Part shown: one piece after another, positions 1 to 33,214 of the stretch
Layout of the letters: each line of letters opens with the position of its first letter
How positions within the stretch are numbered: the first letter of the stretch is position 1
Virus record (IMG/VR): IMGVR_UViG_2537561930_000012
Strand: one strand, 5' to 3'
From: a virus
Taxonomy: Duplodnaviria > Heunggongvirae > Uroviricota > Caudoviricetes
Length of the DNA stretch: 33,214 bases
Program-made: the position numbers and the translations under genes
The notes under the pieces: model-generated
Seen by the model: the letters and a program-made list of their open reading frames with translations, nothing else
What the model was told of the DNA's origin: nothing
Databases searched by the model: none

Positions 1-1047
1 GTGCGGGTATTACTTCGACCTGTTCTGGTACCGGAACTCGGGCTGGTGATCGTTAAGCCGGGCCGTGAATCCATGCCGGTATTCCACAATACCCGGGTAC
101 TGGTGGAGCCGGAACCGAAAAGCATGCGTAATCTGTCGTCCGGGGTCGTTCCTGCCGTTCGCCAGCCGCTGGCGGAGGATAAATCATTACTGCCATTTTT
201 CAGCGACGAACGAGTGATTCGTGCTGCTGGTGGCGCTGGCGCATTGTCTGACTGGTTACTGCGCCATGTTAAATCCTGCCAGTGGCCACACGGCGATTAT
301 CACCACAGTGAAACCGTCATTCACCGTTATGGTACCGGCGCAATGGTGTTGTGCTGGCACTGCGACAACCAGCTGCGCGACCAGACCTCCGAATCACTCG
401 GGCAACTTGCTCACCAAAACCTGTCTGCATGGATGATTGACGTCATACTCCATGCAATGATTGGCTCGCAGGAACGGGAATTATCGCTGGCTGAATTATC
501 CTGGTGGGCGGTCCGCAATCAGGTGGCGGACGCGCTACCGGAAGCGGTATTACGTCGTTCGCTGGGGTTGCGTGCGGAAAAAATCCGCTCAATGTACCGT
601 GAAAGCGACATCGTACCGGGAGAGCAGACCGCCACCAGCATACTGAAGCAGCGCACAAAAAATCTTGCGCCGCTGCCTCACGCCCACCAGCAAAACCCGC
701 CACAGGAAGAGACGGTGGTCAGCATTGCCGTTGATCCTGAGTCTCCGGAATCTTTCATGAAACGACCTAAACGTCGCCGCTGGGTTAACGAGAAATACAC
801 ACGCTGGGTGAAGACACAGCCGTGTGCGTGTTGTGGTAAGCCAGCCGACGATCCCCATCACCTGATTGGTCATGGTCAGGGCGGAATGGGGACAAAATCT
901 CACGATATTTTCACGCTACCGCTGTGTCGGGAGCATCACAACGAGCTTCATGCGGATCCTCTGGCGTTCGAAGAAAAGCATGGTTCTCAGGTTGATTTAA
1001 TTTTTCGTTTTCTTGATCACGCCTTTGCAACTGGCGTGCTTGGGTAA
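1..1047 (+). CDS. DUF968-family prophage protein (YdfU-like) with C-terminal HNH/zinc-finger-like motif; starts with GTG at window position 1, may be complete or 5'-truncated
   Basis: 348-aa ORF; C-terminus has CACCGKPADDPHHLIGHG...CREHHNELH, a Cys/His HNH-like motif; sits where nin-region genes lie upstream of rusA and Q. Confidence 0.7.
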   Translation: MRVLLRPVLVPELGLVIVKPGRESMPVFHNTRVLVEPEPKSMRNLSSGVVPAVRQPLAEDKSLLPFFSDERVIRAAGGAGALSDWLLRHVKSCQWPHGDYHHSETVIHRYGTGAMVLCWHCDNQLRDQTSESLGQLAHQNLSAWMIDVILHAMIGSQERELSLAELSWWAVRNQVADALPEAVLRRSLGLRAEKIRSMYRESDIVPGEQTATSILKQRTKNLAPLPHAHQQNPPQEETVVSIAVDPESPESFMKRPKRRRWVNEKYTRWVKTQPCACCGKPADDPHHLIGHGQGGMGTKSHDIFTLPLCREHHNELHADPLAFEEKHGSQVDLIFRFLDHAFATGVLG

Positions 1048-1059
1048 AGAAGGTGACTG

Positions 1060-1434
1060 ATGCTCATAGATTTGGTTTTACCTTACCCGCCGACGGTGAA
1101 CACTTACTGGCGACGCCGTGGCAGCACATATTTTATCTCGGAGGAGGGAAAGCGTTATCGCCGGGCTGTGGCGCTTATTGTTCGCCAGCAGCGGCTGAAA
1201 TTAAGCCTGTCCGGAAGGCTGGCGATAAAGGTGATTGCAGAGCCACCGGATAAGCGTCGTCGCGACCTGGACAATATCCTGAAAGCACCGCTGGATGCGC
1301 TGACGCATGCGGGAGTGTTAATGGACGATGAGCAGTTTGATGAAATCAATATCGTTCGTGGTCAGCCAGTATCTGGTGGACGTATGGGGGTGAAGATTTA
1401 CCCCATAATGCATGAAGAGCAGGTCAAAAAATGA
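1060..1434 (+). CDS. rusA: Holliday junction resolvase RusA (crossover junction endodeoxyribonuclease)
   Basis: 124-aa ORF with RusA hallmarks (PPTVNTYWRRRG..., DKRRRDLDNILKAPLDALTHAGV...DDEQ); stop overlaps Q start (ATGA). Confidence 0.85.
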   Translation: MLIDLVLPYPPTVNTYWRRRGSTYFISEEGKRYRRAVALIVRQQRLKLSLSGRLAIKVIAEPPDKRRRDLDNILKAPLDALTHAGVLMDDEQFDEINIVRGQPVSGGRMGVKIYPIMHEEQVKK

Positions 1435-2252
1435 AACTGGAAGATTTACCGAAATACTACTCCCCAAAATCCCCTGGCCTGACCGATGCATCGGCCTCAA
1501 CGTCAAAAGATGCGCTGAGTATCACTGATGTGATGGCCGCGCAGGGCATGACACAGAATCGGGCTGAGATGGGGTTTTCTGCGTTCCTGGGGAAAATGGG
1601 CATCAGTATGAATGACAGGGCGCGGGCAACAGAATTACTGGCAGATTATGCACTCAGTCGGTGCGATCGTGTGGCGGCGTTGAGAAAACTTCCGGCAGAA
1701 ATAAAACCGTTAGTGATGCGCATTATGGCTTCGTACGCTTTTGAGGATTATGCCCGCAGCGCAGCGAGTAAAAAGCAGTGCCCTTGTTGCTATGGGGAAA
1801 AATTTATTGAAAGCGTAGTTTTTACAAACAAGGTCCAGTATCCGGATGGTAAGCCGCCGGTATGGGCAAAGTGTACGAAAGGTGTGTATCCGTCTTACTG
1901 GGAAGAATGGAAAAAAGTCAGGGAGGTGGTAAAAGTTGCCTGTCCGGAGTGTGGCGGAAAGGGTGAGGTTTCCACCGCCTGTAAGGATTGCCGTGGGCGT
2001 GGTGTCGCCATTCATCGTGAAGAGTCGGTAAAACGTGGTATGCCTGTTATCAGAGACTGCCAGCGTTGTGGTGGTCGTGGCTATGAAAGACTACCATCAA
2101 CGGAGGCATTTAATGCTATATGCGAGGTGACAAACCAGATAACACGCGCGTCATGGGAAAAAACAGTTAAGAAATTCTATGATGCGCTGGTGACCCGGTT
2201 TGATATTGAAGAAGCATGGGCTGAGCGGCAGTTAAAAAAGGTAACTAGGTAA
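1431..2252 (+). CDS. Late-gene antitermination protein Q (phage 21/82-type)
   Basis: 273-aa ORF with several CxxC zinc-binding motifs (CPCC, CPEC, CKDC, CQRC); immediately upstream of a promoter/terminator pair and the lysis cassette. Confidence 0.7.
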   Translation: MKLEDLPKYYSPKSPGLTDASASTSKDALSITDVMAAQGMTQNRAEMGFSAFLGKMGISMNDRARATELLADYALSRCDRVAALRKLPAEIKPLVMRIMASYAFEDYARSAASKKQCPCCYGEKFIESVVFTNKVQYPDGKPPVWAKCTKGVYPSYWEEWKKVREVVKVACPECGGKGEVSTACKDCRGRGVAIHREESVKRGMPVIRDCQRCGGRGYERLPSTEAFNAICEVTNQITRASWEKTVKKFYDALVTRFDIEEAWAERQLKKVTR

Positions 2253-2257
2253 CAAGG

Positions 2258-2285
2258 TTGATTTTTCCGGAATCTGTGGTAAATT
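2258..2285 (+). promoter_or_regulatory. Candidate late promoter pR' (sigma70; -35 TTGATT, 16-bp spacer, extended -10 TGgTAAATT)
   Basis: TTGATT at 2258-2263 and TAAATT at 2280-2285 preceded by TG; located just after the Q stop as in lambdoid phages. Confidence 0.45.
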
Positions 2286-2332
2286 CGTCATAACGATGGG
2301 CGTTTTATGCCTGACGTTAGAAGAGTTTCTAC

Positions 2333-2358
2333 AACCCGCCGCCGAGCGGGTTTTTTAT
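2333..2358 (+). terminator. Intrinsic terminator (tR'-like) downstream of pR'
   Basis: GC stem cccgc/gcggg (2335-2339 / 2346-2350), extendable to 7 bp, followed by TTTTTTATT. Confidence 0.5.
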
Positions 2359-2395
2359 TGCGGAATTAATTATGGACCGTTATTATTCTGCTCCC

Positions 2396-2471
2396 GGCCC
2401 TTTAGCTCAGTGGTGAGAGCGAGCGACTCATAATCGACAGGTCGCTGGGTCAAATCCAGCAAGGGCCACCA
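2396..2471 (+). tRNA. tRNA-Ile(CAU)-like (ileX/ileZ-type), with non-canonical features
   Basis: 76 nt; 7-bp acceptor stem GGCCCTT/AAGGGCC plus ACCA; anticodon loop CTCATAA; two anticodon-stem mismatches and a T-loop GTCAAAT (G at position 54). Confidence 0.6.
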
Positions 2472-2472
2472 A

Positions 2473-2549
2473 CCGTCACCAGTTCATCAGGAAAGAGCGT
2501 CAACCCTTTAAGTTGAGTGTGCGAGGTTCGAGTCCCCGGTGGCGGTCCA
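2473..2549 (+). tRNA. Divergent tRNA-like gene, anticodon loop CCUUUAA (UUU, Lys-type) with unusual C33; possibly a pseudo-tRNA
   Basis: 77 nt; acceptor CCGTCAC/GTGGCGG (one G-U) plus T-CCA; D-stem GTTC/GAGC; perfect 5-bp anticodon stem TCAAC/GTTGA; T-loop TTCGAGT. Confidence 0.35.
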
Positions 2550-2551
2550 GT

Positions 2552-2627
<76 letters not shown>

Positions 2628-2630
2628 TAT

Positions 2631-2705
<75 letters not shown>

Positions 2706-2912
2706 GTTAGAGTCTTTCAGTCTGCGATGATGGGAAATCCCGGAGTGACTGAAAGACGTTTAAGTTATGAATGATCGCTTTTTTTTGCAAAATTGCTGTG
2801 CAGAAATACTAACCTTCGGGCAGGCGATCATTCATAAGCACTCTGCTTTTATTCCGATTAACTGTGGGTGGTTTGTTGGATAGAGTGCTTTCCTTACTGT
2901 ATATATTGTTTC

Positions 2913-2938
2913 GCCCGCTTTTGCGGGCTTTTCTTTTC
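2913..2938 (+). terminator. Intrinsic terminator-like hairpin upstream of the holin gene
   Basis: gcccgc-tttt-gcgggc hairpin followed by TTTTCTTTTC. Confidence 0.45.
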
Positions 2939-2997
2939 AAATCCCTTTCATTTCTCAGTGTAAAACTACGCCATCCGTTATTTGCGGAGGTGAGGCT

Positions 2998-3213
2998 ATG
3001 AAATCCATGGACAAAATTTCAACGGGCATTGCCTATGGCACCTCCGCAGGCAGTGCTGGCTACTGGTTTTTACAGTGGCTTGATCAGGTCAGTCCGTCAC
3101 AGTGGGCTGCGATTGGTGTACTGGGGAGTCTGGTTCTGGGCTTCCTGACTTATCTGACAAATCTGTACTTCAAAATCAGAGAAGACAAGCGTAAGGCTGC
3201 ACGGGGAGAGTAA
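2998..3213 (+). CDS. Class II holin, phage 21 S21-type pinholin, with dual-start motif (Met1/Met4)
   Basis: 71-aa [56 protein letters not shown]...; two TM segments; strong SD GGAGGTGAGG upstream. Confidence 0.85.
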
Positions 3214-3217
3214 TTCA

Positions 3218-3568
3218 ATGACTCAAAACTATGAACTGATTGTGAAAGGGATCCGCAATTTTGAGAATAAAGTTACGGTAACTTTAGCGTTACGGGACAA
3301 AAAACGCTTTGACGGTGAAATTTTTGACCTGGACATCTCGCTGGACCGTGTTGAAGGTGCCGCGCTGGAGTTTTATGAGGCAGCAGCCAGAATGAGCATC
3401 AGACAGGTCTTCCTGGATGTTGCTGCCGGGTTATGTGAAGGGGATGAGCAGTCGCCGGAAAAGCGCCCCGTAATTTTAGAGGCGCAGAATGTATGGATAA
3501 CCTACAAAGGAAAGCTACCGGGAAGAATTACTGGTTCTCTGAAGACTCCTCCGGAATCACAACCTTAA
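3218..3568 (+). CDS. DUF1327-family protein (YdfR-like) between holin and endolysin
   Basis: 116-aa ORF in the same position as ydfR in E. coli cryptic lambdoid prophages. Confidence 0.65.
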   Translation: MTQNYELIVKGIRNFENKVTVTLALRDKKRFDGEIFDLDISLDRVEGAALEFYEAAARMSIRQVFLDVAAGLCEGDEQSPEKRPVILEAQNVWITYKGKLPGRITGSLKTPPESQP

Positions 3569-3631
3569 GTCACTGACCGGAACAGATAAACCTGTCCGTG
3601 GGCAGAAACCGATAAATCCTGATAAATATCC

Positions 3632-4165
3632 ATGAACGCAAAAATCAGATACGGCCTGTCGGCTGCCGTTTTGGCACTGATTGCCGTCGGTGCGCCCGCG
3701 CCTGATATTCTCGACCAGTTTCTGGATGAAAAAGAAGGTAACCACACAACGGCATACCGCGATGGGTCCGGCATCTGGACCATCTGTCGGGGTGCCACGA
3801 TGGTGGATGGAAAACCCGTTTTTCCCGGTATGAAACTGTCGAAGGAAAAATGCGACCAGGTCAACGCCATTGAGCGTGATAAGGCGCTGGCATGGGTGGA
3901 GCGCAATATTAAAGTACCACTGACCGAACCACAAAAAGCGGGTATAGCGTCATTTTGTCCCTATAACATTGGCCCCGGTAAGTGTTTCCCGTCGACGTTT
4001 TATAAGCGGCTGAATGCCGGTGATCGTAAGGGTGCATGCGAGGCGATTCGCTGGTGGATAAAAGATGGTGGGCGCGATTGCCGCATACGTTCAAATAACT
4101 GCTATGGACAGGTTATTCGCCGTGACCAGGAAGCGGCACTGGTGTGCTGGGGTATCGACAGCTAG
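3632..4165 (+). CDS. SAR endolysin (phage lysozyme, GH24, RrrD/R21-like)
   Basis: 177-aa ORF; N-terminal Ala/Gly-rich signal-anchor-release segment (LSAAVLALIAVGAPAP); catalytic E-x8-D-x5-T motif (EGNHTTAYRDGSGIWT). Confidence 0.85.
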   Translation: MNAKIRYGLSAAVLALIAVGAPAPDILDQFLDEKEGNHTTAYRDGSGIWTICRGATMVDGKPVFPGMKLSKEKCDQVNAIERDKALAWVERNIKVPLTEPQKAGIASFCPYNIGPGKCFPSTFYKRLNAGDRKGACEAIRWWIKDGGRDCRIRSNNCYGQVIRRDQEAALVCWGIDS

Positions 4166-4364
4166 CAGAATATTTTGCTGAAAAATGGCGTGTGCTCCCG
4201 CGAGCGGATAACACGAAATCCTGCAAACTGGCAAAAGGTAAGTGAATAAAAGTAAAACCCCGGCTGGGGGAACAGTCCGGGGTTGCATTTTGACAAATCA
4301 GACATGGATATAATTCATGCACGTAAAGGATAACAATAAAACCTTTCTGAGTATAGGGTGCAGT

Positions 4365-4469
4365 ATGACACCTAAAGCAGCAAATATTGCCGGAATTATT
4401 CTTGCATTATCGGCAATGATCGGGGCAATTGGTTTTGCGGTTGCAGCGATAGCATATGTTTGTAGATAA
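4365..4469 (+). CDS. Hypothetical small hydrophobic peptide (34 aa, single predicted TM helix)
   Basis: ATG ORF MTPKAANIAGIILALSAMIGAIGFAVAAIAYVCR in the 700-bp endolysin-Rz gap; not in the ORF track (below its length cutoff). Confidence 0.3.
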   Translation: MTPKAANIAGIILALSAMIGAIGFAVAAIAYVCR

Positions 4470-4599
4470 GACAGAAAATACGGCGAATCTCTGCCTTATC
4501 CGGGCGGTGGCTTTTGCCATTAAGTGGGTGGCGGTTGGCATCGCCGTGTCTCCGATGCTGTATGGGCTGGCAAAATTGATTGTTGCTCTGAAATCGTGA
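4456..4599 (+). CDS. Hypothetical small hydrophobic peptide (47 aa from ATG, 30 aa from internal GTG at 4507), paralogous to the 4780-4866 ORF
   Basis: MFVDKTENTANLCLIRAVAFAIKWVAVGIAVSPMLYGLAKLIVALKS; shares the motif R-A-x-A-F-A-I-(K/R)-x-V-A-V with the next small ORF at DNA and protein level. Confidence 0.3.
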   Translation: MFVDKTENTANLCLIRAVAFAIKWVAVGIAVSPMLYGLAKLIVALKS

Positions 4600-4779
4600 G
4601 TGGTGATGGGGGTCATGAGGGACATGGCAACTGATGATAAAAGCAGAAACAACTTCGCAGGGTGCTGACGATGCCGCAAAAATCATCGCGGTATGCCGGG
4701 GCATCAGACATATACTGACGCCAGTTGCATGGATTATTTGTACTGCACTGGTTGCATACACAACAATTTATTTAAACAG

Positions 4780-4866
4780 ATGAGTGCTGATTTTATTCGG
4801 GCAACGGCCTTTGCAATTCGCCTTGTGGCGGTCGCTGTTCTGGTCTGGGCAATCCGTTGGTGGTGA
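4780..4866 (+). CDS. Hypothetical small hydrophobic peptide (28 aa), paralogous to the 4456-4599 ORF; stop abuts the Rz start
   Basis: MSADFIRATAFAIRLVAVAVLVWAIRWW; stop TGA at 4864-4866 lies one base before the Rz ATG at 4868. Confidence 0.3.
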   Translation: MSADFIRATAFAIRLVAVAVLVWAIRWW

Positions 4867-4867
4867 T

Positions 4868-5335
4868 ATGAACCGTGTTCTGTATGTAGTGATTGCTATG
4901 CTGCTGGTGGCCTGTGTTGTGCTTAGTCTGGGGCTGAATCATTACCGTGATAACGCCATCGCCGACAAAGAACAGCGTGATAAAAAAGTCAGTGAGCTGA
5001 AGCAGGCGACCGCCACCATCGCTGACATGCAGCAGCGTCAGCGTGATGTTGCTGCGATCGATGCAAAATACACGAAGGAGTTAGCCGATGCGAAAACTGA
5101 AAATGAAACTCTGCGCGCTGATGTTGCCGCTGGTCGTAAGCGCCTGCGGGTCAATGCCAGTTGCTCCGCAGCCGTGCGTGAAGCCACCGGACCCACCAGC
5201 ATGGATAATGCAACCAGCCCCCGACTGGCAGACACCGCTGAACGGGATTATTTCACCCTCAGAGAACGGTTGATGACGATGCAGAAGCAACTGGAAGGGG
5301 CGCAGGAATATATCCGCACCCAGCGCATTAAGTAG
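4868..5335 (+). CDS. Rz: Spanin inner-membrane subunit Rz (i-spanin)
   Basis: 155-aa ORF from ATG 4868 (track ORF 4784-5335 is the same frame); N-terminal TM helix then coiled-coil-like charged region; Rz1 embedded in another frame. Confidence 0.8.
   Translation: MNRVLYVVIAMLLVACVVLSLGLNHYRDNAIADKEQRDKKVSELKQATATIADMQQRQRDVAAIDAKYTKELADAKTENETLRADVAAGRKRLRVNASCSAAVREATGPTSMDNATSPRLADTAERDYFTLRERLMTMQKQLEGAQEYIRTQRIK
5088..5273 (+). CDS. Rz1: Spanin outer-membrane lipoprotein Rz1 (o-spanin), embedded within Rz
   Basis: 61-aa ORF with lipobox LVVSAC and Pro-rich mature region (CVKPPDPPAWIMQPAPDWQTPLNGII). Confidence 0.8.
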   Translation: MRKLKMKLCALMLPLVVSACGSMPVAPQPCVKPPDPPAWIMQPAPDWQTPLNGIISPSENG

Positions 5336-5356
5336 CTGGAGAAAAAACACGAATCT

Positions 5357-5719
5357 GTGGTTTTTACTGAGCGCGGTGTACACGGTGGAACATATGGCGG
5401 GAAGTTTGTTGCTTATGATTATGCAGCATGGCTAAACCCCGGATTTAAATATGCAGCCTATAAAGTCCTGGATGACTACTTCACCGGAGAACTTCAGCAT
5501 CGCAACAGCTTAAGTGCGCAGCTCAATATGAAGTGTCATGAGTTTGATCAGAAAAAAGATATGGCGAGCTTCTGTGGACAAGGGCTGGCGGCATGGCGCT
5601 ATACGAAGCCAGTGTTGGTCGCTGAGATTAACTCCCTGGCTAACCAGCTGCAGATAACGATCCCCGGGCTGTCCGGTATTTGCCGGTATGAAATTACCGG
5701 AAGGCGCGGTCGTTACTGA
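5357..5719 (+). CDS. Hypothetical protein with KilA-N-like motif; probably an N-terminally truncated remnant
   Basis: 120-aa ORF (GTG start) with GTYGGKFVAYDYAAWLNPGF resembling the KilA-N core; frame is closed just upstream by the Rz stop. Confidence 0.3.
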   Translation: MVFTERGVHGGTYGGKFVAYDYAAWLNPGFKYAAYKVLDDYFTGELQHRNSLSAQLNMKCHEFDQKKDMASFCGQGLAAWRYTKPVLVAEINSLANQLQITIPGLSGICRYEITGRRGRY

Positions 5720-6182
5720 GTAACAGCAGGCATTACAGCAGCCCTTCACTGAGGGGCTGCGATAATGTGAGGAATAAAAAACCGGCAGGGGAAATCCATT
5801 GAAGATTTGCCGGTGGCAAAAGATGGCCATGCTTTTAACCTTAGTAGCAGAGTTACGGAGTTCAACAACGACCGTCGCCGTTATCTTGCTGAAAGGCGTT
5901 TCAATGATTTTCATCAATTTATTCATCAGCAATGGTGATAATCACTCTCATTTTGGCGGGTCCTTCCGGTGGGGTGGCCTGCCACGGGGCGGGAGCGTCG
6001 CGGAAAAAGGCTAGTTTTTGCATTTCCATGGTGGCGGCAGCATGTTTGGTAATTTATTGATAATTAAAAGTTATTTCTCTTTTCAGCTGTACAATATTTT
6101 TTTCTCCCTGTCATTAGACTCGTTTGCAATTAATTGAAATATATAAATAAACCTGATTTTCACCTGCCAGATGGAGTTGCTT

Positions 6183-6710
6183 ATGTCAAATGTGAGCGGG
6201 ATCGGTGATGCTTATTACTGGAGTGTTTTTAAAATCGCCGAGGCCTTTGGGCTTCACCGGGACACAGTAAAAAAACGGCTCCTCGCGGCCAACACTCCTG
6301 TGGCTGCGACTGTCAGGGGGAACCCCGTTTACGCCCTGCAGCATGTCGGGCCTGCCCTGTTTAGTGTGAAGCATGAGGCAGCAGACTCTGTTCATGATCC
6401 ATCCCGTATGGAGCCGAAAGAGAGAAAGGACTGGTACCAGTCGGAAAATGAAAGGATCAAGTTGGAAAAGGAGCAGCGAAAACTCATCCCCGTTGATGAA
6501 GTAGTCATCGTCTATTCGTCCATGAGAAAGGCTGTCGTCCAGGTTCTGGAGACAATTCCGGATGTTCTTGAACGCGATTGCGCCCTGACTCCTCAGGCCG
6601 TTGGCGTTGTACAGCAGGCCATTGATGACCTGCGATACACTCTTCAGGAAAAATCCTACGAGGCTTGTGCTGCTGAATTAATTCCTGATGAGGAAGGAGA
6701 GAGTCTCTAG
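6183..6710 (+). CDS. Terminase small subunit (Nu1-like, N-terminal HTH)
   Basis: ORF 6171-6710; ATG 6183 has better SD spacing (GGAG at 6173-6176); immediately upstream of the large terminase. Confidence 0.65.
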   Translation: MSNVSGIGDAYYWSVFKIAEAFGLHRDTVKKRLLAANTPVAATVRGNPVYALQHVGPALFSVKHEAADSVHDPSRMEPKERKDWYQSENERIKLEKEQRKLIPVDEVVIVYSSMRKAVVQVLETIPDVLERDCALTPQAVGVVQQAIDDLRYTLQEKSYEACAAELIPDEEGESL

Positions 6711-6718
6711 GAGGAATA

Positions 6719-8818
6719 ATGGGTTTTTCATCAGCCCGAAATTTGGGAAGGGACATATCGGCAGGATTTTCCCCACCACGTCGCATGCCGATTTCGGAGG
6801 CTGTTAAAAAATTCATGCGTGTTCCCAAGGGGGCTGGTAACTCGGTGCCATGGGATCCTGAACTGACACCCTACATCATTGAGCCCATGAACTGCCTGGC
6901 ATCGCGTGAATACGATGCGGTGATTTTTGTTGGTCCTGCGCGAACAGGGAAGACCATTGGTCTGATCGATGGATGGATTGTCTATACCATCGTTTGCGAT
7001 CCTTCGGACATGCTCGTTGTGCAGATGACCGAAGATAAGGCCCGCGAGCATTCAAAAAAGCGCCTCGACAGAACGTTCAGAAGCAGTGCGGCGGTAAAGA
7101 AAAGAATGAGTCCACGTCGTAATGACAATAATGTCCATGATAAGACGTTCAGGGATGGCTCGTTCCTTAAAATTGGTTGGCCCTCGGTCAACATTATGTC
7201 GTCGTCGGATTACCGGTTTGTCGCCTTAACCGATTACGACCGTTTTCCGGAGAATATCGACAGCGAGGGTGATGGTTTCTCCCTGGCCTCAAAACGTACC
7301 ACCACATTTATGTCCGCCGGGATGACTCTGGTGGAGAGCTCGCCGGGACGTGACATCTGCGACAGCAAATGGCGACGTAAGTCGCCTCATGAAGCGCCAC
7401 CGACGACTGGTATTCTTTCCCTTTACAATCGTGGTGACCGCCGCCGCTGGTACTGGCCATGTCCGCACTGCGGTGAATATTTTCAGCCAGCCATGGATGC
7501 CATGACCGGCTACCGTAATGAACCGGATCCCTTTAAAGCCAGTGAGGCGGCGTATCTACTTTGCCCGCACTGCAGCGGCATTATCACTGCGGAGAAAAAG
7601 CGTGAGCTCAATAGTGCAGGAGTCTGGTTGCGTGAAGGTCAGGTCATTGATTGTAACGGCAACGTTTCCGGTGAACCGCGCCGCTCCCGTATCGCCAGTT
7701 TCTGGATGGAAGGGCCAGCTGCTGCGTATCAGACCTGGGCGCAACTGGTTTACAAATTACTGACTGCAGAACAGGAGTATGAAGCGACAGGAAGTGAAGA
7801 AACACTCAGGGCGGTTATCAACACCGACTGGGGATTACCTTATCTTCCCCGCGCCAGCATGGAGCAACGAAAAAGTGAACTGCTTGAGCAGCGGGCAGAG
7901 CCAGTTCCTTCCCGCAGTGTGCCAGATGGCGTTAATTTTCTTGTGGCGACAGTGGATGTGCAGGCGGGACGTCATCGCCGTTTTGTGGTTCAGGTAACGG
8001 GCTATGGCAGCCGTGGCGAACGCTGGATTATTGATCGTTACAACATCACGCAGTCATTGCGCGGTGACAGCGACGGGGAGAGCCAGCGAATTGATCCGGC
8101 CAGCTATCCGGAAGACTGGGATGTCCTGCTGACGGATGTTTTTCATAAAAGCTGGCCGCTGGCCTCCGATCCTTCTCAACAAATGCGACTTATGGCAATG
8201 GCGGTGGACTCCGGCGGTGAAGACGGGGTCACTGATAATGCCTATAAATTCTGGCGTCGTTGCCGTCGTGATGGCCTTGGTAAACGTATTTACCTGTTTA
8301 AGGGCGACAGCATCCGGCGCGCAAAACTGATCAGCCGTACATTCCCTGATAACACCGGACGAACGGGCCGACGGGCGCAGGCCGCAGGTGATGTGCCGCT
8401 CTGGCTTCTTCAGACGGATGCCCTGAAAGACCGGGTGAATAACGCGTTATGGCGTGACTCGCCAGGTCCCGGCTATGTGCATTTCCCTGACTGGCTGGGG
8501 AGCTGGTTTTACGACGAACTGACGTATGAAGAGCGGAGCAGTGACGGGAAATGGAGTAAGCCGGGTCGCGGTGCCAACGAAGCTTTTGACCTGATGGTGT
8601 ATGCCGAGGCTCTGGTCATTCTGCATGGATACGAAAAGATCCGCTGGCCGGATGCACCGGAGTGGGCGAGCCGGGAAACCTGGCTGGAGTGTGTCCCGGA
8701 CAGTACCGAACCGTCACCCTCACCGGAACCGGTATCCACGCCTGTTAAAAAACAAAAACGGAAGAAAACAGTAACTGACGATGTTAACCCCTGGCTGACT
8801 TCCGGAGGATGGTTATGA
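6719..8818 (+). CDS. A: Terminase large subunit (lambda gpA family)
   Basis: 699-aa ORF; Walker A-like GPARTGKT, CPHCGEYF and CPHCSG zinc-ribbon-like motifs; SD AGGAGG upstream. Confidence 0.9.
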   Translation: MGFSSARNLGRDISAGFSPPRRMPISEAVKKFMRVPKGAGNSVPWDPELTPYIIEPMNCLASREYDAVIFVGPARTGKTIGLIDGWIVYTIVCDPSDMLVVQMTEDKAREHSKKRLDRTFRSSAAVKKRMSPRRNDNNVHDKTFRDGSFLKIGWPSVNIMSSSDYRFVALTDYDRFPENIDSEGDGFSLASKRTTTFMSAGMTLVESSPGRDICDSKWRRKSPHEAPPTTGILSLYNRGDRRRWYWPCPHCGEYFQPAMDAMTGYRNEPDPFKASEAAYLLCPHCSGIITAEKKRELNSAGVWLREGQVIDCNGNVSGEPRRSRIASFWMEGPAAAYQTWAQLVYKLLTAEQEYEATGSEETLRAVINTDWGLPYLPRASMEQRKSELLEQRAEPVPSRSVPDGVNFLVATVDVQAGRHRRFVVQVTGYGSRGERWIIDRYNITQSLRGDSDGESQRIDPASYPEDWDVLLTDVFHKSWPLASDPSQQMRLMAMAVDSGGEDGVTDNAYKFWRRCRRDGLGKRIYLFKGDSIRRAKLISRTFPDNTGRTGRRAQAAGDVPLWLLQTDALKDRVNNALWRDSPGPGYVHFPDWLGSWFYDELTYEERSSDGKWSKPGRGANEAFDLMVYAEALVILHGYEKIRWPDAPEWASRETWLECVPDSTEPSPSPEPVSTPVKKQKRKKTVTDDVNPWLTSGGWL

Positions 8819-9027
8819 ATCAGAATGATATTGAAGCCATGATTCAGCGTTATACGGAAGCTGAAATGGCGGTGCTGGACGGAAAATCCGTCACTTTTAA
8901 TGGTCAGCAGATGACCATGGAAAACTTATCTGAGATCCGGCAGGGGCGGCAGGAGTGGGAGCGCCGCCTTGCGGCTCTGATTACACGACGACGTGGGCAT
9001 CCCGGGTACCGGCTGGCGAGGTTCTGA
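8815..9027 (+). CDS. W: Head-tail connector / head completion protein gpW-like
   Basis: About 70-aa ORF ending RRRGHPGYRLARF; start overlaps terminase stop (ATGA) and its stop overlaps the portal start. Confidence 0.7.
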   Translation: MNQNDIEAMIQRYTEAEMAVLDGKSVTFNGQQMTMENLSEIRQGRQEWERRLAALITRRRGHPGYRLARF

Positions 9028-10502
9028 TGGCAATTCTTGATGATGTGATTGGCGTTTTTTCACCAGGATGGAAAGCGGCAAGGCTGCGTTCCCGTGCGGT
9101 GATCCAGGCTTATGAGGCCGTAAAAACGACGCGGACACACAAAGCCCGACGGGAGAACCGAACTGCCGACCAGTTAAGCCAGTACGGGGCCGTGTCGTTA
9201 CGTGAGCAGGCCCGTTACCTTGATAACAACCACGATCTGGTCATTGGTGTATTTGACAAGCTGGAAGAACGGGTGGTGGGGAAAAACGGGATTATTGTCG
9301 AGCCACATCCGGTATTACGCAATGGGGCCATTGCCCGTGACCTGGCTGCGGAGATACGTACCCGATGGAGTGAATGGTCTGTCAGTCCGGAGGTCACCGG
9401 GCAGTTTACCCGTCCGATGCTGGAACGTCTGATGCTGCGTACCTGGCTGCGCGATGGTGAGGTGTTTGCCCAGATGGTTTCCGGGCGCATAAACAGCCTG
9501 ACGCCTTCTGCCGGTGTTCATTTCTGGCTGGAGGCGCTCGAGCCGGACTTTATTCCCATGACCAGTGATGAGAGCAACAGGCTGAATCAGGGCGTGTTTG
9601 TTGATGACTGGGGGCGTCCCGAAAAATATCTGGTGTATAAAAGTCGTCCTGTATCCGGACGGCAGATGGAAACCAAAGAAGTGGATGCAGAGCGAATGCT
9701 GCATCTTAAATTTGTTCGCCGTCTGCACCAGATGCGCGGGACGTCTTTATTGTCCGGTGTGCTGATCCGCCTCAGCGCCCTGAAAGAGTATGAAGATTCT
9801 GAGCTGACTGCAGCAAGGGTCGCCGCTGCTCTGGGGATGTACATCCGGAAAGGCGACGGACAGAGCTATGAAACGGATGGTAATGACAGCAAGGAGAATG
9901 AACGCGAGCTTACCATTCAGCCAGGCATTATTTACGACGATCTGAAACCCGGCGAAGAAATCGGAATGGTGAAGTCGGATCGCCCAAATCCTAACCTTGA
10001 AACTTTTCGTAATGCTCAGTTGCGTGCCGTGGCGGCGGGCAGTCGTCTGAGTTTTTCCAGTACAGCGCGCAACTATAACGGCACTTACAGCGCCCAGCGT
10101 CAGGAGCTGGTTGAATCCACTGATGGCTACCTGATCCTGCAGGACTGGTTTATTGGTGCCGTCACCCGCCCGATGTATCGTGCCTGGCTGAAACAGGCTG
10201 TGGCATCCGGTGTTATCAGGCTACCCCGCGATCTTGACCGTTCTTCACTGTATACCGCGGTGTATTCCGGACCGGTGATGCCGTGGATTGACCCTGTTAA
10301 GGAGGCTGAGGCCTGGAAAATCCAGATTCGTGGTGGAGCGGCGACAGAATCAGACTGGGTACGTGCAGGTGGTCGTAATCCGGATGATGTCAAACGTCGG
10401 CGCAAGGCCGAAATTGATGAAAACCGCAAGCTGGACCTGGTATTTGATACCGATCCGGCCAGTGATAAAGGAGGCAGCAGTGCCGCAACGAAACGACAGT
10501 AG
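9027..10502 (+). CDS. B: Portal protein (lambda gpB family)
   Basis: ATG at 9027 overlapping gpW stop; about 491 aa; position between W and head protease/capsid. Confidence 0.85.
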   Translation: MAILDDVIGVFSPGWKAARLRSRAVIQAYEAVKTTRTHKARRENRTADQLSQYGAVSLREQARYLDNNHDLVIGVFDKLEERVVGKNGIIVEPHPVLRNGAIARDLAAEIRTRWSEWSVSPEVTGQFTRPMLERLMLRTWLRDGEVFAQMVSGRINSLTPSAGVHFWLEALEPDFIPMTSDESNRLNQGVFVDDWGRPEKYLVYKSRPVSGRQMETKEVDAERMLHLKFVRRLHQMRGTSLLSGVLIRLSALKEYEDSELTAARVAAALGMYIRKGDGQSYETDGNDSKENERELTIQPGIIYDDLKPGEEIGMVKSDRPNPNLETFRNAQLRAVAAGSRLSFSSTARNYNGTYSAQRQELVESTDGYLILQDWFIGAVTRPMYRAWLKQAVASGVIRLPRDLDRSSLYTAVYSGPVMPWIDPVKEAEAWKIQIRGGAATESDWVRAGGRNPDDVKRRRKAEIDENRKLDLVFDTDPASDKGGSSAATKRQ

Positions 10503-12507
10503 CCGCAGTACACCGACGACCAGTCCGAAGAATAATTCCTGGTTCAGGATGCAGGCAGGTCACCAGAGTGACGCGGATATTTATATTTATGACGAGATTG
10601 GTTTCTGGGGTGTTACAGCGAAGCAGTTTATCAGTGATCTGAATGCACTGGGCGATATCACCCACATTAATCTCCATATTAATTCACCGGGTGGCGATGT
10701 CTTTGAAGGCATCGCCATTTTTAATGCACTGAAAACACATGGTGCGTCCATTACCGTTTATGTCGACGGTGTGGCGGCGTCAATGGCGTCGGTCATTGCG
10801 ATGGTGGGAAACCCGGTCATTATGCCGGAAAACTCCTTCATGATGATTCATAAACCATTTGGCTTTACGGGCGGTGATGCGGAGGACATGCGCACCTATG
10901 CCGACCTGCTCGATAAAGTTGAGGCGGTTCTGTTACCCGCTTATGCACAGAAAACCGGGAAAACCACCGATGAAATTGCTGCCATGCTGGCGGATGAGAC
11001 CTGGATGTCCGGTGCCGAATGTCTGGCACATGGATTTGCTGATCAGGTGACGCCAGCCGTTAAGGCAATGGCATGTATTCAGTCAAAACGTACAGAGGAA
11101 TTTAAAAAGATGCCGGAATCCATTCGAAACATGATTACTCCGCCACGCAACAGTGCTCCACGCGTACAGGATGATGAACCTGCAGCCTCCCGGACGCCAG
11201 TGCAGGCAGCAGCACCCGTGGTGGATGAAAACAGTATCCGTGCGCAGGTACTGGCAGAGCAAAAAGCGCGTGTAAACGGTATTAATGATCTGTTTGCCAT
11301 GTTTGGCGGGCGTTATCAGACGCTGCAGGCTCAGTGTCTTGCCGATCCTGAATGTTCGCTGGAGCAGGCCCGCGAAAAGCTGTTGAACGAGATGGGGCGC
11401 GAGTCCACGCCATCCAATAAAAATACACCGGCTCATATTTATGCCGGTAACGGTAATTTTGTGGGGGACGGGATCCGCCAGGCGCTGATGGCGCGTGCCG
11501 GATTTGAAAAAACCGAACGTGATAATGTCTACAACGGGATGACCCTGCGTGAATATGCCCGTATGTCACTGACTGAACGGGGTATTGGGGTTTCCGGTTA
11601 TAACCCGATGCAGATGGTCGGTGCGGCGTTCACACACAGTACGTCTGACTTCGGTAATATTCTGCTGGATGTTGCGAACAAAGCCATTCTGCAGGGCTGG
11701 GAAGATGCTCCTGAAACCTATGAACAGTGGACGCGGAAAGGTCAGTTGTCTGATTTTAAAATTGCCCATCGTGTGGGTATGGGGGGCTTCAGTGCTCTGC
11801 GTCAGGTGCGTGAAGGGGCGGAATATAAATACGTCACCACCGGAGATAAACAGGCCACTATTGCACTGGCGACCTATGGCGAGCTGTTCAGTATCACCCG
11901 TCAGGCCATTATCAATGATGATCTGAATATGCTGACCGATGTCCCGATGAAACTGGGCCGTGCGGCGAAATCCACTATTGCCGATCTGGTTTATGCCATT
12001 CTGACGTCTAACCCGAAAATCTCCACAGATAATGTAAGTCTGTTCGATAAAGCGAAACATGCAAACGTACTGGAGAGCGCTGCAATGGACGTGGCATCGC
12101 TGGATAAAGCCCGCCAGTTGATGCGCGTTCAGAAAGAGGGGGAGCGTCATCTGAATATTCGTCCTGCGTTCGTACTGGTACCGACGGCGATGGAGTCTGT
12201 TGCTAACCAGGTCATTCGCTCCTCAAGTGTCAAGGGGGCTGACATTAACGCCGGTATTATTAACCCGGTGAAAGATTTTGCGACCGTTATTGCAGAGCCT
12301 CGTCTTGATGATAACAGCCAGACCACCTTCTACCTGGCTGCGTCAAAAGGCTCCGATACGATTGAAGTGGCTTATCTCAACGGTGTGGATACGCCATATA
12401 TTGATCAGATGGAGGGCTTCAGTGTGGATGGCGTGACAACGAAAGTGCGTATTGACGCCGGTGTCGCGCCAGTTGATCACCGCGGTCTGGTGAAATGTAC
12501 GGCGTAA
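10480..12507 (+). CDS. Prohead protease (ClpP/S49-like) fused to major capsid protein
   Basis: GTG start at 10480 with SD AAAGGAGG five nt upstream (alternative ATG 10549); N-terminal protease-like region (NSPGGDVFEGIAIFNAL...SMASVIAM), long C-terminal capsid-like domain; terminator follows. Confidence 0.7.
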   Translation: MPQRNDSSRSTPTTSPKNNSWFRMQAGHQSDADIYIYDEIGFWGVTAKQFISDLNALGDITHINLHINSPGGDVFEGIAIFNALKTHGASITVYVDGVAASMASVIAMVGNPVIMPENSFMMIHKPFGFTGGDAEDMRTYADLLDKVEAVLLPAYAQKTGKTTDEIAAMLADETWMSGAECLAHGFADQVTPAVKAMACIQSKRTEEFKKMPESIRNMITPPRNSAPRVQDDEPAASRTPVQAAAPVVDENSIRAQVLAEQKARVNGINDLFAMFGGRYQTLQAQCLADPECSLEQAREKLLNEMGRESTPSNKNTPAHIYAGNGNFVGDGIRQALMARAGFEKTERDNVYNGMTLREYARMSLTERGIGVSGYNPMQMVGAAFTHSTSDFGNILLDVANKAILQGWEDAPETYEQWTRKGQLSDFKIAHRVGMGGFSALRQVREGAEYKYVTTGDKQATIALATYGELFSITRQAIINDDLNMLTDVPMKLGRAAKSTIADLVYAILTSNPKISTDNVSLFDKAKHANVLESAAMDVASLDKARQLMRVQKEGERHLNIRPAFVLVPTAMESVANQVIRSSSVKGADINAGIINPVKDFATVIAEPRLDDNSQTTFYLAASKGSDTIEVAYLNGVDTPYIDQMEGFSVDGVTTKVRIDAGVAPVDHRGLVKCTA

Positions 12508-12530
12508 ACGTCGCAGACAACAACTCTGAT

Positions 12531-12550
12531 GGCCCGTAAGGGCTTTTTTT
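12531..12550 (+). terminator. Intrinsic terminator/attenuator after the capsid gene
   Basis: gccc-gtaa-gggc hairpin followed by T7. Confidence 0.4.
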
Positions 12551-12593
12551 GTACCTGAAATCAGCCCCTGAACGGGGCAGTGCGGAGACAGTT

Positions 12594-12917
12594 ATGGCAA
12601 AGAATTTTGTAGAAGAAGGAAAAACGGTGGCGATTGTTGCCAGTGCAGCCATCAGCAGCGGAGATCTGGTGCTGGTGGGGGATGTTTTTGCGGTGGCGCT
12701 GACCGATATTCCACAGGGTGAAACAGGCGACGGCATGACCGAAGGTGTGTTTATGCTGCCTAAGCTGAAAACGGATGACATGAAAACGGGTAAGAAGGTT
12801 TATCTGAAGTCCGGAAAAGTTCAGTTGACTAACAGCGGCTCTGATCCGCTGGTCGGGGTTGTCTGGGCAGATGCCGGAACCAGTGCAGAAGAAGTGCCGG
12901 TAAAACTCAATGTCTGA
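12594..12917 (+). CDS. Small head-associated protein (DUF2190-like; decoration or head-completion candidate)
   Basis: 107-aa ORF from ATG 12594 between capsid and FII-like genes. Confidence 0.45.
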   Translation: MAKNFVEEGKTVAIVASAAISSGDLVLVGDVFAVALTDIPQGETGDGMTEGVFMLPKLKTDDMKTGKKVYLKSGKVQLTNSGSDPLVGVVWADAGTSAEEVPVKLNV

Positions 12918-13185
12918 TCCCTTTTCCCGGCTGGCAGCGCGTATGGATGCGATCACGGTCAGAAAGATGGGAAAGACAGCCTCGATTAATGATGTCGATA
13001 TGACTGTGATCCCGGGAGAAACACTGGCAGAGCTGAATGCTCTGTCCGGACCTGCGGTCTCTCTGGTGGTGTTTTCTTCGGGATACCGCCCACGGCGCGG
13101 GGATCGCGTTGTTTATGACGGACAACAATGGACGGTCACACGGCATGAACGTTTTAACGGTAAGCCAATGATCTTTATTGAGTAA
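12910..13185 (+). CDS. Head-tail joining protein (lambda gpFII-like)
   Basis: 91-aa ORF; C-terminal RRGDRVVYDGQQWTV resembles the FII RRGD motif; directly upstream of gpZ. Confidence 0.55.
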   Translation: MSDPFSRLAARMDAITVRKMGKTASINDVDMTVIPGETLAELNALSGPAVSLVVFSSGYRPRRGDRVVYDGQQWTVTRHERFNGKPMIFIE

Positions 13186-13196
13186 AGAGGTGTGGG

Positions 13197-13775
13197 ATGA
13201 AGGGGCTTGAGAATGCCATCCGTAATCTGAACAGCCTTGATACCCGTATGGTGCCACAGGCCAGCGCATGGGCGATAAACCGTGTGGCACAGAAAGCGGT
13301 CTCGGTCGCCACCCGGCAGGTTGCCGGGAATACCGTTGCGGGAGATAACCAGGTGAAAGGGATCCCCCTGAAACTGGTACGTCAGCGTGTCCGGGTGTTT
13401 AAAGCCAGTCCGTCAGGAAAAATGACGGCCAGGATCCGCGTTAACCGGGGCAATCTGCCCGCTATTAAGCTGGGGACAGCCCGGGTCAGACTGGCCCGGC
13501 GTGGTGGAAAACTGCAGTACCGTGGCAGTGTGCTGAAGGTGGGTAAATATCTTTTCCGGGATGCGTTTATTCAGCAACTGGCGAATGGTCGCTGGCATGT
13601 GATGCGGCGTATTGATGGCAAAAATCGTTACCCCATTGATGTGGTGAAAGTCCCGCTGTCCGGACCGCTGACACAGGCATTTGAAGATGCCCGCGACCGC
13701 ATTATTGCTGCGGAAATGCCGAAACAGCTGGGGTATGCACTGAAACAACAACTGAGGTTATGGCTGACCCGATGA
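13197..13775 (+). CDS. Z: Tail completion protein gpZ
   Basis: 192 aa, colinear with lambda Z (NGRWHVM.R..GKNRYPIDVVK.P, ELGYAL..QLR). Confidence 0.85.
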   Translation: MKGLENAIRNLNSLDTRMVPQASAWAINRVAQKAVSVATRQVAGNTVAGDNQVKGIPLKLVRQRVRVFKASPSGKMTARIRVNRGNLPAIKLGTARVRLARRGGKLQYRGSVLKVGKYLFRDAFIQQLANGRWHVMRRIDGKNRYPIDVVKVPLSGPLTQAFEDARDRIIAAEMPKQLGYALKQQLRLWLTR

Positions 13776-14173
13776 ACCGACATACACAAATCCGCCAGGC
13801 CGTACTGGCACGCCTTCGGGAACAGTGTGGAGACAGCGCCACGTTTTTTGACGGGCTTCCGGCATTTATTGATGCGCAGGAACTGCCTGCCGTGGCGGTG
13901 TGGCTGAGTGATGCTCAGTACACCGGAAAAATGACGGATGAAGATGACTGGCAGGCTGTTCTGCATATTGCTGTCTTCATCCGGGCACAGGCACCGGATT
14001 CAGAGCTGGATATGTGGATGGAGAGCACCATTTTCCCGGCTCTGAATGATATACCGGCACTTTCCGGACTCATCGACACCCTGATCCCTCTCGGTTTTAA
14101 CTATCAACGTGATAATGAGATGGCCACCTGGGCGATGGCGGAAATCACGTACCAGATCACGTACACGAATTAA
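13772..14173 (+). CDS. U: Tail terminator protein gpU
   Basis: ATG 13772 overlapping Z stop; ATFFDG, PAVAVWLSDAQYTG, PDSELDMWMES motifs as in lambda U. Confidence 0.85.
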   Translation: MNRHTQIRQAVLARLREQCGDSATFFDGLPAFIDAQELPAVAVWLSDAQYTGKMTDEDDWQAVLHIAVFIRAQAPDSELDMWMESTIFPALNDIPALSGLIDTLIPLGFNYQRDNEMATWAMAEITYQITYTN

Positions 14174-14184
14174 AGGAGGTGGCA

Positions 14185-14928
14185 ATGACCACACCAAATC
14201 CACTGGCAAAAACGAAAGGTGCGGGAACGACGTTCTGGATGTACACCGGCAAGGGCGATGCGTTTGCGAACCCTTTATCGGACACTGACTGGCTGCGTCT
14301 TGCGATGGTGAAGGATCTGCAACCTGGCGAAATGACCGCTGATGCAGAAGATGACACTTATCTCGATGATGAAGATGCAGACTGGAAAACGACAACCCAG
14401 GGGCAGAAATCCGTCGGTGATACTTCGGCGACGCTGGCCTGGCGTCCGGGTGACAGCGGGCAGAAAAAACTGGTTCAGTTGTTCGACTCCGGTGAAGTCT
14501 GCGCGTTTCGTATCAAATATCCCAACGGCACTGTTGATGTTTTCCGTGGCTGGCTGAGCTCACTGGGTAAAACCATTGCCTCAAAAGACGTGATGACCCG
14601 CACAGTGAAAATCAGCGGTGTGGGGCGTCCGCATCTGGCAGAGGAAGGCACTGAAACAGTGAGCGTTACCGGGCTGACGGTGGCACCAGCATCTGCCAGT
14701 GTAAAAGTGGGAGCAACCACCACGCTGACCTTTACAGTAAAACCTGACGGAGCCAGTGACAAAGCGATCAGTGTACATTCGACAGATCCACAGACTGCCA
14801 CGGTGACCCTGAACGGGCTTGTGGCCACGGTGAAAGGCGTGAAGCAGGGCAGTGTCAGCATTGTGGGCATGACTTCTGACGGCGATTTTGTGGCCGTGGC
14901 TGCGGTGGCTGTCAGCGCCGCAGGTTAA
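14185..14928 (+). CDS. V: Major tail tube protein gpV (with C-terminal Ig-like Big_2 domain)
   Basis: SD AGGAGG then ATG 14185; near-lambda sequence (KGAGTT.W.Y.G.GD..ANPLSD.DW, FPNGTVDVFRGW). Confidence 0.9.
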   Translation: MTTPNPLAKTKGAGTTFWMYTGKGDAFANPLSDTDWLRLAMVKDLQPGEMTADAEDDTYLDDEDADWKTTTQGQKSVGDTSATLAWRPGDSGQKKLVQLFDSGEVCAFRIKYPNGTVDVFRGWLSSLGKTIASKDVMTRTVKISGVGRPHLAEEGTETVSVTGLTVAPASASVKVGATTTLTFTVKPDGASDKAISVHSTDPQTATVTLNGLVATVKGVKQGSVSIVGMTSDGDFVAVAAVAVSAAG

Positions 14929-14948
14929 CAGGACGATACTCATCATTT

Positions 14949-14972
14949 GCCCCGGTTATCCGGGGCTTTTTT
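14949..14972 (+). terminator. Intrinsic terminator/attenuator after gpV
   Basis: 7-bp GC stem gcccccgg.ttat.ccggggc followed by T6. Confidence 0.45.
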
Positions 14973-14985
14973 GCAGGTGGAGAAC

Positions 14986-15375
14986 ATGATGTTTCTGAAA
15001 CAGGGCACGTTTAATTATGAAAAACAGTCCGTGGTGCTCAGTGAGCTGTCCGGGCTGCAGAGAATTGAATATCTGGCGTTTGTTCAGCAGCGAACGGCAA
15101 AGTTTGATGCCGGGGAGGGAGAACTGCCGGAGGCTGAACGACAGATTGCTTTTCTGCGGATGGGGATGGATATCAATGCCTGGCTGGTTTCCCGCTCACT
15201 GTGGAATGCGGATCAGTCTAAGGATGTAGAGACGCTTTGCGCATCCGTTATTACAACATGGTCGTATGATGCCCTGGGTGCGGGGGCGGAGATGGTTCTG
15301 TCGCTGAGCGGTATGGGGGCCATTGATAATGCCGGGGATGATGAGCATGAGGCGCTGACGCCGGAAAAGTCCTGA
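14986..15375 (+). CDS. G: Tail assembly chaperone gpG
   Basis: Start MMFLK at 14986, after the V terminator (track ORF begins earlier at 14947); lambda G-like LSELSGLQRIEYLA. Confidence 0.8.
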   Translation: MMFLKQGTFNYEKQSVVLSELSGLQRIEYLAFVQQRTAKFDAGEGELPEAERQIAFLRMGMDINAWLVSRSLWNADQSKDVETLCASVITTWSYDALGAGAEMVLSLSGMGAIDNAGDDEHEALTPEKS

Positions 15376-15713
15376 CGCGGGAAATGCAGTTTGTCATGCG
15401 GCTTGCCCGGGAGTTCCGGCGGGCAGACTGGCGGCGGATGCTGTCGGAAATGTCGGCCACTGAGCTTGGTGAGTGGGGCGATTATTTCCGGATGCAGAGC
15501 TTCAGTGATGTGTGGATGGATGCGCAGTTTGCCTCGCTGAAGGCATTGATCGTGAGAATGGTGTCCGGCAGCAGTGATGCTGCGGTGGCTGATTTCAGCC
15601 TTTTACCGGAAGAGAACGGGATACCGGAGCGAACGGACGAAGAACTGATGCATCTTGGAGAAGGTATTTCCGGAGGTGTGCGTTATGGACCAGATAGCCA
15701 ACCTGGTCATTGA
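14986..15713 (+). CDS. T: Tail assembly chaperone gpGT, predicted product of programmed -1 ribosomal frameshift near the 3' end of G
   Basis: T-like ORF in the -1 frame is open from 15351 and overlaps the end of G; slippery-like GGAAAAG at 15363-15369. Confidence 0.55.
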
Positions 15714-18700
15714 TTTGGGGATTGATGCGGCAGAGTTTAAAAATGAAATTCCCCGTATCAAAAACCTTCTGAATGGTGCAGCCAGCGATGCAGAACGGTC
15801 TTCTGCCCGTATGCAGCGTTTTATGGAGCGTCAGACTCAGGCCGCCCGGCAGACAACGCAGGCGGCTTCTTCGGCTGCAACAGCCGCCTCCGTCCATGCG
15901 CAGACGGTGGAGAAGAACGCACAGGCTCATGAACGCATGGCCCGCGAGGTGGAGAAAACCCGCCAGCGCATGGAGGCGCTGAGCCAGAAAATGCGCGATG
16001 AACAGGCGCAGGCCATGGCTCTGGCGGAGGCTCAGGATAAAGCGGCTGCTGCGTTTTATCGTCAGATTGACAGTGTGAAACAGGCCAGTGCGGGGCTGCA
16101 GGAATTACAGCGTATTCAGCAGCAGATCCGACAGGCCAGAAACAGTGGCGGGATTGGTCAGCAGGATTATCTGGCGCTGATTTCTGAGGTTACGGCGAAA
16201 ACCCGTGTTCTTACACAGGCTGAGGAAGAGGCTACCCGACAGAAAGTGGCGTTTATCCGTCAGCTTAAAGAGCAGGCAACCCGCCAGAATCTTTCATCTT
16301 CTGAGTTGCTTCGTGCTAAGGCAGCCCAGCTGGGGGTAAGCAGTGCTGCAGAAGTGTATATCCGCAAAATGGAGCAGGCAGGAAAAGCCACGCATTCGCT
16401 GGGTCTGAAAAGTGCAGCAGCCCGCCAGGAGATAGGCGTTCTGATAGGTGAACTGGCCCGCGGCAATTTAGGGGCGCTGAGGGGATCCGGGATAACGCTG
16501 GCTAACCGTGCCGGATGGATAGACACACTGATGTCACCGAAAGGCATGATGCTTGGCGGGGTTATTGGCGGTATTGCCGCGGCCGTCTATGGTCTGGGTA
16601 AAGCCTGGTATGACGGTCAGAAGGAGGGGGAAGAATTTAACCGCCAGTTGTCGCTGACGGGGCATTATGCCGGAGTTACTGCCGGGCAGCTGTGGACGCT
16701 CAGTCGTGCTATTTCCGGGAATGGTATCACGCAACATGCTGCAGCCGGTGCGCTGGCTCAGGTGGTGGGGAGTGGTGCATTTCGTGGAAACGATATCGGT
16801 ATGGTGGCGAGAGCTGCCGCACAGATGGAGCGATCGGTTGGCCAGTCGGTCAGCGATACCATAAATCAGTTTAAGCGGCTGAAGGATGATCCTGTAAATG
16901 CCGCGAAGGCTCTGGACAATGAGCTGCATTTTCTTACTGCCACTCAGCTTGAGCAGATACGCGTCCTTGGGGAGCAGGGGCGGTCCAGTGATGCTGCACG
17001 GATAGCCATGTCTGCACTGGCAGAGGAAACCGGTCGGCGTACTGCGGATATTGATAATAACCTCAATGCGCTTGGCAGTACGCTGAAGTATCTGTCTGAT
17101 TTGTGGAGTCGTTTCTGGGATGCGGCCATGAATATTGGTCGTGAAGACTCGCTGGATGAACAGATTGCCGCTTTACAGGAGAAAGTGTCGCGGGCGAAAA
17201 GACTCCCCTGGACGGCATCATCTTCTCAGGTTGAATACGATCAGCAGCGTCTTAACGATCTTCAGGAGAAAAAACGCCAGAAGGATTTGCAGGATGCAAA
17301 AGAGCAGGCAGAGCGGAATTATCAGGAGCAACAGAAACGCCGTAATGCTGAAAATGCTGCACTGAACCGGATGAATGAAACGGAAGCAGCACGACATCAG
17401 CGTGAAATTGCGCGTATTAATGCCATGCAGTACGCCGATCAGGCTGTCAGGGATGCGGCGATACAACGTGAAAATGAACGTTACGAGAAAGCCCTGGCAT
17501 CCGGTAAGAAAAAAACACGCGAAACCCGTAATGATGAGGCCACCCGGTTATTGCTGCAGTACAGCCAGCAACAGGCACAGGTGGAAGGACAGATTGCTGC
17601 TGCAAGACAGTCAGCAGGCATTGCCACTGAAAAGATGACAGAAGCGCATAAACAGCTTCTGGCTCTGCAGCAGCGCATCAGCGATCTGGACGGGAAAAAA
17701 CTGACGGCAGATGAAAAGAGTGTGCTGGCCCGTAAAGATGAACTGATTCAGGCACTGACGCTGCTGGATGTAAAACAGCAGGAGCTTCAGAAACAGACGG
17801 CACTCAACGATCTGAAGAAAAAAACAATTCAGCTGACCAGTCAACTGGCTGAAGAAGAGCGCGCTCAGCGTCAGCAACATGACCTGGATATCGCCACGGT
17901 GGGTATGGGTGATCAGCAGCGGCAGCGATATCAGGTACAACTGAGCCTTCGCCAGAAATACCAGCAACAGCTGGAGCAGTTGAGGCGGGATAGTGAGCAG
18001 AAAGGGACATATAACACGGATGACTACAGAAAGGCCGAGCAGGCGCTGACGGAGAGCCTGAACAGGCAACTGAATGAGAATCGCCGTTACTGGCAACAGC
18101 TTGAAATTGCTCAGGGTAACTGGAAAAACGGTGCCATGCGGGCGTTTCAGAATTTCACGGCAGATGCGGATAATGCGGCAGGCACTGCGGAGCAGATGCT
18201 TACAGCGGCATTTAACAGTGCAGGTAATGCACTGGCTACATTCTGTACCACCGGAAAACTGAACTTCAAATCTTTTACCGCCTCGCTCCTTTCTGATCTG
18301 GCAAAAATCATGGCTCAGATGTCCATGATGCAGGCAGTTAAGGGGATTGGTTCGGCGTTTGGCTGGGGGAGTGCAGCAACTGCCAGTGTGACGCCCAATG
18401 CTGATGGTGGTGTTTATCAGTCTGCTGATTTGAGTCGCTACAGTGGCACGGTGGTTAACCGTCCGACGTTTTTTGCTTTTGCAAAAGGTGCAGGTGTGAT
18501 GGGGGAAGCTGGGCCTGAAGCCATTCTGCCTCTGCGTCGTGGTGCTGACGGTAAGCTGGGGGTTGTGGCGGATATTGGTGGTTCAGGTATGGCGATGTTT
18601 GCCCCGCAGTACAACATCGAGATCAATAACGATGGCACGAACGGGCAGATAGGTCCGGCTGCCCTGAAGGTGGTTTATGACCTCGGGAAAAAAGCAGCAG

Positions 18701-18759
18701 CGGACTTTATGCAACAGCAGGCCCGTGATGGTGGTCGGTTAAGTGGAGCATATCGGTAA
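15685..18759 (+). CDS. H: Tail tape measure protein gpH
   Basis: About 1024 aa from ATG 15685 (SD GGAGGTG); long coiled-coil Q/A/R-rich region; position between G/T and M. Confidence 0.9.
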   Translation: MDQIANLVIDLGIDAAEFKNEIPRIKNLLNGAASDAERSSARMQRFMERQTQAARQTTQAASSAATAASVHAQTVEKNAQAHERMAREVEKTRQRMEALSQKMRDEQAQAMALAEAQDKAAAAFYRQIDSVKQASAGLQELQRIQQQIRQARNSGGIGQQDYLALISEVTAKTRVLTQAEEEATRQKVAFIRQLKEQATRQNLSSSELLRAKAAQLGVSSAAEVYIRKMEQAGKATHSLGLKSAAARQEIGVLIGELARGNLGALRGSGITLANRAGWIDTLMSPKGMMLGGVIGGIAAAVYGLGKAWYDGQKEGEEFNRQLSLTGHYAGVTAGQLWTLSRAISGNGITQHAAAGALAQVVGSGAFRGNDIGMVARAAAQMERSVGQSVSDTINQFKRLKDDPVNAAKALDNELHFLTATQLEQIRVLGEQGRSSDAARIAMSALAEETGRRTADIDNNLNALGSTLKYLSDLWSRFWDAAMNIGREDSLDEQIAALQEKVSRAKRLPWTASSSQVEYDQQRLNDLQEKKRQKDLQDAKEQAERNYQEQQKRRNAENAALNRMNETEAARHQREIARINAMQYADQAVRDAAIQRENERYEKALASGKKKTRETRNDEATRLLLQYSQQQAQVEGQIAAARQSAGIATEKMTEAHKQLLALQQRISDLDGKKLTADEKSVLARKDELIQALTLLDVKQQELQKQTALNDLKKKTIQLTSQLAEEERAQRQQHDLDIATVGMGDQQRQRYQVQLSLRQKYQQQLEQLRRDSEQKGTYNTDDYRKAEQALTESLNRQLNENRRYWQQLEIAQGNWKNGAMRAFQNFTADADNAAGTAEQMLTAAFNSAGNALATFCTTGKLNFKSFTASLLSDLAKIMAQMSMMQAVKGIGSAFGWGSAATASVTPNADGGVYQSADLSRYSGTVVNRPTFFAFAKGAGVMGEAGPEAILPLRRGADGKLGVVADIGGSGMAMFAPQYNIEINNDGTNGQIGPAALKVVYDLGKKAAADFMQQQARDGGRLSGAYR

Positions 18760-19088
18760 TGGAGACGTTTCACTGGAAAGTGCGCCCGGATATGAATGTG
18801 GTATCAGAGCCGAAAGTGGTGACAGTGAAGCTGGGCGATGGTTATGAACAGCGTCGTGCGGCGGGACTGAATAACCAGTTGTCGACTTACAGCGTGACGA
18901 TACGTGTTCGTAAATGTGAACACCCATCTTTAAAAGCCTTTCTGGAACGGCACGGTGGCGTCCGCGCATTTCAGTGGACGCCACCTTATGACTGGAAACC
19001 GATTAGGGTGGTTTGTCGTAAATGGTCGGCAAGCGTGGGGGCGCTGTGGGTAACCATAACGGCAGATTTTGAACAGGTCGTGGCATAG
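18759..19088 (+). CDS. M: Minor tail protein gpM
   Basis: 109 aa, lambda M-like; start overlaps H stop (TAATG). Confidence 0.9.
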   Translation: METFHWKVRPDMNVVSEPKVVTVKLGDGYEQRRAAGLNNQLSTYSVTIRVRKCEHPSLKAFLERHGGVRAFQWTPPYDWKPIRVVCRKWSASVGALWVTITADFEQVVA

Positions 19089-19097
19089 GAGGCTCTG

Positions 19098-19796
19098 ATG
19101 CAGGATATTCCACAGGAAACACATCATGAGACGACACGCCTCACTCAGTCAGCCCAGGTGGTGCTCTGGGAAATCGATCTGACAGTGGTCGGTGGAGAAC
19201 GTTATTTTTTCTGTAATGAGCAGAACGAAAAAGGTGAGCCGGTCACCTGGCAGGGGCGACAGTATCAGGCGTATCCCATTCAGGGGACGGGATTTGAACT
19301 GAACGGCAAGGGCAGTGCTGCCCGTCCGACACTGACGGTTTCTAACCTGCACGGCATGGTCACCGGGATGGCGGAAGACCTGCAGAGTCTGGTCGGAGGA
19401 ACGGTGGTCCGGCGTAAGGTTTACGCCCGTTTTCTGGATGCGGTGAACTTCGTCAACGGAAACAGTGACGCCGATCCGGAGCAGGAGGTGATCAGCCGCT
19501 GGCGCATCGAGCAGTGCAGTGAACTGAGTGCGGTGAGTGCCTCTTTTGTACTGTCCACGCCGACGGAAACGGACGGTGCCGTTTTTCCGGGACGTATCAT
19601 GCTGGCCAACACCTGCACCTGGACCTATCGCGGTGATGAGTGCGGTTATCACGGTCTGGCGGTCGCGGATGAATATGACCAGCCAACGTCCGATATCACG
19701 AAGGATAAATGTAGCAAATGCCTGAGCGGTTGTAAGTTCCGCAATAACGTCGGCAACTTTGGCGGCTTCCTTTCCATTAACAAACTTTCGCAGTAA
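19098..19796 (+). CDS. L: Minor tail protein gpL
   Basis: 232 aa, lambda L-like, with C-terminal Cys cluster (CSKCLSGC). Confidence 0.9.
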   Translation: MQDIPQETHHETTRLTQSAQVVLWEIDLTVVGGERYFFCNEQNEKGEPVTWQGRQYQAYPIQGTGFELNGKGSAARPTLTVSNLHGMVTGMAEDLQSLVGGTVVRRKVYARFLDAVNFVNGNSDADPEQEVISRWRIEQCSELSAVSASFVLSTPTETDGAVFPGRIMLANTCTWTYRGDECGYHGLAVADEYDQPTSDITKDKCSKCLSGCKFRNNVGNFGGFLSINKLSQ

Positions 19797-19801
19797 ATCC
19801 C

Positions 19802-20545
19802 ATGACACAGACAGAATCAGCGATTCTGGCGCACGCCCGGCGATGTGCGCCAGCGGAATCGTGCGGCTTCGTGGTGAGAACGCCGGAGGGGGAAAGATAT
19901 TTTCCCTGCGTGAATATCTCCGGTGAGCCGGAGGCGTATTTCCGGATGTCGCCGGAGGACTGGCTGCGGGCAGAGATGCAGGGTGAGATTGTGGCGCTGG
20001 TCCACAGCCACCCCGGTGGTCTGCCCTGGCTGAGTGAGGCTGACAGGCGGCTGCAGGTGCAGAGCGATTTGCCTTGGTGGCTGGTCTGCCGGGGTGAGAT
20101 TCATAAATTCCGCAGTGTGCCGCATCTCACCGGGCGGCGCTTTGAGCACGGGGTGACGGACTGTTACACGCTGTTCCGGGATGCTTATCATCTGGCGGGG
20201 ATTGAGATGCCGGATTTTCATCGCGGGGATGACTGGTGGCGTCACGGTCAGAATCTCTATCTGGATAATCTGGAGGCCACAGGGCTGTATCAGGTGCCGT
20301 TGTCAGCGGCGCAGCCGGGCGATGTGCTGCTGTGCTGTTTTGGTTCATCGGTGCCGAATCATGCCGCCATTTACTGTGGTGACGGCGAGCTGCTGCACCA
20401 TATTCCTGAACAACTGAGCAAACGAGAGAGGTATACCGACAAATGGCAGCGACGCACACACTCCCTCTGGCGTCACCGGGCATGGCACGCATCTGCCTTT
20501 ACGGGGATTTGCAACGATTTGGCCGCCGCATCGACCTTCGTGTGA
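19802..20545 (+). CDS. K: Tail assembly protein gpK (MPN/JAMM plus NlpC/P60 domains)
   Basis: 247-aa ORF with HSHPGG (JAMM-like) and a Cys/His NlpC/P60-like C-terminal region (DCYTLF ... NHAAIY); overlaps start of I. Confidence 0.85.
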   Translation: MTQTESAILAHARRCAPAESCGFVVRTPEGERYFPCVNISGEPEAYFRMSPEDWLRAEMQGEIVALVHSHPGGLPWLSEADRRLQVQSDLPWWLVCRGEIHKFRSVPHLTGRRFEHGVTDCYTLFRDAYHLAGIEMPDFHRGDDWWRHGQNLYLDNLEATGLYQVPLSAAQPGDVLLCCFGSSVPNHAAIYCGDGELLHHIPEQLSKRERYTDKWQRRTHSLWRHRAWHASAFTGICNDLAAASTFV

Positions 20546-21091
20546 AAACGGGGGCCGAAGCCATCCGGGCGCTGGCCACACAGCTCCCGGCGTTTCGTCA
20601 GAAACTGAATGACGGCTGGTATCAGGTGCGCATTGCCGGGCGTGATGCAGGTGAAACCGAATTATCTGCCCGTCTTAATGAGCCGCTGGCAAATGGTGCC
20701 GTGATCCATATCGTGCCGCGTCTGGCGGGAGCTAAAAGTGGCGGTGTGTTTCAGGTGGTGCTGGGGGCGGCGTTGATTGCGGTGGCATGGTGGAACCCTG
20801 TGGGCTGGCTGGGTGCCGCGGCTGTATCGGGCATGTATGCGGCAGGGGCCAGTATGATCCTGGGCGGTGTGGCGCAGATGCTGGCACCGAAAGCCAGAAC
20901 GTCCCCGTACACAGACAACGGATAACGGCAAACAGAACACCTATTTCTCCTCACTGGATAACATGGTTGCCCAGGGCAATGTTCTGCCGGTTCTGTACGG
21001 TGAAATGCGCGTGGGGTCGCGGGTGGTCTCTCAGGAGATCAGCACGGCAGACGAAGGGGATGGTGGTCAGGTTGTGGTGATTGGTCGCTGA
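20443..21091 (+). pseudogene. I: Tail assembly protein gpI, interrupted by an apparent +1 frameshift near 20902 (N-terminal 160-aa ORF 20443-20925; C-terminal conserved segment continues in another frame to 21091)
   Basis: N-terminal frame ends ...LAPKARTSPYTDNG*; the conserved C-terminus ...TTDNGKQNTYFSSLDNMVAQGNVLPVLYGEMRVGSRVVSQEISTADEGDGGQVVVIGR is in the +1 frame; junction at a CCCC run. Confidence 0.6.
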
Positions 21092-21150
21092 TGAAAAACG
21101 TTTATGTGAAACCGCCTCCGGGCGGTTTTGTCGTTTATGGAGCGTGAGGA

Positions 21151-24548
<3,398 letters not shown>

Positions 24549-24566
24549 ATTTTATAACCCAGAACG

Positions 24567-24592
24567 GGCGTCAGAAATGACGCCTTTTTTAT
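24567..24592 (+). terminator. Intrinsic terminator after J
   Basis: 7-bp stem ggcgtca-gaaa-tgacgcc followed by TTTTTTATT. Confidence 0.5.
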
Positions 24593-24614
24593 TGCAGAAA
24601 AGCGAGAGGTAATT

Positions 24615-25214
24615 ATGCGTAAACTTTATGCCGCCATTTTGTCCGCAGCCATTTGTCTGGCCGTATCCGGTGCGCCTGCATGGGCGTCTGAACATCAGTC
24701 CACGCTGAGCGCGGGGTATCTTCATGCCCGGACGAACGTTCCCGGCAGTGATGATCTGAACGGGATTAACGTGAAATACCGTTATGAGTTTACGGACACA
24801 CTGGGGATGGTGACGTCGTTCAGCTATGCAGGAGACAAGAATCGCCAGCTGACCCGTTACAGCGATACCCGCTGGCATGAAGATTCCGTGCGTAACCGCT
24901 GGTTCAGCGTGATGGCGGGGCCGTCTGTGCGCGTGAATGAATGGTTCAGCGCGTATGCGATGGCGGGTGTGGCTTACAGCCGTGTGTCGACTTTCTCCGG
25001 GGATTATCTGCAGGTGACCGACAATACGGGGAAAACGCACGACGTGCTGACCGGAAGTGATGACGGTCGCCACAGCAACACGTCTCTGGCGTGGGGGGCT
25101 GGCGTGCAGTTTAACCCGACCGAATCCGTGGCCATTGATATTGCTTATGAAGGCTCCGGCAGTGGTGACTGGCGCACTGACGGTTTCATCGTGGGTGTCG
25201 GTTATAAATTCTGA
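24615..25214 (+). CDS. lom: Outer membrane beta-barrel protein Lom (Ail/Lom family)
   Basis: 199-aa ORF with signal peptide (AVSGAPAWA), alternating beta-strand pattern and C-terminal ...GVGYKF; flanked by terminators. Confidence 0.9.
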   Translation: MRKLYAAILSAAICLAVSGAPAWASEHQSTLSAGYLHARTNVPGSDDLNGINVKYRYEFTDTLGMVTSFSYAGDKNRQLTRYSDTRWHEDSVRNRWFSVMAGPSVRVNEWFSAYAMAGVAYSRVSTFSGDYLQVTDNTGKTHDVLTGSDDGRHSNTSLAWGAGVQFNPTESVAIDIAYEGSGSGDWRTDGFIVGVGYKF

Positions 25215-25240
25215 TTAGCCAGGTAACACAGTGTTATGAC

Positions 25241-25268
25241 AGCCCGCCGGTTCAGGCGGGCTTTTTTG
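25241..25268 (+). terminator. Intrinsic terminator after lom
   Basis: 8-bp stem agcccgcc / ggcgggct with 6-nt loop followed by T6. Confidence 0.5.
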
Positions 25269-25278
25269 TGGGGTGAAT

Positions 25279-28200
25279 ATGGCAGTAAAGATTTCAGGTG
25301 TACTGAAAGACGGCACAGGAAAACCGGTACAGAACTGCACAATCCAGCTGAAAGCAAAACGTAACAGCACCACGGTGGTGGTGAACACGCTGGCCTCAGA
25401 AAATCCGGATGAAGCCGGGCGTTACAGCATGGACGTTGAGTACGGTCAGTACAGCGTTATTCTGTTGGTGGAAGGCTTCCCGCCGTCACATGCCGGGACC
25501 ATTACCGTGTATGAAGATTCCCGACCCGGTACGCTGAATGATTTTCTCGGTGCCATGACTGAGGATGATGCCCGTCCGGAGGCACTGCGCCGTTTTGAGC
25601 TGATGGTGGAAGAGGTGGCGCGTAACGCGTCCGTGGTGGCACAGAACACGGCAGCCGCGAAGAAGTCAGCCAGTGATGCCAGCACATCAGCCCGTGAGGC
25701 GGCAACCCATGCGACTGATGCTGCAGGCTCAGCACGCGCAGCCAGCACGTCAGCCGGACAGGCCGCGTCGTCGGCTCAGTCAGCGACTTCCAGCGCAGGA
25801 ACGGCATCAACAAAGGCCACTGAAGCATCAAAAAGTGCTGCCGCTGCAGAGTCCTCAAAAAGCGCGGCAGCTACCAGTGCCAGTGCCGCGAAAACGTCAG
25901 AAACGAATGCGGCAGCGTCACAAAAATCTGCAGCCACTTCTGCATCCGCCGCGACCACAAAGGCGTCAGAAGCTGCCACCTCAGCCCGGGATGCGGCGGC
26001 CTCAAAAGAGGCAGCGAAATCATCAGAAACGAACGCATCATCAAGCGCCAGTAGTGCCGCTTCCTCGGCAACGGCGGCAGGAAATTCCGCGAAGGCGGCA
26101 AAGACGTCCGAGACGAACGCCAGGTCTTCTGAAACGGCAGCGGGACAGAGTGCCTCAGCTGCGGCAGGCTCAAAAACAGCGGCTGCGTCGTCTGCCAGTG
26201 CCGCGTCAACAAGTGCCGGGCAGGCCTCAGCCAGTGCCACCGCCGCCGGAAAATCGGCAGAAAGTGCTGCATCGTCCGCTTCAACAGCCACAACGAAGGC
26301 TGGCGAAGCCGCTGTACAGGCCAGTGCAGCAGCGAGGGCTGCTTCCGCAGCGAAGACATCCGAAACGAACGCGAAAGCGTCGGAAACCAGCGCAGAATCC
26401 TCAAAAACGGCTGCCGCATCGTCCGCCAGTTCGGCGGCGTCATCGGCATCATCTGCGTCTGCTTCAAAAGATGAGGCGACCAGACAGGCGTCAGCAGCGA
26501 GGGGCAGCGCCACGACGGCATCCACGAAGGCGACAGAGGCTGCTGGCAGTGCGGCAGCGGCAGCACAGAGCAAAAGTACGGCAGAATCCGCAGCAACGCG
26601 CGCTGAGACAGCGGCAAAACGTGCAGAGGATATTGCATCCGCCGTGGCGCTTGAGGATGCAAGTACGACGAAAAAGGGGATAGTACAGCTCAGCAGTGCG
26701 ACCAACAGTACGTCTGAAACGCTGGCGGCAACGCCAAAGGCAGTAAAATCAGCCTATGACAATGCAGAGAAACGTCTGCAGAAAGACCAGAACGGCGCTG
26801 ATATACCCGATAAGGGACGCTTCCTGAACAACATTAACGCGGTCAGTAAAACAGACTTTGCTGATAAGCGTGGTATGCGTTATGTGCGGGTTAACGCTCC
26901 TGCAGGTGCAACATCTGGAAAATATTACCCTGTTGTTGTTATGCGTTCTGCTGGCTCAGTAAGCGAACTGGCATCAAGGGTCATTATCACCACGGCAACG
27001 CGAACCGCAGGCGATCCGATGAATAACTGCGAGTTTAACGGATTTGTTATGCCTGGTGGCTGGACTGACAGGGGGCGTTATGCTTATGGCATGTTCTGGC
27101 AATATCAAAACAATGAACGAGCCATTCACTCAATAATGATGAGTAATAAGGGCGATGATTTGCGCTCTGTGTTCTATGTTGATGGCGCTGCTTTCCCTGT
27201 TTTTGCGTTTATCGAAGATGGCCTGTCAATATCCGCACCTGGTGCTGATCTCGTTGTTAATGATACGACCTATAAGTTTGGGGCAACAAATCCGGCGACT
27301 GAATGTATCGCGGCGGACGTTATCCTTGATTTTAAGAGTGGGCGTGGTTTTTATGAGTCTCATTCGTTAATCGTTAACGATAACTTGTCGTGCAAAAAAC
27401 TTTTTGCCACAGACGAAATTGTAGCGCGTGGTGGTAATCAGATTCGAATGATAGGTGGGGAGTATGGTGCATTATGGCGTAATGATGGCGCTAAAACTTA
27501 CCTGCTGCTTACCAATCAAGGTGATGTTTATGGTGGCTGGAATACATTAAGACCGTTTGCTATTGATAACGCAACCGGCGAACTGATTATTGGAACCAAA
27601 CTGTCCGCAAGTCTGAACGGTAATGCATTAACAGCAACAAAGCTGCAAACGCCAAGACTGGTTTCTGGTGTTGAGTTTGATGGTTCCAAAGATATTACTT
27701 TAACCGCTGCGCATGTGGCTGCTTTTGCCAGAAGGGCAACTGATACATATGCCGATGCGGATGGTGGCGTTCCCTGGAATGCCGAATCAGGCGCTTACAA
27801 TGTCACCCGCTCTGGCGACAGCTATATTCTGGTTAACTTCTATACCGGAGTCGGAAGTTGCCGGACCCTGCAGATGAAGGCGCATTACAGAAATGGAGGT
27901 CTGTTCTACCGTTCCTCAAGAGATGGCTATGGTTTTGAGGAAGACTGGGCAGAAGTTTATACCTCGAAAAATCTTCCACCAGAAAGCTACCCAGTCGGTG
28001 CACCAATCCCGTGGCCATCAGATACCGTTCCGTCTGGCTATGCCCTGATGCAGGGGCAGACTTTTGACAAATCTGCATACCCGAAACTTGCAGCGGCTTA
28101 TCCGTCAGGCGTTATTCCTGATATGCGTGGCTGGACGATTAAGGGCAAGCCCGCCAGTGGTCGTGCCGTATTGTCTCAGGAACAGGACGGCATTAAATCG

Positions 28201-28677
28201 CACACCCACAGCGCCAGCGCATCCAGTACGGATTTGGGGACGAAAACCACATCGTCGTTTGATTACGGCACTAAATCCACGAATAACACCGGGGCTCATA
28301 CGCATAGTCTGAGCGGCTCTACAAGCTCGGCTGGAGCACACTCGCACGTTGATGGGCGCAGGTTTAATACAAGCACTTTTAAAGACACCTATCAGTATGG
28401 TTCTACAGCTGTCGGAAGTAACTCATACCAGGTACAAGGGGCGGTTGGTCTGGGCGTTGGTACGATGGCGAATACGAACTCTGCTGGCGCGCACACCCAC
28501 TCACTGTCCGGCACTGCTGCAAGCGCAGGCGCACACGCACATACTGTCGGTATTGGTGCACACACGCACTCCGTTGCGATTGGTTCACATGGACACACCA
28601 TCACCGTTAACGCTGCTGGTAACGCGGAAAACACCGTCAAAAACATTGCATTTAACTATATTGTGAGGCTTGCATAA
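25279..28677 (+). CDS. stf: Side tail fibre protein Stf (mosaic; expanded Ala/Ser/Thr-rich repeat region and His-rich C-terminal fibre repeats)
   Basis: About 1132 aa from ATG 25279; lambda Stf-like N-terminus ([26 protein letters not shown]...); repeated SETNA motifs; C-terminal GAHTHS-type repeats; ends ...[11 protein letters not shown]. Confidence 0.85.
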
Positions 28678-29258
28678 TGGCATTCAGAATGAGTGAACAA
28701 GCACGGACCATAAAAATTTATAATCTGCTGGCCGGAACTAATGAATTTATTGGTGAAGGTGATGCATATATTCCGCCTCATACAGGTCTGCCAGCAAACA
28801 GTACCGACATTGCACCGCCAGATATTCCAGCTGGCTTCGTGGCTGTTTTCAACAGTGATGAGTTATCGTGGCATCTCGTTGAAGATCATCGGGGTAAAAC
28901 GGTTTATGACGTGGCTTCCGGCGACGCGTTATTTATTTCTGAACTCGGCTCATTACCGGAAAATGTCACCTGGTTATCCCCGGAAGGGGAGTTTCAGAAG
29001 TGGAACGGCACAGCCTGGGTGAAAGATGCAGAAGCAGAAAAACTATTCCGGATCCGGGAGGCGGAAGAAACAAAAAACAGCCTGATGCAGGCAGCGAATG
29101 AGCATATTGCGCCACTTCAGGATGCTGTAGATCTGGAAATCGCAATGGAGGAAGAAAACTCGTTGCTGGAAGCCTGGAAAAAGTATCGGGTGTTGCTGAA
29201 CCGTGTTAATACAACAACTGCACCGGATATTGAATGGCCAGTAGCACCTATAGGGTAA
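28677..29258 (+). CDS. tfa: Tail fibre assembly protein Tfa
   Basis: 193-aa ORF overlapping stf stop (TAATG); conserved C-terminus ...[31 protein letters not shown]. Confidence 0.85.
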
Positions 29259-29845
29259 ATTCGTAATGATTACCTAAATACGTTATTCTTTTGTTCAAAA
29301 AGTGATTTTGCTATAGGTAGAGAGTATGTTCTTGGATTAAGAATAAAAAATCGCCATGAAAGAGCTTCATGGCGAGTACATAAACGTACAAAATATGATG
29401 AAAGTAGAGCGGCGTAAGCCACTATATTAAGATATGACAATAGCGAAGAAAAGTGAATAACATTTTATGGGCGTTTAATTGTTAATTATAAAAACTAGAG
29501 TGCCCGATATTGTTTATCTTGCTTTAAAATAATGTACTCAAACCAAATTTTTGAGCTAAAAGCTCAAATAATATAAATGCAATGATAATGTTTAATAAGA
29601 CAATTAGCTTGCTTTGTATTTTCATTTCGGAATACTGTTAAGTAACTTTGATGACCCTAACAATAGATCGGAATTTTCTTAGAGTCAATGGTCACTGTAT
29701 TTGCTTGCAAAGCAAATGTTTTGGTGGTTATAAGTTTTCCTAATATAGTCACCTATGCAACTTGTTCCGTGTGGAGATTAAAGGTTAAAATTTAATGCGA
29801 AGATGGAATTATATTATATTTTTTATAATTAATTTAACCTTAACA

Positions 29846-29944
29846 TCGTTGCTGGCGGCATGGAAGAAATATCGGGTCTTGCTGATGTCGTGTTGGCACT
29901 TCCTTAGTGCCGGATATCAAATGGCCAGCTGTACCTGTGGGGTG
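29846..29944 (+). repeat. Decayed second copy of the tfa 3' end (frameshifted remnant)
   Basis: About 75% nucleotide identity to 29160-29258; encodes ...[12 protein letters not shown] then, after a frame change, PDIKWPAVPVG*. Confidence 0.55.
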
Positions 29945-30604
29945 AAAACTTTATATGGATGCTATTTTTATAATAGCTGGTAAAAACTGGCCGAACTGAA
30001 ATTCACTGTTGATAAAAAAGATGTGTTTGAGTGTATGTCATTGTTTTCTTAATGGAATCCACTAGAATGCAGCGAATTTAAGAAGGTGGGTTTTTATTGG
30101 AATATAAACTACAATAATGCTCAACTCGTTCGTAGAATTGTTTTTTCTTATTTCTTGGAATGCTAACCATTATATGCATTATGGGGGCGATGCTTCCTGA
30201 TAATTTACATGATGCATACATTGAAGCAATAAATTCAATATCATTGTCATCAAAGTTAAAGCTTTCTCCGTCCATTTCAATTCCTTATGTGTTTGGCACA
30301 ACTGATGCTGTATCCCATGAGAATTTATGCAAGTTGTTATGTTTGATTTGATATTGCAATGATAATTGTAGCTAATTGTTTTCAATTGAGTGAAAGTTTA
30401 TTTCGAGTGATTAAGTCGAAAAAAAAGATTTCTCACGGTTAGTAAGCATATTAGGTCAGTATTCAGATATGAATGGTATTAATGACTAAATTTTCAATCA
30501 TATATGGATTTTTATGCTGATGAAGATGTTTTATTTGGCGATTCGTCAAGCATCTTCACTTAAGTAATCGTATATTTTAAGAGTGCAAAAGAGAAAGGGA
30601 CAAC

Positions 30605-30703
30605 GTTGCTCGCACTCTGGATTAAATATAGGGTATTGTTAAACTTCGTTGATACATAATTGTACCGGATATTGAGTGGTCTGAAGTCCCAGTCATTAAG
30701 TAA
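30605..30703 (+). repeat. Decayed third copy of the tfa 3' end (more diverged remnant)
   Basis: Alignable to 29170-29258 (...ctggattaaatatagggtattgttaaac...taccggatattgagtgg...taa); encodes LWIKYRVLLNFVDT* and, in another frame, PDIEWSEVPVIK*. Confidence 0.45.
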
Positions 30704-31051
30704 TTGTTTCGTGATATGCTGCAGAAACGTTGTATGCAATAACGTTCTGCGGTTGGCTGGTGAAATTTCGATAGTGCGGGTATTGAATGATTTCCAGCCG
30801 TTACCGATTTTATATAACTGCAGTGGAATTATTCAACACACAGGCAAAACTGAATAAGCTGAGAAAAAAGCGTGCTTTCCCAATCTGGGGCAAATCACTT
30901 CTGAATGACACCTGAAAACAGGTGGTGGACTCAAGAAGGCTTGGAATATTCTTCTTTAATGTTATGTAATTCATTGATTTTTCGTGTACGATTTTAAGAC
31001 ATTTATTCCAAGAAAAATTTTTAACTCTTTGATTTTTCGACTCTGTATCAT

Positions 31052-31113
31052 CGGTCTCGAAAACCGGAGTAGGGGCAACTCTACCGGGGGTTCAAATCCC
31101 CCTCTCTCCGCCA
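31052..31113 (+). other. 3' fragment of tRNA-Ser (serU-type, anticodon arm through CCA end), likely prophage attachment-site (attR) scar
   Basis: 62 nt CGGTCTCGAAAACCGGAGTAGGGGCAACTCTACCGGGGGTTCAAATCCCCCTCTCTCCGCCA; upstream sequence does not continue into the tRNA 5' half. Confidence 0.6.
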
Positions 31114-31697
31114 CTTTATCAATGACTTATCTCCCGACTTCCCGCCTTGCTTTTCCTAAACAGAACAATCGTAGAATATTCTTGAAGGGTTAGATCGTCA
31201 CTGTTTTCTGTTCGATACTGTGACATTCAGCACTTGATTCGCTATGGATCTGACAGGAAGGTTTTGAGCGAAAATTTGCAGTTATTCAGTCGTTTTCTTA
31301 TCGGTCACCATTATTCTTTTAGACATTGATCCTACAAAGCTGCCGCAAAGTTGGTGGTGGGAACTGAAGTTGCGTAGAGAAGGGGTCAATACCCGGAGGC
31401 AAACATGGGCTGGCAAAAGTGTAGCGGTATTAGGCGCAGCTATTTAGCCTAGTTATGTTTTATGAAAACTTGATATCATATAAGTGTCTTACTTATTGGC
31501 TGTAAATAAGTTTTTCCTAAGGAATTGTTTCTTGAGTATCATTTGTAACTGTAACGGAATTTATAATCCTTTGCTTTATTGTTACGGTATTTTTTATCAC
31601 ACCCTATTTTTTATGTGGTTTTTTATACTGAAGTTTGGCAAAGTGAACTTTATATGCATATACTTCATCCTGGTTTCAGTTAAGTTGGGTGGATGAT

Positions 31698-32441
31698 ATG
31701 GCAACTACATGTTCAGTTATATTGATTTTGGAGTCCTTTGATGTTTATTTCGGAAAAGAGAGTGTGTTTCTAGAGAAAGGTTCATCTGTACTTGTCGACT
31801 CTAGCTCTAGAGATTTTTTCCTGACATATCCTGAAAGAGTGATAGTGGCGGATTTTGGCGCTGAGTTTATTAGTCGCTATTTGAAAGCTAATAACTTAAG
31901 GGATATTTCTGATTGTAGGGAATATCCATCTTATTTAAAAATAAACTTTGCTGACTTCAGTTTAATTAAAGGATTAATTAGTTGGGCTAATCACTGTGCT
32001 GAATACATAGAAATTTTTGATGAGTCTATTGCTTTTACATGTCTCTCTGCATTTTCTTCTGAAAAACAATTTGGAGTATTTCTGTTTGAATGTTTGAAAA
32101 GCACAGAGGCTAAAGTTAAAACGATTATTCATACGGATTTATCTGCACCATGGCGTCTTAAGGATATATCATCAAGATTATATCTCAGCGAAAGTTTACT
32201 AAAGAGGAAATTGAAAGAAGAGGGGGTATCATTCAGTAAGATCATACTTGATGAGAGGATGCAAATGGCTGAATATTTACTCAGCACTCGTTGTTATCCT
32301 ATTAGTAAAGTAGCTAAGGTCTGTGGTTATGCCAGTGTCTCATACTTTACTTATGTATTTAGACGTTATTTTGGTGTTTCTCCAAGTCAATACTCTCAGA
32401 GGAGTTCAGAAAGTAAAATTCTTACTCACCAGGGAATCTGA
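31698..32441 (+). CDS. AraC/XylS-family transcriptional regulator (AppY/YdeO/GadX-like)
   Basis: About 247 aa (ATG 31698; track ORF from GTG 31689); C-terminal dual-HTH AraC signature (WRLKDISSRLYLSESLLKRKLKEEGVSFSKIILDERMQMA...CGYASVSYFTYVFRRYFGVSPSQY); AT-rich gene. Confidence 0.75.
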   Translation: MATTCSVILILESFDVYFGKESVFLEKGSSVLVDSSSRDFFLTYPERVIVADFGAEFISRYLKANNLRDISDCREYPSYLKINFADFSLIKGLISWANHCAEYIEIFDESIAFTCLSAFSSEKQFGVFLFECLKSTEAKVKTIIHTDLSAPWRLKDISSRLYLSESLLKRKLKEEGVSFSKIILDERMQMAEYLLSTRCYPISKVAKVCGYASVSYFTYVFRRYFGVSPSQYSQRSSESKILTHQGI

Positions 32442-32482
32442 TCATTGTTCTTGCCCCCTTATTTCCAGACAGGGGGTGTATC

Positions 32483-32848
32483 TTAAGTTAACGTTACCCG
32501 CTGACGTCGATATTCTCGCGGAGAGCGATAACCCAACGCACTGTGCGGATGGTTTTCATTGTAATGATCGATCGCCACTGCAAGATTATGCAATGCCGTT
32601 CTTACATTCGGTTTCGGCATGAACGCGATGTAGTCTTCCTTCATCGTTTTCACGAACCTTTCTGCCATTCCATTACTCTGAGGACTGCTGATTGCCGTTG
32701 TGCAGGGCTCCAGATTCAACTCTCTGGCGAACTGCCATGTTTCATGCGCTCTATACGCTGAACCGTTATCTGTCAGCCACTGGATGGACTGTTCCGGTAC
32801 TTTATCGCCAAAGCGTTTTTCTATCGCTCCTAACATGACATCCTGCAC
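32483..32848 (-). mobile_element. Truncated IS3-family (IS2-like) transposase OrfB, C-terminal half of the DDE/rve catalytic domain
   Basis: 121-aa minus-strand ORF with DNGSAYRA...[11 protein letters not shown]...[14 protein letters not shown]; the N-terminal half and orfA of this copy are missing. Confidence 0.7.
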
Positions 32849-32992
32849 TGTCGCTTTATCGTAACCTCCCGTGCTTGCGGCCCAGTCTATGGCTTCACGA
32901 TCGCAACAGTCCAGGGCGAACGTAACACGCAGTTTTGAATCGCCACGGGTTTAACAGACACCTCAGAGTCATTTAAGATGGCTTAAAGAGAG

Positions 32993-33214
32993 GTGCCCAT
33001 GAGCGGTAAGCGTTATCCCGAAGAGTTTAAAACTGAAGCAGTCAAACAGGTTGTTGATCGCGGTTATTCTGTTGCCAGCGTTGCAACACGTCTCGATATC
33101 ACCACCCACAGCCTTTATGCCTGGATAAAGAAGTACGGTCCGGATTACTCCACTTTTTCATCAAGCCAATCCGCCCACCACTGCATCATTTCTCTGCGCT
33201 TATCGAGATACTGA
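32993..33214 (+). CDS. IS3-family transposase OrfA (HTH), opposite orientation to the adjacent OrfB fragment; C-terminal region looks aberrant
   Basis: 73-aa ORF MPMSGKRYPEEFKTEAVKQVVDRGYSVASVATRLDITTHSLYAWIKKYGPD... then non-conserved tail before stop at 33212-33214. Confidence 0.65.
   Translation: MPMSGKRYPEEFKTEAVKQVVDRGYSVASVATRLDITTHSLYAWIKKYGPDYSTFSSSQSAHHCIISLRLSRY

Follow-up and report, generated by a model that had tools for sequence, protein, structure and literature searches.

A very probable lambda- and P22-type late-gene control cassette directly downstream of gene Q in a lambdoid prophage common in Escherichia coli

The antiterminator Q of phage lambda belongs to the protein family PF03589, while Q21 and Q82 belong to PF06530 and PF06323, respectively (PMC9388147). 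In lambda, the Q-binding element (QBE) sits between the -35 and the -10 hexamers of the late promoter PR' (PMC6606751), where the helix-turn-helix of Q touches one end of the element and its zinc-ribbon arm touches the other (PMC6606751, PMC9388147). The first transcribed bases of lambda, AACGAT (+1 to +6), are a -10-like sequence that is rebound by region 2 of sigma70, which pauses the polymerase at +16/+17, and the GGG at +7 to +9 acts as a discriminator-like reinforcement of this pause element (PMC4005639, PMC5001585). Lambda has in addition a -35-like element, TTGACT, that is bound by the repositioned region 4 of sigma and helps Q to load. This element is described as specific to lambda, and other lambdoid phages lack it in their late promoters (PMC6606751), so that it does not define the family. 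In P22, the reference record (NC_002371) annotates the late promoter (P-late/PR'), the qut site (-17 to +14), the 5' nucleotide of the RNA, which is the first A of AACGAT, and the terminator t-late. The region downstream of PR' is also a known insertion site of "morons" (PMC4104026).

Here, we describe a window of 33,214 nucleotides, the whole stretch of DNA that was analysed, which covers the late control and the late operon of a lambdoid prophage. The block that follows its gene Q is very probably a late-gene control cassette, homologous to lambda Q-PR'-qut-tR' as well as to P22 gene 23-Plate-tlate. The features of the region are, in order:

1-1047: gene of a DUF968 protein, the first in the gene order (Pfam and ORF annotation).
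1060-1434: RusA, between the DUF968 gene and Q.
1431-2252, + strand: gene Q, encoding a lambda-family late antiterminator of 273 aa (PF03589).
2258-2263, + strand: -35 hexamer of the predicted late promoter, TTGATT, read directly and aligning with TTGACT of the lambda and P22 PR'.
2264-2279, + strand: promoter spacer of 16 nt, TTTCCGGAATCTGTGG, a candidate Q-binding element (conservation and covariation with the Q helix).
Within the spacer, + strand: extended -10 motif TGg (T2277, G2278, g2279), abutting the -10 hexamer.
2280-2285, + strand: -10 hexamer TAAATT, the same as the -10 of PR' in lambda and P22.
2292-2300, + strand: predicted +1 (A2292) and pause element, AACGAT (+1 to +6) and GGG (+7 to +9), from the lambda/P22 alignment.
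2307-2309, + strand: putative pause position (+16 to +18), placed by analogy with lambda PR' and the elemental pause sequence.
2333-2358, + strand: tR'-like intrinsic terminator (terminator scan, folding, conservation).
2358-2386, + strand: promoter-like site before the tRNAs (homology to the "pT" of 933W-type phages).
2396-2705, + strand: cluster of four tRNA-like genes (ARAGORN, Rfam).
2913-2938, + strand: second intrinsic terminator (terminator scan, folding).
2998-3213, + strand: P21-type holin, followed by a DUF1327 gene.
3632-4165, + strand: lysozyme, after the DUF1327 gene and followed by a DUF1441 gene.
6171-8818, + strand: gpA-type large terminase, after the DUF1441 gene.

The long ORFs 3' of the switch, from lysis through tail genes, are all on the + strand, to ~29 kb.

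The product of gene Q matches the Pfam profile "Antitermination protein Q" (PF03589) with 185 bits (E 2.6e-55), against a cut-off of 26.7. It is 28.8% identical to lambda Q over the full length (E 2e-28) and matches chain Q of PDB 7UBM, the cryo-EM loading complex of lambda Q, with an E-value of 3.4e-40. The match to lambda Q comes in two segments: residues 1-113 pair with residues 1-113 of lambda, and residues 182-273 with residues 116-207. The protein of the window is thus a lambda Q with an insertion of ~68 aa. This insertion is Cys-rich and lies at the base of the zinc-ribbon arm; a four-CxxC arm is found where lambda Q has a single zinc ribbon. The corresponding region of lambda Q contacts the zinc-binding domain of the polymerase, so the details of loading may differ from those of lambda. 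In an alignment of seven Q proteins, G39 and several other residues among the N-terminal 44, which make the "nozzle" of lambda Q, are invariant, as are L268, T272, and R273 at the C terminus.

The predicted sigma70 promoter lies directly 3' of this gene, its -35 hexamer starting 5 nt past the stop codon of Q (2250-2252). A first-pass annotation of this DNA had placed a promoter right after Q, which the assignment of the gene to PF03589 supports, and had called it a near-consensus extended -10 promoter. The latter description holds for the position of all the elements, but not for their quality: each hexamer has 4/6 consensus matches, 8/12 in total, which is a moderate consensus match only, and a scan demanding 9 of the 12 did not call the site at 2258-2285. 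Sites with at least 4/6 matches in both hexamers and a TGn motif occur four times in the window vs 8.0 +/- 2.9 times in dinucleotide shuffles. The promoter match by itself is no better than chance: shuffled sequences hold at least as many matches of this type, and agreement with the consensus is no argument for the promoter. The case for a switch rests on homology, position and context, and conservation. What goes beyond chance is a combination: the 9-mer that follows the -10, the spacing of this 9-mer, the terminator, the Q stop codon 5 nt upstream, and the conserved block. The similarity in layout is apparent when the three systems are written side by side: TTGACT-17-TAAATT-TGACTC-AACGATGGG in lambda, TTGACT-17-TAAATT-TGACTC-AACGATGGA in P22, and TTGATT-16-TAAATT-CGTCAT-AACGATGGG in the window.

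The 9-mer at 2292-2300, 6 nt past the -10 hexamer, is identical to positions +1 to +9 of lambda PR' in both bases and spacing. No other exact copy occurs in the 33-kb window, and the pause element of P22 differs from it by a single base. The initial transcribed region thus contains, by sequence, a sigma-dependent pause element made of a -10-like hexamer and a G-rich triplet. Alignment with lambda and P22 predicts that transcription would start at A2292, in agreement with the interval 2292-2295 that had been predicted earlier. It had also been proposed to look for elements of Q binding (qut) and pausing that overlap with the promoter; the search returned the AACGAT and GGG just described and a candidate Q-binding element in the spacer, to which we return below. 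The pause itself would fall at ~2307-2309, where T2308/G2309, with G2299 10 bases upstream, fit the pattern of elemental pauses (PMC5001585).

An intrinsic terminator lies 3' of the putative pause site and 5' of the late genes. Its hairpin (2333-2352, AACCCGC-CGCCGA-GCGGGTT) has a stem of 7 bp, of which five are G-C, and a loop of 6 nt, and its 3' end is overlapped by six Ts (2351-2356). It folds at -10.6 kcal/mol (z = -2.6 vs shuffles). The stem begins at +42 relative to the predicted start and 48 nt past the -10 hexamer, in keeping with the GC hairpin and T-run that had been noticed about 50 nt past the promoter. The terminator is 33 nt past the 9-mer, and the hairpin is 81 nt past the stop codon of Q. 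A terminated RNA starting at 2292 is predicted to be ~66 nt long and to end at 2356-2359; the full predicted transcript of 67 nt folds at -21.4 kcal/mol (z = -2.5). The terminator stem is 97.4% paired across 33 relatives, and three of its pairs are changed on both sides, each in few sequences; this covariation is thin because close relatives have the same core. Two further hairpins that folding had placed within the 5' half of this RNA were discarded, as the 33 relatives have only one-sided changes or broken pairs at these places, and natural changes at +3/+4 have no compensation at +24 to +27 in relatives. More broadly, a hairpin and T-run are found 94-143 nt past the Q stop codon in 16 of 19 diverse phages of the lambda-Q family, with unrelated stem sequences, and most have a -10-like repeat just past a promoter. 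The hairpin of SfV that is homologous to that of the window is annotated as a putative rho-independent terminator.

When 82 related loci (43 unique sequences) are aligned, the block from the -35 hexamer to the end of the T-run (2258-2356) is conserved as a unit, and both of its flanks diverge. The 12 nt before the -35 (2246-2257) are heavily polymorphic, and from 2357 on the relatives carry unrelated modules, i.e. the tRNA cluster, a DNA-methylase module, or others. The same type of Q and promoter is found with differing downstream modules, and vice versa. There is a recombination boundary directly after the T-run, at the moron insertion site known from other phages (PMC4104026). Wherever a related viral locus continues beyond Q (78 loci), it has the promoter; the -35 hexamer is essentially invariant among the 43 unique sequences, and the -10 is also conserved. 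Variation within the block is concentrated in the 5 nt between the -10 and +1, the loop of the hairpin, and positions 3-4 of the pause hexamer. The distribution of the block is broad: at least 80% of 2230-2395 is present in 1,228 of 5,426 complete E. coli genomes, mostly at 95-100% identity. The phage mEp460_ev081 shares both Q and the block, at 98.5% identity, while Evi and Stx2_EH1910 have the block at ~85% identity. The block is identical in E. coli UK_Dog_Liverpool (CP031653). The records of mEp460, Evi, and EH1910 have no annotation of the promoter, pause element, or terminator.

The variation in the pause element is of a particular kind. Across the 43 sequences, A1, A2, A5, T6, and the GGG are invariant except in one aberrant sequence, and the only recurrent changes are at positions 3-4 of the hexamer. 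Copies of the block that are otherwise 94-100% identical have three alleles at each of positions 3-4 of AACGAT and at base +11, and the hexamer variants found in such near-identical copies are AATGAT, AACAAT, AATAAT, AACTAT, AAAGAT, and AATTAT. Throughout this allelic series, the sigma-contacting A2 and T6 are fixed, as is the GGG. One possible cause is selection on the strength of the sigma70-dependent pause, and hence on the leakiness or timing of late-gene expression; another possible cause is a mutational hot spot resulting from a constitutively open, paused transcription bubble. That the alleles in this very common switch reflect a tuning of pause strength is a tentative idea, to which we give a minor but real chance.

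The evidence for a candidate Q-binding element lies in the spacer. Its sequence TTTCCSGAATCTGTG is nearly invariant in relatives, while the DNA just 5' of the -35 is variable, and the spacer is common to mEp237, Klebsiella Kpn_R1, and Erwinia phiEt88, whose Q proteins are only 50-62% identical. Its sole common polymorphism is at base 2269, which is G or C. This base agrees with the variant of the Q recognition helix in 100% of 99 loci (71 unique combinations of protein and base), with no exceptions: C2269 is found with the helix [L/I]DTWKK (43 unique proteins, 66 loci) and G2269 with (R/V)A(S/T)WEK (28 unique proteins, 33 loci). The helix of the window's Q reads TRASWEK, while the Q of phage Evi is of the LDTWKK type. 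When one genome of each species was scanned for the pattern of spacer, -10, and pause element, 27 matches came out, of which 21 are further enterobacterial loci, in Kluyvera, Yokenella, Leclercia, Enterobacter, Rouxiella, Klebsiella, Pseudescherichia, Chimaeribacter, Silvania, and Escherichia. The six others, in Verrucomicrobiota, Bacillota, and Acidobacteriota, were set aside as chance matches, with neither a Q-like protein upstream nor a terminator. The G-type Q proteins with an Enterobacter-like backbone are 88-94% identical to C types outside the helix, which is as close as they are to other G types, and the G-type Q of Chimaeribacter is ~61% identical to either type. The pairing of helix and base therefore holds on at least three backbones, and it extends over about ten enterobacterial genera. 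Part of the agreement could be due to linkage because the codons of the helix (~2210-2225) are only ~45-60 nt away from base 2269. Overall, the helix-turn-helix of Q covaries with its putative DNA subsite, which points to a candidate Q-binding element with its core at CCSGAA (2267-2272; here CCGGAA, with G2269 as the specificity base). A QBE between the -35 and -10 hexamers is thus suggested by a conservation of the spacer far beyond the ordinary needs of a promoter and by the covariation at 2269.

The elements that we observe, their homology to those of lambda and P22, their conservation, and the covariation between Q helix and spacer base lend themselves to a scheme in which the start site, the pause, the binding of Q, and the read-through are taken from the lambda paradigm. 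Host sigma70 RNA polymerase would start at ~A2292 from a moderate promoter with an extended -10, which in the lambda paradigm is constitutive. Region 2 of sigma would rebind AACGAT, with the GGG as reinforcement, and the complex would pause ~16-17 nt downstream. Without Q, the polymerase would escape from the pause and terminate at 2333-2356, leaving the RNA of ~66 nt. Once Q accumulates, it may bind the spacer element (CCGGAA, 2267-2272) by its helix-turn-helix and load onto the paused polymerase, which would become resistant to termination. The modified polymerase would then pass the first terminator, the tRNAs, and the terminator at 2913-2928 and reach the lysis, terminase, head, and tail genes. 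The first-pass annotation had proposed this arrangement of Q-dependent antitermination, and the presence of a lambda-family Q and the element-by-element match to lambda PR' and to Plate/qut/tlate of P22 argue for it.

The same annotation had predicted that Q-dependent read-through extends into the tRNAs and late genes. The orientation of the late ORFs, all on the + strand, is consistent with the latter part, but the tRNAs probably have a promoter of their own. A second promoter-like site, TTGCGG (2358-2363) and TATTAT (2381-2386) separated by 17 nt, directly follows the T-run, and 9 nt separate its end from the first tRNA. A stretch upstream of ileZ in 933W-type Stx2 phages has 87% identity with positions 2356-2400 (45 nt), and one record of this type labels the matching stretch "pT; putative tRNA promoter". 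Hence, 2358-2386 is probably a tRNA promoter, and if so, the tRNAs need not rely on read-through alone and may be expressed without Q. ARAGORN identifies in the cluster a tRNA with anticodon CAT (Met), a doubtful tRNA-like Lys-TTT, Thr-TGT, and Gly-TCC, of which Rfam calls three. For an identical prophage, RefSeq (PGAP) gives Ile, Thr, and Gly tRNAs only and assigns the CAT tRNA to Ile2. Further downstream, the second terminator (GCCCGC-TTTT-GCGGGC and a T-rich tail, with the hairpin at 2913-2928) precedes the holin and folds at -13.7 kcal/mol (z = -3.8). Late transcription would thus have to pass two terminators.

Other explanations of the block have to be weighed against that of a Q-dependent switch. 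The early-right/Q operon might simply end at the hairpin, with the promoter-like site a product of chance, which would be in line with the position of the hairpin 81 nt past the Q stop codon and with a promoter match that is, alone, not above chance. However, this leaves unexplained why an exact AACGATGGG stands 6 nt past the -10, why the -10 is identical to that of lambda and P22, why the -35, spacer, and -10 are invariant in 43 unique relatives amid variable flanks, and why the Q helix covaries with the spacer, and we regard it as highly improbable. The least credible alternative is that the promoter serves mainly the tRNAs, the hairpin being an attenuator unrelated to Q or, in a variant of this idea, a leader-peptide attenuator of the Trp-leader kind. 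The tRNAs do begin 38 nt past the terminator, an ORF starts from ATG 2296, and Rfam gives a Trp_leader match at 2253-2359, but the score of this match (25.5 bits, E 0.016) is well under the gathering score of 41 (RF00513), and the ORF lacks a ribosome-binding site, starts at +5, and crosses the terminator into a tRNA. Furthermore, a conserved promoter-like site of their own precedes the tRNAs, and the promoter-terminator block is also present in relatives without tRNAs directly 3', which have a DNA methylase or other modules there. The Trp-leader variant was rejected: at a permissive E-value, Rfam returned only tRNAs and this sub-threshold match.

An explanation of another kind is compatible with the role of a switch. 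The RNA of ~66 nt could itself be functional, as a constitutive, Hfq-binding, trans-acting sRNA resembling StxS, a precedent in which a by-product RNA of PR' has become a regulator and which its authors propose to be possibly common (PMC7547250). The transcribed part of the block is ~80% identical in SfV, phiSTEC1575-Stx2k, PhiR47_1, and a Salmonella phage; within the 201 bases queried, these phages have nothing else that is similar by blastn. The short RNA has an AGAAGAG stretch and the U-tail of its terminator. Yet the pause element and the terminator already account for most of the conserved positions, and the two upstream hairpins are without compensatory changes. The leader has no above-threshold match to an Rfam family and none in a search of the full-text literature. 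Nor does a relationship to StxS emerge, since the leader has no detectable similarity to the PR' leader of Stx phages: in a blastn search with 2200-2400, the Stx matches cover only the tRNA promoter and tRNA (2356-2400). We thus consider a function of the RNA itself unlikely and retain the Q-dependent switch as the explanation of the block.

This kind of element is textbook material and common in E. coli, and its description changes little in principle. What is gained is a precise annotation of a cassette that is present in about a quarter of the complete E. coli genomes, and, with the natural G/C switch at 2269 and the helices A(S/T)WEK and DTWKK, a ready specificity pair for studying how Q proteins of the lambda family read DNA. 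Moreover, the four-CxxC arm and the absence of the lambda -35-like element suggest that this subfamily of Q may load somewhat differently from the solved lambda complex.

The cassette shares with the lambda Q-PR'-QBE-SDPE-tR' cassette (6S RNA) 1) a homologous Q of PF03589; 2) the same -10, TAAATT; 3) the same AACGAT and GGG at the same 6-nt distance from this hexamer; and 4) a promoter directly past Q, followed by an intrinsic terminator and then by lysis and morphogenesis genes. It differs from lambda in the spacer, which has 17 nt in lambda (TATTGAATAAAATTGGG) vs 16 nt in the window, the two sequences being unrelated, which implies a different specificity of Q. It also differs in the length of the leader (194 nt in lambda vs ~66 nt), in the distance between promoter and Q stop codon (42 nt vs 5 nt), and in Q itself (207 aa vs 273 aa with the Cys-rich insertion). 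Where lambda has the -35-like TTGACT, one base before the pause hexamer, the window has TCGTCA, which matches it at 3/6 positions; the relatives of the Evi type have TTGTCC or TTGCCC there (4/6). The P22 gene 23-Plate-qut-tlate cassette has the same family of Q, the same promoter layout, and a short leader, with tlate ~30 nt past the start of the RNA, in a compact arrangement like that of the window. In contrast, its spacer and its Q (207 aa) are of the lambda type and its terminator hairpin is unrelated in sequence. SfV has a transcribed part that is 80% identical, but a different promoter spacer and a Q with 39% identity, and ES18 has an unrelated hairpin of its own, with a putative terminator annotated downstream of its Q.

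The logic is the same in the PR'-tR' region of Shiga-toxin phages, where transcription from a constitutive late promoter terminates early and yields a short RNA, and where tRNA genes and an insertion site of morons lie just downstream (PMC7547250, PMC4104026), and these phages have the homologous putative tRNA promoter pT; the Q of the Stx2-phage locus 06-3462 is, however, much shorter and annotated as similar to that of H-19B/DLP12. The cassettes of Q21 and Q82, and AlpA of Pseudomonas, also rely on a DNA-bound antiterminator with a site between the -35 and -10, and Q21 and Q82 load at a sigma-dependent, promoter-proximal pause (PMC6606751, PMC7969949), but these proteins are unrelated to lambda-family Q, and their pause positions and binding-site architectures differ. 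The closest system in layout is P22, with its short leader, and the closest in sequence are mEp460 and related E. coli prophages.

A comparison of 22 loci that diverge by less than 6% along 967 nt finds three alleles at just four sites, and three of these sites are positions +3, +4 and +11 of the transcript predicted from the late promoter (2294, 2295 and 2302). The third and fourth positions of the pause hexamer, AACGAT in the window, vary to AATGAT, AACAAT, AATAAT, AACTAT, AAAGAT and AATTAT, while A1, A2, A5, T6 and the GGG of the pause element remain fixed. The alleles at +3, +4 and +11 could reflect a tuning of the pause, or they could mark a hot spot in a bubble that is constitutively open. 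Lambda, P22, mEp237, SfV and the window (2292-2318) all have a CGTT some 20-27 nt from the start of the transcript, complementary to the transcript's 5' AACG; RNA pairing of the two is unsupported, because the natural changes at +3 and +4 are not compensated at the complementary CGTT.

Among related loci, the most variable stretch of the promoter-terminator block is 2286-2291, between the -10 and the predicted start. Where lambda has its -35-like TTGACT, the site of the repositioned sigma region 4, the window has TCGTCA (2286-2291 region); Evi-type relatives have TTGTCC, TTGCCC or TTGCTC.

Directly 3' of the terminator T-run lies a sharp mosaic junction (2357-2359), after which relatives sharing Q and the promoter continue into four or more unrelated modules; the tRNA module is found behind both promoter types. 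In the window, the T-run is followed by these features.

2358-2386: second promoter-like site, TTGCGG-17-TATTAT, directly 3' of the terminator and 9 nt 5' of the first tRNA
2712-2722/2747-2757: inverted repeat 1, 11 nt, perfect
2765-2778/2824-2837: inverted repeat 2, 14 nt, perfect
2836-2844/2882-2890: inverted repeat 3, 9 nt, perfect
2913-2928: strong terminator, inside the gap that precedes the holin gene

The promoter-like site is conserved with phage Evi and, in 933W-type Stx2 phages, with the stretch 5' of ileZ that is annotated "pT; putative tRNA promoter"; this putative promoter may allow Q-independent expression of the tRNAs. ARAGORN calls the CAT-anticodon tRNA at 2396-2471 Met, but the RefSeq (PGAP) record for an identical prophage has it as Ile, in line with ileZ of Stx phages. 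ARAGORN also calls a tRNA-Lys(TTT) at 2473-2549; since Rfam's tRNA model does not recover it at E <= 1 and the same RefSeq (PGAP) record does not annotate it, this call may represent a degenerate tRNA-like sequence. All three inverted repeats fall within the 290-nt gap between tRNA-Gly and holin (2706-2997), which has no match in Rfam; EHEC prophages encode small RNAs 3' of PR', past inserted "moron" genes (PMC4104026).

The Q protein itself carries an insertion at the base of its zinc-ribbon arm.

1770-1973 (Q residues 114-181), + strand: insertion of about 68 residues, placed exactly between residues 113 and 116 of lambda Q

With it, the window Q has four CxxC motifs (CPCC, CPECGGKG, CKDCRGRG and CQRCGGRG), as against two in lambda Q. 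Three of the four are CxxCxGxG motifs, which resemble the DnaJ zinc-finger domain (a weak PF00684 match, E 2e-6), and SfV has a shorter version of the insertion.

Follow-up and report, generated by a model that had tools for sequence, protein, structure and literature searches.

A conserved folded RNA between the tRNA genes and the holin gene of a lambdoid prophage: a probable tRNA-operon trailer

The region between the last tRNA gene and the holin gene of a lambdoid prophage contains a folded RNA conserved among relatives, and it probably forms the 3′ trailer of a tRNA operon that is complete in itself and lies within the prophage late leader. The DNA analysed (33,214 nucleotides, hereafter the window) represents the late-regulatory and lysis region of the prophage, and its gene names were taken from the annotation of near-identical records. 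The region between tRNA-Gly and the holin gene is 292 nt long and occurs once in the window. Its main part, positions 2712-2937, is a module of three long hairpins (P1, P2 and P3) and an intrinsic terminator. Because a conserved promoter, a tRNA array and a closing terminator are found together here, the region was interpreted as the end of an autonomous tRNA operon, comprising its trailer and its terminator. The proposed unit consists of the promoter pT, the tRNA genes, P1-P2-P3 (2712-2888) and the terminator. The holin gene, which is annotated as holin in homologous records, is the first gene 3′ of the module, and it is followed by a YdfR/DUF1327-like ORF and a lysozyme gene.

Table 1. Coordinates of the features from the start of the window to the holin gene
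Feature	Position	Strand	Details and source
DUF968/NinG-like ORF	1-1047		
RusA	1060-1434		
Q-type antiterminator ORF	1431-2252		
tR'-like intrinsic terminator	2333-2359 (2333-2352 plus T-run)	+	3′ of the Q gene; terminator scan
pT, tRNA-operon promoter, sigma-70	2358-2386	+	comparative alignment
tRNA array, four genes	2396-2705	+	ARAGORN
tRNA Met/Ile-type CAU	2396-2471	+	ARAGORN
Degenerate tRNA-like gene	2473-2549	+	ARAGORN
tRNA Thr-UGU	2552-2627	+	ARAGORN
tRNA Gly-UCC, CCA encoded	2631-2705	+	ARAGORN
Spacer GUUAGA, A/U-rich, single-stranded	2706-2711	+	between CCA and P1
P1 hairpin	2712-2757	+	outer stem 11 bp, 2712-2722 / 2747-2757
P2 long hairpin	2765-2837	+	outer stem 14 bp, 2765-2778 / 2824-2837
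P3 hairpin	2838-2888	+	outer stem GCACUCUG / UAGAGUGC, 2838-2845 / 2881-2888
Linker, U/A-rich, single-stranded	2889-2912	+	sequence and length vary among homologues (alignments)
Intrinsic terminator	2913-2937	+	GCCCGC-UUUU-GCGGGC plus UUUUCUUUU; terminator scan
Holin-proximal leader	2938-2997	+	outside the trailer module
Holin, class II (S21-type)	2998-3213	+	71 aa, dual start MKSM; ORF list

A folded RNA conserved on the plus strand

The initial annotation had described the tRNA-to-holin interval as highly structured. In our analysis, the plus strand of 2706-2940 (235 nt) folded into four consecutive hairpins with an energy of -83.1 kcal/mol. The advantage over shuffled sequence was confirmed, as 200 dinucleotide shuffles gave -56.3 ± 4.1 kcal/mol (z = -6.6) and none of them folded as well. 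The complementary strand showed a weaker fold in absolute terms (-65.0 kcal/mol). By hand arithmetic, chance alone would place a perfect 14-mer inverted repeat within 100 nt about 1e-4 times in a stretch of 235 nt.

The repeats listed in the initial annotation were then compared with this fold. The 11-bp perfect inverted repeat just past tRNA-Gly was found exactly as described; it forms the outer stem of P1, which starts 6 nt after the tRNA gene. A second repeat had been given as 12 bp with arms at 2767-2778 and 2825-2836. This repeat is real and its left arm is correct, but the partner of that arm is 2824-2835, one base away from the claimed position, and the pairing in fact runs to 14 bp. 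The T8 run (2779-2786) does trail the left arm, and the terminator-like hairpin GCCCGC-TTTT-GCGGGC was located at 2913-2928 with its tail TTTTCTTTT reaching 2937, 60 nt before the holin ATG, in agreement with the earlier description. The third hairpin, P3, was absent from it. P3 was seen first as a perfect 9-bp repeat (2836-2844 / 2882-2890) and was then refined to the limits given in Table 1.

The outer stem of P1 encloses a nearly invariant internal region (UGCG-AU-GA-UGGG ... CCCG-GA-GU). It comprises a purine-rich internal loop (UGCG-AU-GA ... GA-GU) and an inner stem UGGG / CCCG (2731-2734 / 2739-2742) with the apical loop AAAU. Judging from the tandem G-A / G-A arrangement and from two positions at which A and U alternate, purine pairs of a non-canonical kind are more likely here than Watson-Crick pairs, and the internal loop presumably resembles motifs of the loop-E or GA type. 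The loop was also read as a hammerhead and as a K-turn, and both readings were rejected because the core positions misfit by eye and Rfam gave no match.

P2 is capped by an invariant 9-nt loop, AAAUUGCUG (2790-2798), which sits on an inner helix formed by UUUUUGCA and UGCAGAAA (2782-2789 / 2799-2806). A small CC-UUCG-GG hairpin is found within P2 at 2813-2820. The T8 run was considered as a terminator tail and was dropped, since it is not preceded by a hairpin; the U-run instead supplies the 5′ strand of the P2 inner helix and pairs there with UGCAGAAA. A promoter inside P2 (TTGCAA, 2785-2790) was also dropped, because by eye no acceptable -10 was present at 16-18 nt and none was present in HK639. 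In P3, the inner helix (2853-2863 / 2870-2880) contains the conserved GGGUGGUUUGUUGG, and the apical loop is GUGGGU (2864-2869).

The last hairpin is an intrinsic terminator, located downstream of pR' and ahead of the lysis genes. The tRNA-operon transcript is predicted to end here, and the module has its right-hand limit at this terminator. Consistently, the HK639 hairpin corresponding to 2913-2928 was annotated as 'terminator' by its depositors, and homology between loci with different surroundings breaks directly past the terminator T-run. The efficiency of termination is uncertain because the U-tail (UUUUCUUUU) is interrupted.

Covariation was evaluated in an alignment of 12 full-length representatives, which are about 60-97% identical to the window. 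RNAalifold returned the same four-hairpin fold as the consensus, with 66 pairs, 11 of them changed on both sides. Standard pairs were found in 96.2% of the cells, versus 40-48% when the 3′ partners were slid by 1-3 columns. The covariation score was 0.231 versus 0.06-0.08 for slid partners, and this value was reached by none of 500 column shuffles. The changes on both sides fell in the outer stems of P1 (2), P2 (4 of 15 pairs) and P3 (3 of 8) and in the terminator (2 of 6), and the P2 inner helix was 100% paired, with U-A to U.G changes. The inverted repeats are therefore present in homologous phages, and at 60-90% identity every helix is kept through compensatory changes. When the P1 outer stem was followed over 28 distinct variants, 96.4% of its cells were paired and 4 of its 11 pairs had changed on both sides, and the internal loop was invariant. 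Independent compensatory events are fewer than these cell counts, because most of the changes separate two clades, one window-like and one HK639-like; additional separate compensatory changes were found in the loci L012/L005 and L130.

The pairing also depends on the strand. The same pairs were standard in 96.2% of cells on the plus strand versus 83.9% on the minus strand, and 107 G.U cells were counted versus 11 A.C cells. This large excess of G.U over A.C pairs points to an RNA of the plus strand. No conserved ORF was found on either strand across the homologues. Together with the plus-strand asymmetry, this result argues for RNA structure rather than a DNA palindrome or a gene. Our results thus showed, by covariation among aligned sequences, that a folded RNA is conserved on the plus strand.

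A small protein would have to be encoded by a 38-aa ORF from 2768 on the plus strand or by a 43-aa ORF at 2940-2809 on the minus strand. Both ORFs exist in the window, and the minus-strand ORF is annotated as hypothetical in ON470583.1. However, the plus-strand ORF is broken in L028, a 93%-identical relative, and absent in all HK639-like sequences. The minus-strand ORFs differ in frame, length and sequence among relatives, and the indels are not multiples of three, so that a coding function is hardly credible.

Promoter, tRNA array and trailer of the proposed operon

The tR'-like terminator 3′ of the Q gene forms the upstream boundary of the nested tRNA unit, and its position matches the annotated terminators of 933W and HK639. 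The promoter pT consists of a -35 element TTGCGG (2358-2363), a 17-nt spacer, a -10 element TATTAT (2381-2386) and a GC-rich discriminator. In the comparative alignment, this layout precedes the first tRNA gene in 9 divergent loci as TTGCRN, 17 nt, TAT(T/C)AT and a GC-rich discriminator, with the tRNA starting 9-10 nt past the -10 element. pT also has the same layout as, and near-identical sequence to, the feature annotated in 933W as 'pT; putative tRNA promoter'. A primary transcription start site driving the tRNAs has been mapped by dRNA-seq between tR' and stx2AB in the Stx2a phage of EHEC Sakai (PMC7547250). The operon promoter of the array in the window is assigned by homology, the start-site measurement being that of the Sakai phage. 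A consensus promoter scan of the window did not call pT, since its -35 element matches at only 3 of 6 positions.

Three of the four ARAGORN genes in the array were confirmed by the Rfam tRNA model, and the degenerate gene at 2473-2549 was unmatched. The usual array before the trailer element is Met/Ile-CAU, a variable tRNA-like gene, Thr-UGU and Gly-UCC. The position of the last tRNA was scanned in 17 loci, 4 of which gave no tRNA call at all. In most representative loci the element starts 0-7 nt past the last tRNA, which is usually Gly-UCC and sometimes Met-CAU. Likewise, P1 lies 0-7 nt past a CCA end in nearly all of 35 unique variants, and an A/U-rich spacer of 3-7 nt stands before it in nearly all of them. 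A mere 3′ fragment of a tRNA or a decayed tRNA was found upstream of the element in HK639, L003, L005 and the Salmonella locus L169, and therefore the element cannot serve a functional tRNA in these relatives.

The region thus lies directly 3′ of the array on the same strand, downstream of an operon promoter, and ends in a closing intrinsic terminator, as a trailer does. In a lysogen, pT would transcribe the tRNAs together with the trailer and transcription would stop at 2937. Such a stop would prevent constitutive tRNA transcription from entering the holin and endolysin genes, whose products are lethal, and insulation of the lysis cassette may be the rationale for the terminator. After induction, Q-modified polymerase from pR' would read through 2913-2937 as it does through tR'. 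The spacer 2706-2711 is a putative endonucleolytic (RNase E-type) cut site separating tRNA-Gly from the trailer, and a tRNA 3′ maturation cut there would free an RNA of roughly 230 nt, a '3'ETS-type' small RNA. The freed RNA would likely be stable because P1 protects its 5′ end and the terminator hairpin its 3′ end. We infer the existence, the ends and the stability of this trailer RNA.

The invariant P1 loop, the P2 loop AAAUUGCUG and the conserved G/U-rich arm of P3 are all carried on covarying stems. This conservation pattern suggests sequence-specific contacts with a partner, either a protein or an RNA. As a more tentative extension, the trailer may be a phage-borne RNA of a new class, with a regulatory or decoy function, in which the P1 motif recruits a factor at the tRNA 3′ boundary and P2 and P3 act in trans. 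The recruited factor might come from the host or from the phage, and the P2 and P3 loops might titrate a host RNA-binding protein or nuclease, or pair with host mRNAs. Within the window, complements of the two most conserved loops were no commoner than chance.

The initial annotation had proposed that the structures mark tRNA processing sites, which was partly right: a strongly structured RNA with a real terminator is indeed connected with the tRNA 3′ end, and in that respect the proposal pointed to the right area. A stricter form of this idea is that the element is a maturation device for the tRNA 3′ end without any function in trans, either a signal for a host nuclease or a self-cleaving ribozyme formed by P1, alone or with P2. 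The location of P1, 3-7 nt past the CCA of several tRNAs, and its invariant loop on a covarying stem are consistent with such a device. In addition, P1 has decayed along with the tRNA in the Salmonella copy, a single case, in which P2 and P3 are intact. However, 2706-2912 gave no match to an Rfam ribozyme or other family even at a cut-off of E <= 10. In E. coli, tRNAs with an encoded CCA mature without a device of this kind, the homologous tRNA unit of 933W has none, and the reading leaves P2 and P3, which are conserved by covariation, unexplained. A pure maturation device is thus unlikely.

Distribution and genomic surroundings of the module

The region was found in 536 of 5,426 complete E. 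coli genomes (~10%), and 526 of these copies were nearly full length. All copies are chromosomal, with a median of one place and at most three places per genome, and wherever the context was checked the copy lay in a prophage late region. E. coli 042 and strain UK_Dog_Liverpool are among the carriers. The region is also present in four sequenced phages (about 98% identity) and, in a more divergent form, in phage HK639 (about 77%). When viral contigs were scanned with two conserved loop motifs, about 130 further copies were obtained, with 35 distinct P1 variants. A prophage of Salmonella Abortusequi also has the element. A search for the exact P1-loop pattern in one genome per species gave matches only in E. 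coli and Shigella flexneri. In one locus an HNH endonuclease gene adjoins the element.

These data also bear on whether the repeats act at the level of DNA, as a mobile-element remnant (a suggestion of the initial annotation), as an integrase attachment site by the tRNA 3′ end, or as palindromic protein-binding sites. Several loci retain only the T-arm and the acceptor 3′ strand of the tRNA beside the element, as attachment sites do, and the adjoining HNH endonuclease gene would fit a mobile element. However, symmetry at the DNA level predicts otherwise than the observed 107 G.U versus 11 A.C cells and 96% versus 84% paired. The stems covary and the loops are conserved, and each prophage has essentially one copy of the element. 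The repeats form hairpins inside it, and it is without terminal repeats or target duplications. A dispersed repeat or MITE was rejected because there are few chromosomal copies and internal stems rather than terminal inverted repeats. The suggestion of a mobile-element remnant was therefore not upheld, and a DNA-level role of any of these kinds is very unlikely.

The module varies in its composition. A short form, L115, has P1-P2 and then directly the terminator, and L005/L012 retain only P1-P2. P1 has the widest distribution of all the parts, and it is seen past the CCA of several different tRNAs in enterobacterial temperate phages; in some loci it is followed by quite different hairpins, an STnc100-like RNA, or ORFs. 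This wider spread suggests P1 as the part with the link to the tRNA 3′ end.

It had also been proposed that the structured region is a leader that sets the timing of holin expression. In this reading, the hairpins would act in cis and tune how well the S mRNA is translated or how long it lasts once Q antitermination has set in, and thereby lysis timing. In the window the module indeed lies 60 nt upstream of the ATG (2998) of an S21-type holin gene and shares a transcript with it once Q acts, and the terminator necessarily affects any non-Q transcription that reaches S. However, the genes downstream of the module differ among relatives. In HK639 the module is about 480 nt from unrelated lysis genes, and the STnc100 sRNA gene and two more terminators stand between them. 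In E. coli MB06232 (L004), STnc100 (RF02076) and additional terminators come next after the module, ahead of unrelated lysis genes. In Salmonella the genes downstream of it encode a lambda-family holin and a GH19 lysin, and elsewhere it precedes other holin types or other sequence. STnc100 adjoins the element in HK639, L003, L004, L005 and Salmonella, and in FDAARGOS_1267 (L003) it is located upstream of the tRNA.

Conversely, the S-proximal leader (~2961-2997) is common to about 1,350 further E. coli genomes without the module, for example beside DLP12 essD, and homology of the module ends at the terminator T-run. When 2889-3060 was folded, the S ribosome-binding site was not paired with the module in the centroid structure. 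Since unrelated genes follow the same module, it is not a holin leader in general, and the proposed role in holin timing was not supported; for the element as a whole a cis-acting leader function is quite unlikely.

Relation to known RNAs and biological meaning

A search of 2000-3500 against Rfam 15 at E <= 10 gave no family on 2706-2912, and the chance-level matches overlapped the terminator only. With the whole window at gathering score, the tRNAs in the region and IS009 elsewhere were matched, and the element was unmatched. The search was able to find STnc100, as this RNA was detected beside the element in relatives. No description of an RNA at the tRNA-to-lysis position was found in Rfam 15 or the searchable literature. 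By these comparisons, the element looks like an undescribed small-RNA family that is not a member of a catalogued family by sequence or structure.

In its mode of origin, the element seems most like a trailer RNA of the 3′ETS type. 3′ETS-leuZ of E. coli, the trailer of the glyW-cysT-leuZ tRNA operon, was reportedly described by Lalaouna and colleagues in 2015 and is said to act as an sRNA sponge. Both RNAs lie directly 3′ of the last operon tRNA on the same strand and end at an intrinsic terminator, and release by normal tRNA 3′ processing is proposed for the element as well. Unlike 3′ETS-leuZ (about 50 nt), the element is about 230 nt long, has three long covarying hairpins, is phage-borne and shows no sequence similarity to it. 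Hfq binding or sponging by the element is putative. An RNA named '3'ESTleuZ' is listed in EPEC data.

The pT-ileZ-argN-argO unit of the Stx phages 933W and Sp5 is similar in its layout. It has a homologous promoter and first tRNA, lies between tR' and downstream late genes, and is closed by a terminator. In contrast to the element, the 933W terminator lies 14 nt past the last tRNA and there is no P1-P2-P3 trailer. The terminator after the last tRNA in 933W indicates that a terminator-closed tRNA unit is the general plan.

Two other kinds of phage RNA were compared with the element. HDV-like 'theta' ribozymes were reportedly found downstream of tRNAs in gut phages (Kienbeck and colleagues, 2024) and are likewise structured RNAs immediately 3′ of a phage tRNA. 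Unlike them, the element has no Rfam ribozyme match, and a spacer and an encoded CCA precede P1. Its consensus fold is a series of unbranched hairpins with no double-pseudoknot identified, in a fold prediction made without pseudoknots. Phage T4 'species 1 and 2' (rnaC, rnaD) are stable RNAs encoded in the T4 tRNA cluster. By description the element would, like them, be a structured RNA co-transcribed with a phage tRNA array, but T4 is a different phage type, with no demonstrated relationship in sequence or structure.

The Q-to-lysis interval of lambdoid prophages is a hot-spot of terminator-ended sRNA modules (bioRxiv 10.64898/2026.05.13.724894, PMC8550237, PMC4104026, PMC7547250). STnc100 (RF02076), PasD/EcOnc13, PasA/PasC, AgvB, AsxR and StxS share this neighbourhood with the element, and by neighbourhood the element would belong with these prophage late-leader sRNAs. 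No covariance-model match was found between the element and the families of this group, including STnc100, AgvB and AsxR, or between the element and IsrJ/IsrK. Identity with PasA, PasC or PasD was rejected, as the published partial PasA and PasD sequences are absent from the element. PasA and PasC lie beside the holin and run convergently to the late operon; the element is co-directional with it and tRNA-linked. A nhmmer search of the EPEC prophages PP2 and PP4 gave no copy of the element.

In conclusion, the existence of the element fits the known character of this genomic hot-spot, and the family is fairly common: its carriers make up ~1/10 of complete E. coli genomes and include Shigella and Salmonella. 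The element would add a well-supported but uncatalogued RNA family to the Q-to-lysis set (StxS, AgvB, AsxR, PasA-D and STnc100), which is known to rewire host regulation. It also suggests how a prophage might keep a structured RNA expressed throughout lysogeny, by making it the trailer of its own tRNA operon. The P1 motif is the most original part: its conserved loop, its covarying stem and its place after the tRNA CCA make it a concrete candidate RNA motif. If the regulatory or decoy reading is true, about 10% of E. coli strains would carry an unrecognised regulator.

Q-position gene, probable short leader transcript and tRNA promoter

The trailer is the structured + strand RNA at window 2712-2937, which lies upstream of the holin gene and ends in an intrinsic terminator. 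Among the relatives sharing it, the Q proteins are shorter than and quite different from that of the window (see the table). Because Q varies in this way, the trailer goes with no single Q type.

The stretch from the Q stop codon to the tR'-like terminator (window 2253-2359) gave sub-threshold matches to Trp_leader (25.5 bits) and isrK, and its counterpart in phage HK639 scored 34.6 for isrJ, just below the gathering score of 37. It probably corresponds to the short transcript running from pR' to tR', comparable in type to StxS and lambda 6S. The promoter pT of the tRNA array is homologous to the 933W 'pT', and a simple promoter scan did not pick it up.

Features in the window and in homologous loci (L-numbers)
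Feature	Location	Strand	Remarks
Q-position ORF	window 1431-2252		273 aa; CxxCxGxG-type (DnaJ-like zinc-finger) repeats
Sigma-70 promoter pT	window 2358-2386		directly 5' of tRNA-Met; conserved; GC-rich discriminator
43-aa ORF	window 2809-2940	-	'hypothetical protein' in phage record ON470583.1
IS009 (RF02111)	window 29020-29218	+	strong Rfam match, 209 bits, E = 4e-51
STnc100 (RF02076)	L002 2779-2984		adjoins trailer
STnc100 (RF02076)	L003 (FDAARGOS_1267) 2057-2259		adjoins trailer
STnc100 (RF02076)	L004 (E. coli MB06232) 2254-2460		adjoins trailer
STnc100 (RF02076)	L005 (E. coli NCTC 13148) 2210-2402		adjoins trailer
STnc100 (RF02076)	L169 (Salmonella) ~2320-2415		adjoins trailer
Second terminator hairpin	L027, L109, L141, L146, L147, L163		just 3' of trailer's terminator

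Changes within the tRNA array

The second tRNA-like gene of the array (window 2473-2549) was called tRNA-Lys(UUU) by ARAGORN and had no match to the Rfam tRNA model. At the equivalent position of related loci, the calls were Arg(UCU), Arg(CCG), Phe(AAA), 'Stop'(UUA) or undetermined. Either the gene is a pseudo-tRNA in decay, or it encodes a tRNA whose anticodon changes fast.

At L005 1529-1992, E. coli NCTC 13148 carries an HNH endonuclease gene with tRNA-Asn on one side and a tRNA 3' fragment on the other. The fragment, consisting of the T-arm and acceptor strand with a compensated T-stem, precedes P1, the first hairpin of the trailer. This arrangement may be a scar left at the tRNA by recombination or homing.

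RNA modules in and around the trailer

The 43-aa ORF runs antisense inside the structured RNA and shows no conservation, and was rejected as probably a spurious gene call. In many copies of the HK639-like clade, the trailer's first terminator is followed directly by another small terminator hairpin (AAGGCUGCCAnnnGGUGGCC with a U-run), so that tandem terminators precede the downstream genes.

The IS009 RNA family, matched at window 29020-29218, is reported to flank PasB in prophage structural regions (Pas sRNA preprint, bioRxiv 10.64898/2026.05.13.724894). STnc100 is absent from the window; it lies downstream of the trailer in HK639-like loci, and upstream in strain FDAARGOS_1267 and Salmonella. 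The late leaders resemble a reshuffled series of RNA modules, each ended by a terminator.

Follow-up and report, generated by a model that had tools for sequence, protein, structure and literature searches.

Four small predicted membrane-protein genes between the endolysin and Rz genes of an Escherichia coli lambdoid prophage and their apparent exchange as cassettes

The 33,214 nucleotides of phage DNA analysed here (hereafter the window, meaning the whole stretch) contain the late operon of an E. coli lambdoid prophage. A Q-like antiterminator gene (1431-2252) is followed by tRNAs, a tR'-like terminator (2913-2928), a P21-type holin gene recognised with Pfam (2998-3213), a DUF1327/YdfR gene (3218-3568) and, on the plus strand, the endolysin gene R (3632-4165; Pfam lysozyme family PF00959, E = 1.4e-24). 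Further downstream lie the plus-strand i-spanin gene Rz (4868-5335; Pfam PF03245, E = 2.7e-49; phrog_13), Rz1 embedded within it (5088-5273, an ORF with the lipobox LVVSAC) and the gene for the small terminase subunit (6171-6710). The endolysin is a T4-lysozyme-type enzyme with a Gly/Ala-rich, SAR-like N-terminal segment, 91% identical to that of phage 933W, which has been used as a SAR endolysin (PMC9239132). Between the end of R (4165) and the start of Rz (4868) a spacer of about 700 bases (4166-4867) is left, and on the sequence evidence it holds four protein-coding genes, here called A to D, whose predicted products are tiny membrane proteins with one helix each; the four are part of the late operon and lie downstream of the Q-like antiterminator gene, as is likewise the case at locus L143. 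The first-pass annotation had reported at least three small ORFs in this interval (4365-4469, 4456-4599 and 4780-4866), all of which exist exactly as given, and a fourth, gene C, had been overlooked. The known prophage sRNAs AgvB, AsxR and Pas map upstream of the holin gene, outside the spacer. In the Qin prophage of K-12 rrrQ and rzpQ overlap, hence small-protein studies in K-12 miss this slot; none of the peptides is present in the Ribo-seq supplements for strain Sakai, and a literature search using phrases and peptide strings turned up no paper about them.

Gene A (4317-4469, plus strand; 50 aa, MHVKDNNKTFLSIGCSMTPKAANIAGIILALSAMIGAIGFAVAAIAYVCR) encodes a Gly/Ala-rich protein with one transmembrane helix. 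Initiation inside the gene, at 4365, would yield the 34-aa form chosen originally; nonetheless the start at 4317 is probably the correct one, because the long form fits PHROG 12997 better (E = 6e-7 vs. 7e-5 for the short form) and homologues 74-84% identical to it retain the N-terminal NKTFLxxGGxM. The gene has no RefSeq annotation, no match was obtained by tblastn against GenBank phage records, and comparison with L087 gave a pS of 0.52 and a pN of 0.07. Gene B (4456-4599, plus strand; 47 aa), whose first 14 nt coincide with the end of A, is the B-type of what we call the B/D family and matched phrog_1115 (E = 4e-19), phrog_3246 (E = 8.7e-15) and phrog_4493 (E = 1.7e-13). Its core, RAxAFAIKWVAVGIAVSPMLYGLAKLIVALKS, is near-invariant across E. 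coli and Salmonella, to which nearly all members of its 88 protein clusters belong; these are hypothetical throughout, as is the corresponding RefSeq entry (WP_000496062.1). The C-terminal part of B showed a pS of 0.45 and a pN of 0.06 against L003, and a search of genome contigs with a profile of the B alignment, followed by one with a degenerate DNA pattern, returned only chance matches in Clostridia.

Gene C (4634-4783, plus strand; 49 aa, MIKAETTSQGADDAAKIIAVCRGIRHILTPVAWIICTALVAYTTIYLNR), also without RefSeq annotation, is supported by its codon-position differences and its conservation pattern, with 32 of 43 differences at codon position 3, a dN of about 0.12 and a saturated dS. Relative to the 65-aa form usually seen, the window copy is 16 codons shorter at its 5' end; the product is laid out as 30 conserved N-terminal residues followed by a C-terminal transmembrane helix, i.e., as a tail-anchored protein. 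AlphaFold2 modelled a single long helix (residues 8-48, mean pLDDT 78.5), which offers no fold usable for a structure search. The 29 protein clusters of the family, from E. coli and Salmonella, are all hypothetical; a family profile run against 1.84 billion representative proteins recovered 10 clusters, all small and none with a known domain fused to the family, tblastn against GenBank phage records gave no match, and among PHROGs the long form matched nothing and the window copy reached a non-significant E of 0.11.

Gene D (4780-4866, plus strand; 28 aa, MSADFIRATAFAIRLVAVAVLVWAIRWW; RefSeq WP_085950722.1) is the D-type of the B/D family, matched phrog_4493 (E = 2.4e-6) and phrog_3246 (E = 2.3e-5), and gave pS values of 0.53-0.58 and pN values of 0.12-0.14 against L087 and L005. 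Its start overlaps the stop codon of C (ATGA), and its own stop (TGA, 4864-4866) lies one base 5' of the Rz ATG at 4868 (not 4869), an arrangement already read in the first-pass annotation as a sign of translational coupling. The final codons of D, TGG TGG TGA, form the ribosome-binding site of Rz, where the anti-SD duplex amounts to -6.2 kcal/mol; the junction motif CGTTGGTGGTGAT at the end of D recurs after B (4595-4607), and in every cassette the last ORF ends 1-8 nt before the next start. The frame running from 4784 into Rz was considered as an N-terminal extension of Rz and rejected, homologue differences sitting at third positions of the D frame.

The membrane character proposed for the three ORFs is borne out for all four: on the Kyte-Doolittle scale the highest-scoring stretch of 19 residues reaches 2.54 in A, 2.04 in B, 1.86 in C and 1.97 in D, while only 11.8% of the stop-to-stop segments of at least 28 aa in the window reach 1.6. 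All four frames also passed the coding tests, since against diverged homologues changes fall mostly at third codon positions and amino acids are conserved over the whole length (pN/pS about 0.1-0.25), as expected under purifying selection. Among window-type copies we found no ORF-disrupting variant, and the sole indel lies in a non-coding hairpin tail. Ribosome-binding sites are weak for A, B and D. Neither Pfam at E up to 1 nor NCBIfam assigned any of the four to a family, and PADLOC, which covers few exclusion proteins, gave none for A to D or for the related families E and F at E up to 1; A, B and D belong, by HMM membership, to PHROG families devoid of functional annotation, as do the cassette families to PHROG 4906 (E), 6632 (F) and 7528 (a lipoprotein). 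The initial statement that no named lysis family matches is therefore upheld. None of the four resembles a spanin: they carry no lipobox, their extramembrane segments do not exceed about 30 residues, and no match to the Rz PHROGs was obtained. We regard this anatomy of genes and modules as well established.

The small genes are preceded by a conserved 97-nt leader, m1 (4166-4262, plus strand), found in all filled R-Rz spacer types. It is 83-91% identical to its counterparts in L002-L006, it is represented by 20 sequence variants in the collection, and cassettes with M15 or GH108 endolysins carry a related element downstream of their lipoprotein gene. With the Rfam gathering threshold no family was detected in the spacer, leader included, and relaxing the cut-off to E up to 10 brought up nothing credible, so that a match to a known non-coding element, which would have told against the ORFs, was not encountered. 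A covarying RNA structure in the leader was rejected, as only the stem of the terminator was supported, with one compensatory pair. This terminator-like hairpin (4256-4293, plus strand; AAAACCCCGGCTG...CAGTCCGGGGTT) has a weak T-rich tail and a folding energy of -22.3 kcal/mol (z = -3.07), and was recovered at 4264-4280 in a terminator scan. Its stem is kept in 11 of 12 spacer variants, most of them with T-runs, and a homologous hairpin usually stands 5' of the small-gene cassettes, whether upstream of C (L088, L089, L116) or of A (L142-L145), and also in L229 and L230. Overlapping it, a 23-codon GTG ORF (4242-4313, plus strand; MNKSKTP...) matches the 5' end of an annotated 72-aa ORF of Stx2 phages, family F (for instance L004, 2577-2795, MNKSKTPFVGRKRG...IRWW); homology of the leader region to other spacers stops at 4262, and in this prophage the ORF is probably no functional gene. 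A simple consensus search, which a real promoter could escape, detected no sigma-70-like site on either strand of 2700-6200 (4.4 expected by chance); a perfect TTGACA at 4290 and a perfect TATAAT at 4309 (4290-4314) are spaced by only 13 nt.

The homology of the last two ORFs listed in the first-pass annotation, B and D, is confirmed by a Smith-Waterman score of 49 (shuffle mean 23.2, z = 5.7, 0 of 2000 shuffles as high), a BLASTP E of 1e-4, common matches to phrog_4493, phrog_3246 and phrog_1115 and a 40-nt repeat (4496-4535 and 4793-4832, plus strand) with 70% identity, which encodes the family core RAxAFAI[KR]xVAV. The further claim that the unit has duplicated is not supported. A and C share no similarity (z = 0.1), and A-B and C-D cannot be taken for copies of one two-gene unit. 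Rather, B-type and D-type are two old alleles of one family, each with its own upstream partner, brought together by recombination: the two types are found separately in other phages, and hybrid genes occur with crossovers inside the common core (L142, MFVDKTENPANLCLIRAAAFAIRLVAVAVLIWAVRWW; L119, MSADFIRAVAFAIKWVAVGIAV...), which makes the 40-nt repeat a likely crossover site.

With their overlapping frames, A-B and C-D form two bipartite modules, probably coupled in translation. Each occurs alone elsewhere, A-B with 2-3 nt differences in 150 and near-identical across endolysin types, C-D about 96% identical and behind an M15 peptidase, and all four pairings (A-B, A-D, C-B and C-D) were seen. 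Non-redundant loci, collected by probing with Rz, A, B and C and then catalogued, reveal a small pool of gene families (A, B/D, C, E and F) that is shuffled as cassettes among prophages of E. coli, Salmonella and Citrobacter, usually directly 3' of the endolysin gene and 5' of the next envelope gene, which is Rz/Rz1 in some prophages and a gene for a 60-aa lipoprotein in others. Lambdoid loci showed the orders R-Rz, R-F-Rz, R-D-Rz, R-B-E-Rz, R-B-D-Rz, R-F2-E-B-D-Rz and R-A-B-C-D-Rz. The modules also occur behind unrelated endolysins and then precede the lipoprotein gene, with B, A-B, A-B-E, C-D, C-B or C-B-E after M15 peptidases and B, B-E, A-B, A-D or B-C-D after GH108 enzymes; no spanin was recognised in either of these cassette types. 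The same cassettes are accompanied or not by YdfR and by different holins (P21-type, phrog_198/phrog_217), which argues against a holin-specific partner or antiholin. In 933W the slot holds ant and a small unannotated ORF, a 44-aa member of family E.

Among the sampled loci B, D and E were found only between endolysin and Rz or lipoprotein genes, apart from an IS-disrupted fragment (L087), a tie to lysis cassettes that is partly a sampling effect because of the probes used. Families A, C and F are not confined to lysis cassettes: in another prophage type (L090, L115-L126, L229) members lie between genes for the baseplate, and in L230 a family member follows a tail-fibre-assembly-like gene at the prophage end. 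Parts of the spacer match 1812 of 5426 complete E. coli genomes. Cassettes free of the insert exist as well (L050, L051, L084, L086), with near-identical holin, YdfR and R genes (R about 98%) and a 4-nt overlap (GTGA) between R and Rz; because such cassettes exist, A to D are best regarded as accessory and dispensable for the core lysis cassette. The expectation that R and Rz are usually adjacent has to be qualified, since Stx-like prophages of E. coli commonly have a filled spacer, and the comparison with related prophages suggested at the outset revealed both homologues under purifying selection and filled and insert-free forms.

The reading we tentatively favour most is that the peptides are late-expressed inner-membrane accessory proteins which modulate lysis independently of the holin. 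On this view A to D have no promoter of their own, and their synthesis would depend on read-through of the hairpin by Q-modified RNA polymerase, so that they would appear late in the lytic cycle along with holin, endolysin and spanin. Ribosomes ending D would re-initiate at the Rz ATG one base downstream, and D would take over the coupling role played by the R stop codon in empty cassettes; such a hand-over would explain the constant abutment of the last ORF on Rz or the lipoprotein gene. The peptides would insert into the inner membrane, where the B/D-type helix, nearly invariant and with an embedded Lys (K23 of B) or Arg (R14 of D), serves three unrelated holin/endolysin systems, a combination that suggests as probable target a constant host-encoded membrane component, or membrane energisation, rather than a particular holin. 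Binding of such a host target by B/D would tune the timing or the cleanness of lysis.

A bolder version of this proposal, which we consider unlikely, would make B/D and their partners A or C a new class of lysis-cassette effectors that act whatever the holin and endolysin type and are directed at a conserved host inner-membrane protein, for example in envelope-precursor supply or a membrane energisation step. Bound there through the near-invariant helix and its basic residue, the peptides would time lysis or prevent repair of the envelope, and the conserved hairpin and junction sequences would act as a dedicated cassette-exchange system. In M15 and GH108 cassettes the peptides and the 60-aa lipoprotein (phrog_7528) could even replace Rz/Rz1.

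Lysis modulation is not the only tentative reading of these genes. The occurrence of A, C and F outside lysis cassettes is the pattern expected of generic cargo ("morons"), and both the variable presence of the genes and their hypervariable content are more reminiscent of conflict genes than of timing devices. It is nearly as likely, though still only a possibility, that the peptides are moron-type inner-membrane cargo for conflict, acting in superinfection exclusion, by keeping the DNA of superinfecting phages out of the cell, or neutralising membrane-acting host defence effectors, with the lysis cassette as a merely tolerated insertion site. The baseplate region and the prophage end are classic cargo slots, genes of this sort typically vary in presence, are shuffled in combinations and, as here, pass between unrelated phages in very recent exchanges, and 933W carries a different cargo gene, ant, between R and Rz. 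Conversely, the lack of a promoter-like site and the terminator upstream do not indicate expression in the lysogen, where exclusion pays; PADLOC returned no match; B, D and E followed only endolysin genes in the sampled loci, the L087 fragment excepted; and an autonomous moron is not usually coupled so tightly, at the level of translation, to a gene such as Rz.

That same coupling could itself be the function. The ORFs would then serve mainly in cis, as translated spacers passing ribosomes to Rz or the lipoprotein gene and setting the spanin:endolysin ratio, with peptide products of little importance. The short distance between the last ORF and the next start, the ribosome-binding site formed by its final codons, the recurrent junction motif and the GTGA coupling of Rz to R in empty cassettes all agree with this. 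We nonetheless find it quite unlikely, as the amino-acid conservation is strong over the whole length and the B core near-invariant, one ORF would suffice instead of four, and A and C are also present where no coupling partner follows.

Autonomous small membrane toxins that kill or arrest the cell, either type I toxin-antitoxin-like or depolarising and holin-like, are more doubtful again. In size and hydropathy the peptides do resemble Hok, Ldr and TisB-type toxins and small holins, and the only approach of A to D to a holin family is a weak, non-significant match of A to phrog_526 (E = 0.04-0.06). However, no Pfam type I toxin or holin family was matched at E up to 1, and none of the toxin families Hok, Ldr, TisB, Ibs, ShoB and Zor was recognised; no antisense RNA family and no promoter-like site on either strand were detected, the genes form a co-oriented operon rather than a stand-alone toxin/antisense locus, and four such toxins coupled in a row would be unprecedented. 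Of the candidate functions put forward initially, lysis timing, membrane toxicity and superinfection exclusion, none is singled out, the toxin-antitoxin reading being the least supported. Already disfavoured and most improbable is functionless debris of mosaic recombination at the R-Rz junction, which the visibly mosaic spacer, the 23-codon F remnant (4242-4313), the 5'-truncated C and the weak ribosome-binding sites of A, B and D might suggest, but which is at odds with purifying selection in all four frames, window-type copies disturbed only in the hairpin tail and modules that persist in three types of cassette.

The lysis of E. coli by phages counts as a solved problem with three steps, holin, endolysin and spanin. 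Between the second and the third of these, however, roughly one in three complete E. coli genomes has sequence of this spacer type, Stx-converting phages included. If the peptides tune lysis timing, burst size would be affected and, in Stx phages, the timing of toxin release too; if they are exclusion or anti-defence genes, a promoter-less, late-expressed class would be added to the known conflict cargo. Naturally empty and filled cassettes with near-identical flanks offer a small, modular and directly testable system. Annotation is corrected as well, A and C being absent from RefSeq records and the 44-aa E-family ORF from the annotation of the reference phage 933W.

Direct HMM membership gives B and D (PHROG 1115, 3246, 4493) and A (PHROG 12997) a name but no mechanism, and three known systems invite comparison. 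In phage P2, with the order Y-K-lysA-lysB-lysC, the antiholin gene lysA stands between the endolysin gene K and the spanin genes, and LysA, which has four transmembrane domains, is dispensable for lysis itself and reportedly delays it (PMC3091744). A to D share this placement as presumably co-expressed accessory membrane-protein genes between endolysin and spanin genes, whereas LysA is a single four-domain protein and here four peptides of 28-50 aa have one hydrophobic stretch each; no sequence relationship exists, and A to D are not tied to one holin type. [quoted passage not shown] The resemblance lies in the SAR-type endolysin of the window and in gene C, which also looks like a short conserved domain tethered by one helix. 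However, A to D are too short for a releasin and have no DUF2730 match in Pfam, C is tail-anchored in the reverse layout with only about 30 conserved residues, and the peptides also accompany M15 and GH108 endolysins, which are other enzyme classes.

Among lambdoid phages morons are exemplified by bor and lom. In the definition of Juhala et al. (2000), as relayed in PMC4104026, a moron is additional DNA separating two genes that are neighbours in related phages, and it is transcribed autonomously, having a promoter of its own and a terminator downstream. The spacer corresponds to the first part, since some phages have it and neighbours that are otherwise near-identical (L050, L051, L084, L086) do not, and further likenesses are the terminator hairpin, a junction that accepts cargo such as ant in 933W and movement between unrelated phages. 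As to the second part, the consensus search detected no promoter belonging to the spacer genes themselves, the perfect -35 and -10 hexamers being only 13 nt apart, and the hairpin lies upstream instead of downstream. Other differences are that the last gene seems to be coupled into Rz and that the cargo consists of arrays of very small predicted membrane-protein genes.

The spacer between the endolysin gene R and Rz (4166-4867) holds four selected genes for small membrane proteins, which are exchanged as modules between cassettes, and it lies downstream of Q in the late operon of a lambdoid prophage. The operon comprises RusA (1060-1434), a Q-like antiterminator (1431-2252), four tRNA genes between antiterminator and holin genes (2396-2705), a strong terminator hairpin (2913-2928), a P21-type holin (2998-3213), DUF1327/YdfR (3218-3568), the T4-type lysozyme R (3632-4165), the 702-nt spacer, Rz (4868-5335, with Rz1 embedded at 5088-5273) and the small terminase subunit (6171-6710). 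Phage 933W has a lysozyme 91% identical to this one, and it has been employed as a SAR endolysin (PMC9239132). Over the spacer, identity to the E. coli 1EC213 chromosome is 100%, and about 30 other complete E. coli genomes are near-identical there. ARAGORN read the tRNAs (n = 4) as Met-CAT, Lys-TTT, Thr-TGT and Gly-TCC, against three at the Rfam gathering threshold; distant from the spacer, Rfam gave a full-length match to the IS009 family (RF02111; 29020-29218, 209 bits, E 4e-51). Directly 3' of Rz, a 120-aa ORF (5357-5719) matches antirepressor/Rha-like regulators in its C-terminal part only (ORF11CD3 domain; phrog_10441, phrog_129) and appears to be an Ant-type gene in truncated form; in 933W, ant stands 5' of Rz.

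The three small ORFs reported in the first-pass annotation are present (A, listed there as 4365-4469; B, 4456-4599; D, 4780-4866), and a fourth, C (4634-4783), also on the plus strand, had been overlooked. A and B overlap by 14 nt, the TGA of C and the ATG of D overlap as ATGA, and the TGA of D (4864-4866) does precede the Rz ATG by one base, this ATG being at 4868 and not 4869. Each of the four products contains a hydrophobic stretch (best 19-residue Kyte-Doolittle windows 1.86-2.54, above the usual threshold; 1.6 is reached by just 11.8% of the window's stop-to-stop segments of at least 28 aa). The proposed kinship of B and D is significant (Smith-Waterman z-score 5.7, with none of 2000 shuffles matching the observed score; BLASTP E = 1e-4), and the two share a 40-nt DNA repeat at 70% identity and have three PHROG families in common; A and C show no relationship, either to each other or to B/D. 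RefSeq annotates B and D only, each as a "hypothetical protein".

Each ORF was compared with diverged homologues from other prophages and phages (loci with L-numbers). Against its remotest relatives C has 42-46 differences in 147 nt, 32-34 of them at third codon positions (dN 0.11-0.16, synonymous sites saturated), and both alternative frames have the opposite substitution pattern. A gave pS 0.52 and pN 0.07 against L087, the shared part of B pS 0.45 and pN 0.06 against L003, and D pS 0.53-0.58 and pN 0.12-0.14 against L087 and L005. Because of this third-position bias and excess of pS over pN, and because the sole indel among window-type copies falls in the non-coding hairpin tail, all four are protein-coding genes under purifying selection. 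A most likely starts at 4317 and encodes 50 aa; this long form fits the PHROG profile better than the short one, homologues 74-84% identical retain its NKTFLxxGGxM extension, and its ribosome-binding site is GGAGA in related copies vs. GGATA in the window. The usual C protein has 65 aa, and the window copy begins at the family's internal Met17; the family conserves an N-terminal part, KAETTxQGADxAAKIIAxCRGxRHxLTPxAW, its membrane helix being variable, and the AlphaFold2 model of C is a single continuous helix (residues 8-48, mean pLDDT 78.5).

Comparison loci were gathered around relatives of Rz, A, B and C in IMG/VR, E. coli genomes and phage records. Filled R-Rz spacers have six lengths (297, 335, 487, 604, 642 and 702 nt), and an empty state also exists in which the R stop overlaps the Rz start. 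In one such cassette, L050, holin, YdfR and R are near-identical to those of the window (R 97.7%) and the overlap reads GTGA; since R there runs directly into Rz, the core lysis cassette can dispense with the insert. BLASTN split the window's spacer into a 97-nt leader common to all filled spacers (4166-4262), a window-type-specific part with a hairpin, A and the 5' end of B (4263-4503), the B core (4504-4599), a C segment (4600-4770) and a D segment (4771-4867). Across the non-redundant locus catalogue cassette content is combinatorial: with E and F as further small gene families, lambdoid arrays are R-B-E-Rz (the commonest), R-F-Rz, R-D-Rz, R-B-D-Rz, R-F2-E-B-D-Rz, R-A-B-C-D-Rz (the window's) and, in 933W, R-ant-E-Rz, while B, A-B, A-B-E, C-D, C-B or C-B-E stand behind M15 peptidase endolysins and B, B-E, A-B, A-D or B-C-D behind GH108 endolysins. 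In 933W, the reference Stx2 phage (L129, AF125520), the E-family membrane ORF (44 aa, MISDKLITLVKSLCVLVGISFLVMLVAIFFSTAWRVLTLSGLVG; 3436-3570) is unannotated and ends 8 nt 5' of the Rz start.

The A-B module behind M15 and GH108 endolysins matches the window's except at 2-3 of 150 nt, and C-D behind M15 is about 96% identical; these copies represent recent exchanges between otherwise unrelated lysis cassettes. The pairings A-B, A-D, C-B and C-D were all found, and hybrids change type within the conserved core RAxAFAI[K/R], i.e., the 40-nt repeat. The window thus has two juxtaposed bipartite modules, each with a B/D-family gene last, and not the local duplication originally proposed. With cassette juxtaposition in place of duplication, the first observation is confirmed and extended.

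The leader follows the endolysin stop directly, has GCAGAATATTTTGCTGAAAAATG at its 5' end and is 83-91% conserved in all filled R-Rz spacers (copies in L002-L006 and L129, a related element in L104-L113 and L119); its A-rich 3' part continues into a terminator hairpin, and in M15/GH108 cassettes a related copy lies downstream of a lipoprotein gene. Such an arrangement would fit either a 3'-UTR-derived small RNA or a recombination boundary; an Rfam search of the spacer, leader included, gave no match, and covarying structure was found in the terminator stem only. The hairpin closing the leader (4256-4284, AAAACCCCGGCTG...CAGTCCGGGGTT; -22.3 kcal/mol, z = -3.1) has homologues that in most spacer types are followed by TTTTGTGTTT or TTTTGTTTTT, a tail that turns the hairpin into a good intrinsic terminator; it recurs 5' of C in L088, L089 and L116 and 5' of A in L142-L145, L229 and L230. 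A scan of both strands of 2700-6200 for sigma-70-like promoters found none, with 4.4 expected by chance. Just 5' of A, a perfect TTGACA (4290) and TATAAT (4309) are only 13 nt apart, the latter created by a G-to-T change in the GGAGA ribosome-binding site of related copies (L142-L145), and the pair (4290-4314) is probably not a working promoter. D-type genes always end in ...CGT TGG TGG TGA, one base, ATG, where GGTGGTGA serves as ribosome-binding site for whichever gene follows, Rz or lipoprotein; the motif also occurs after B (4595-4607), in what looks like a former junction.

In M15/GH108 cassettes the array precedes the gene for a 60-aa lipoprotein (phrog_7528), with no Rz in that position (L142 2755-2937; L143 2925-3122; L089 1913-2110; L112 2735-2914), and in L143 no recognised spanin lies within about 2 kb downstream of it. 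The lipoprotein, a possible outer-membrane factor in lysis or exclusion, has 60-65 aa (MTRKHWTHRMPRTAAKWALVAILVPFLLVGC...), a lipobox LVGC and a mature part of about 30 aa with three Cys; its gene also occurs 3' of Rz in L005 and L191, and is frameshifted in L088. Beyond lysis cassettes, C stands, by itself or accompanied by F-type genes, between baseplate genes of another prophage type (L090, L115-L126), and a Citrobacter prophage has A then C in the same slot. This second hot spot for C, F and A cassettes (L090 1437-2034; L116 2249-2650; L229 3001-3340), with the same hairpin 5' of them, is placed between the genes for a 237-aa baseplate protein and phrog_7986 in E. coli and Citrobacter. At the end of a prophage in one E. 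coli genome, two cassette hairpins flank an A homologue that follows a DUF4376-domain gene, taken to be tail-fibre-assembly-like. B, D and E, in a sample biased by its probes (relatives of Rz, A, B and C), follow endolysin genes only, except in L087, an IS-disrupted fragment with D, G and A and no endolysin gene in the stretch examined.

Expression would come solely from the Q-antiterminated late transcript, and the peptides would insert into the inner membrane. The geometry of the D-Rz junction agrees with the translational coupling suggested earlier, and ribosomes may pass from D to Rz in place of the R-Rz coupling of empty cassettes. Because the B core hardly varies while its companion holins and endolysins are interchangeable, the peptides may act on a constant, probably host-encoded, membrane target; the same pattern argues against a classical holin-specific antiholin. 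We tentatively favour lysis modulators, with less than even confidence. Conflict cargo, serving exclusion or anti-defence, is only a little less probable. A role mainly in cis coupling is improbable. Autonomous toxins are more doubtful still, and debris, set beside four frames under purifying selection, is very improbable; the probability left over is given to none of these readings. Since filled and empty cassettes exist naturally, peptide function is cheaply testable.

The supposition that no named lysis family is involved holds: the only matches of the peptides are to PHROGs without assigned function, their families are all named "hypothetical" in databases, and phrase and peptide-string searches of the published literature found no paper on them. 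The families are almost wholly confined to E. coli, Salmonella and Citrobacter, and that of C comes to just 10 representative clusters in a set of 1.84 billion proteins. The nearest precedents are not related to the peptides in sequence, and what defines LysA or the releasin is absent from the peptides. These precedents are P2 lysA, which encodes a four-TMD antiholin and lies between endolysin K and the spanins lysB/lysC (PMC3091744), the Mu releasin gp25, a membrane-tethered DUF2730 protein that frees SAR endolysins (PMC9239132), the superinfection-exclusion genes that Pseudomonas phages carry inside late operons, and morons, among them the ant gene that 933W has in its R-Rz slot.

Follow-up and report, generated by a model that had tools for sequence, protein, structure and literature searches.

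The DNA between the Rz spanin gene and the small-terminase gene of this prophage brings together several kinds of sequence. Reading rightward in the window (the whole stretch of 33,214 nucleotides that was analysed), Rz with its embedded Rz1 is followed by a segment related to hkbK of HK620, by a stem-loop and a non-coding spacer, and then by a GC-rich block and an AT-rich tract that lead up to the genes for the small (TerS) and large (TerL) terminase subunits (Table 1). In PGAP's annotation of an identical E. coli record the start of Rz falls at window 4868, and the stop codon of the gene, TAG at 5333-5335, is also the left joint of the hkbK-type segment. The composition of the interval is uneven: GC content is 71% over 5945-6000 and 77% over 5954-6005 but 32% over 6006-6170, against 51.5% for the whole window. 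The GC-rich block that the initial annotation had singled out is therefore genuine. Conservation was assessed in 80 IMG/VR loci that carry the same small terminase as this prophage.

Table 1. Genes, putative packaging subsites and other features between Rz and the end of the large-terminase gene, in window coordinates
Feature	Position	Strand	Basis or remark
Rz spanin gene	4868-5335	+	Left neighbour; Pfam Phage_lysis, E 4.6e-49; ORF list
Rz1	5088-5273		Embedded in Rz
hkbK-type segment (3' two-thirds of gene)	5334-5676	+	Nucleotide and protein homology; judged a gene remnant
Strong stem-loop	5730-5768	+	Just 3' of the remnant's stop codon; folding energy and z-score
Non-coding spacer	5773-5953	.	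Common to about 16-18 of 80 same-terminase loci; joint at 5773 (coverage profile)
Putative cosQ, GGGTCCT	5958-5964	+	Heptamer identical to lambda at the equivalent place
Putative cosN	5985-6000	.	Lambda match, CG flanks, symmetry, record starts, conservation
I2-like segment, CGCGGAAAAAGGCTAGTTTTTGCATTTC	5999-6026	.	Between cosN and cosB
Putative cosB	6027-6182	.	AT-rich, 32% GC; blocks from 12-locus alignment
R3-position block	6027-6049		In cosB; identity from position only
Candidate I1 IHF site, TAATTTATTGATA (minus strand reads WATCAANNNNTTR)	6050-6062		Perfect IHF consensus
R2-position box	6081-6095		In cosB; identity from position only
R1-position box	6106-6119		In cosB; identity from position only
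AT-rich palindromic block	6122-6140		In cosB; conserved
Proximal box, TTTTCACCTGCCAG	6157-6170		In cosB; conserved position
Shine-Dalgarno GGAG	6173-6176		In cosB, ahead of TerS
Small terminase TerS, DUF1441 family, 175 aa	6183-6710	+	Pfam DUF1441, E 1.6e-44
Large terminase TerL, gpA family (ATPase and endonuclease)	6719-8818	+	Pfam GpA_ATPase, E 4.9e-81; GpA_nuclease, E 1.9e-86

The truncated hkbK-like frame and the DNA downstream

The ORF at 5357-5719 encodes 120 amino acids from a GTG start in the same frame as Rz, and seven codons upstream this frame is closed by the Rz stop codon, much as the initial annotation had described it. Nucleotide identity of 94-98% to HK620, ECP1, Ss-VASD and Stx phages is confined to 5334-5676, where it sets in abruptly at the Rz stop codon; the match to HK620 begins 151 nt inside hkbK. 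The encoded protein is 98% identical to residues 59-165 of HkbK and lies, like HkbK, downstream of Rz, but it lacks the first 58 residues (KilA-N profile positions 1-71) and ends in a different 13-residue tail, whose codons (5677-5719) are unrelated to hkbK and follow a second joint at 5676/5677. HkbK is one of the KilA-N/ORF11CD3 proteins whose genes lie between those for lysis and those for packaging. The high identity and the abrupt left edge support the earlier proposal that this is what is left of a KilA-N gene.

Searches against Pfam give a more exact account of what was lost. In the 120-residue protein KilA-N (PF04383) aligns over positions 72-106 of the 107-position profile (E 0.013), and the score of 15.8 bits lies below the gathering threshold of 23.8 bits, which sets the protein apart from intact family members; full-length HkbK matches positions 6-106 (E 6.6e-16, 58.5 bits). 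Because the match is limited to positions 72-106, about two-thirds of the domain must be missing. The KilA-N similarity noticed from the letters is thus real, but the loss is larger than the N-terminal half that had been proposed. ORF11CD3 (PF10549), by comparison, is complete, spanning residues 51-103 and positions 1-54 of 54 (E 1.5e-13; 51.1 bits against a cut-off of 25 bits). In this view an hkbK-like KilA-N/ORF11CD3 accessory gene was cut back by a deletion that left its codon 51 joined to the stop codon of Rz, and the second joint would have replaced the 3' end of that gene. Judged from these homologies, the 120-codon frame is most likely a non-functional gene remnant.

It could instead be expressed, re-initiated after Rz, as a stand-alone ORF11CD3 protein in which some of the parent's function survives, for instance that of a module for partner binding or dominant-negative action. 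The complete ORF11CD3 domain within an open frame of 120 codons is in keeping with this idea, as are the annotation of the ORF as a CDS by PGAP (as a protein rather than a pseudogene) and in the cdtI and phi458 records, the existence of a PHROG family of its own (phrog_10441, E 4.7e-74) and the occurrence of the truncated form beside two different terminase cassettes. Differences from the full-length homologues are also nearly all synonymous (94-98% identity in DNA, 98% in protein), but this bias may predate the truncation, and identity among the truncated copies exceeds 99%, so that they carry no signal of selection since that event. Counter to expression, the sole upstream in-frame start is the GTG, with the nearest GGAG 15 nt off, a poor spacing that leaves no credible ribosome-binding site; the annotators of cdtI, which has the same KilA remnant as orf60, remarked that the 'start codon is not identified'. 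Given also the removal of most of the KilA-N fold, and the presence of the remnant in only 10-11 of the 80 loci that carry the same small terminase, we regard an expressed protein as clearly unlikely and retain the reading as a gene remnant.

The earlier description of 5720-6170 as non-coding DNA with hairpins holds up, as no ORF there has family support in Pfam or PHROG. For the segment 5722-5772, in which the stem occupies 5730-5768, the folding energy is -25.1 kcal/mol (z -4.67), and none of 200 shuffled sequences was as stable; a second hairpin at 5781-5814 is weak (z -1.8). The stem-loop belongs to a 40-bp element that is 97.5% identical in intergenic DNA of phiP27 and Fels-1. No U-tract follows it, and it was matched neither by the terminator scan nor by Rfam. 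Indeed, across 5200-6300 the promoter and terminator scan found none, and Rfam returned no match at permissive E-values. We would read 5677-5953 as non-coding filler carrying one strong, mobile stem-loop.

Several candidate features in this region were rejected. The minus-strand ORF at 5510-5932 and the ORF at 5799-6014, which runs across cos, have no support. The 41-codon ORF at 5813-5938, annotated in phi458, is frameshifted in locus L023, retains about 59% protein conservation at about 80% DNA identity and has no Pfam or PHROG match. Nor does 5773-5801 appear to be what a longer gene, now lost, left of its 3' end, as the ORF of relatives at that place has only 25 codons, and the spacing in TTGCAA...TATAAA at 6124-6147 is wrong for a sigma-70 promoter.

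The putative cos site

The initial annotation had expected the packaging site within the non-coding stretch, at the location where lambda keeps cos. A lambda-type cosQ-cosN does lie in the GC-rich block, at 5958-6000, and a putative cosB extends from there to the TerS start, in the same place as in lambda, between Rz and the small-terminase gene. A probe of 80 bp from lambda cosQ-cosN reaches an alignment score of 27 here (24 in a tiled scan), compared with at most 12 elsewhere on both strands of the window. In lambda-like phages cosQ is a highly conserved element of 7 bp (PMC4669245). All 80 loci have the heptamer unchanged, whereas 18 variants occur of the 22-nt spacer that follows. That spacer, from the end of cosQ to the predicted top-strand nick, is one nucleotide shorter than in lambda (23 nt) and agrees with the distance of about 20-30 bp upstream of cosN that is expected for cosQ in a lambda-like site. 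In 62 of the 80 loci homology starts at 5954-5958, at the left edge of cosQ, with unrelated DNA to the left.

The predicted 5' cohesive end of 12 nt, GGGCGGGAGCGT at 5987-5998, matches lambda's GGGCGGCGACCT at eight bases; base pairs 1-6 are identical, and 7, 8, 9 and 11 differ. The criterion for a lambda-like cohesive end that we applied to 5987-5998 was taken from PMC4669245, where the cohesive end's right half is described as variable and tolerant. Gifsy-1, which is listed as lambda-like with the order R3-I1-R2-R1, departs from lambda at base pairs 8, 9 and 11 (PMC4669245, PMC9026076). As in lambda, CG dinucleotides (5985-5986 and 5999-6000) flank both predicted nicks. Rotational symmetry extends to 12 of 22 bp (10 of 22 in lambda) and to 8 bp of the 16-bp core (10 in lambda). 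The putative cosN is identical in 79 of the 80 loci. The GenBank records of cdtI and Tritos both open exactly at window 5987, although the start of the cdtI record may itself be a prediction.

These two phages and HannyBb are among the closest known systems, with a small terminase that is 100% identical and a cos region that is 95-99.6% identical (cdtI, NC_009514; Tritos, OV696610). Over this interval there is essentially no difference from them, although Tritos matches it only rightward of window 5987, where its record begins. The feature annotations returned for cdtI and Tritos name no cos subsites. Tritos forms plaques (PMC9928086).

Could the site be lambda-like by descent only? It might go unused, the prophage being cryptic or defective, or its nicks and the length of its overhang might differ from those in lambda. 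TerL and lambda gpA share only 24% identity (E 3e-22), only 16 of 22 bases in the cosN region match lambda, and in the relative Gifsy-2 the distance from CACG to CGCGG is 14 nt, not 12. Against this, all 80 E. coli loci keep the 12-nt spacing, as do the relatives from other genera that have the lambda-type cosN pattern; the records of two independent phages begin at 5987; and the plaque-forming Tritos has the same TerS and a cos with 97% identity (PMC9928086). In addition, no gap is apparent in the late-gene region, from lysis through tail, when the window's ORFs are listed. On this balance we consider disuse or a different cut very improbable. Our confidence is high that 5954-6182 is a lambda-type cos site, placed to the base by homology, with nicks predicted by analogy to lambda between 5986 and 5987 on the top strand and between 5998 and 5999 on the bottom strand.

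The large terminase bears on the same question. It has the GpA_ATPase and GpA_nuclease domains, each with an E-value below 1e-80, and membership of the gpA family argues for a cos type of packaging as opposed to a headful type. Headful (pac) packaging would make the GC-rich block irrelevant to packaging, yet the block matches lambda cosQ-cosN, and its distance from TerS is fixed across genera (181-184 bp from CGCGG of cosN to the TerS ATG). We assign virtually no probability to a headful mechanism.

Terminase recognition and mosaic boundaries

The ATG at 6183 is the conserved one and agrees with the PGAP and Tritos starts, so we take it as the true start of TerS in preference to the ATG at 6171 chosen by the ORF finder. 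PHROG places TerS in family 141, 'terminase small subunit' (E 3.8e-65), and also gives a cross-match to phrog_57, that of Nu1, at 1.1e-9; reciprocally, Nu1 matches phrog_141 at 5.6e-8. A cross-match of this strength points to distant homology between TerS and Nu1. Compared directly, the two show little similarity: hhalign with TerS alignments reaches E 0.03-0.04 over the helix-turn-helix and wing only, and BLASTP gives E 4.6. Pfam reports DUF1441 alone, which places TerS outside the Nu1 family of that database, and neither TerS itself nor a TerS profile found a meaningful sequence match in the PDB. In the AlphaFold model (pLDDT 81.6) residues 7-60 form a strand-helix-helix-strand-strand-helix arrangement, for which MerR-like and Xis-like DNA-binding domains are the best Foldseek matches. 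From the PHROG cross-matches and this model we take TerS to be a distant Nu1 analogue from a sister family, whose N-terminal part is a MerR-like winged helix-turn-helix.

The I2-like segment is common to phages with a different small-terminase allele and is conserved as CGCGGRAAAMGGCTAGTTTT across eight genera. Identity of 100% to phi458 stops at about 6025, and mEp460-type phages match to 6029. In lambda, I2 is required for termination (PMC4669245). The blocks of the putative cosB are positionally conserved across eight genera in a 12-locus alignment. Of the IHF consensus there are four copies in 33 kb, where 1.4 are expected, and the copy at 6050-6062 is conserved in most relatives. In relatives an AGGTG/CACCT core is repeated with constant offsets (P<=0.001 for eight of nine and P 0.05 for L103). 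In the cosB of this lineage there is just one such core (P 0.15) and the R boxes form no convincing repeats; a repeat search for them within the window gave AT-rich pairs at chance level and nothing else. By analogy with lambda we infer which blocks correspond to the R boxes, that TerS binds boxes here and that IHF is used.

The layout is that of lambda, with an IHF consensus separating the first two cosB blocks. TerS has its ATG at bp 197 here and at bp 191 in lambda; the cosB sequence is unrelated. The same cos plan is found in Gifsy-1, Gifsy-2 and Fels-1 and in mEp460/phi458-type phages, with other DUF1441 TerS alleles (35-42% identical), a different cosB and a diverged ATPase half of TerL. 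Fels-1 has clear ATCATCATC-type repeats in an R3, inverted R2, R1 arrangement. In the E. coli members of this group, cosQ-cosN-I2 is 92-100% identical up to window 6026-6029.

Compared with phi458, DNA identity is about 47-79% over 6027-7800 and 96-100% beyond about 7822. Judged by these identities, cosB, TerS and the TerL ATPase domain (6027-7822) are a swapped cassette relative to phi458. The cassette takes in TerL residues 1 to about 368 (to window 7822); its left edge falls between I2 and cosB (6026/6027) and its right edge between the ATPase and nuclease domains. In lambda genetics cosQ, cosN and I2 are shared, and cosB and TerS are specific (PMC4669245). The agreement of the 6026/6027 boundary with that division supports the cos reading.

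The TerS recognition helix has H/D/K here and N/G/R in the relatives that use AGGTG/CACCT boxes. This raises the possibility, rather unlikely in our estimation, that 6027-7822 is an exchangeable packaging-specificity cassette in which the DNA boxes co-vary with the recognition helix, and in which terminase bound at cosB could throttle TerS translation. The final cosB boxes straddle the TerS ribosome-binding site (6157-6182), so terminase binding could limit its own translation. To our knowledge, no such cassette, box-helix co-variation or cosB autoregulation has been described for the DUF1441 family.

Proposed packaging route and uses in annotation

Looking across the interval, we think it very probable that a patchwork of recombination leftovers is followed here by a working lambda-type cohesive-end site. 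That degree of confidence applies to the explanation as a whole, with its remnant, filler and cos. It draws on observed homology, conservation, mosaic boundaries, protein families and coincidence with record termini. Both a KilA-N gene fragment and a lambda-style cos already occur in published phages, and in this respect there is nothing new.

In the packaging route that we propose, TerS, through its Nu1-like winged helix-turn-helix, would bind boxes in the AT-rich cosB on concatemeric DNA, and IHF would bend the DNA at 6050-6062. This would place the gpA-family TerL on cosN, where it would nick the two strands at the predicted positions. The 12-nt 5' overhang would then form the start of virion DNA, ahead of the terminase genes, and packaging would proceed rightward until another cos is reached. 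The final cut would be triggered there by cosQ, cosN and the I2-like segment, with roles for cosQ and I2 that we infer from those in lambda.

For annotation, the gain is that this prophage family's packaging site can be given to the base and that the 120-codon ORF can be labelled a gene fragment. Window 5987 is the correct point at which to open phage genomes of the cdtI/Tritos type, and DUF1441 proteins can be named Nu1-like small terminases. Satellites that carry such a cos, or transduction by these widespread E. coli prophages, become predictable. Modest but concrete material for studies of terminase specificity comes from the clean cassette edges and from a variant at the cosQ position, which reads AGGTACT in place of GGGTCCT in other genera, as seen in the Salmonella phages of the Gifsy/Fels-1 group.

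A predicted lambda-like cos region

The initial annotation described a truncated KilA-N-like ORF between Rz and the terminase genes and expected the packaging (cos) site in the non-coding stretch that follows, where it noted GC-rich blocks and hairpins. Its observations are confirmed, and sequence comparison supports the interpretation of a gene remnant beside a predicted cos site. The GC-rich block (77% GC over 5954–6005 versus 32% over 6006–6170) aligns to the right and left ends of lambda, with a local alignment score for lambda cos of 27 versus at most 12 elsewhere, outside this region. With blocks separated by slashes, the lambda row of the alignment is GATAATCATTATCACTTTACGGGTCCTTTCCGGTGATCCGACAGGTTACG / GGGCGGCGACCT / CGCGG and the window row is GATAATCACTCTCATTTTGGCGGGTCC-TTCCGGTGGGGTGGCCTGCCACG / GGGCGGGAGCGT / CGCGG. 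The predicted cohesive end differs from that of lambda at bp 7, 8, 9 and 11 only. Across lambda-like phages cosQ, the cohesive end's left half and the CG flanks are conserved and bp 7–12 are freely variable (Feiss and colleagues, PMC4669245); the Gifsy-1 end differs from lambda at 8, 9 and 11 (PMC4669245).

The predicted placement of cosQ and cosN is consistent with three independent lines of evidence. Two published phage records, those of cdtI and Tritos, open at the exact predicted cos position, window 5987. Tritos, which forms plaques (PMC9928086), has a small terminase (TerS) identical to that of the window. The second line comes from 80 IMG/VR loci whose small terminase is 99–100% identical. 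In 62 of them the upstream DNA is unrelated, with homology beginning at 5954–5958, the left edge of cosQ. In all 80 the heptamer is invariant; the 22-nt spacer that follows occurs in 18 variants. Finally, relatives from Scandinavium, Yersinia, Providencia, Proteus, Rouxiella, Rahnella, Xenorhabdus and Edwardsiella, whose TerS is 52–86% identical to that of the window, have a cos architecture that can be aligned to it one block at a time; the CGCGG after cosN lies 181–184 bp from the TerS ATG in all loci measured. Identity between the large terminase (TerL) and lambda gpA is only 24%, so conservation of the predicted cosQ–cosN segment is deep.

In relatives outside E. coli, AGGTACT replaces the heptamer GGGTCCT of E. 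coli phages and lambda (loci L094, L096–L102, L104, L105, L120, L129, L131 (Fels-1) and L134 (Gifsy-2)). Natural variation in cosQ has been stated as not apparent (PMC4669245).

Features in and around the Rz-to-terminase interval (window coordinates)
Feature	Coordinates	Remarks
Endolysin	3632-4165	
Rz	4868-5335	Rz1 embedded
cosQ, GGGTCCT	5958-5964	placed by lambda alignment
Predicted 12-nt cohesive end	5987-5998	placed by lambda alignment
Predicted cosB	6027-6182	AT-rich
Perfect IHF consensus	6050-6062	kept in most relatives
Positionally conserved cosB blocks	6027-6049, 6081-6095, 6106-6119, 6122-6140, 6157-6170	multi-locus alignment
DUF1441 protein (TerS)	6183-6710	after the Rz-to-terminase interval
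Large terminase (TerL)	6719-8818	gpA family, 699 aa
Portal, head and tail genes		3' of TerL; assigned by ORF size and position

The probable hkbK remnant and adjoining filler

The ORF at 5357–5719 exists as claimed. In Pfam it matches ORF11CD3 as a complete domain (E 1.5e-13) and KilA-N only over the last 35 of 107 profile positions (E 0.013, sub-threshold). Full-length HkbK of phage HK620 matches KilA-N over positions 6–106 (E 6.6e-16). At the DNA level, window 5334–5676 shares 94–98% identity with hkbK-type genes of HK620, ECP1, Ss-VASD and many Stx phages, over their internal and 3′ part, and the HK620 match runs from 151 nt inside the 498-nt hkbK to 5 nt short of its stop codon. The encoded protein aligns with HkbK at 98% identity and lacks its first 58 residues.

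The left joint is the Rz stop codon (...ATT AAG TAG / CTG GAG AAA... versus ...GCC GAG CTG GAG AAA in hkbK). Rz and the remnant lie in one frame, with TAG and seven sense codons between them (5333–5357). Read-through of the Rz TAG, if it happened, would yield an Rz–ORF11CD3 fusion; in our view the shared frame is a coincidence of the deletion joint. Because GTG, the sole upstream in-frame start, was found to have no well-spaced Shine-Dalgarno, and the cdtI annotation states that the 'start codon is not identified', we read the ORF as a probable remnant between two recombination joints. Its expression as an ORF11CD3-only product is conceivable because the frame is intact, PGAP annotates a CDS here and a PHROG family is dedicated to it, and we consider this quite unlikely.

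In the filler (5677–5953), directly 3′ of the remnant stop, is a strong stem-loop (stem 5730–5768, folded segment 5722–5772, −25.1 kcal/mol, z −4.7), with no U-tract after the stem and no Rfam family match. It sits on a 40-bp element (5727–5767) that is ~97% identical in intergenic DNA of phiP27, just after gene L33, and of Fels-1, in the Rz–TerS gap. Segment 5773–5953 is common to only 16–18 of the 80 loci with the same terminase. A 41-codon ORF there, annotated in phi458, was rejected as a gene because one relative has a frameshift in it and conservation of its protein sequence is poor. 'Actinobacillus phage' vB_Apl-pPE4 (PP818812.1) has E. coli-like hkbK and hairpin sequences.

The predicted cosB and the terminase genes

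Segment 5999–6026 (CGCGGAAAAAGGCTAGTTTTTGCATTTC) matches lambda I2 by position and is kept even in phages with another small-terminase allele. Relative to phage phi458, the window is 100% identical from 5300 to ~6025, ~47–79% from 6027 to ~7822 and 96–100% after. The diverged cassette covers cosB, TerS (42% identity) and the ATPase domain of TerL (residues 1 to ~368); cosQ–cosN–I2 and the TerL nuclease domain are shared. Its edges (6027–7822) are sharp, the left at the I2-like/cosB border and the right at the ATPase/nuclease border. This layout is that expected from lambda/21/N15 genetics, in which initiation specificity resides in TerS–cosB and termination at cosQ–cosN–I2 is not allele-specific (PMC4669245, PMC9026076).

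Nine of the more distant relatives (L097–L105; Yersinia, Providencia, Proteus, Rahnella and Xenorhabdus) have recurring copies of an AGGTG/CACCT core, at fixed offsets of 44, 87, 113, 162 and 176 from the CGCGG after cosN (by shuffling, P ≤ 0.001 in 8/9 and 0.05 in L103). The recurrence in Proteus and Providencia includes the inverted pair TTGAGGTGACA...TGTCACCTCAA. Since the window/Scandinavium lineage has one copy only, we infer the window's cosB boxes by position; a repeat search there found no demonstrable repeats. The putative TerS recognition helix is H-R-D-T-V-K-K in this lineage versus N-R-G-T-V-R-K. The last two copies in L097–L105 flank the small-terminase Shine-Dalgarno (TCACCTGACAGAGTGAGGTGTCAATG; window equivalent 6157–6182), which hints that terminase binding may be coupled to TerS translation. 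It is doubtful, in our estimation, that cosB, TerS and the TerL ATPase domain would form a specificity cassette whose parts co-vary, with autoregulation at the ribosome-binding site of TerS as a possible further trait.

The conserved TerS ATG is at 6183, not 6171, with GGAG upstream at 6173–6176, and PGAP and the Tritos annotation also use it. TerS belongs to Pfam DUF1441 and PHROG 141 ('terminase small subunit'). Family profiles link TerS and Nu1 reciprocally (1e-9 and 6e-8); the direct alignment is weak and spans exactly the Nu1 helix-turn-helix and wing. The AlphaFold model (pLDDT 81.6) shows an N-terminal winged helix-turn-helix, of strand-helix-helix-strand-strand-helix topology, ahead of long helices. 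Foldseek matches it best to MerR-like and Xis-like DNA-binding domains and to a phage TerS domain.

Prophage setting

The window is a lambdoid prophage of E. coli. Its probable remnant and predicted cos site are ordinary, both being known at at least 99% identity from published phage records; the nearest named phages are cdtI, phi458, Tritos and HannyBb. The 951 bases surrounding these features are 100% identical to E. coli strain S1-IND-01-A; among 5,426 complete E. coli genomes, 36 have them almost in full and 2,380 have parts of them.

Perfect IHF consensus sites number four in 33 kb versus 1.4 expected. The three outside cosB cluster within 160 bp (30967–31129), inside a stretch at ~29.3–31.5 kb without an ORF of at least 70 aa, a possible attachment or regulatory region. 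Four clustered tRNA genes (Met-CAT, Lys-TTT, Thr-TGT, Gly-TCC; 2396–2705) lie upstream of the lysis genes. The right end, judged by translation alone, has a 250-aa ORF resembling an AraC-family regulator (31689–32441) and apparent IS3-family transposase fragments (32483–32848, minus strand; 32993–33214, plus strand). This E. coli phage module of terminase and cos is also present, its small terminase 99% identical, on contig JAGZPX010000007.1 (L093) from a bin named 'Veillonella parvula' (a MAG), probably through binning contamination.

What the first reader, a model, noticed from the sequence alone, without database searches (positions are those of the whole stretch)
10480..12507. Single 675-aa head gene combining a ClpP/S49-like prohead protease with the major capsid protein
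Lambda has separate C, Nu3, D and E genes. Here one long ORF starts with a protease-like domain and continues into a capsid-like C-terminal domain, followed by a terminator. The best start is a GTG with a strong SD inside the 3' end of the portal gene. This fused head architecture is worth confirming.
Basis: partly seen in the sequence, partly recalled or inferred. Interest (0 to 1): 0.45.

Follow-up and report, generated by a model that had tools for sequence, protein, structure and literature searches.

The report
Known fused protease–scaffold–capsid phage gene
This is a well-known, already-annotated type of prophage head gene that joins a ClpP-like maturation protease, a scaffold-like linker and the major capsid protein in one reading frame (the Gifsy-2 "tripartite capsid gene"). 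The one new lead is strong sequence evidence for a second, internal start that would also make a protease-free scaffold-plus-capsid protein.

Summary
A 675-codon ORF runs from GTG 10480 to 12507, with AAGGAGG 5 nt upstream, a 23-nt overlap with the portal gene and a terminator downstream.

It contains a ClpP-family (S14) protease domain (residues 31-191; Ser101/His124/Asp188) and a Mu-gpT/HK97-type capsid domain (375-672).

It is not new:
- NCBI has a curated model for exactly this fusion (NF045540; 986 bits against a cutoff of 475).
- RefSeq annotates identical coordinates in an identical E. coli genome.
- Similar DNA occurs in 2136 of 5426 complete E. coli genomes.
- The protein is at least 99% identical in cultured phages (Tritos, mEp460, cdtI) and 69% identical to the Gifsy-2 tripartite capsid gene (Effantin et al. 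2010).
- A hidden stop is excluded: 65 of 67 divergent loci keep one frame, and the other two are a contig-end cut and a truncated copy.

New lead: an invariant in-frame ATG (Met211, nt 11110) sits at the protease/scaffold junction. AGGA lies 10 nt upstream and is held at synonymous sites. The site is the most open, most synonymously constrained spot in the gene. Non-fused relatives lack both signals, but a second fusion family with a different protease has them. This suggests a nested 465-aa scaffold-capsid product, like lambda C/Nu3. It is untested experimentally.

Both AlphaFold attempts failed.

The parts
9027..10502 (+). Portal gene (lambda-family portal). Its last 23 nt overlap the start of the fused head gene.
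   Evidence: Pfam Phage_portal_2 E=2e-82; TIGR01539 portal_lambda 459 bits; PGAP 'phage portal protein'.
10468..10474 (+). Shine-Dalgarno AAGGAGG for the full-length product, 5 nt before the GTG.
   Evidence: Sequence. Duplex dG -11.6 with the 16S 3' end. The same AAAGGAGG-N5-GTG occurs in mEp213 and many Enterobacterales homologs.
10480..12507 (+). Fused head gene, 675 aa, 73.4 kDa: ClpP-like prohead protease, scaffold-like middle and major capsid protein.
   Evidence: ORF. NF045540 scaf_prot_MCP1 985.8 bits, cutoff 475, model positions 2-651 of 652. phrog_133 1202 bits. PGAP CDS with the same coordinates, WP_024168613.1. 69% identity to Gifsy-2.
10570..11052 (+). ClpP-family (MEROPS S14) protease domain, residues 31-191. 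Catalytic Ser101 (10780-10782), His124 (10849-10851), Asp188 (11041-11043).
   Evidence: Pfam CLP_protease E=2e-36. NF045542 Clp_rel_HeadMat 216.6 bits, cutoff 120. Triad aligned to ClpP 1y7o and 6hwm. Conservation across 69 homologs: Ser 68/69, His 69/69, Asp 64/69 (Asn in 5).
11095..11099 (+). Proposed internal Shine-Dalgarno GAGGA (codons Glu206-Glu207), 10 nt before ATG 11110.
   Evidence: AGGA is present in 45 of 46 de-duplicated homologs (GGAG in the other). Codon 206 is always xAG although the residue varies E/Q/K (45/45 G-ending, 43% expected, control columns 16-74%). This region is the gene-wide minimum of synonymous variability.
11110..12507 (+). Proposed nested in-frame product from Met211: scaffold-like segment plus capsid protein, 465 aa, 50.7 kDa, without protease (inferred, not demonstrated).
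   Evidence: ATG is invariant in 69 of 69 fused homologs. Non-fused relatives have ATG/CTG/CTT/GTC/GTT/GTT/GTG there and no AGGA. It is the most open 61-nt window of the gene (z=2.68 in the window; mean z=2.19, 46/46 positive). The same SD+ATG at the junction occurs in a second fusion family.
11137..11223 (+). Pro/Ala/Gln-rich, poorly conserved linker (residues ~220-248) that tolerates in-frame indels.
   Evidence: Alignments with Gifsy-2, mEp213 and F10 show only in-frame indels here. No secondary structure and low confidence in both models.
11227..11394 (+). Conserved helical segment (residues ~250-305), the likely scaffold/delta-domain-like core.
   Evidence: This is the only non-protease region with pLDDT of 67 to 85 in both AlphaFold runs, predicted as three helices (250-273, 280-288, 294-305). 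Conserved across homologs. The function is inferred.
11602..12495 (+). Major capsid protein domain (residues 375-672), Mu-gpT/HK97-type.
   Evidence: Pfam Phage_capsid_4 E=5e-55 and Mu-like_gpT E=4e-8. A profile of 46 homologs hits solved capsid chains 8rkc/8rkx (E=3e-10) and 9jod (E=3.5e-8).
12531..12550 (+). Intrinsic-terminator-like hairpin plus T-run after the capsid gene.
   Evidence: Scan; sequence; rho-independent terminator annotated at the equivalent site in mEp213.
12594..12917 (+). Separate head decoration (cement) gene, 107 aa.
   Evidence: Pfam Phage_cement_2 E=3e-21; phrog_122 'head decoration' E=2e-47; same position in Gifsy-2, F10 and mEp213.

Best explanation
This is the Gifsy-2-type 'tripartite capsid gene' of a cdtI/mEp460/Tritos-like lambdoid prophage.

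Shown by sequence: one ORF encodes (i) an N-terminal ClpP-family serine protease with an intact Ser101-His124-Asp188 triad, (ii) a middle part made of a Pro/Ala/Gln-rich linker and a conserved helical segment, and (iii) a C-terminal Mu-gpT/HK97-type major capsid protein. Translation of the full-length 73-kDa protein starts at GTG 10480, behind a strong SD that lies inside the end of the portal gene.

Inferred from the Gifsy-2, HK97 and lambda literature: the capsid domains build the procapsid shell with the N-terminal parts pointing inward. The middle part acts like a scaffold or delta domain. The tethered protease then digests the internal parts and frees the roughly 33-kDa shell domain. After DNA packaging and expansion, the separately encoded cement protein (12594-12917) binds the shell.

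Inferred here from comparative sequence analysis, about 65% likely: a second, in-frame initiation at ATG 11110 (Met211, SD GAGGA 10 nt upstream) also produces a 50.7-kDa scaffold-plus-capsid protein without protease. The gene would then be nested like lambda C/Nu3, and the protease-to-shell-subunit ratio would be set by two start sites rather than fixed at 1:1.
For: Identity and architecture: (domains, curated fusion model, triad). Same coordinates and product name in RefSeq. Prevalence: 2136 of 5426 complete E. coli genomes. At least 99% identity in cultured phages and 69.5% identity to Gifsy-2 over 97% of the length. [quoted passage not shown] The same portal / fusion / decoration gene order occurs in Gifsy-2, F10 and mEp213. 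Continuous frame in 65 of 67 loci at 51 to 99% identity, with only in-frame indels in the linker. Capsid domain related to solved Mu-gpT-type capsids.

Nested start: Met211-Pro212 invariant in 69 of 69. AGGA fixed at the nucleotide level while residue 206 varies, and 45 of 45 G-ending codons including 14 AT-rich genomes. Least-structured site in all 46 homologs, and the most open of 45 internal NTG codons in the window. Gene-wide minimum of synonymous variability at residues 196-221. Both signals absent in non-fused relatives. An SD+ATG is present at the junction of an independent fusion family with a different protease: Met in 17 of 18, and an SD-like motif in 15 of those 17. Nested protease/scaffold starts are an established scheme (lambda annotation; HFTV1 ribosome profiling, bioRxiv 10.64898/2026.09.13.751334).
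Against: No experimental data on this gene's products were available here. The primary Gifsy-2 paper could not be read, so I cannot say whether it reports one or two precursor species or already discusses an internal start. Both AlphaFold runs were poor (mean pLDDT 35.5 and 41.2), so the fold of the capsid and middle parts rests on profile matches only. The scaffold role of residues 211-374 is inferred. For the nested start: the internal SD is weak (dG about -6) with a rather long 10-nt spacer. A related hydrophobic-Pro motif exists at the protein level in non-fused proteases, so part of the conservation is protein-level. The lambda Nu3 start, a proven nested start, shows neither signal in my metrics, so they are not general diagnostics. 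The sequences are phylogenetically related, so the naive P of 1e-18 overstates independence.
Confidence: 0.9

Rival explanations
1. Single polyprotein only. Every shell subunit is made as the full 675-aa protease-scaffold-capsid chain (1:1 stoichiometry). The conserved AGGA-N10-ATG at residue 211 has another cause, such as a protein motif at the end of the protease domain, a ribosome pause that aids co-translational folding, or a fossil of the ancestral downstream gene's start.
For: This is the published description of the Gifsy-2 gene as far as I can tell from citing papers. A related '(F/Y)xx(V/L/M)P' motif is present in non-fused ClpP-like prohead proteases. The internal SD is weak (-6.0). 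The lambda Nu3 control shows that my metrics do not track a proven nested start. By my own rough estimate, not a tool result, about 415 copies of a 41-kDa internal part would fill only about 40% of a T=7 procapsid, so 1:1 is physically possible.
Against: A protein motif does not explain why codon 206 is xAG in 45 of 45 sequences while the residue changes among E, Q and K. It does not explain why Met is invariant only in fused genes while Leu or Val serves in non-fused ones. It also does not explain why an unrelated-protease fusion family with non-conserved flanking residues keeps SD+ATG at the same junction. A fossil start would not be held under the strongest synonymous constraint in the gene across sequences 51% identical.
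Confidence: 0.3
2. Artefact. Two separate genes (protease and capsid) appear fused because of a sequencing error or a prophage-inactivating mutation that removed a stop.
For: None specific to this locus. Database entries do contain artefactual longer fusions of this gene with the portal gene.
Against: The same uninterrupted frame is found in 2010 complete E. coli genomes at 80% coverage or more, in cultured infectious phages (Tritos, mEp460, cdtI, phi458, Ayreon), in Gifsy-2 and Pseudomonas F10, and in 65 of 67 loci from different species. Linker indels are all in frame. A curated NCBIfam model covers the protein end to end.
Confidence: 0.01
3. The true start of the long product is the downstream ATG at 10549 (Met24), not GTG 10480.
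For: ATG is a better initiator than GTG. The NCBIfam and Pfam models begin to align only around residue 31-32.
Against: Met24 is not conserved (Ile in 29 of 69). No SD-like site with dG of -6 or stronger precedes it (it is not in the listing). GTG/ATG with a GGAGG-type SD 18-24 codons upstream of the conserved Ser-Trp motif is positionally conserved across homologs. PGAP chooses 10480. phrog_133 aligns from residue 15.
Confidence: 0.05
4. The protease part is a lambda gpC-like S49 (SppA-type) peptidase, as the reader's 'ClpP/S49-like' wording allows.
For: A weak hit to TIGR00706 SppA_dom (E=1.3e-4). Lambda gpC is annotated as an S49 family peptidase. From my own knowledge, both families share the ClpP/crotonase-type fold.
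Against: SppA scores 21.7 bits against a cutoff of 155, while CLP_protease scores 126 bits and Clp_rel_HeadMat 216.6 bits against a cutoff of 120. More than 100 solved ClpP chains match, and the Ser-His-Asp triad aligns with ClpP.
Confidence: 0.03

Closest known systems
Salmonella phage Gifsy-2 tripartite capsid gene (STM1034.3n in NC_010393; Effantin et al. 2010, Virology 402:355)
   Same: 69% identity over 97% of the length, and above 90% in the capsid part. The order is the same: ClpP-like protease, middle segment, capsid domain. The neighbours are the same: portal upstream with an overlapping start, DUF2190/cement-type decoration gene downstream, then gpZ/gpU/gpV-like tail genes.
   Different: The N-terminal 30 residues and the Pro/Ala/Gln-rich linker differ, with several in-frame indels. 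The start codon is GTG here and ATG in Gifsy-2. Nothing functional is known to differ.
NCBIfam NF045540 'ClpP-like prohead protease/major capsid protein fusion protein' (scaf_prot_MCP1); PHROG 133
   Same: End-to-end match far above the curated cutoff (985.8 against 475). RefSeq gives the 100% identical gene this very name.
   Different: None; it is a typical member.
E. coli phages mEp460, cdtI, Tritos, phi458, Ayreon, HannyBb
   Same: At least 99.0% protein identity. 71 to 79% of window 1-25000 aligns at 95 to 97% DNA identity to these and related phages.
   Different: Their records call the gene by various names: 'major capsid protein', 'head maturation protease', 'protease/scaffold protein', 'Nu3', 'preconnector protease C'. 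None annotates a nested product.
Nested protease/scaffold genes: lambda C/Nu3 (also Mu I/Z, HSV-1 UL26/UL26.5, archaeal virus HFTV1 gp17/gp17.5)
   Same: A proposed in-frame internal start at the end of the protease domain, so that the scaffolding part is also made without the protease (lambda annotation; HFTV1 ribosome profiling).
   Different: In those systems the capsid protein is a separate gene. Here the nested product would be scaffold fused to capsid protein. The lambda protease is S49-type. The nested start here is inferred only. Mu I/Z and HSV-1 are partly from my own knowledge; HSV-1 and lambda are named in the preprint read.
HK97 gp4 protease and gp5 (delta domain plus capsid protein)
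   Same: The predicted nested product (N-terminal helical assembly segment removed by the protease, plus an HK97-type shell domain) would be organised like gp5 (inference and established knowledge).
   Different: In HK97 the protease is a separate gene of a different family and there is no decoration protein. Homology of residues 211-374 to the delta domain was not tested.
NF045541 scaf_prot_MCP2 / phrog_4523 fusion family (for example Ralstonia phage YO135_4)
   Same: The scaffold-plus-capsid module is homologous from residue ~209-220 onward (401.9 bits to NF045541, below its cutoff of 525). It has the same SD+ATG (Met-Pro) at the junction.
   Different: The N-terminal ~200-aa protease is different and has no Pfam hit. 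The window protein is not a member of this family.

Membership tests
NCBIfam NF045540 ClpP-like prohead protease/major capsid protein fusion (Gifsy-2 type) | Whole-protein score above the curated cutoff with end-to-end model coverage | tested here: met
   985.8 bits against a cutoff of 475; residues 32-674 align to model positions 2-651 of 652.
NCBIfam NF045540 ClpP-like prohead protease/major capsid protein fusion (Gifsy-2 type) | N-terminal ClpP-related head maturation protease domain with catalytic Ser-His(-Asp) | tested here: met
   NF045542 216.6 bits (cutoff 120); Pfam CLP_protease E=2e-36. Ser101, His124 and Asp188 align with the ClpP triad motifs in 1y7o and 6hwm and are conserved in 68, 69 and 64 of 69 homologs.
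NCBIfam NF045540 ClpP-like prohead protease/major capsid protein fusion (Gifsy-2 type) | C-terminal HK97-fold (Mu gpT-like) major capsid domain in the same reading frame | tested here: met
   Met at the sequence level: Phage_capsid_4 E=5e-55, Mu-like_gpT E=4e-8; profile hits to solved capsid chains 8rkc/8rkx and 9jod. The 3-D fold itself could not be confirmed because the AlphaFold models were unusable.
NCBIfam NF045540 ClpP-like prohead protease/major capsid protein fusion (Gifsy-2 type) | Position in a head module: after terminase and portal, before the decoration and head-tail joining genes | tested here: met
   Window order is gpA-type terminase, small ORF, lambda-family portal, fusion, cement protein, Gifsy-2 family (PF13856) protein, gpZ, gpU, gpV. 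The same order occurs in Gifsy-2, F10 and mEp213.
Gifsy-2-type capsid assembly pathway (T=7 shell, proteolytic removal of protease and scaffold, trimeric decoration protein) | Processed mature capsid protein, T=7 geometry, decoration trimers on the virion | not testable with these tools
   Requires particles (SDS-PAGE/MS, cryo-EM). Only the genes for the parts are shown here. The Gifsy-2 decoration trimer is cited from PMC8538268.
MEROPS S49 / lambda gpC-type prohead protease | Match to SppA/S49 family models above threshold | tested here: not met
   TIGR00706 SppA_dom scores 21.7 bits against a cutoff of 155.45. ClpP/S14 models score far higher.
NCBIfam NF045541 prohead protease/major capsid fusion, type 2 | Whole-protein score above the curated cutoff, including the N-terminal protease part | tested here: not met
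   401.9 bits against a cutoff of 525. Only residues 220-672 align (model positions 176-630); the protease part does not.
Nested protease/scaffold genes (lambda C/Nu3 type) | In-frame internal start codon with a ribosome-binding site at the protease/scaffold boundary | tested here: met
   The sequence signals are present. ATG 11110 is invariant in 69 of 69. AGGA 10 nt upstream is held at synonymous sites. The site is the most open and most synonymously constrained in the gene. The signals are absent in non-fused relatives and present in a second fusion family.
Nested protease/scaffold genes (lambda C/Nu3 type) | A separate shorter protein actually produced from the internal start | not testable with these tools
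   Needs start-site ribosome profiling, toeprinting, N-terminomics or western blots. No such data were found in the searchable literature.

The most novel reading that the evidence does not exclude
The 'tripartite' protease-scaffold-capsid genes are really nested genes. Besides the full-length chain, ribosomes would start at a conserved internal SD+ATG at the protease/scaffold junction (here GAGGA at 11095-11099 and ATG at 11110) and make an HK97-gp5-like scaffold-capsid protein without protease. The two start sites, not the fusion, would then set how many protease domains enter each procapsid. The same signal in a second fusion family with an unrelated protease suggests this is a general design rule of such fusions. 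It would extend the lambda C/Nu3, HSV-1 UL26/26.5 and HFTV1 gp17/17.5 scheme to genes that also contain the capsid protein. I found no report of this in the searchable literature, but I could not read the primary Gifsy-2 paper.
Probability: 0.6. Interest if true: 0.45.

Novelty: already known. Interest (0 to 1): 0.25.

Why it matters
The fused head gene itself changes nothing. It is a common, curated and experimentally studied architecture, and this copy is identical to RefSeq entries. The practical value lies in annotation: phage records label this one gene as 'capsid', 'protease', 'scaffold', 'Nu3' or 'C', and the three-part reading reconciles these names.

The internal-start lead would matter modestly if confirmed. 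It would explain how a fused gene avoids being locked into one protease per shell subunit. It would add a hidden 465-aa product to roughly 2000 complete E. coli genomes' prophages and to many phages. It would also give phage-assembly researchers a simple, mutable handle (one ATG and one synonymous codon) for tuning protease dosage in procapsids.

Tried and rejected
1. Structure prediction. Two AlphaFold2 jobs were run on the full protein, with 20 sequences (75-96% identity) and with 40 sequences from three clades (53-96% identity). Mean pLDDT was 35.5 and 41.2, and the capsid part was below 50. I therefore ran no fold search, since the matches would be meaningless.

2. Reading Effantin et al. 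2010 by PubMed id: the paper is not held.

3. Viral-contig scan with the four-protein alignment: all 80 loci were 98-100% identical and useless for conservation tests. The second homolog search, with a Haemophilus query, returned only 90-96% relatives of that query.

4. The 458- and 463-aa database proteins that start exactly at the internal Met (P0262, P0306) looked like natural split genes. They are contig-edge artefacts, with genes starting 22-35 nt from the contig end. Rejected as evidence.

5. Search for unfused scaffold-plus-capsid relatives starting at the equivalent Met: none were found among the best 120 profile hits.

6. Lambda C/Nu3 as a positive control for the SD and accessibility metrics: the Nu3 start shows neither signal (SD -2.7, z=-0.17). 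The metrics are therefore not general detectors of nested starts.

7. The 1159-aa portal+protease+capsid proteins as a possible larger natural fusion: the frame shifts occur at different positions in different entries, so these are indels or assembly errors. Rejected.

8. ATG 10549 as the true start: not conserved.

9. Literature searches for a reported internal start in these genes found nothing relevant.

Full report
OBSERVATION

The + strand carries an uninterrupted frame from 10288 to the TAA at 12505-12507. From the GTG at 10480 it encodes 675 residues (73.4 kDa). The GTG is preceded by AAGGAGG (10468-10474) with a 5-nt spacer. It lies 23 nt inside the 3' end of the lambda-family portal gene (9027-10502). 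A hairpin GGCCC-GTAA-GGGCT followed by seven T lies at 12531-12550.

WHAT IT IS

Three profile libraries agree.
- Pfam finds CLP_protease at residues 31-191 (E=2e-36) and Phage_capsid_4 at 375-672 (E=5e-55), with a weaker Mu-like_gpT match.
- PHROGs gives phrog_133 at 1202 bits over residues 15-675.
- NCBIfam has a curated model for exactly this architecture: NF045540 'ClpP-like prohead protease/major capsid protein fusion protein'. It matches end to end at 985.8 bits against a cutoff of 475.

The protease is ClpP/S14-type. More than 100 solved ClpP chains match. The alignment to 1y7o and 6hwm places Ser101 (AASM), His124 (MIHKP) and Asp188 (GFADQ) on the ClpP catalytic motifs. The SppA/S49 model, the family of lambda gpC, reaches only 21.7 bits against a cutoff of 155, so 'S49-like' is not supported. 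A profile built from 46 homologs of the C-terminal 465 residues hits solved Mu-gpT-type capsid chains (8rkc/8rkx at E=3e-10; 9jod at E=3.5e-8).

IT IS ALREADY KNOWN

- A 100% identical E. coli chromosome in RefSeq carries a CDS with exactly these coordinates, named with the NCBIfam product name (WP_024168613.1).
- Similar DNA is found in 2136 of 5426 complete E. coli genomes, and 2010 of them hold a match covering at least 80% of the 2.5-kb query.
- The protein is at least 99.0% identical in cultured phages Tritos, PhiR55_1, phi458, mEp460, Ayreon, HannyBb and cdtI.
- It is 73-77% identical in Stx phages and mEp213/LLS, 69.5% in Gifsy-2 and about 56% in Pseudomonas phages F10 and MD8, always over essentially the full length.
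[quoted passage not shown] 2010)' (PMC12315714). [quoted passage not shown]
- Another paper lists Gifsy-2 among phages with a trimeric decoration protein at the 3-fold axes (PMC8538268).
- 'Major capsid and protease fusion protein' is also a routine annotation in actinobacteriophages.
- About 71-79% of window 1-25000 aligns at 95-97% identity to cdtI, Tritos, mEp460 and related phages.

NOT AN ARTEFACT

Of 67 loci from different species (51-99% identity; Enterobacterales, Pasteurellaceae, Shewanella, Pseudomonas), 65 have one continuous frame of at least 600 codons across both domains. Of the other two, one is cut by a contig end and one is a truncated copy. Indels relative to Gifsy-2, mEp213 and F10 are all in frame and lie in the N-terminal tail and the linkers.

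The start call is also supported. A GTG or ATG with a GGAGG-type SD lies 18-24 codons upstream of the conserved Ser-Trp motif in most homologs, and at up to about 40 codons in some (GTG in 21, ATG in 25 of 46). The alternative ATG at 10549 is Ile in 29 of 69 sequences.

ANATOMY AND LIKELY MECHANISM

The chain has five stretches:
- residues 1-30: a variable basic tail;
- 31-195: the protease;
- about 196-219: the end of the protease region, with the conserved motif KR-x-EEF-xx-MP;
- about 220-248: a Pro/Ala/Gln-rich, poorly conserved linker;
- about 250-305: three conserved helices, the only non-protease part that reached pLDDT 67-85 in both AlphaFold runs;
- about 306-326: a second loose stretch, followed by the capsid protein.

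The downstream gene (12594-12917) is a Phage_cement_2 / phrog_122 head decoration protein. It occupies the same place in Gifsy-2, F10 and mEp213.

From this, and from established knowledge of HK97, lambda and Gifsy-2, I infer the following. The capsid domains form the procapsid with the N-terminal parts inside. The middle part works as a scaffold or delta-like domain. The tethered ClpP-like protease removes the internal parts. The cement protein then binds the expanded shell. These steps are inferred; none was tested here.

A NEW LEAD: A NESTED INTERNAL START

An in-frame ATG at 11110 (Met211) lies exactly at the protease/scaffold boundary, with GAGGA at 11095-11099, 10 nt upstream. Seven observations bear on it.

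1. Met211-Pro212 is invariant in all 69 fused homologs.

2. After de-duplication at 90% (46 sequences), the nucleotides AGGA are present at the same distance in 45, with GGAG in the other. Residue 206 varies among Glu, Gln and Lys, but its codon is always xAG. That is 45 of 45 G-ending codons against 43% expected from gene-wide usage. The range over 20 control Glu/Gln/Lys columns is 16-74%. The 45 include 14 AT-rich Pasteurellaceae, Shewanella and Moellerella sequences in which G-ending codons make up only 16-31%.

3. The 61-nt window centred on this ATG is the least structured part of the gene. Mean z is +2.19 over 46 homologs, all 46 are positive, and local A+T is 14 points above the gene average. 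In the window itself z=2.68, and it is the most open of 45 internal in-frame NTG codons.

4. Of 405 scored columns, the five sliding windows with the lowest synonymous variability all lie within residues 196-221.

5. Relatives in which the protease (or protease plus scaffold) is a separate gene carry a related '(F/Y)xx-hydrophobic-Pro' motif. There the hydrophobic residue is Met once, Leu twice and Val four times (ATG, CTG, CTT, GTC, GTT, GTT, GTG), and no AGGA precedes it. The Met and the AGGA are therefore specific to the fused genes.

6. A second fusion family (NF045541 / phrog_4523) shares only the scaffold-plus-capsid module, from residue ~209-220 onward, and has a different N-terminal protease. 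In Ralstonia phage YO135_4 its junction reads agAGGAAaacaccATGCCT (SD -8.0), the strongest SD-linked internal start codon of that gene. Among 18 de-duplicated members (38-100% identity), 17 have Met at the junction. Of those 17, 15 have an AGGA/GGAG-type motif about 7-10 nt upstream, although the flanking residues are not conserved. Mean accessibility z is +1.48.

7. Nested in-frame scaffold starts inside protease genes are an established scheme. Lambda C/Nu3 is annotated as such. A 2026 preprint demonstrates one by ribosome profiling in the archaeal virus HFTV1 and cites lambda and HSV-1.

The simplest reading is that ribosomes also initiate at 11110 and make a 465-aa, 50.7-kDa scaffold-plus-capsid protein organised like HK97 gp5. 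The number of protease domains per procapsid would then be set by two start sites.

Caveats:
- The SD is weak (-6.0) with a long spacer.
- Part of the conservation is at the protein level.
- The sequences are related, so the naive product probability (1e-18) overstates independence.
- The proven lambda Nu3 start shows neither signal in my metrics.
- No experimental data were available.
- I could not read the Gifsy-2 paper, so I cannot exclude that this has already been discussed there.

I put the probability at about 0.6-0.65.

DEAD ENDS

- Both AlphaFold runs failed (mean pLDDT 35.5 and 41.2), so no fold search was made.
- Two database proteins that begin exactly at the internal Met are contig-edge artefacts.
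- The roughly 1159-aa portal+protease+capsid entries result from frame shifts at different positions in the portal 3' end.
- No unfused scaffold-capsid relatives appeared among the top profile hits.

VERDICT

The observation and the interpretation are correct, but the feature is ordinary and already curated. It is a typical member of the Gifsy-2-type ClpP protease / scaffold / capsid fusion family. Interest for the finding as stated is low. The internal-start evidence raises it slightly because it is a concrete, cheaply testable hypothesis about how such fusions control protease dosage.

Noticed in passing
window 10288-10502 (3' end of the portal gene); proteins P0005, P0008, P0043 and others: Public databases hold a dozen or more singleton proteins of about 1135-1159 aa that join portal, ClpP and capsid domains. 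The frame switch lies at different positions in different entries: within the 23-nt overlap in P0005, and about 60 codons earlier in P0008 and P0043. This is possible because the fusion gene's frame is open from 10288. They look like independent indels or assembly errors, not a real larger fusion.
   Followed up: partly
window 12910-13185: This 91-aa gene is named 'DNA breaking-rejoining protein' by PGAP, and Pfam PF13856 'Gifsy-2' describes it as 'ATP-binding sugar transporter from pro-phage'. Its position after the decoration gene, a weak Phage_attach hit and the Tritos label 'Head completion protein Hc1' suggest a head-tail joining protein instead. The database names look misleading.
   Followed up: no
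window 10870-10890 (codons Gly131-Met137): A second conserved SD-like stretch (gcGGAGGAc) lies directly against the conserved Met137 codon inside the protease domain (mean duplex dG -5.5 over 42 homologs). Its 1-nt spacing makes it an unlikely start. It probably follows from the conserved GGDAEDM peptide.
   Followed up: partly
window ~5987: The linear genomes of phages cdtI and Tritos begin at window position 5987 in the alignments, so the cos site and left genome end of this prophage type probably lie there, just upstream of the ORF at 6171-6710 and the large terminase gene (6719-8818).
   Followed up: no
proteins P0018, P0019, P0068, P0080, P0084, P0085: Database entries join most of this fusion protein to terminase, tape-measure, tail protein L or tail fibre domains (727-1027 aa). 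They are probably prophage deletions or assembly chimeras and were not examined.
   Followed up: no
loci L155-L159 (Cupriavidus, Azospirillum, Geminicoccus) and L161, L163 (Firmicutes): ClpP-like prohead proteases occur in three gene layouts: protease alone (open frame ~255 codons), protease plus helical scaffold (open frame ~365-435 codons) followed by a separate capsid gene, and the full three-part fusion. This looks like a natural series of fusion states.
   Followed up: partly
phage records: The same 99%-identical gene is labelled 'Major Capsid Protein', 'head maturation protease', 'putative protease/scaffold protein', 'head-tail preconnector protein Nu3', 'head-tail preconnector protease C' and even 'terminase protein' in different GenBank phage records. 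This is an annotation inconsistency worth harmonising.
   Followed up: no

What the first reader, a model, noticed from the sequence alone, without database searches (positions are those of the whole stretch)
15351..15375. G/T programmed -1 frameshift site with a non-canonical heptamer
The T-like ORF is in the -1 frame relative to G and is open from 15351, overlapping the last eight codons of G. The only slippery-like sequence there is GGAAAAG (15363-15369), not lambda's GGGAAAG. The A-site AAG-to-AAA slip is conventional, but the P-site re-pairing would be imperfect.
Basis: partly seen in the sequence, partly recalled or inferred. Interest (0 to 1): 0.4.

Follow-up and report, generated by a model that had tools for sequence, protein, structure and literature searches.

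The report
Phage tail chaperone G/T frameshift site
This is the ordinary lambda-type tail-assembly G/T ribosomal frameshift site of a common E. coli prophage; its "odd" slip sequence GGAAAAG is the commonest one among the relatives I sampled and is already annotated as a slip site in phage N15.

Summary
G (Pfam Phage_TAC_2, 14986-15375) is overlapped by a -1 frame encoding a Phage_tail_T domain. That frame is open only from 15351. The only plausible in-register slip site in the 25-nt overlap is G_GAA_AAG at 15363-15369.

The window is an mEp460/cdtI-like lambdoid phage. This G/T module occurs in 1846 of 5426 complete E. coli genomes.

I compared 54 distinct G/T junctions from phages and species-representative genomes:
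- 42 carry G_GAA_AAG at the homologous position, including N15, Gifsy-2, mEp213 and prophages of about 20 enterobacterial genera.
- 7 carry lambda's G_GGA_AAG.
- The heptamer is invariant while its flanks, six different preceding codons and the stop position all vary.
- The overlap shrinks to 16 nt in one Providencia prophage.

The N15 GenBank record already labels this heptamer a "slippery sequence for -1 translational frameshift".

No conserved downstream RNA structure was found. A GAGG lies 10 nt upstream, but only in some lineages. The ATG at 15384, which databases annotate as the T start, is not conserved.

Verdict: a real programmed -1 frameshift site of a known kind. It was not tested experimentally here. 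Low novelty.

The parts
14179..14928 (+). Major tail tube protein gene (lambda V-like, with a C-terminal Ig-like domain). It gives the upstream context that defines the chaperone position.
   Evidence: Pfam Phage_TTP_12 E 9e-67 and Big_2 E 1.9e-11. Annotated as major tail protein in mEp460.
14949..14972 (+). Hairpin followed by a T-run between V and G, annotated in relatives as a rho-independent terminator.
   Evidence: The sequence ccccggttatccggggctttttt is visible. The mEp460 record annotates a terminator at the equivalent place. N15 has a putative terminator at the same intergenic position.
14986..15375 (+). Gene G, the tail assembly chaperone and zero-frame product (129 aa, ending ...EALTPEKS*).
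   Evidence: Pfam Phage_TAC_2 E 1.8e-39. Translation.
15348..15350 (+). TGA that closes the -1 (T) frame upstream. It sets the 5' limit of where the shift can occur.
15349..15352 (+). GAGG, a Shine-Dalgarno-like tetramer ending 10 nt before the heptamer. It is a possible but unproven stimulator.
   Evidence: The same GAGG at a 10-nt spacing is present in 11 of 42 GGAAAAG contexts from several genera and absent from the rest. In dnaX an internal SD 10 nt 5' of the shift site is a stimulator (PMC5009743).
15363..15369 (+). Slip site G_GAA_AAG. tRNA-Glu on GAA (P site) and tRNA-Lys on AAG (A site) move back one base to GGA_AAA.
   Evidence: It is the only in-register site in the overlap that allows re-pairing. 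It is invariant at the homologous position in 42 of 54 distinct junction contexts. The same heptamer is annotated as the slippery sequence in N15.
15373..15375 (+). G stop codon (TGA), one codon after the heptamer. It sets the 3' limit of the shift window.
15369..15713 (+). T part of the predicted GT fusion, read in the -1 frame from GTC (Val) onwards: VLTREMQFVMRLAREFRRADWRRML...GGVRYGPDSQPGH*.
   Evidence: Pfam Phage_tail_T E 5.1e-15. It aligns from the junction Lys onwards with lambda, N15 and Gifsy-2 GT; K128, E133 and F136 are invariant.
15384..15386 (+). ATG that database records use as the start of T. It is probably an internal Met of GT.
   Evidence: Annotated as the start in mEp460 and RefSeq. 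It corresponds to a CTG/Leu or other non-start codon in 21 of the 22 other aligned relatives. The invariant Glu133 lies upstream of it.
15685..18759 (+). Tape measure protein gene (lambda H-like). Its start overlaps the end of T.
   Evidence: Pfam TMP_2 E 2.8e-49 and Tape_meas_lam_C E 9.8e-24.

Best explanation
This is the programmed -1 ribosomal frameshift site of a lambda-type tail assembly chaperone pair. Most ribosomes translate G to its stop at 15373 and make gpG.

A small fraction slips back one base when GAA (Glu) is in the P site and AAG (Lys) is in the A site:
- tRNA-Lys re-pairs perfectly with AAA.
- tRNA-Glu (anticodon 3'-CUU-5') re-pairs with GGA through G:C, a middle-position G:U wobble, and A:U.

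Translation then continues with GTC (Val) in the T frame and gives a 242-aa GT fusion, ...EALTPEK-VLTREMQF.... By analogy with lambda, the G part binds the tape measure protein and the T part recruits the tail tube protein, and a low GT:G ratio is needed.

What is shown: the gene identities, the frame geometry, and the conservation of the heptamer and its register. What is inferred: the slip itself, its efficiency (expected to be low, no higher than lambda's ~4%), and the function of the products.
For: 1. G is Phage_TAC_2 and the -1 frame is Phage_tail_T. They sit between the tail tube and tape measure genes.
2. The T frame is open for only 12 nt before the heptamer, and G stops 3 nt after it.
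3. Of 54 distinct homologous junctions, 42 have G_GAA_AAG, 7 G_GGA_AAG, 2 A_AAA_AAG, 2 G_GCA_AAA and 1 G_GGA_AAA. All are in the same register, at the same alignment column, with the junction Lys invariant.
4. In the aligned representatives of the GGAAAAG class, G identity to the best-matching reference falls to about 31% and T identity to about 50%. The flanks are variable. The stop lies at +0, +3 or +15. The overlap is only 16 nt in Providencia heimbachae (ATCACTGGAAAAGTAG), which leaves no other possible site.
5. Synonymous choices are fixed. The junction Lys codon is AAG in 51 of 54 contexts, against 39% AAG elsewhere in these genes. The junction Glu codon is GAA in 42 of 42, against 53% elsewhere.
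6. The first base of the heptamer equals the first base of the P-site codon in 54 of 54 contexts. In the GGAAAAG class six different preceding codons (CCG, GCG, CTG, ACG, GTG, TTG) all end in G, although G is only 29-57% of third positions in those codon families. This argues that P-site re-pairing is selected, not just the A_AAG tetramer.
7. N15's GenBank record labels the same heptamer 'slippery sequence for -1 translational frameshift', and Gifsy-2's record calls its T ORF part of a frameshift hybrid.
8. The literature accepts imperfect P-site re-pairing, including G_GA-type sites and A_AAG shifts (PMC5009743). G:U pairing of tRNA CUU on GGA is discussed for phage chaperone sites (PMC10885494).
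Against: - No experiment on this sequence was found or could be run.
- In a reconstituted E. coli system, AUG_GAA_AAG gave mainly zero-frame product. It was used there as the 'less slippery' sequence because of the second-position mismatch (PMC6924986).
- A_AAG alone is barely above background without a stimulator (PMC4066793).
- No conserved downstream structure exists here to compensate.
- The junction contexts are phylogenetically related, so the conservation counts overstate the number of independent events.
- The survey was seeded with one peptide pattern from the T domain, so it may not represent the whole family.
Confidence: 0.87

Rival explanations
1. T is an independent gene translated from its own ATG at 15384, as annotated in RefSeq and in the mEp460 record. 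No frameshift is needed.
For: An ATG exists at 15384, and pipelines and depositors annotate T from it. The ORF from this ATG contains the whole Pfam Phage_tail_T match, which covers residues 35-110 of the 15351 frame.
Against: - The Met is specific to the window's lineage. In the 23-sequence alignment the codon is ATG only in the window; it is CTG in 14 relatives (including Citrobacter L102) and another non-start codon in 7 (CTT in Gifsy-2 and Pluralibacter L150).
- The invariant Glu133 and the conserved block start upstream of it.
- The only purine-rich stretch (GGGAA) abuts the ATG, leaving essentially no spacer.
- This reading does not explain why all 54 junctions keep a -1 overlap with an in-register slip heptamer.
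- In lambda the T domain works only as part of GT (PMC5009743).
Confidence: 0.06
2. The shift is a single-tRNA slip of tRNA-Lys on the A_AAG tetramer, as at IS1222 G_CGA_AAG. The P-site tRNA-Glu does not re-pair in any meaningful way. The protein product is the same and only the mechanism differs.
For: A_AAG is the most shift-prone tetramer in E. coli and is used naturally (PMC4066793; PMC5009743). The GAA to GGA re-pairing has a second-position mismatch (PMC6924986).
Against: The base before the P-site codon is G in every GGAAAAG, GGGAAAG and GGCAAAA context, and A in the A_AAA_AAG contexts. So it always matches the first base of the P-site codon (54 of 54), across six different preceding codons whose third position would otherwise be free. 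That pattern is expected only if P-site re-pairing matters.
Confidence: 0.1
3. GT arises from transcriptional slippage by RNA polymerase on the A-run, not from ribosomal slippage.
For: Only that an A-run is present. Transcriptional slippage is used in some bacterial and phage genes (PMC5009743).
Against: The run is only four A residues, which is far shorter than the homopolymer runs known to cause polymerase slippage (established knowledge, not tested here). The strict codon register and the conserved G before the P-site codon are ribosomal features.
Confidence: 0.02

Closest known systems
Phage lambda G/GT -1 programmed frameshift (G_GGA_AAG)
   Same: Homologous G and T domains (36% identity over the fusion). 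Same gene order V-G-T-H. Same -1 direction, same alignment column for the junction Lys, and the same A-site AAG to AAA slip. No required downstream structure (PMC5009743).
   Different: The P-site codon is GAA (Glu) instead of GGA (Gly). Re-pairing to the -1 codon therefore has a middle-position G:U instead of full pairing. G stops one codon after the heptamer here, against five codons in lambda.
Phage N15 genes 14/15 (and mEp213/phi80-like phages, Gifsy-2, Providencia phage PSTCR8lys)
   Same: Identical heptamer GGAAAAG in the same register at the homologous junction. N15's record annotates it as the slippery sequence. Gifsy-2 shares the whole CCGGAAAAGTCCTGA junction.
   Different: The flanking codons and stop position differ: GCG...CCC with the stop at +15 in N15, and TAG directly after the heptamer in the Providencia phage. 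The proteins are 37-54% identical to the window's GT.
E. coli dnaX A_AAA_AAG frameshift
   Same: The same A-site tRNA-Lys AAG to AAA slip. An SD-like element 10 nt upstream exists in dnaX, and a GAGG sits at the same spacing here.
   Different: dnaX has full P-site re-pairing, a strong downstream stem-loop and very high efficiency. No conserved downstream structure was found here, and the GAGG is absent from most relatives.
A_AAG tetramer / NNA_AAG hexamer shifts (IS1222 G_CGA_AAG, B. subtilis cdd A_CGA_AAG)
   Same: Low-level -1 shift driven by tRNA-Lys on A_AAG with an imperfectly re-pairing P-site tRNA (PMC5009743).
   Different: Here the first and third positions of the P-site -1 codon pair normally and the second forms G:U. 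The first base is conserved, so the site behaves as a relaxed heptamer rather than a bare tetramer.
G_GA-type heptamers of eukaryotic RNA viruses (insect-specific flaviviruses, dianthoviruses, mesoniviruses)
   Same: The same X_XX = G_GA departure from three identical bases in the P-site half (PMC5009743).
   Different: Eukaryotic ribosomes, different A-site codons, and dependence on strong downstream structures.

Membership tests
Lambda-type tail assembly chaperone G/GT with -1 programmed frameshift | Upstream ORF is a gpG-type chaperone | tested here: met
   Pfam PF06894 Phage_TAC_2, E 1.8e-39, 134.9 bits against a cutoff of 27.
Lambda-type tail assembly chaperone G/GT with -1 programmed frameshift | Downstream ORF in the -1 frame encodes a gpT domain | tested here: met
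   Pfam PF06223 Phage_tail_T, E 5.1e-15, 56.1 bits against a cutoff of 25.9. The frame is -1 relative to G.
Lambda-type tail assembly chaperone G/GT with -1 programmed frameshift | The pair lies between the major tail tube gene and the tape measure gene | tested here: met
   The V-like gene is at 14179-14928 and the TMP gene at 15685-18759.
Lambda-type tail assembly chaperone G/GT with -1 programmed frameshift | A slip site lies in the short overlap, in register, at the position homologous to lambda's | tested here: met
   G_GAA_AAG aligns with lambda G_GGA_AAG, and the junction Lys is invariant.
Lambda-type tail assembly chaperone G/GT with -1 programmed frameshift | T has no conserved start codon of its own | tested here: met
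   In the 23-sequence alignment the window's ATG at 15384 is matched by non-start codons in all relatives except Sodalis L127 (TTC): CTG in 14 and another non-start codon in 7.
Lambda-type tail assembly chaperone G/GT with -1 programmed frameshift | A GT fusion protein is made at a few per cent of G and is needed for tail assembly | not testable with these tools
   Needs a reporter assay, an immunoblot or mass spectrometry. No published measurement for this heptamer in a phage context was found.
Canonical X_XXY_YYZ tandem-slippage heptamer | The first three bases are identical, so that the P-site tRNA re-pairs with only a wobble change | tested here: not met
   The first three bases are G, G, A. 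The -1 P-site codon GGA against tRNA-Glu gives a second-position G:U (sequence; PMC6924986).
Canonical X_XXY_YYZ tandem-slippage heptamer | YYY_Z allows cognate A-site re-pairing | tested here: met
   A_AAG to AAA, the best bacterial A-site motif (PMC4066793).
dnaX-type stimulated frameshift cassette | Internal Shine-Dalgarno sequence about 10 nt 5' of the shift site | tested here: inconclusive
   GAGG at 15349-15352 ends 10 nt before the heptamer. It is found in 11 of 42 GGAAAAG contexts, and it overlaps a conserved Glu codon, so coding may explain it.
dnaX-type stimulated frameshift cassette | Stable downstream stem-loop or pseudoknot 5-9 nt 3' of the shift site | tested here: not met
   The window's downstream 101 nt folds no better than shuffles (z -0.67). 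The RNAalifold consensus of 23 relatives is -1.36 kcal/mol with no covarying pair.

The most novel reading that the evidence does not exclude
G_GAA_AAG, not lambda's G_GGA_AAG, may be the prevailing and possibly ancestral slip site of lambda-type chaperones. Its deliberately weak P-site re-pairing would set a lower GT:G ratio, or one that depends more on host state.

Both slipping tRNAs (Glu and Lys) carry the mnm5s2U34 modification. Its thiolation level is already known to tune lambda G/GT frameshifting and infectivity (PMC3296357). Phages with this heptamer could therefore be more sensitive than lambda to the host's Tus/MnmA sulfur-relay state. In some lineages, including this one, they might rely on the GAGG 10 nt upstream as a compensating stimulator.
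Probability: 0.2. Interest if true: 0.45.

Novelty: already known. Interest (0 to 1): 0.2.

Why it matters
The practical importance is for annotation. This G/T module sits in about a third of complete E. coli genomes (1846 of 5426). RefSeq and most phage records annotate T as a separate gene starting at a non-conserved internal ATG, so the real GT fusion product is missing from protein databases.

There is also a modest point for frameshift biology. A heptamer that biochemists have used as a poorly slippery comparison sequence is the one natural selection keeps in most of the lambda-type tail chaperone genes sampled here. That fits the need for a very low GT:G ratio and shows that a middle-position G:U in the P site is tolerated in vivo. 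It also makes tools that search only for X_XXY_YYZ miss most members of this family.

Tried and rejected
1. Downstream stimulatory RNA structure. A single-sequence fold of 15370-15470 was no better than shuffles (z -0.67). RNAalifold on 23 diverse GGAAAAG junctions gave 4 invariant pairs, -1.36 kcal/mol and no covariation. Rejected.

2. Upstream SD-like stimulator. GAGG at a 10-nt spacing is present in the window and in 10 other distinct contexts, but absent from 31 of 42. It overlaps a conserved Glu codon. Left as inconclusive.

3. Close relatives in IMG/VR. The 80 loci were nearly identical (97-100%), so they added no independent information beyond showing the heptamer is fixed. Two loci (L004, L005) have indels that break G and look like assembly errors or decayed prophages.

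4. Literature on the heptamer in phages. Searches for GGAAAAG with 'frameshift' or 'slippery' gave nothing relevant. 'G GAA AAG' found only the in vitro EF-G study. Xu, Hendrix and Duda 2004 and Licznar 2003 are not held in the library. So I could not check whether GGAAAAG was among the experimentally confirmed sites or how GAA_AAG ranked among the NNA_AAG hexamers.

5. Other in-register heptamers in the overlap. All six were enumerated and none besides G_GAA_AAG allows A-site re-pairing.

Full report
**What is in the sequence.** The + strand between 14179 and 18759 carries a lambda-like tail gene block:
- A tail tube gene at 14179-14928 (Pfam Phage_TTP_12 plus Big_2).
- A hairpin followed by a T-run at about 14949-14972.
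- A 129-codon ORF at 14986-15375 that matches Phage_TAC_2, the lambda gpG family (E 1.8e-39).
- A reading frame open from 15351 to 15713 that matches Phage_tail_T (E 5.1e-15).
- A 1024-codon tape measure gene starting at 15685.

The T frame is -1 relative to G. It is closed by TGA at 15348-15350, and G ends with TGA at 15373-15375. Any frame change must therefore happen within GGCGCTGACGCCGGAAAAGTCCTGA. Of the six heptamers in register with G in that stretch, only G_GAA_AAG (15363-15369) allows the A-site tRNA to re-pair after a -1 move.

**Where the window comes from.** The G/T segment is 98-99.8% identical to 17 phage records: mEp460, cdtI, Tritos, Ayreon, phi458 and others. It is present at high identity in 1846 of 5426 complete E. 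coli genomes. It is therefore a very common lambdoid prophage module. In these records G and T are annotated as two separate genes, with T starting at the ATG equivalent to 15384 and no ribosomal-slippage join.

**Comparative test of the slip site.**
- I took T-domain relatives from the phage collection and read twelve diverse junctions.
- I aligned eight reconstructed GT fusions. The junction Lys is invariant, and conservation resumes immediately after it.
- I used that alignment to pull 63 loci from species-representative bacterial genomes.
- After locating the G and T frames by tblastn and removing duplicates, 54 distinct junction contexts remained.

All 54 have T in the -1 frame of G, and all have an in-register heptamer at the same place:

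| Heptamer | Distinct contexts |
|---|---|
| G_GAA_AAG | 42 |
| G_GGA_AAG (lambda and Stx-phage type) | 7 |
| A_AAA_AAG | 2 |
| G_GCA_AAA | 2 |
| G_GGA_AAA | 1 |

The GGAAAAG class includes N15, mEp213/phi80-like phages, Gifsy-2 and Providencia phage PSTCR8lys. It also includes prophages of Citrobacter, Kosakonia, Kluyvera, Leclercia, Atlantibacter, Klebsiella, Enterobacter, Trabulsiella, Phytobacter, Pluralibacter, Sodalis, Symbiopectobacterium and others. In the aligned representatives, G identity to the best-matching reference falls to about 31% and T identity to about 50%.

In a 23-sequence DNA alignment the seven bases are the only fully invariant block in the linker. The preceding codon takes six forms (CCG, GCG, CTG, ACG, GTG, TTG) and the following codon takes eight. 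The G stop lies 0, 3 or 15 nt after the heptamer. In Providencia heimbachae the whole overlap is ATCACTGGAAAAGTAG, which leaves no other possible shift site.

**Signs of selection at the nucleotide level.** Elsewhere in the same G and T genes, AAG is 39% of Lys codons and GAA is 53% of Glu codons. At the junction, Lys is AAG in 51 of 54 contexts, and Glu is GAA in all 42 contexts that have Glu.

The first base of the heptamer is more informative. It is the third position of the preceding codon, and it always equals the first base of the P-site codon (54 of 54). Yet G accounts for only 29-57% of third positions in those codon families. That is what is expected if the P-site tRNA must re-pair its first position. 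It argues for tandem slippage on a relaxed heptamer rather than a bare A_AAG tetramer slip.

These contexts are related by descent, so the counts are not independent trials. Even so, the six different preceding codons show that the G was kept through several amino-acid replacements.

**Mechanism.** The mechanism is inferred from the sequence and from established knowledge of E. coli decoding. With GAA in the P site and AAG in the A site, a one-base backward move places tRNA-Lys (anticodon mnm5s2UUU) on AAA, a better match than AAG. It places tRNA-Glu (anticodon mnm5s2UUC) on GGA, with a G:C pair at position 1, G:U at position 2 and A:U at position 3. The next codon read is GTC, which gives ...EALTPEK-VLTREMQFVMRLAREF....

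The literature describes this heptamer in exactly these terms. Peng et al. 2019 used AUG_GAA_AAG as a "less slippery" sequence because of the second-position mismatch, and they saw mainly zero-frame product with wild-type EF-G (PMC6924986). A_AAG is the most shift-prone tetramer in E. coli but is weak without a stimulator (PMC4066793). Relaxed P-site halves, including G_GA, are recognised (PMC5009743). PRFect lists a "two-four" motif class and discusses G:U pairing of tRNA CUU on GGA in phage chaperone sites (PMC10885494).

A weak site fits the biology. Lambda needs about 30 gpG per gpGT (PMC5009743). Its zero frame is kept about 96% of the time (PMC3296357).

**Stimulators.** The 101 nt after the heptamer fold no better than shuffled controls (z -0.67). 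The consensus fold of 23 relatives is essentially empty, at -1.36 kcal/mol with no covariation. So there is no conserved downstream element.

Upstream, GAGG at 15349-15352 ends 10 nt before the heptamer. That is the spacing of the internal Shine-Dalgarno stimulator of dnaX (PMC5009743). The same GAGG at 10 nt occurs in 11 of 42 GGAAAAG contexts from several genera, but not in the N15/mEp213-type majority. It also overlaps a nearly invariant Glu codon. I leave it as a possible lineage-specific enhancer, unproven.

**Rivals.**
- Independent initiation of T at ATG 15384 is what databases annotate. In the 23-sequence alignment that codon is ATG only in the window; it is CTG in 14 relatives and another non-start codon in 7. 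The invariant Glu133 lies upstream of it. It also has no usable spacer after its purine-rich stretch.
- A tetramer-only slip gives the same protein. It is disfavoured by the conserved first G.
- Transcriptional slippage on four A residues is implausible.

**Comparison with what is known, and novelty.** By every feature testable in silico, this is a member of the lambda-type G/GT frameshift family. It fails only the strict X_XXY_YYZ definition.

The same heptamer at the homologous site is already annotated as "slippery sequence for -1 translational frameshift" in the N15 GenBank record (the bases were checked). Gifsy-2, whose junction is identical over CCGGAAAAGTCCTGA, is annotated as a frameshift hybrid. 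The finding is therefore already known in kind.

Two things are perhaps under-appreciated. GGAAAAG is the majority form among the relatives sampled, and lambda's textbook heptamer is the minority. And current genome annotation of this very common prophage module omits the fusion.

I could not access Xu et al. 2004 or Licznar et al. 2003. So I cannot say whether a GGAAAAG site has been confirmed experimentally.

**Verdict.** This is a real, conserved, ordinary programmed -1 frameshift site. Interest is low. The slip itself and its efficiency remain untested.

Noticed in passing
window 14949-14972: A GC-rich hairpin followed by a T-run sits between the tail tube gene and G. It is annotated as a rho-independent terminator in mEp460 and Ayreon. 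N15 has a putative terminator at the same intergenic spot. It may lower transcription of G-T-H relative to the abundant tube protein.
   Followed up: partly
L103 (Kluyvera genomosp. 1) and L105 (Ewingella americana), G/T junction: Two prophages have G_GCA_AAA directly followed by TAG at the homologous junction. This P-site half is even less canonical (GCA to GGC), the A-site codon is AAA rather than AAG, and the zero-frame stop follows immediately.
   Followed up: no
L087, L119, L149 (Providencia phage and prophages) and L133: In the Providencia lineage the G stop codon TAG follows the heptamer directly (G_GAA_AAG_TAG, or G_GGA_AAA_TAG in L133). Slow termination could therefore contribute to the shift. 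The overlap is as short as 16 nt.
   Followed up: no
L135-L141, L143-L147, L154-L157 (genome-contig hits): Junctions 100% identical to phage lambda turn up in 'representative genomes' of unrelated organisms: Pseudomonas, Kitasatospora, Chromatium, Oceanobacillus, Shewanella, Leeuwenhoekiella, Enterococcus and others. They are often on low-coverage or contigs of about 48.5 kb. This looks like lambda control-DNA contamination of the assemblies.
   Followed up: no
window 15384-15713, and RefSeq and phage records (L001, L158): RefSeq (PGAP), mEp460 and cdtI annotate T as a stand-alone 109-aa protein from a non-conserved internal ATG. Ayreon, mEp213 and Flotzy start T even further inside the domain. 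The GT fusion is not represented in these records.
   Followed up: yes
window 15685-15713: The tape measure gene's ATG (15685) lies 29 nt inside the end of the T frame. GT termination and H initiation therefore overlap, as in the relatives.
   Followed up: no
window 3457-3463 and 6464-6470: Two more GGAAAAG copies are in register with long open + strand frames. They lead into only 37- and 8-codon -1 extensions, so they look like chance occurrences.
   Followed up: partly
L004 and L005 (IMG/VR contigs): Two otherwise close relatives (85% and 72% best-segment identity to the query) have indels that truncate G before the junction. They are either assembly errors or decaying prophages.
   Followed up: no

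Follow-up and report, generated by a model that had tools for sequence, protein, structure and literature searches.

The window analyzed here, the whole 33,214-nt stretch of IMG/VR virus record IMGVR_UViG_2537561930_000012, comes from AQFH01000008.1, a 203-kb draft contig of E. coli 201600.1 (GCA_000356745.2) in which each record position equals the window position plus 100. The DNA of this contig was 100% identical to window positions 11151–32137, and the protein ENA24214.1 from the same strain exactly matched the 328-aa N-terminal fragment of J encoded at 21151–22137. AQFH01000008.1 begins inside the prophage, approximately 100 nt 5′ of the window and near a DUF968 gene, which is why the integrase, immunity and replication regions are absent from it. 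To the right of the tail-fiber and tail-fiber assembly genes lies an AraC-family regulator gene (31698–32441), and in other strains the same AraC-type gene is followed by ybhB, bioA, bioBFCD and uvrB, which led us to place the prophage at the classical lambda attachment site. We found no paper, platform or assembler for strain 201600.1 in the literature.

Within the tail-tip cluster, gene I is positioned between K and J, as expected for a gene encoding gpI, and the last 103 nt of K overlap the start of I just as they do in lambda (lambda K/I overlap 14773–14875). The features around gene I are as follows.

19802–20545, + strand: intact gene K, encoding a C40/NlpC-P60 plus JAB tail-tip protein (ORF list, gene calls and Pfam families on the contig)
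20443–20925, + strand: 5′ part of gene I, 160 aa, with an ATG start and a TAA stop at 20923–20925 (ORF list, PF06805)
20901, + strand: inserted G in the context AAC-G-TCCCC, equal to AQFH01000008.1 position 21001 (comparison with the nearest intact alleles)
20903–21091, + strand: what is left of gene I, codons 154–215 plus stop, read in the +1 frame (matches the plug and beta-strand region of lambda gpI)
21092–21150, + strand: I-J spacer, 59 nt (sequence comparison)

The extra base in gene I

Gene I as read does not form one uninterrupted reading frame. Its 160-aa product comprises a PF06805 (Lambda_tail_I) domain at residues 14–97, which scored 87.5 bits against a cut-off of 23.8 in both the truncated and the repaired protein, followed by two hydrophobic helices, seven out-of-frame residues (SPYTDNG) and a stop seven codons past the insertion. 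In the +1 frame, an ORF ending at TGA 21089–21091 continues the protein and encodes ...PRTQTTDNGKQNTYFSSLDNMVAQGNVLPVLYGEMRVGSRVVSQEISTADEGDGGQVVVIGR. Fifty-seven of the last 62 I codons in this frame specify residues identical to lambda gpI, and lambda gpI and four other intact relatives all share the final 57 residues of the continuation, which takes the +1 continuation far beyond chance. These observations confirmed the view of the first-pass annotation that I is split, with a frame that stops at 20925 and a conserved gpI C-terminus that runs on in the +1 frame to 21091.

The nearest intact alleles, those of TUM9757 and YF-1, read GCCAGAAC-TCCCCGTACACAG where the window reads GCCAGAACGTCCCCGTACACAG, and, apart from that one base, match the window throughout the vicinity of the lesion. 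In addition, a single T preceded the CCCC in 120 of the 120 IMG/VR matches listed with the TUM9757-type allele. Taken together, these alleles identify the extra base as G20901, and not as T20902 or a fifth C. At the I site, the record with the extra G therefore reads ACGTCCCCGT, and the same site without it ACTCCCCGT; the corresponding longer k-mers are CAGAACGTCCCCGTACAC in the record, CAGAACTCCCCGTACAC in the intact TUM9757 type and CAGGACGTCCACGGCAG in the type carried by E. coli S1-IND-01-A (S1-IND). The first-pass annotation had proposed one extra nucleotide near 20902 at a CCCC run, and a one-base insertion is indeed present; the base itself is the G at 20901, a lone G lying 5′ of TCCCC, and the C run is not lengthened, such that the suggested homopolymer error does not apply.

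When G20901 was removed in silico, the sequence became exactly the intact allele ACT CCC CGT ACA CAG and encoded a 215-aa I protein with no further decay. Exact copies of this repaired protein (including PBQ56407.1) occur on 18 contigs from other E. coli assemblies, where it is annotated as intact: four of these contigs have the 215-aa form and 14 a 182-aa form that uses an internal start; the contigs encoding exactly this gpI differ from the window by approximately 2% at the DNA level. Alignment to intact I genes from lambda and related prophages, which had been recommended as a check, showed one ORF in all of them. Intact relatives have a 648-nt I gene, a spacer of 59–60 nt and then J. In the window, J starts at 21151, leaving a gap of 225 nt after the truncated I ORF versus 59 nt after repair, which bears out the odd gap of 226 bp before J that had been remarked upon earlier. 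The spacer also contains a GC-rich hairpin, AAACCGCC-TCCG-GGCGGTTT, at 21109–21128, followed by TGTCGTTT and kept in all relatives aligned; a simple terminator scan made no call at this hairpin.

The disrupted gene is known from a single record. In an exact-protein look-up across 153 billion gene positions, truncated I, whether taken as 160 aa or as 127 aa, and the shortened J described below were found in AQFH01000008.1 only. Exact DNA pattern searches with a 27-nt string containing the extra G returned 0 matches in GTDB representative genomes, JGI metagenomes and IMG/VR, versus four contigs in GTDB representative genomes, at least 120 in JGI metagenomes and at least 120 in IMG/VR for the same string without the G, that is, more than 240 other contigs with the intact allele and none with the +G allele. 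Among complete E. coli genomes, the best match to the I region was 99.2% identical, and 12 of the 12 best-listed matches were one base shorter than the window. No natural homologue split in the manner of I was found among the relatives compared. Relative to its intact orthologues the gene is thus disrupted, as a pseudogene would be; inheritance of the lesion by related isolates, or further decay in the form of extra stops or non-synonymous drift, was not observed.

Truncated gpI and the two reading frames

Along its full length, the repaired I protein shared 84% identity with lambda gpI, and it was colinear with 8iyk chain I (E = 3e-110, residues 1–215), whereas the match of the unrepaired sequence was spread over two frames. 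PDB entries matching the repaired protein were 8iyk, 8iyl, 8k35, 8xcg and 9e7m. Cryo-EM work has established lambda gpI as a structural part of the virion tail tip (PMC10721106, PMC11101478). Its residues 135–223 assemble as a trimer into a tripod or plug that sits beneath the C-terminal coiled coil of gpH, with three beta-sheet augmentations holding each gpI copy to gpJ (PMC10721106). The plug itself has been assigned to residues 159–175, and the strands that follow it thread the gaps that separate the hub domains of gpJ and shift upon LamB binding (PMC11101478). If the lesion is real, the truncated gpI would thus be predicted to keep its N-terminal domain and hydrophobic helices and to lack the plug and all of the anchoring strands.

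A programmed +1 ribosomal frameshift, or recoding of another kind, could in principle restore full-length gpI: the two I frames overlap by approximately 60 nt (20867–20925), and frameshifting at any point of the overlap would yield an almost normal protein. However, a single I ORF was present in every relative examined, namely the phages mEp460, cdtI, PhiR47_1 and lambda, a number of complete E. coli genomes and over 240 contigs that have the window's own local allele. Inspection of the overlap (20860–20925) revealed no CUU-UGA-C-type motif and no X-XXY-YYZ heptamer, no shift-prone P-site codon lies beside the I stop (GGA-UAA-C), and a recoding signal would not come from a one-off insertion. 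Given the lack of both conservation and a motif, we rejected a programmed frameshift in I and give recoding in general next to no credence. In the same tail module, the tail chaperone genes G and T lie at about 14947–15713, and T is in the −1 frame relative to G across ...CCG GAA AAG TCC TGA CGC GGG AAA TG... (approximately 15355–15390), the place where a G/GT frameshift is expected; its heptamer departs from the canonical lambda G GGA AAG.

A second way to retain function would be for the 160-aa product and a separately started C-terminal peptide (from GTG 20867 or ATG 20963) to replace gpI jointly. The gene caller of the public collection did report a 42-aa ORF at 20963–21091, and in the lambda tail tip structures the N-terminal domain of gpI is not resolved and the C-terminal part is modelled (PMC11101478, PMC10721106). 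On the other hand, neither GTG 20867 nor ATG 20963 is preceded by a convincing ribosome-binding site, a 42-aa product would not include the plug residues, natural gpI homologues are not split in this way, and J is broken too, such that tail function would be lost regardless. We therefore consider a split but functional gpI highly improbable.

A second lesion in gene J and two divergent patches

Gene J, 1.17 kb downstream of the I lesion, carries a frameshift of its own.

21151–22137, + strand: 5′ part of gene J, 328 aa as read, of which about 306 codons are in frame and the rest out of frame (ORF list)
22070–22071, + strand: site of a 1-nt deletion in J (comparison with relatives)
22044–24548, + strand: 3′ part of gene J, 834 aa, with the true J frame running from 22071 to the stop (ORF list)

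The window reads CAGTG-TGCGAT at the deletion site, where the intact 3399-nt J reads CAGTGTTGCGAC, indicating that one T of a TT pair has been lost; relatives have the pattern CAG NNN TGC GAY, with 19 nt between anchors versus 18 in the window. Restoring one T gave a J of 1132 aa with two amino acid differences from that of S1-IND-01-A and no further decay, and nine of the 11 nucleotide differences from S1-IND-01-A in J were synonymous. The deletion was absent from all other loci covering the site (0/84, later 0/191), and the deletion string had no match in IMG/VR. The first-pass annotation had raised the prospect of a tail-defective prophage on account of I, and the I lesion it relied upon is there; it had missed the −1 frameshift at 22070, which alone would make the prophage tail-defective. 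The J frameshift changes how the I lesion should be read, in that there are two private indels in otherwise pristine genes. If both are real, with I and J (at about codon 307 of 1132) broken, the prophage would be predicted to be unable to make a tail tip from its own genes.

As a reference we used the prophage of E. coli S1-IND-01-A, the nearest complete relative; no closer haplotype was found among 5,426 complete E. coli genomes and approximately 270 loci. This prophage has nearly the same late region, but resides at the Qin locus, next to ydfJ. Alignment of window 12150–26765 to S1-IND-01-A contained exactly two indels, the I and J lesions, and alignment of window 1–13052 contained none, so that these were the only two indels in approximately 27 kb. 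Positions 12150–20897 differed by one SNP in 8.7 kb, and 21062–22069 and 22482–24750 were identical. Defined against this single reference, two divergent patches stood out: an I patch at 20898–21061, with 17 differing sites, in which the window equals TUM9757 apart from the G, and a J patch at 22070–22481, with 11 SNPs plus the deletion. The approximately 12 kb around the lesions thus held one SNP outside the two patches versus two indels, and both difference clusters, the only ones present, have an indel at their 5′ edge, a coincidence that we regard as suggestive only. In I, the 5′ 455 nt of the S1-IND-01-A gene and the 3′ part of the TUM9757 gene are identical to the window, and both genes lack the extra G. 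At six of the 11 J patch sites S1-IND-01-A was the odd one out, and the patch consists of a mix of known polymorphisms whose combined haplotype was found nowhere (best match 98.5%). A diversity-peak test, to which we give no weight, placed the J site only at the 91st percentile and is invalid for I, since the loci used had mostly been chosen for carrying the I allele itself.

Two further differences from S1-IND-01-A lie in the early part of the window. The segment at 3470–3615 (146 nt) is replaced in S1-IND-01-A by an unrelated segment of 102 nt and is the only unalignable stretch of the first 13 kb. Between a Q-like antiterminator gene (1431–2252) and the lysis genes, the window encodes a cluster of four tRNA genes at 2396–2705 (anticodons CAT, TTT-Lys, TGT-Thr and TCC-Gly), whereas only three (Ile, Thr and Gly) are annotated at the matching place in S1-IND-01-A, despite its gapless alignment to the window.

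Mutation, recombination or assembly error

The choice posed by the first-pass annotation, between an inactivated gene and a sequence error, was well framed, and we put the odds of a real recent mutation versus an assembly or consensus artefact at about even. The reading we favor, with a probability of roughly 0.48, is that G20901 is a real, very recent and strain-confined unprogrammed one-base insertion in an ordinary lambda-type gpI gene, compounded by the frameshift in J. Translation would leave the I frame after Thr153 and stop seven codons later, and the −1 frameshift at 22070 would compound this lesion, such that the prophage alone would produce no tail tip and would depend for its spread on another lambdoid phage, through complementation or recombination. 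Homopolymer indels are a classic sequencing error, and G20901 lies outside a homopolymer. Moreover, the region of approximately 27 kb has no indels other than those in I and J, which argues against an indel-prone technology. Two lesions in adjacent genes of one functional module are also consistent with selection having relaxed after one of the two genes had been inactivated. Lambdoid prophages of E. coli often have defective minor-tail and host-specificity genes, and can nonetheless be mobilized (PMC2669165).

Several features nevertheless speak against a real mutation. Two indels versus a single SNP outside the patches is an odd ratio for spontaneous mutation, the inserted G copies neither of its neighbors, which is atypical for slippage, and both lesions are private to this record and free of further decay. 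The position of the indels at the patch edges also hints at a problem in joining paralogous prophage alleles or in calling their consensus.

We consider it close to an even chance that such a problem accounts for both lesions, with the real I and J being intact and both indels created in assembling the 2013 draft. The route proposed for I involves two co-resident prophages carrying common alleles, ACGTCCACG-GCAG... and AC-TCCCCGTACACAG..., of a 7-codon variable block: aligners relate these two alleles by paired compensating 1-nt gaps, and a consensus keeping both columns reads ACGTCCCCGTACACAG, one base too long. If two copies were involved, both ACGTCCACGG and ACTCCCCGTAC strings would be expected at the I site. 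In keeping with this route, the window I site equals the TUM9757-type allele (AC-TCCCCGTAC) with the addition of the G that is present there in the S1-IND-type allele (ACGTCCACG-G). The lesions are confined to one draft record, I and J are otherwise pristine, and the only two indels in approximately 27 kb are the 5′ edges of the only two difference clusters (20898–21061 and 22070–22481). Most E. coli carry I and J in multiple copies (median two to three places per genome), which provides a setting for such errors, and the start of the contig inside the prophage shows that repeats troubled the assembly. Yet the contig is unbroken through the whole 30-kb late region, which would be unexpected with a near-identical paralogue, and neither indel falls in a long homopolymer (in I, a G between C and T; in J, one T of TT). 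A two-allele consensus also leaves the J deletion unexplained, as J alleles differ only by substitutions there, and the region contains no other indel.

Recombination between co-resident lambdoid prophages could have left both indels as real footprints, which we deem unlikely. At I, two functional alleles with compensating 1-nt indels would have been joined, or a heteroduplex patchily repaired, inside the 7-codon variable block; at J, the indel would be the edge of a second conversion tract. Were this so, the locus would offer a natural example of mosaic exchange killing phage genes without the usual point mutation.

Whether mutated or misassembled, the locus is ordinary, with a well-known gene carrying a one-base lesion and J a second one. 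Real lesions would mean that the prophage at the attachment site cannot build its own tails and that both I and J call for annotation as pseudogenes; artefactual ones would call for a one-base correction in each of the two genes. In either case, automated calls such as the ‘127-aa tail assembly protein’, the ‘42-aa hypothetical’ and the ‘328-aa host specificity protein J’ describe mere fragments and mislead. The result has little significance past annotation, with the location of each indel at the edge of a divergent patch being of mild interest.

Compared with the lambda system, the window shares the K-I-J order, the 103-nt K/I overlap and an I-J spacer of approximately 60 nt, and differs in that its I gene is broken after the residue equivalent to lambda Thr161; its hydrophobic helix region is eight residues shorter than that of lambda gpI, as it is in the group of mEp460 and cdtI. 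In lambda G/GT, the programmed −1 frameshift occurs at a slippery site and is conserved in every homologue. The split I likewise spans two frames in a tail module of this kind of phage, but is unique to one record and has no slippery site. Another parallel is found in defective E. coli lambdoid prophages such as the Sp prophages of O157 Sakai, which likewise have point defects in minor-tail and host-specificity genes, and for which survival is possible via co-resident phages (PMC2669165). Unlike these, the window displays two 1-nt indels without other decay, in the record of one isolate.

What the first reader, a model, noticed from the sequence alone, without database searches (positions are those of the whole stretch)
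25279..28677. Mosaic side tail fibre with an expanded Ala/Ser/Thr repeat tract and a lower-GC inserted central domain
Stf is about 1132 aa. It has a lambda-like N-terminus, a roughly 350-aa low-complexity Ala/Ser/Thr region with recurring SETNA motifs, a central region of visibly lower GC (about 26850-27950) unlike the lambda fibre, and a lambda-like His-rich C-terminus. That points to domain shuffling affecting receptor specificity. The repeat tract also creates long spurious ORFs in other frames.
Basis: partly seen in the sequence, partly recalled or inferred. Interest (0 to 1): 0.45.

Follow-up and report, generated by a model that had tools for sequence, protein, structure and literature searches.

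The report
Ordinary Rac-type (StfR) side tail fibre
This gene is an intact copy of the well-known StfR-type side tail fibre of lambda-like prophages of E. coli; it really is a patchwork compared with phage lambda, but the same patchwork is already catalogued in thousands of genomes, so it is ordinary.

Summary
An ORF at 25279-28677 encodes 1132 aa. It has a lambda-like N-terminus, a 336-aa Ala/Ser/Thr tract with four SETNA motifs, a lower-GC centre and a His-rich lambda/T4-like C-terminus. The tract also creates long stop-free alternative frames.

The gene is not new. The exact protein is RefSeq WP_024168614.1, in a 90%-identity cluster of 15,543 members. It is collinear and about 97% DNA-identical with E. 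coli K-12 Rac StfR and with phages Kati and 2H10, except for one roughly 44-aa tip cassette. About 1,231 of 5,426 complete E. coli genomes carry a near-full-length copy.

The tract is 48 unbroken heptads (S-A-S/T-x-A-x-T/S), matching the proximal trimeric coiled coil modelled in Ur-lambda Stf. Forty-eight heptads is the usual length in the sampled relatives; lambda is 15 heptads shorter.

The centre (aa ~490-905) replaces lambda's shorter distal shaft. It is built from a conserved beta-sandwich knob, a T4 gp34-like piece and Mu S-like pieces.

Host specificity most likely lies in a hypervariable loop (aa ~1024-1067) of the T4 gp37-type tip, not in the centre. That loop occurs in about 9 classes that assort independently of the centre.

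Verdict: already known, low interest.

The parts
25240..25268 (+). Intrinsic terminator-like hairpin (GCCCGCC-loop-GGCGGGC followed by a T-run) after lom, just upstream of stf
   Evidence: Read directly from the sequence
25279..28677 (+). stf CDS, 1132 aa, a StfR-type side tail fibre
   Evidence: ORF. Exact match to WP_024168614.1. About 97% DNA identity to K-12 stfR over aa 1-1023 and 1068-1132.
25279..25680 (+). N-terminal tail-attachment domain (aa 1-134; the solved part is aa 1-94)
   Evidence: Pfam PF08400, E 1.6e-71. PDB 9e7m/9mgh 'Tail fiber protein', E 2e-51. In Ur-lambda, Stf residues 1-91 form the collar on the tail (PMC12617516).
25666..26673 (+). Ala/Ser/Thr tract (aa 130-465): 48 uninterrupted heptads S-A-(S/T)-x-A-x-(T/S), inferred to be the proximal trimeric alpha-helical coiled coil (about 50 nm)
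   Evidence: Periodicity z = 7-10 at all multiples of 7, with Ala at the a and d positions. The lambda equivalent is modelled as a coiled coil, residues 102-393. No Pfam match.
26188..26502 (+). 105-aa block (aa 304-408, 15 heptads) that is present here and absent from lambda Stf
   Evidence: Pairwise alignment and blastn breakpoints
26674..26838 (+). Conserved linker or neck (aa 466-520): Phage_fiber_2 repeat, Mu S-like. It serves as the left recombination flank.
   Evidence: Pfam PF03406, E 3e-20. Mu S 5yvq/8ju3 residues 105-172. Shared with lambda and PhiR26_1 up to aa ~489-494.
26746..27993 (+). Central module (aa ~490-905) with low GC3, which replaces lambda Stf aa ~385-533
   Evidence: Identity breakpoints against lambda and PhiR26_1. 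GC3 0.34-0.44. Full length found in only about 20 phage records.
26878..27372 (+). Conserved all-beta knob domain (aa ~534-698) with no close solved homologue
27394..27609 (+). T4 gp34 / Mu S-like trimerisation segment (aa 706-777)
   Evidence: PDB 4uxe/5nxf E ~1e-11 and 5yvq residues 268-336. Pfam Gp34_trimer, E 3e-27.
27715..27999 (+). Mu S/S'-like distal shaft domain (aa 813-907)
   Evidence: PDB 8ju3 residues 322-415. Pfam gp37_C, E 8e-6.
27982..28674 (+). T4 gp37-type receptor-binding tip (aa 902-1132): collar, needle with seven HxH motifs, and a distal loop
   Evidence: PDB 2xgf, E 1e-87, aligned end to end. Pfam Collar and Phage_fiber.
28348..28479 (+). Hypervariable tip cassette (aa ~1024-1067), inferred to be the receptor-contact loop
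   Evidence: The only block that is not alignable with K-12 stfR. About 9 unrelated classes sit between invariant GAHTHS flanks. Aligns with the loop between HxH motifs 3 and 4 of gp37, with a 12-aa insertion.
28677..29258 (+). tfa, the tail fibre assembly chaperone, which overlaps the stf stop by 1 nt (TAATG)
   Evidence: Pfam Caudo_TAP, E 1.7e-42. Junction sequence. Same Tfa class across tip classes.

Best explanation
This is an intact allele of the StfR-type (Rac-family) side tail fibre of a lambda-like prophage. I infer that it works like Ur-lambda Stf.

Three chains form one fibre. The N-terminal domain (aa 1 to about 91) docks on the tail tip. About 48 alanine-core heptads form a proximal alpha-helical coiled coil about 50 nm long, which is about 15 nm longer than lambda's.

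A conserved Mu S-like neck leads into a distal shaft made of a beta-sandwich knob, a gp34-like segment and Mu S-like segments (aa ~490-905). The fibre ends in a T4 gp37-type collar, needle and distal loop with seven HxH metal-binding motifs. Its variable distal loop (aa ~1024-1067) contacts the receptor. The receptor is probably an outer-membrane porin such as OmpC, or LPS, and this first contact speeds reversible adsorption. The downstream Tfa, translationally coupled to stf, chaperones folding of the tip.

The patchwork seen relative to lambda arises by homologous recombination in the conserved flanks: the N-anchor, tract and neck on the left, and the collar and needle on the right. Recombination swaps the distal shaft and the tip loop as separate cassettes.

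Shown here: gene identity, module boundaries, heptad periodicity, homologies, population shuffling and the compositional dip.

Inferred: trimer and coiled-coil structure, receptor and chaperone role.
For: - Identity: the exact protein is in RefSeq, in a cluster of 15,543 members. It is collinear at about 97% DNA identity with K-12 stfR except for the tip cassette. Full-span matches of 94-97% occur in phages Kati, PhiR34_1, mEp332, ev099 and 2H10. Near-full-length copies occur in 1,231 of 5,426 E. coli genomes.
- Gene order is J, lom, stf, tfa.
- Coiled coil: 48 heptads with Ala at the a and d positions. Clean indels come as whole heptads: -105 aa in lambda, +105 aa and -28 aa in relatives. In-tract DNA repeats are spaced at multiples of 21 nt. 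[quoted passage not shown]
- Tip: 2xgf aligns at E 1e-87 with all seven HxH motifs conserved. Lambda Stf and T4 gp37 bind OmpC.
- Cassette behaviour: the same N-anchor and tract are joined to at least 5 different centres and about 9 tip classes. L054 and L055 have a different centre but the same tip as the window.
- The natural boundaries (lambda aa ~385-393 and ~528-533) coincide with the fusion points R393 and S528 used for functional engineered Stf chimeras.
- Lambda x Rac stf recombination has been demonstrated experimentally.
- The centre's GC3 of 0.34-0.44, against 0.53-0.67 in neighbouring tail genes, fits a foreign origin.
Against: - No experiment addresses this particular allele, and its receptor is unknown.
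- Only monomer structure prediction was possible. The 311-aa model was poor (pLDDT 51), so the trimeric shaft architecture is inferred from homology.
- The tail-tip gene J upstream carries a 1-nt deletion. The fibre may therefore never be mounted on a working virion in this host, unless the deletion is a sequencing error.
- The locus sample was taken from the best matches to the window's N-terminus, so it is biased towards close relatives.
Confidence: 0.9

Rival explanations
1. One reading: the lower-GC central module is the element that sets receptor specificity, for example as a second, glycan-binding receptor site on the shaft.
For: - The centre is swapped as a cassette among prophages.
- It contains a well-folded beta-sandwich knob. 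Its weak structural neighbours are accessory domains of phage tailspikes and lectin-like or GH16-like sandwiches.
- Some lambda-like fibres use O-antigen as a receptor (Gifsy-1 abstract).
Against: - The centre is 98-100% conserved among alleles that carry unrelated tips.
- The knob has invariant motifs across homologues that are only 28-40% identical (PMNNCxF..GGWSD). That pattern fits a structural core better than a diversifying binding surface.
- In lambda and T4 the receptor contact is at the tip.
Confidence: 0.15
2. The gene is a silent relic in a defective prophage. It is intact by recency or by gene conversion, and it matters only as a reservoir that incoming lambdoid phages can recombine with.
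For: - J is frameshifted by a 1-nt deletion at about 22070.
- IS3 fragments and tfa 3'-end fossils lie downstream.
- K-12 Rac is such a defective reservoir, and lambda recombines with its stfR.
Against: - The 1132-codon ORF, its SD-like motif and the tfa coupling are all intact.
- The head and tail genes upstream appear as long ORFs.
- A single-base deletion could be a sequencing error.
- This reading does not contradict the functional description of the protein.
Confidence: 0.3
3. The Ala/Ser/Thr tract is a disordered low-complexity linker, or a slippage-prone contingency repeat whose copy number tunes the fibre.
For: - The composition is extreme.
- A few length variants exist: +105, -28, -3 and +4 aa.
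Against: - There is no DNA-level tandem array. TRF finds only a 9-nt, 2-copy hit, and in-tract DNA repeats are only 62-88% identical.
- The length is constant in 61 of 67 relatives.
- The heptad register holds strictly over 336 aa.
- The homologous lambda segment is modelled as a coiled coil, supported by cryo-EM and cryo-ET.
Confidence: 0.04

Closest known systems
E. coli K-12 Rac prophage StfR (b1372, NP_415890.2, 1120 aa), and the Stf proteins of phages Kati (PP925833) and 2H10 (LR595862)
   Same: The architecture is collinear: N-anchor, 48-heptad tract, neck, the same central module and a gp37-type tip. DNA identity to K-12 stfR is 97% over aa 1-1023 and 96% over aa 1068-1132. Kati Stf has the same length, 1132 aa. 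tfa follows with the same 1-nt overlap.
   Different: The tip cassette (aa ~1024-1067) is of a different class from K-12's (48% identity over the aa 1001-1080 segment, which includes conserved flanks; 12 aa longer) and about 70% identical to Kati's. Rac and Kati carry a Pin-type invertase downstream of tfa, and this window does not.
Ur-lambda side tail fibre Stf (774 aa; structure paper PMC12617516, PDB 9e7m/9mgh for the N-domain)
   Same: The N-anchor is 91% identical, the heptad coiled coil and neck are shared, the collar is 92% identical and the C-terminal end is 80% identical. The locus J-lom-stf-tfa is the same, and a closely related prophage (99.1% identical over the downstream 4.5 kb) sits at the lambda attachment site next to bio.
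   Different: Lambda has 33 heptads rather than 48. Its distal shaft (aa ~385-533) is unrelated to the window's 415-aa centre. Its tip loop is of a different class, at about 50% identity.
T4 long tail fibre distal subunit gp37, receptor-binding tip (PDB 2XGF)
   Same: aa 902-1132 align end to end (E 1e-87). The collar, seven HxH motifs and the C-terminal [11 protein letters not shown] are conserved. A separate chaperone gene follows.
   Different: Only the last roughly 230 aa are shared. The distal loop differs and is 12 aa longer here. The chaperone is Tfa (Caudo_TAP). This is a siphovirus side fibre, not a myovirus long fibre.
Phage Mu tail fibre S/S' (PDB 5YVQ, 8JU3) and T4 gp34 C-terminal region (4UXE, 5NXF)
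   Same: The neck (aa 440-521), the trimerisation segment (aa 706-777) and the distal domain (aa 813-907) share 40-60% local identity with Mu S or gp34 segments.
   Different: These are short shared modules within otherwise different proteins. No invertible S/S' arrangement is present here.

Membership tests
Lambdoid side tail fibre (Stf; PF08400-anchored) | N-terminal tail-attachment domain (phage_tail_N / StfN) | tested here: met
   Pfam E 1.6e-71 over aa 1-134. PDB 9e7m E 2e-51 over aa 1-94.
Lambdoid side tail fibre (Stf; PF08400-anchored) | Gene position: downstream of J and lom, followed by a coupled tfa chaperone gene | tested here: met
   J-like, Lom (E 3e-119) and Tfa (E 1.7e-42) flank the gene. 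TAATG overlap.
Lambdoid side tail fibre (Stf; PF08400-anchored) | Proximal trimeric coiled-coil shaft | tested here: inconclusive
   Sequence periodicity of 48 heptads with Ala at the a and d positions, and homology to the lambda segment modelled as a coiled coil.
Lambdoid side tail fibre (Stf; PF08400-anchored) | Assembly as four trimers on the tail tip, accelerating reversible adsorption | not testable with these tools
   Needs virions and adsorption assays. J is frameshifted in this window.
StfR (Rac-type) allele group | Collinear high identity with K-12 stfR, including the central module | tested here: met
   97.2% DNA identity over nt 1-3069 and 96.5% over nt 3202-3399, with no gaps.
StfR (Rac-type) allele group | Same tip cassette as K-12 StfR | tested here: not met
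   aa ~1024-1067 are not alignable at DNA level, and the segment aa 1001-1080 is 48% identical. The tip is a different class (class 0 against class 5). The window's class is nevertheless present in 263 of 5,426 E. coli genomes.
T4 gp37-type receptor-binding tip | Collar domain followed by a needle with HxH metal-binding motifs | tested here: met
   Pfam Collar E 1.1e-11. Seven HxH motifs, all aligned with 2XGF.
T4 gp37-type receptor-binding tip | Variable distal loop inserted between needle strands | tested here: met
   The loop between HxH motifs 3 and 4 aligns with the corresponding gp37 loop, with a 12-aa insertion. It is hypervariable among alleles. That this gp37 loop is the distal 'head' is from my memory of Bartual 2010.
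T4 gp37-type receptor-binding tip | Iron binding, and OmpC or LPS binding | not testable with these tools
   Inferred only from homology.
Invertible tail-fibre segment (Mu G / P1 C / e14 P type) | Adjacent Gin/Cin/Pin invertase gene | tested here: not met
   No invertase ORF downstream. Rac and Kati have one.
Invertible tail-fibre segment (Mu G / P1 C / e14 P type) | Crossover sites and inverted alternative C-terminal cassettes | tested here: not met
   No AAACCNNGGTTT-like site in or near stf. This is a minimal core motif taken from memory, so the test is weak. Only direct-orientation tfa fossils are present.
Tandem-repeat contingency locus | Near-identical head-to-tail DNA repeats prone to slippage | tested here: not met
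   TRF finds only a 9-nt, 2.1-copy hit. Dispersed repeats are 62-88% identical.

The most novel reading that the evidence does not exclude
The conserved beta-sandwich knob of about 165 aa in the distal shaft (aa ~534-698) has no close solved homologue. It is present in K-12 Rac StfR and in about 130 representative clusters of long fibre-like proteins. It could be a second, carbohydrate-binding receptor site.
Probability: 0.12. Interest if true: 0.4.

Novelty: already known. Interest (0 to 1): 0.1.

Why it matters
It matters little as a discovery. The gene, its architecture and the mosaic evolution of tail fibres are all established. StfR is annotated in E. coli K-12, a full-length Ur-lambda Stf model (cryo-EM/cryo-ET plus AlphaFold3) has been published, and Stf chimeras are already engineered at the same module boundaries.

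The practical value is a clean module map of a very common Stf type:
- anchor;
- a 48-heptad coiled coil whose larger indels come in whole heptads;
- a swappable distal shaft;
- a roughly 44-aa hypervariable tip cassette with about 9 classes.

This map could guide host-range engineering. It also flags the shaft knob domain as a structurally uncharacterised piece of a protein from a model organism.

Tried and rejected
- Tandem Repeats Finder on the gene found only a trivial 9-nt hit, so the tract is a protein-level repeat and not a DNA-level one.
- A monomer AF2 model of aa 500-810 had mean pLDDT 51. Its Foldseek search gave nothing significant, although gp34 and Mu S ranked first, so I did not use it.
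- A profile-vs-PDB search with the centre alignment only re-found Mu S and gp34 in the flanks. Nothing matched the knob.
- I tested whether Tfa co-varies with tip class, as an adhesin would. It does not: one Tfa class serves nearly all tip classes.
- I looked for invertase crossover sites and inverted alternative cassettes and found none. The crossover motif I searched was a minimal core recalled from memory.
- My first heptad-run detector was too strict and broke runs at single substitutions. I replaced it with anchor-to-anchor distances.
- Considered and rejected: the alternative-frame ORFs over the tract as real genes. They are Arg/Gln/Pro-rich or Ala/Val/Asp-rich, as expected from frame-shifted GCN-rich codons.
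Full report
1. THE OBSERVATION

The ORF is real. ATG 25279 to TAA 28675-28677 encodes 1132 aa. It is preceded by a lom terminator hairpin and a GGGGTG Shine-Dalgarno-like motif. Its stop codon overlaps the start of a Caudo_TAP tail fibre assembly gene by one base, as TAATG. Upstream lie a J-like gene and an Ail/Lom gene.

Every descriptive element of the finding checks out:
- Residues 1-303 are about 90% identical to Ur-lambda Stf.
- Residues 130-465 are 70-80% Ala+Ser+Thr, with SETNA at aa 207, 249, 277 and 361.
- nt 26850-27950 has GC 0.469, against 0.61 in the tract and 0.515 for the window.
- The C-terminus has seven HxH motifs.
- ORFs of 336, 309 and 263 aa lie over the tract in other frames. 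Three of the five non-coding frames have 0-1 stops in 335 codons there, and the products are Arg/Gln/Pro-rich or Ala/Val/Asp-rich, so they are composition artefacts.

The GC dip is more than contrast with the Ala-rich tract. GC3 is 0.34-0.44 in the centre, against 0.53-0.67 in the other tail genes. The tract's high GC comes entirely from codon position 2 (GC2 0.81, GC3 0.50).

2. WHAT IT IS

The exact 1132-aa protein is RefSeq WP_024168614.1 (E. coli). It belongs to a 90%-identity cluster of 15,543 sequences.

A megablast of the gene against 5,426 complete E. coli genomes finds a copy covering at least 80% of the gene in 1,231 of them. These copies are often annotated stfR, and the best is 97.8% identical. 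Sequenced lambdoid phages match across the full span at 94-97% protein identity: Kati, PhiR34_1, mEp332, ev099 and 2H10.

Against E. coli K-12 Rac StfR (b1372) the gene is collinear. It has 97.2% DNA identity over nt 1-3069 and 96.5% over nt 3202-3399. Only aa ~1024-1067 are unalignable.

So this is a StfR-type side tail fibre.

A closely related prophage (99.1% identical over the 4.5 kb downstream of stf) sits at the lambda attachment site next to ybhB-bioA in E. coli OkiPb01701.

3. MODULE MAP

(a) aa 1-134: the Stf N-terminal anchor (Pfam E 1.6e-71; PDB 9e7m E 2e-51).

(b) aa 130-465: the tract.
- It is an unbroken run of 48 heptads with consensus S-A-(S/T)-x-A-x-(T/S). Ala occupies two core positions in 35 and 46 of the 48-50 repeats counted. 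Residue identity at every lag that is a multiple of 7 has z = 7-10 against shuffles.
- It is a protein-level repeat, not a DNA-level one. TRF finds nothing meaningful. Dispersed DNA repeats are only 62-88% identical, although most are spaced at multiples of 21 nt, notably 252 nt.
- The Ur-lambda structure paper models lambda Stf residues 102-393, the homologous segment, as the proximal trimeric coiled coil (PMC12617516).
- Assuming a rise of 0.148 nm per residue (my assumption, not a tool result), 48 heptads give about 50 nm and lambda's 33 give about 34 nm.
- Lambda lacks exactly 105 aa, or 15 heptads, corresponding to aa 304-408.
- Other clean variants also come in whole heptads: +105 aa and -28 aa. 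Rare singletons of -3, +4 and -4 aa exist; they are stutter-like sizes, or they may be errors.
- In 61 of 67 relatives measured the anchor-to-anchor distance is identical to the window's. The tract is therefore not expanded here, and lambda is the short outlier. One caveat applies: the sample consisted of the best matches to the window's N-terminus.

(c) aa 466-520: a conserved neck (Phage_fiber_2, E 3e-20; Mu S residues 105-172).

(d) aa ~490-905: the central module. It has no detectable similarity to lambda Stf aa ~385-533. It contains three parts:
- A T4 gp34 / Mu S-like segment at aa 706-777.
- A Mu S/S'-like domain at aa 813-907.
Pieces of the module occur at 30-50% identity in T4-like gp34 and gp36, and in rV5-like, P2-like and Felix-O1-like fibres. 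The whole module occurs in only about 20 phage records.

(e) aa 902-1132: this region aligns end to end with the crystallised T4 gp37 receptor-binding tip (2XGF, E 1e-87), with all seven HxH motifs conserved.

4. WHERE THE SPECIFICITY PROBABLY LIES

The only part that differs between this allele and K-12 StfR or Kati is the stretch between HxH motifs 3 and 4. It aligns with the loop of gp37 that I recall as the distal 'head' (Bartual et al. 2010, from memory), and it is 12 aa longer here.

Across 81 full-length Stf ORFs taken from viral and genome loci, this cassette falls into about 9 mutually unrelated classes. The classes are flanked by invariant GAHTHS-type needle repeats.

The classes assort independently of the centre. 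L054 and L055 carry a different centre but the window's tip. L014, L020 and L048 carry the window's centre with another tip.

The window's tip class is present in 263 of 5,426 genomes, and 56 of them are at least 99% identical over this 240-nt stretch (the top-listed hits are 100%). Tfa stays in one class across tip classes, so it behaves as a general chaperone rather than a co-evolving adhesin.

By contrast the centre is 98-100% conserved among alleles with unrelated tips. Its knob carries invariant motifs across homologues that are only 28-40% identical, which is more typical of a structural core.

For lambda and T4 the tip binds OmpC. I therefore place specificity in the tip cassette and regard the centre as a distal shaft or spacer. 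There remains a minority chance, about 0.12-0.15, that the knob is a second binding site.

5. HOW THE MOSAIC ARISES

The same N-anchor plus tract (98-100% identical) is joined to at least five different centres, giving proteins of 774-1176 aa.

DNA identity to lambda and to PhiR26_1 stops at aa ~489-494 and resumes at aa ~893-907. That corresponds to lambda aa ~385 and ~533. These positions lie within a few residues of R393 and S528, the fusion points used to build functional lambda Stf chimeras (PMC11338833).

Homologous recombination between lambda stf-tfa and Rac stfR-tfaR has been shown experimentally (PMC3945230).

No invertase gene, crossover site or inverted alternative cassette is present here, whereas Rac and Kati do carry a Pin-type invertase. 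The crossover motif I searched was a minimal core recalled from memory, so that test is weak. Two degenerate tfa 3'-end fossils downstream look like scars of earlier cassette replacements.

6. CAVEATS

The tail-tip gene J carries a 1-nt deletion at about position 22070 relative to an intact 1132-aa J in the closest relative. The prophage may be defective, in which case stf would act mainly as a recombination reservoir. Alternatively the deletion is a sequencing error.

Only monomer predictions were possible, and the 311-aa model was poor. The receptor of this allele is unknown.

7. VERDICT

The gene is mosaic relative to lambda. However, it is not expanded, not an insertion and probably not specificity-determining in the centre, and it is uniformly similar to the known StfR. 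Novelty: already known. Interest is low, at about 0.1.

Noticed in passing
window 21151-24548 (about 22070): The tail-tip gene J is split into two frames (ORFs 21151..22137 and 22044..24548). The cause is a single-base deletion relative to the intact 3399-nt J of E. coli OkiPb01701, which is 94.9% identical. The prophage may be tail-defective, or this may be a sequencing error.
   Followed up: partly
window 29846-29942 and 30585-30694 (+ strand): Two degenerate copies of the tfa 3' end ([13 protein letters not shown]...PDIKWPAVPVG and LLALWIKYRVLLNFVDT...PDIEWSEVPV) lie downstream of the intact tfa. They look like fossils of earlier fibre or chaperone cassette replacements.
   Followed up: partly
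window 29300-32441: A very low-GC stretch (0.30-0.37) after tfa carries an AraC-family regulator ORF (31689..32441, GC3 0.27). It looks like a moron or cargo island at the prophage end. Among complete E. coli genomes, only 8 hold the whole downstream stretch at 80% coverage or more.
   Followed up: partly
window 32483-33214: IS3-family transposase or integrase-core fragments lie on both strands at the prophage edge. They are annotated as partial pseudogenes in the closest relative, where ybhB-bioA (the lambda attachment region) follows.
   Followed up: partly
window 25240-25268: A strong intrinsic-terminator-like hairpin (GCCCGCC / GGCGGGC followed by TTTTTT) lies between lom and stf. This suggests that stf-tfa expression depends on antitermination or read-through.
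   Followed up: no
loci L087-L101 and others (for example L087, L088, L091): Assemblies of unrelated bacteria (Leeuwenhoekiella, Pseudomonas, Shewanella, Oceanobacillus, Desulfosporosinus, Kitasatospora and others) contain low-coverage contigs (about 1x where stated), several of about 48.5 kb. Nine of these loci carry the complete 401-aa frameshifted lambda PaPa stf ORF. This is almost certainly lambda control-DNA contamination.
   Followed up: partly
protein clusters (for example P0005, P0019, P0370, P0375): Many public records name StfR-type fibre proteins 'short-chain fatty acid transporter', 'phage tail tape measure protein', 'phage portal protein' or 'terminase'. These look like propagated misannotations; I suspect, without testing, that the low-complexity tract or fused ORFs triggered them.
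   Followed up: no
lambda NC_001416 region under hit H32: The reference lambda annotation still lists 'orf206b' over the stf tract.
   Followed up: no
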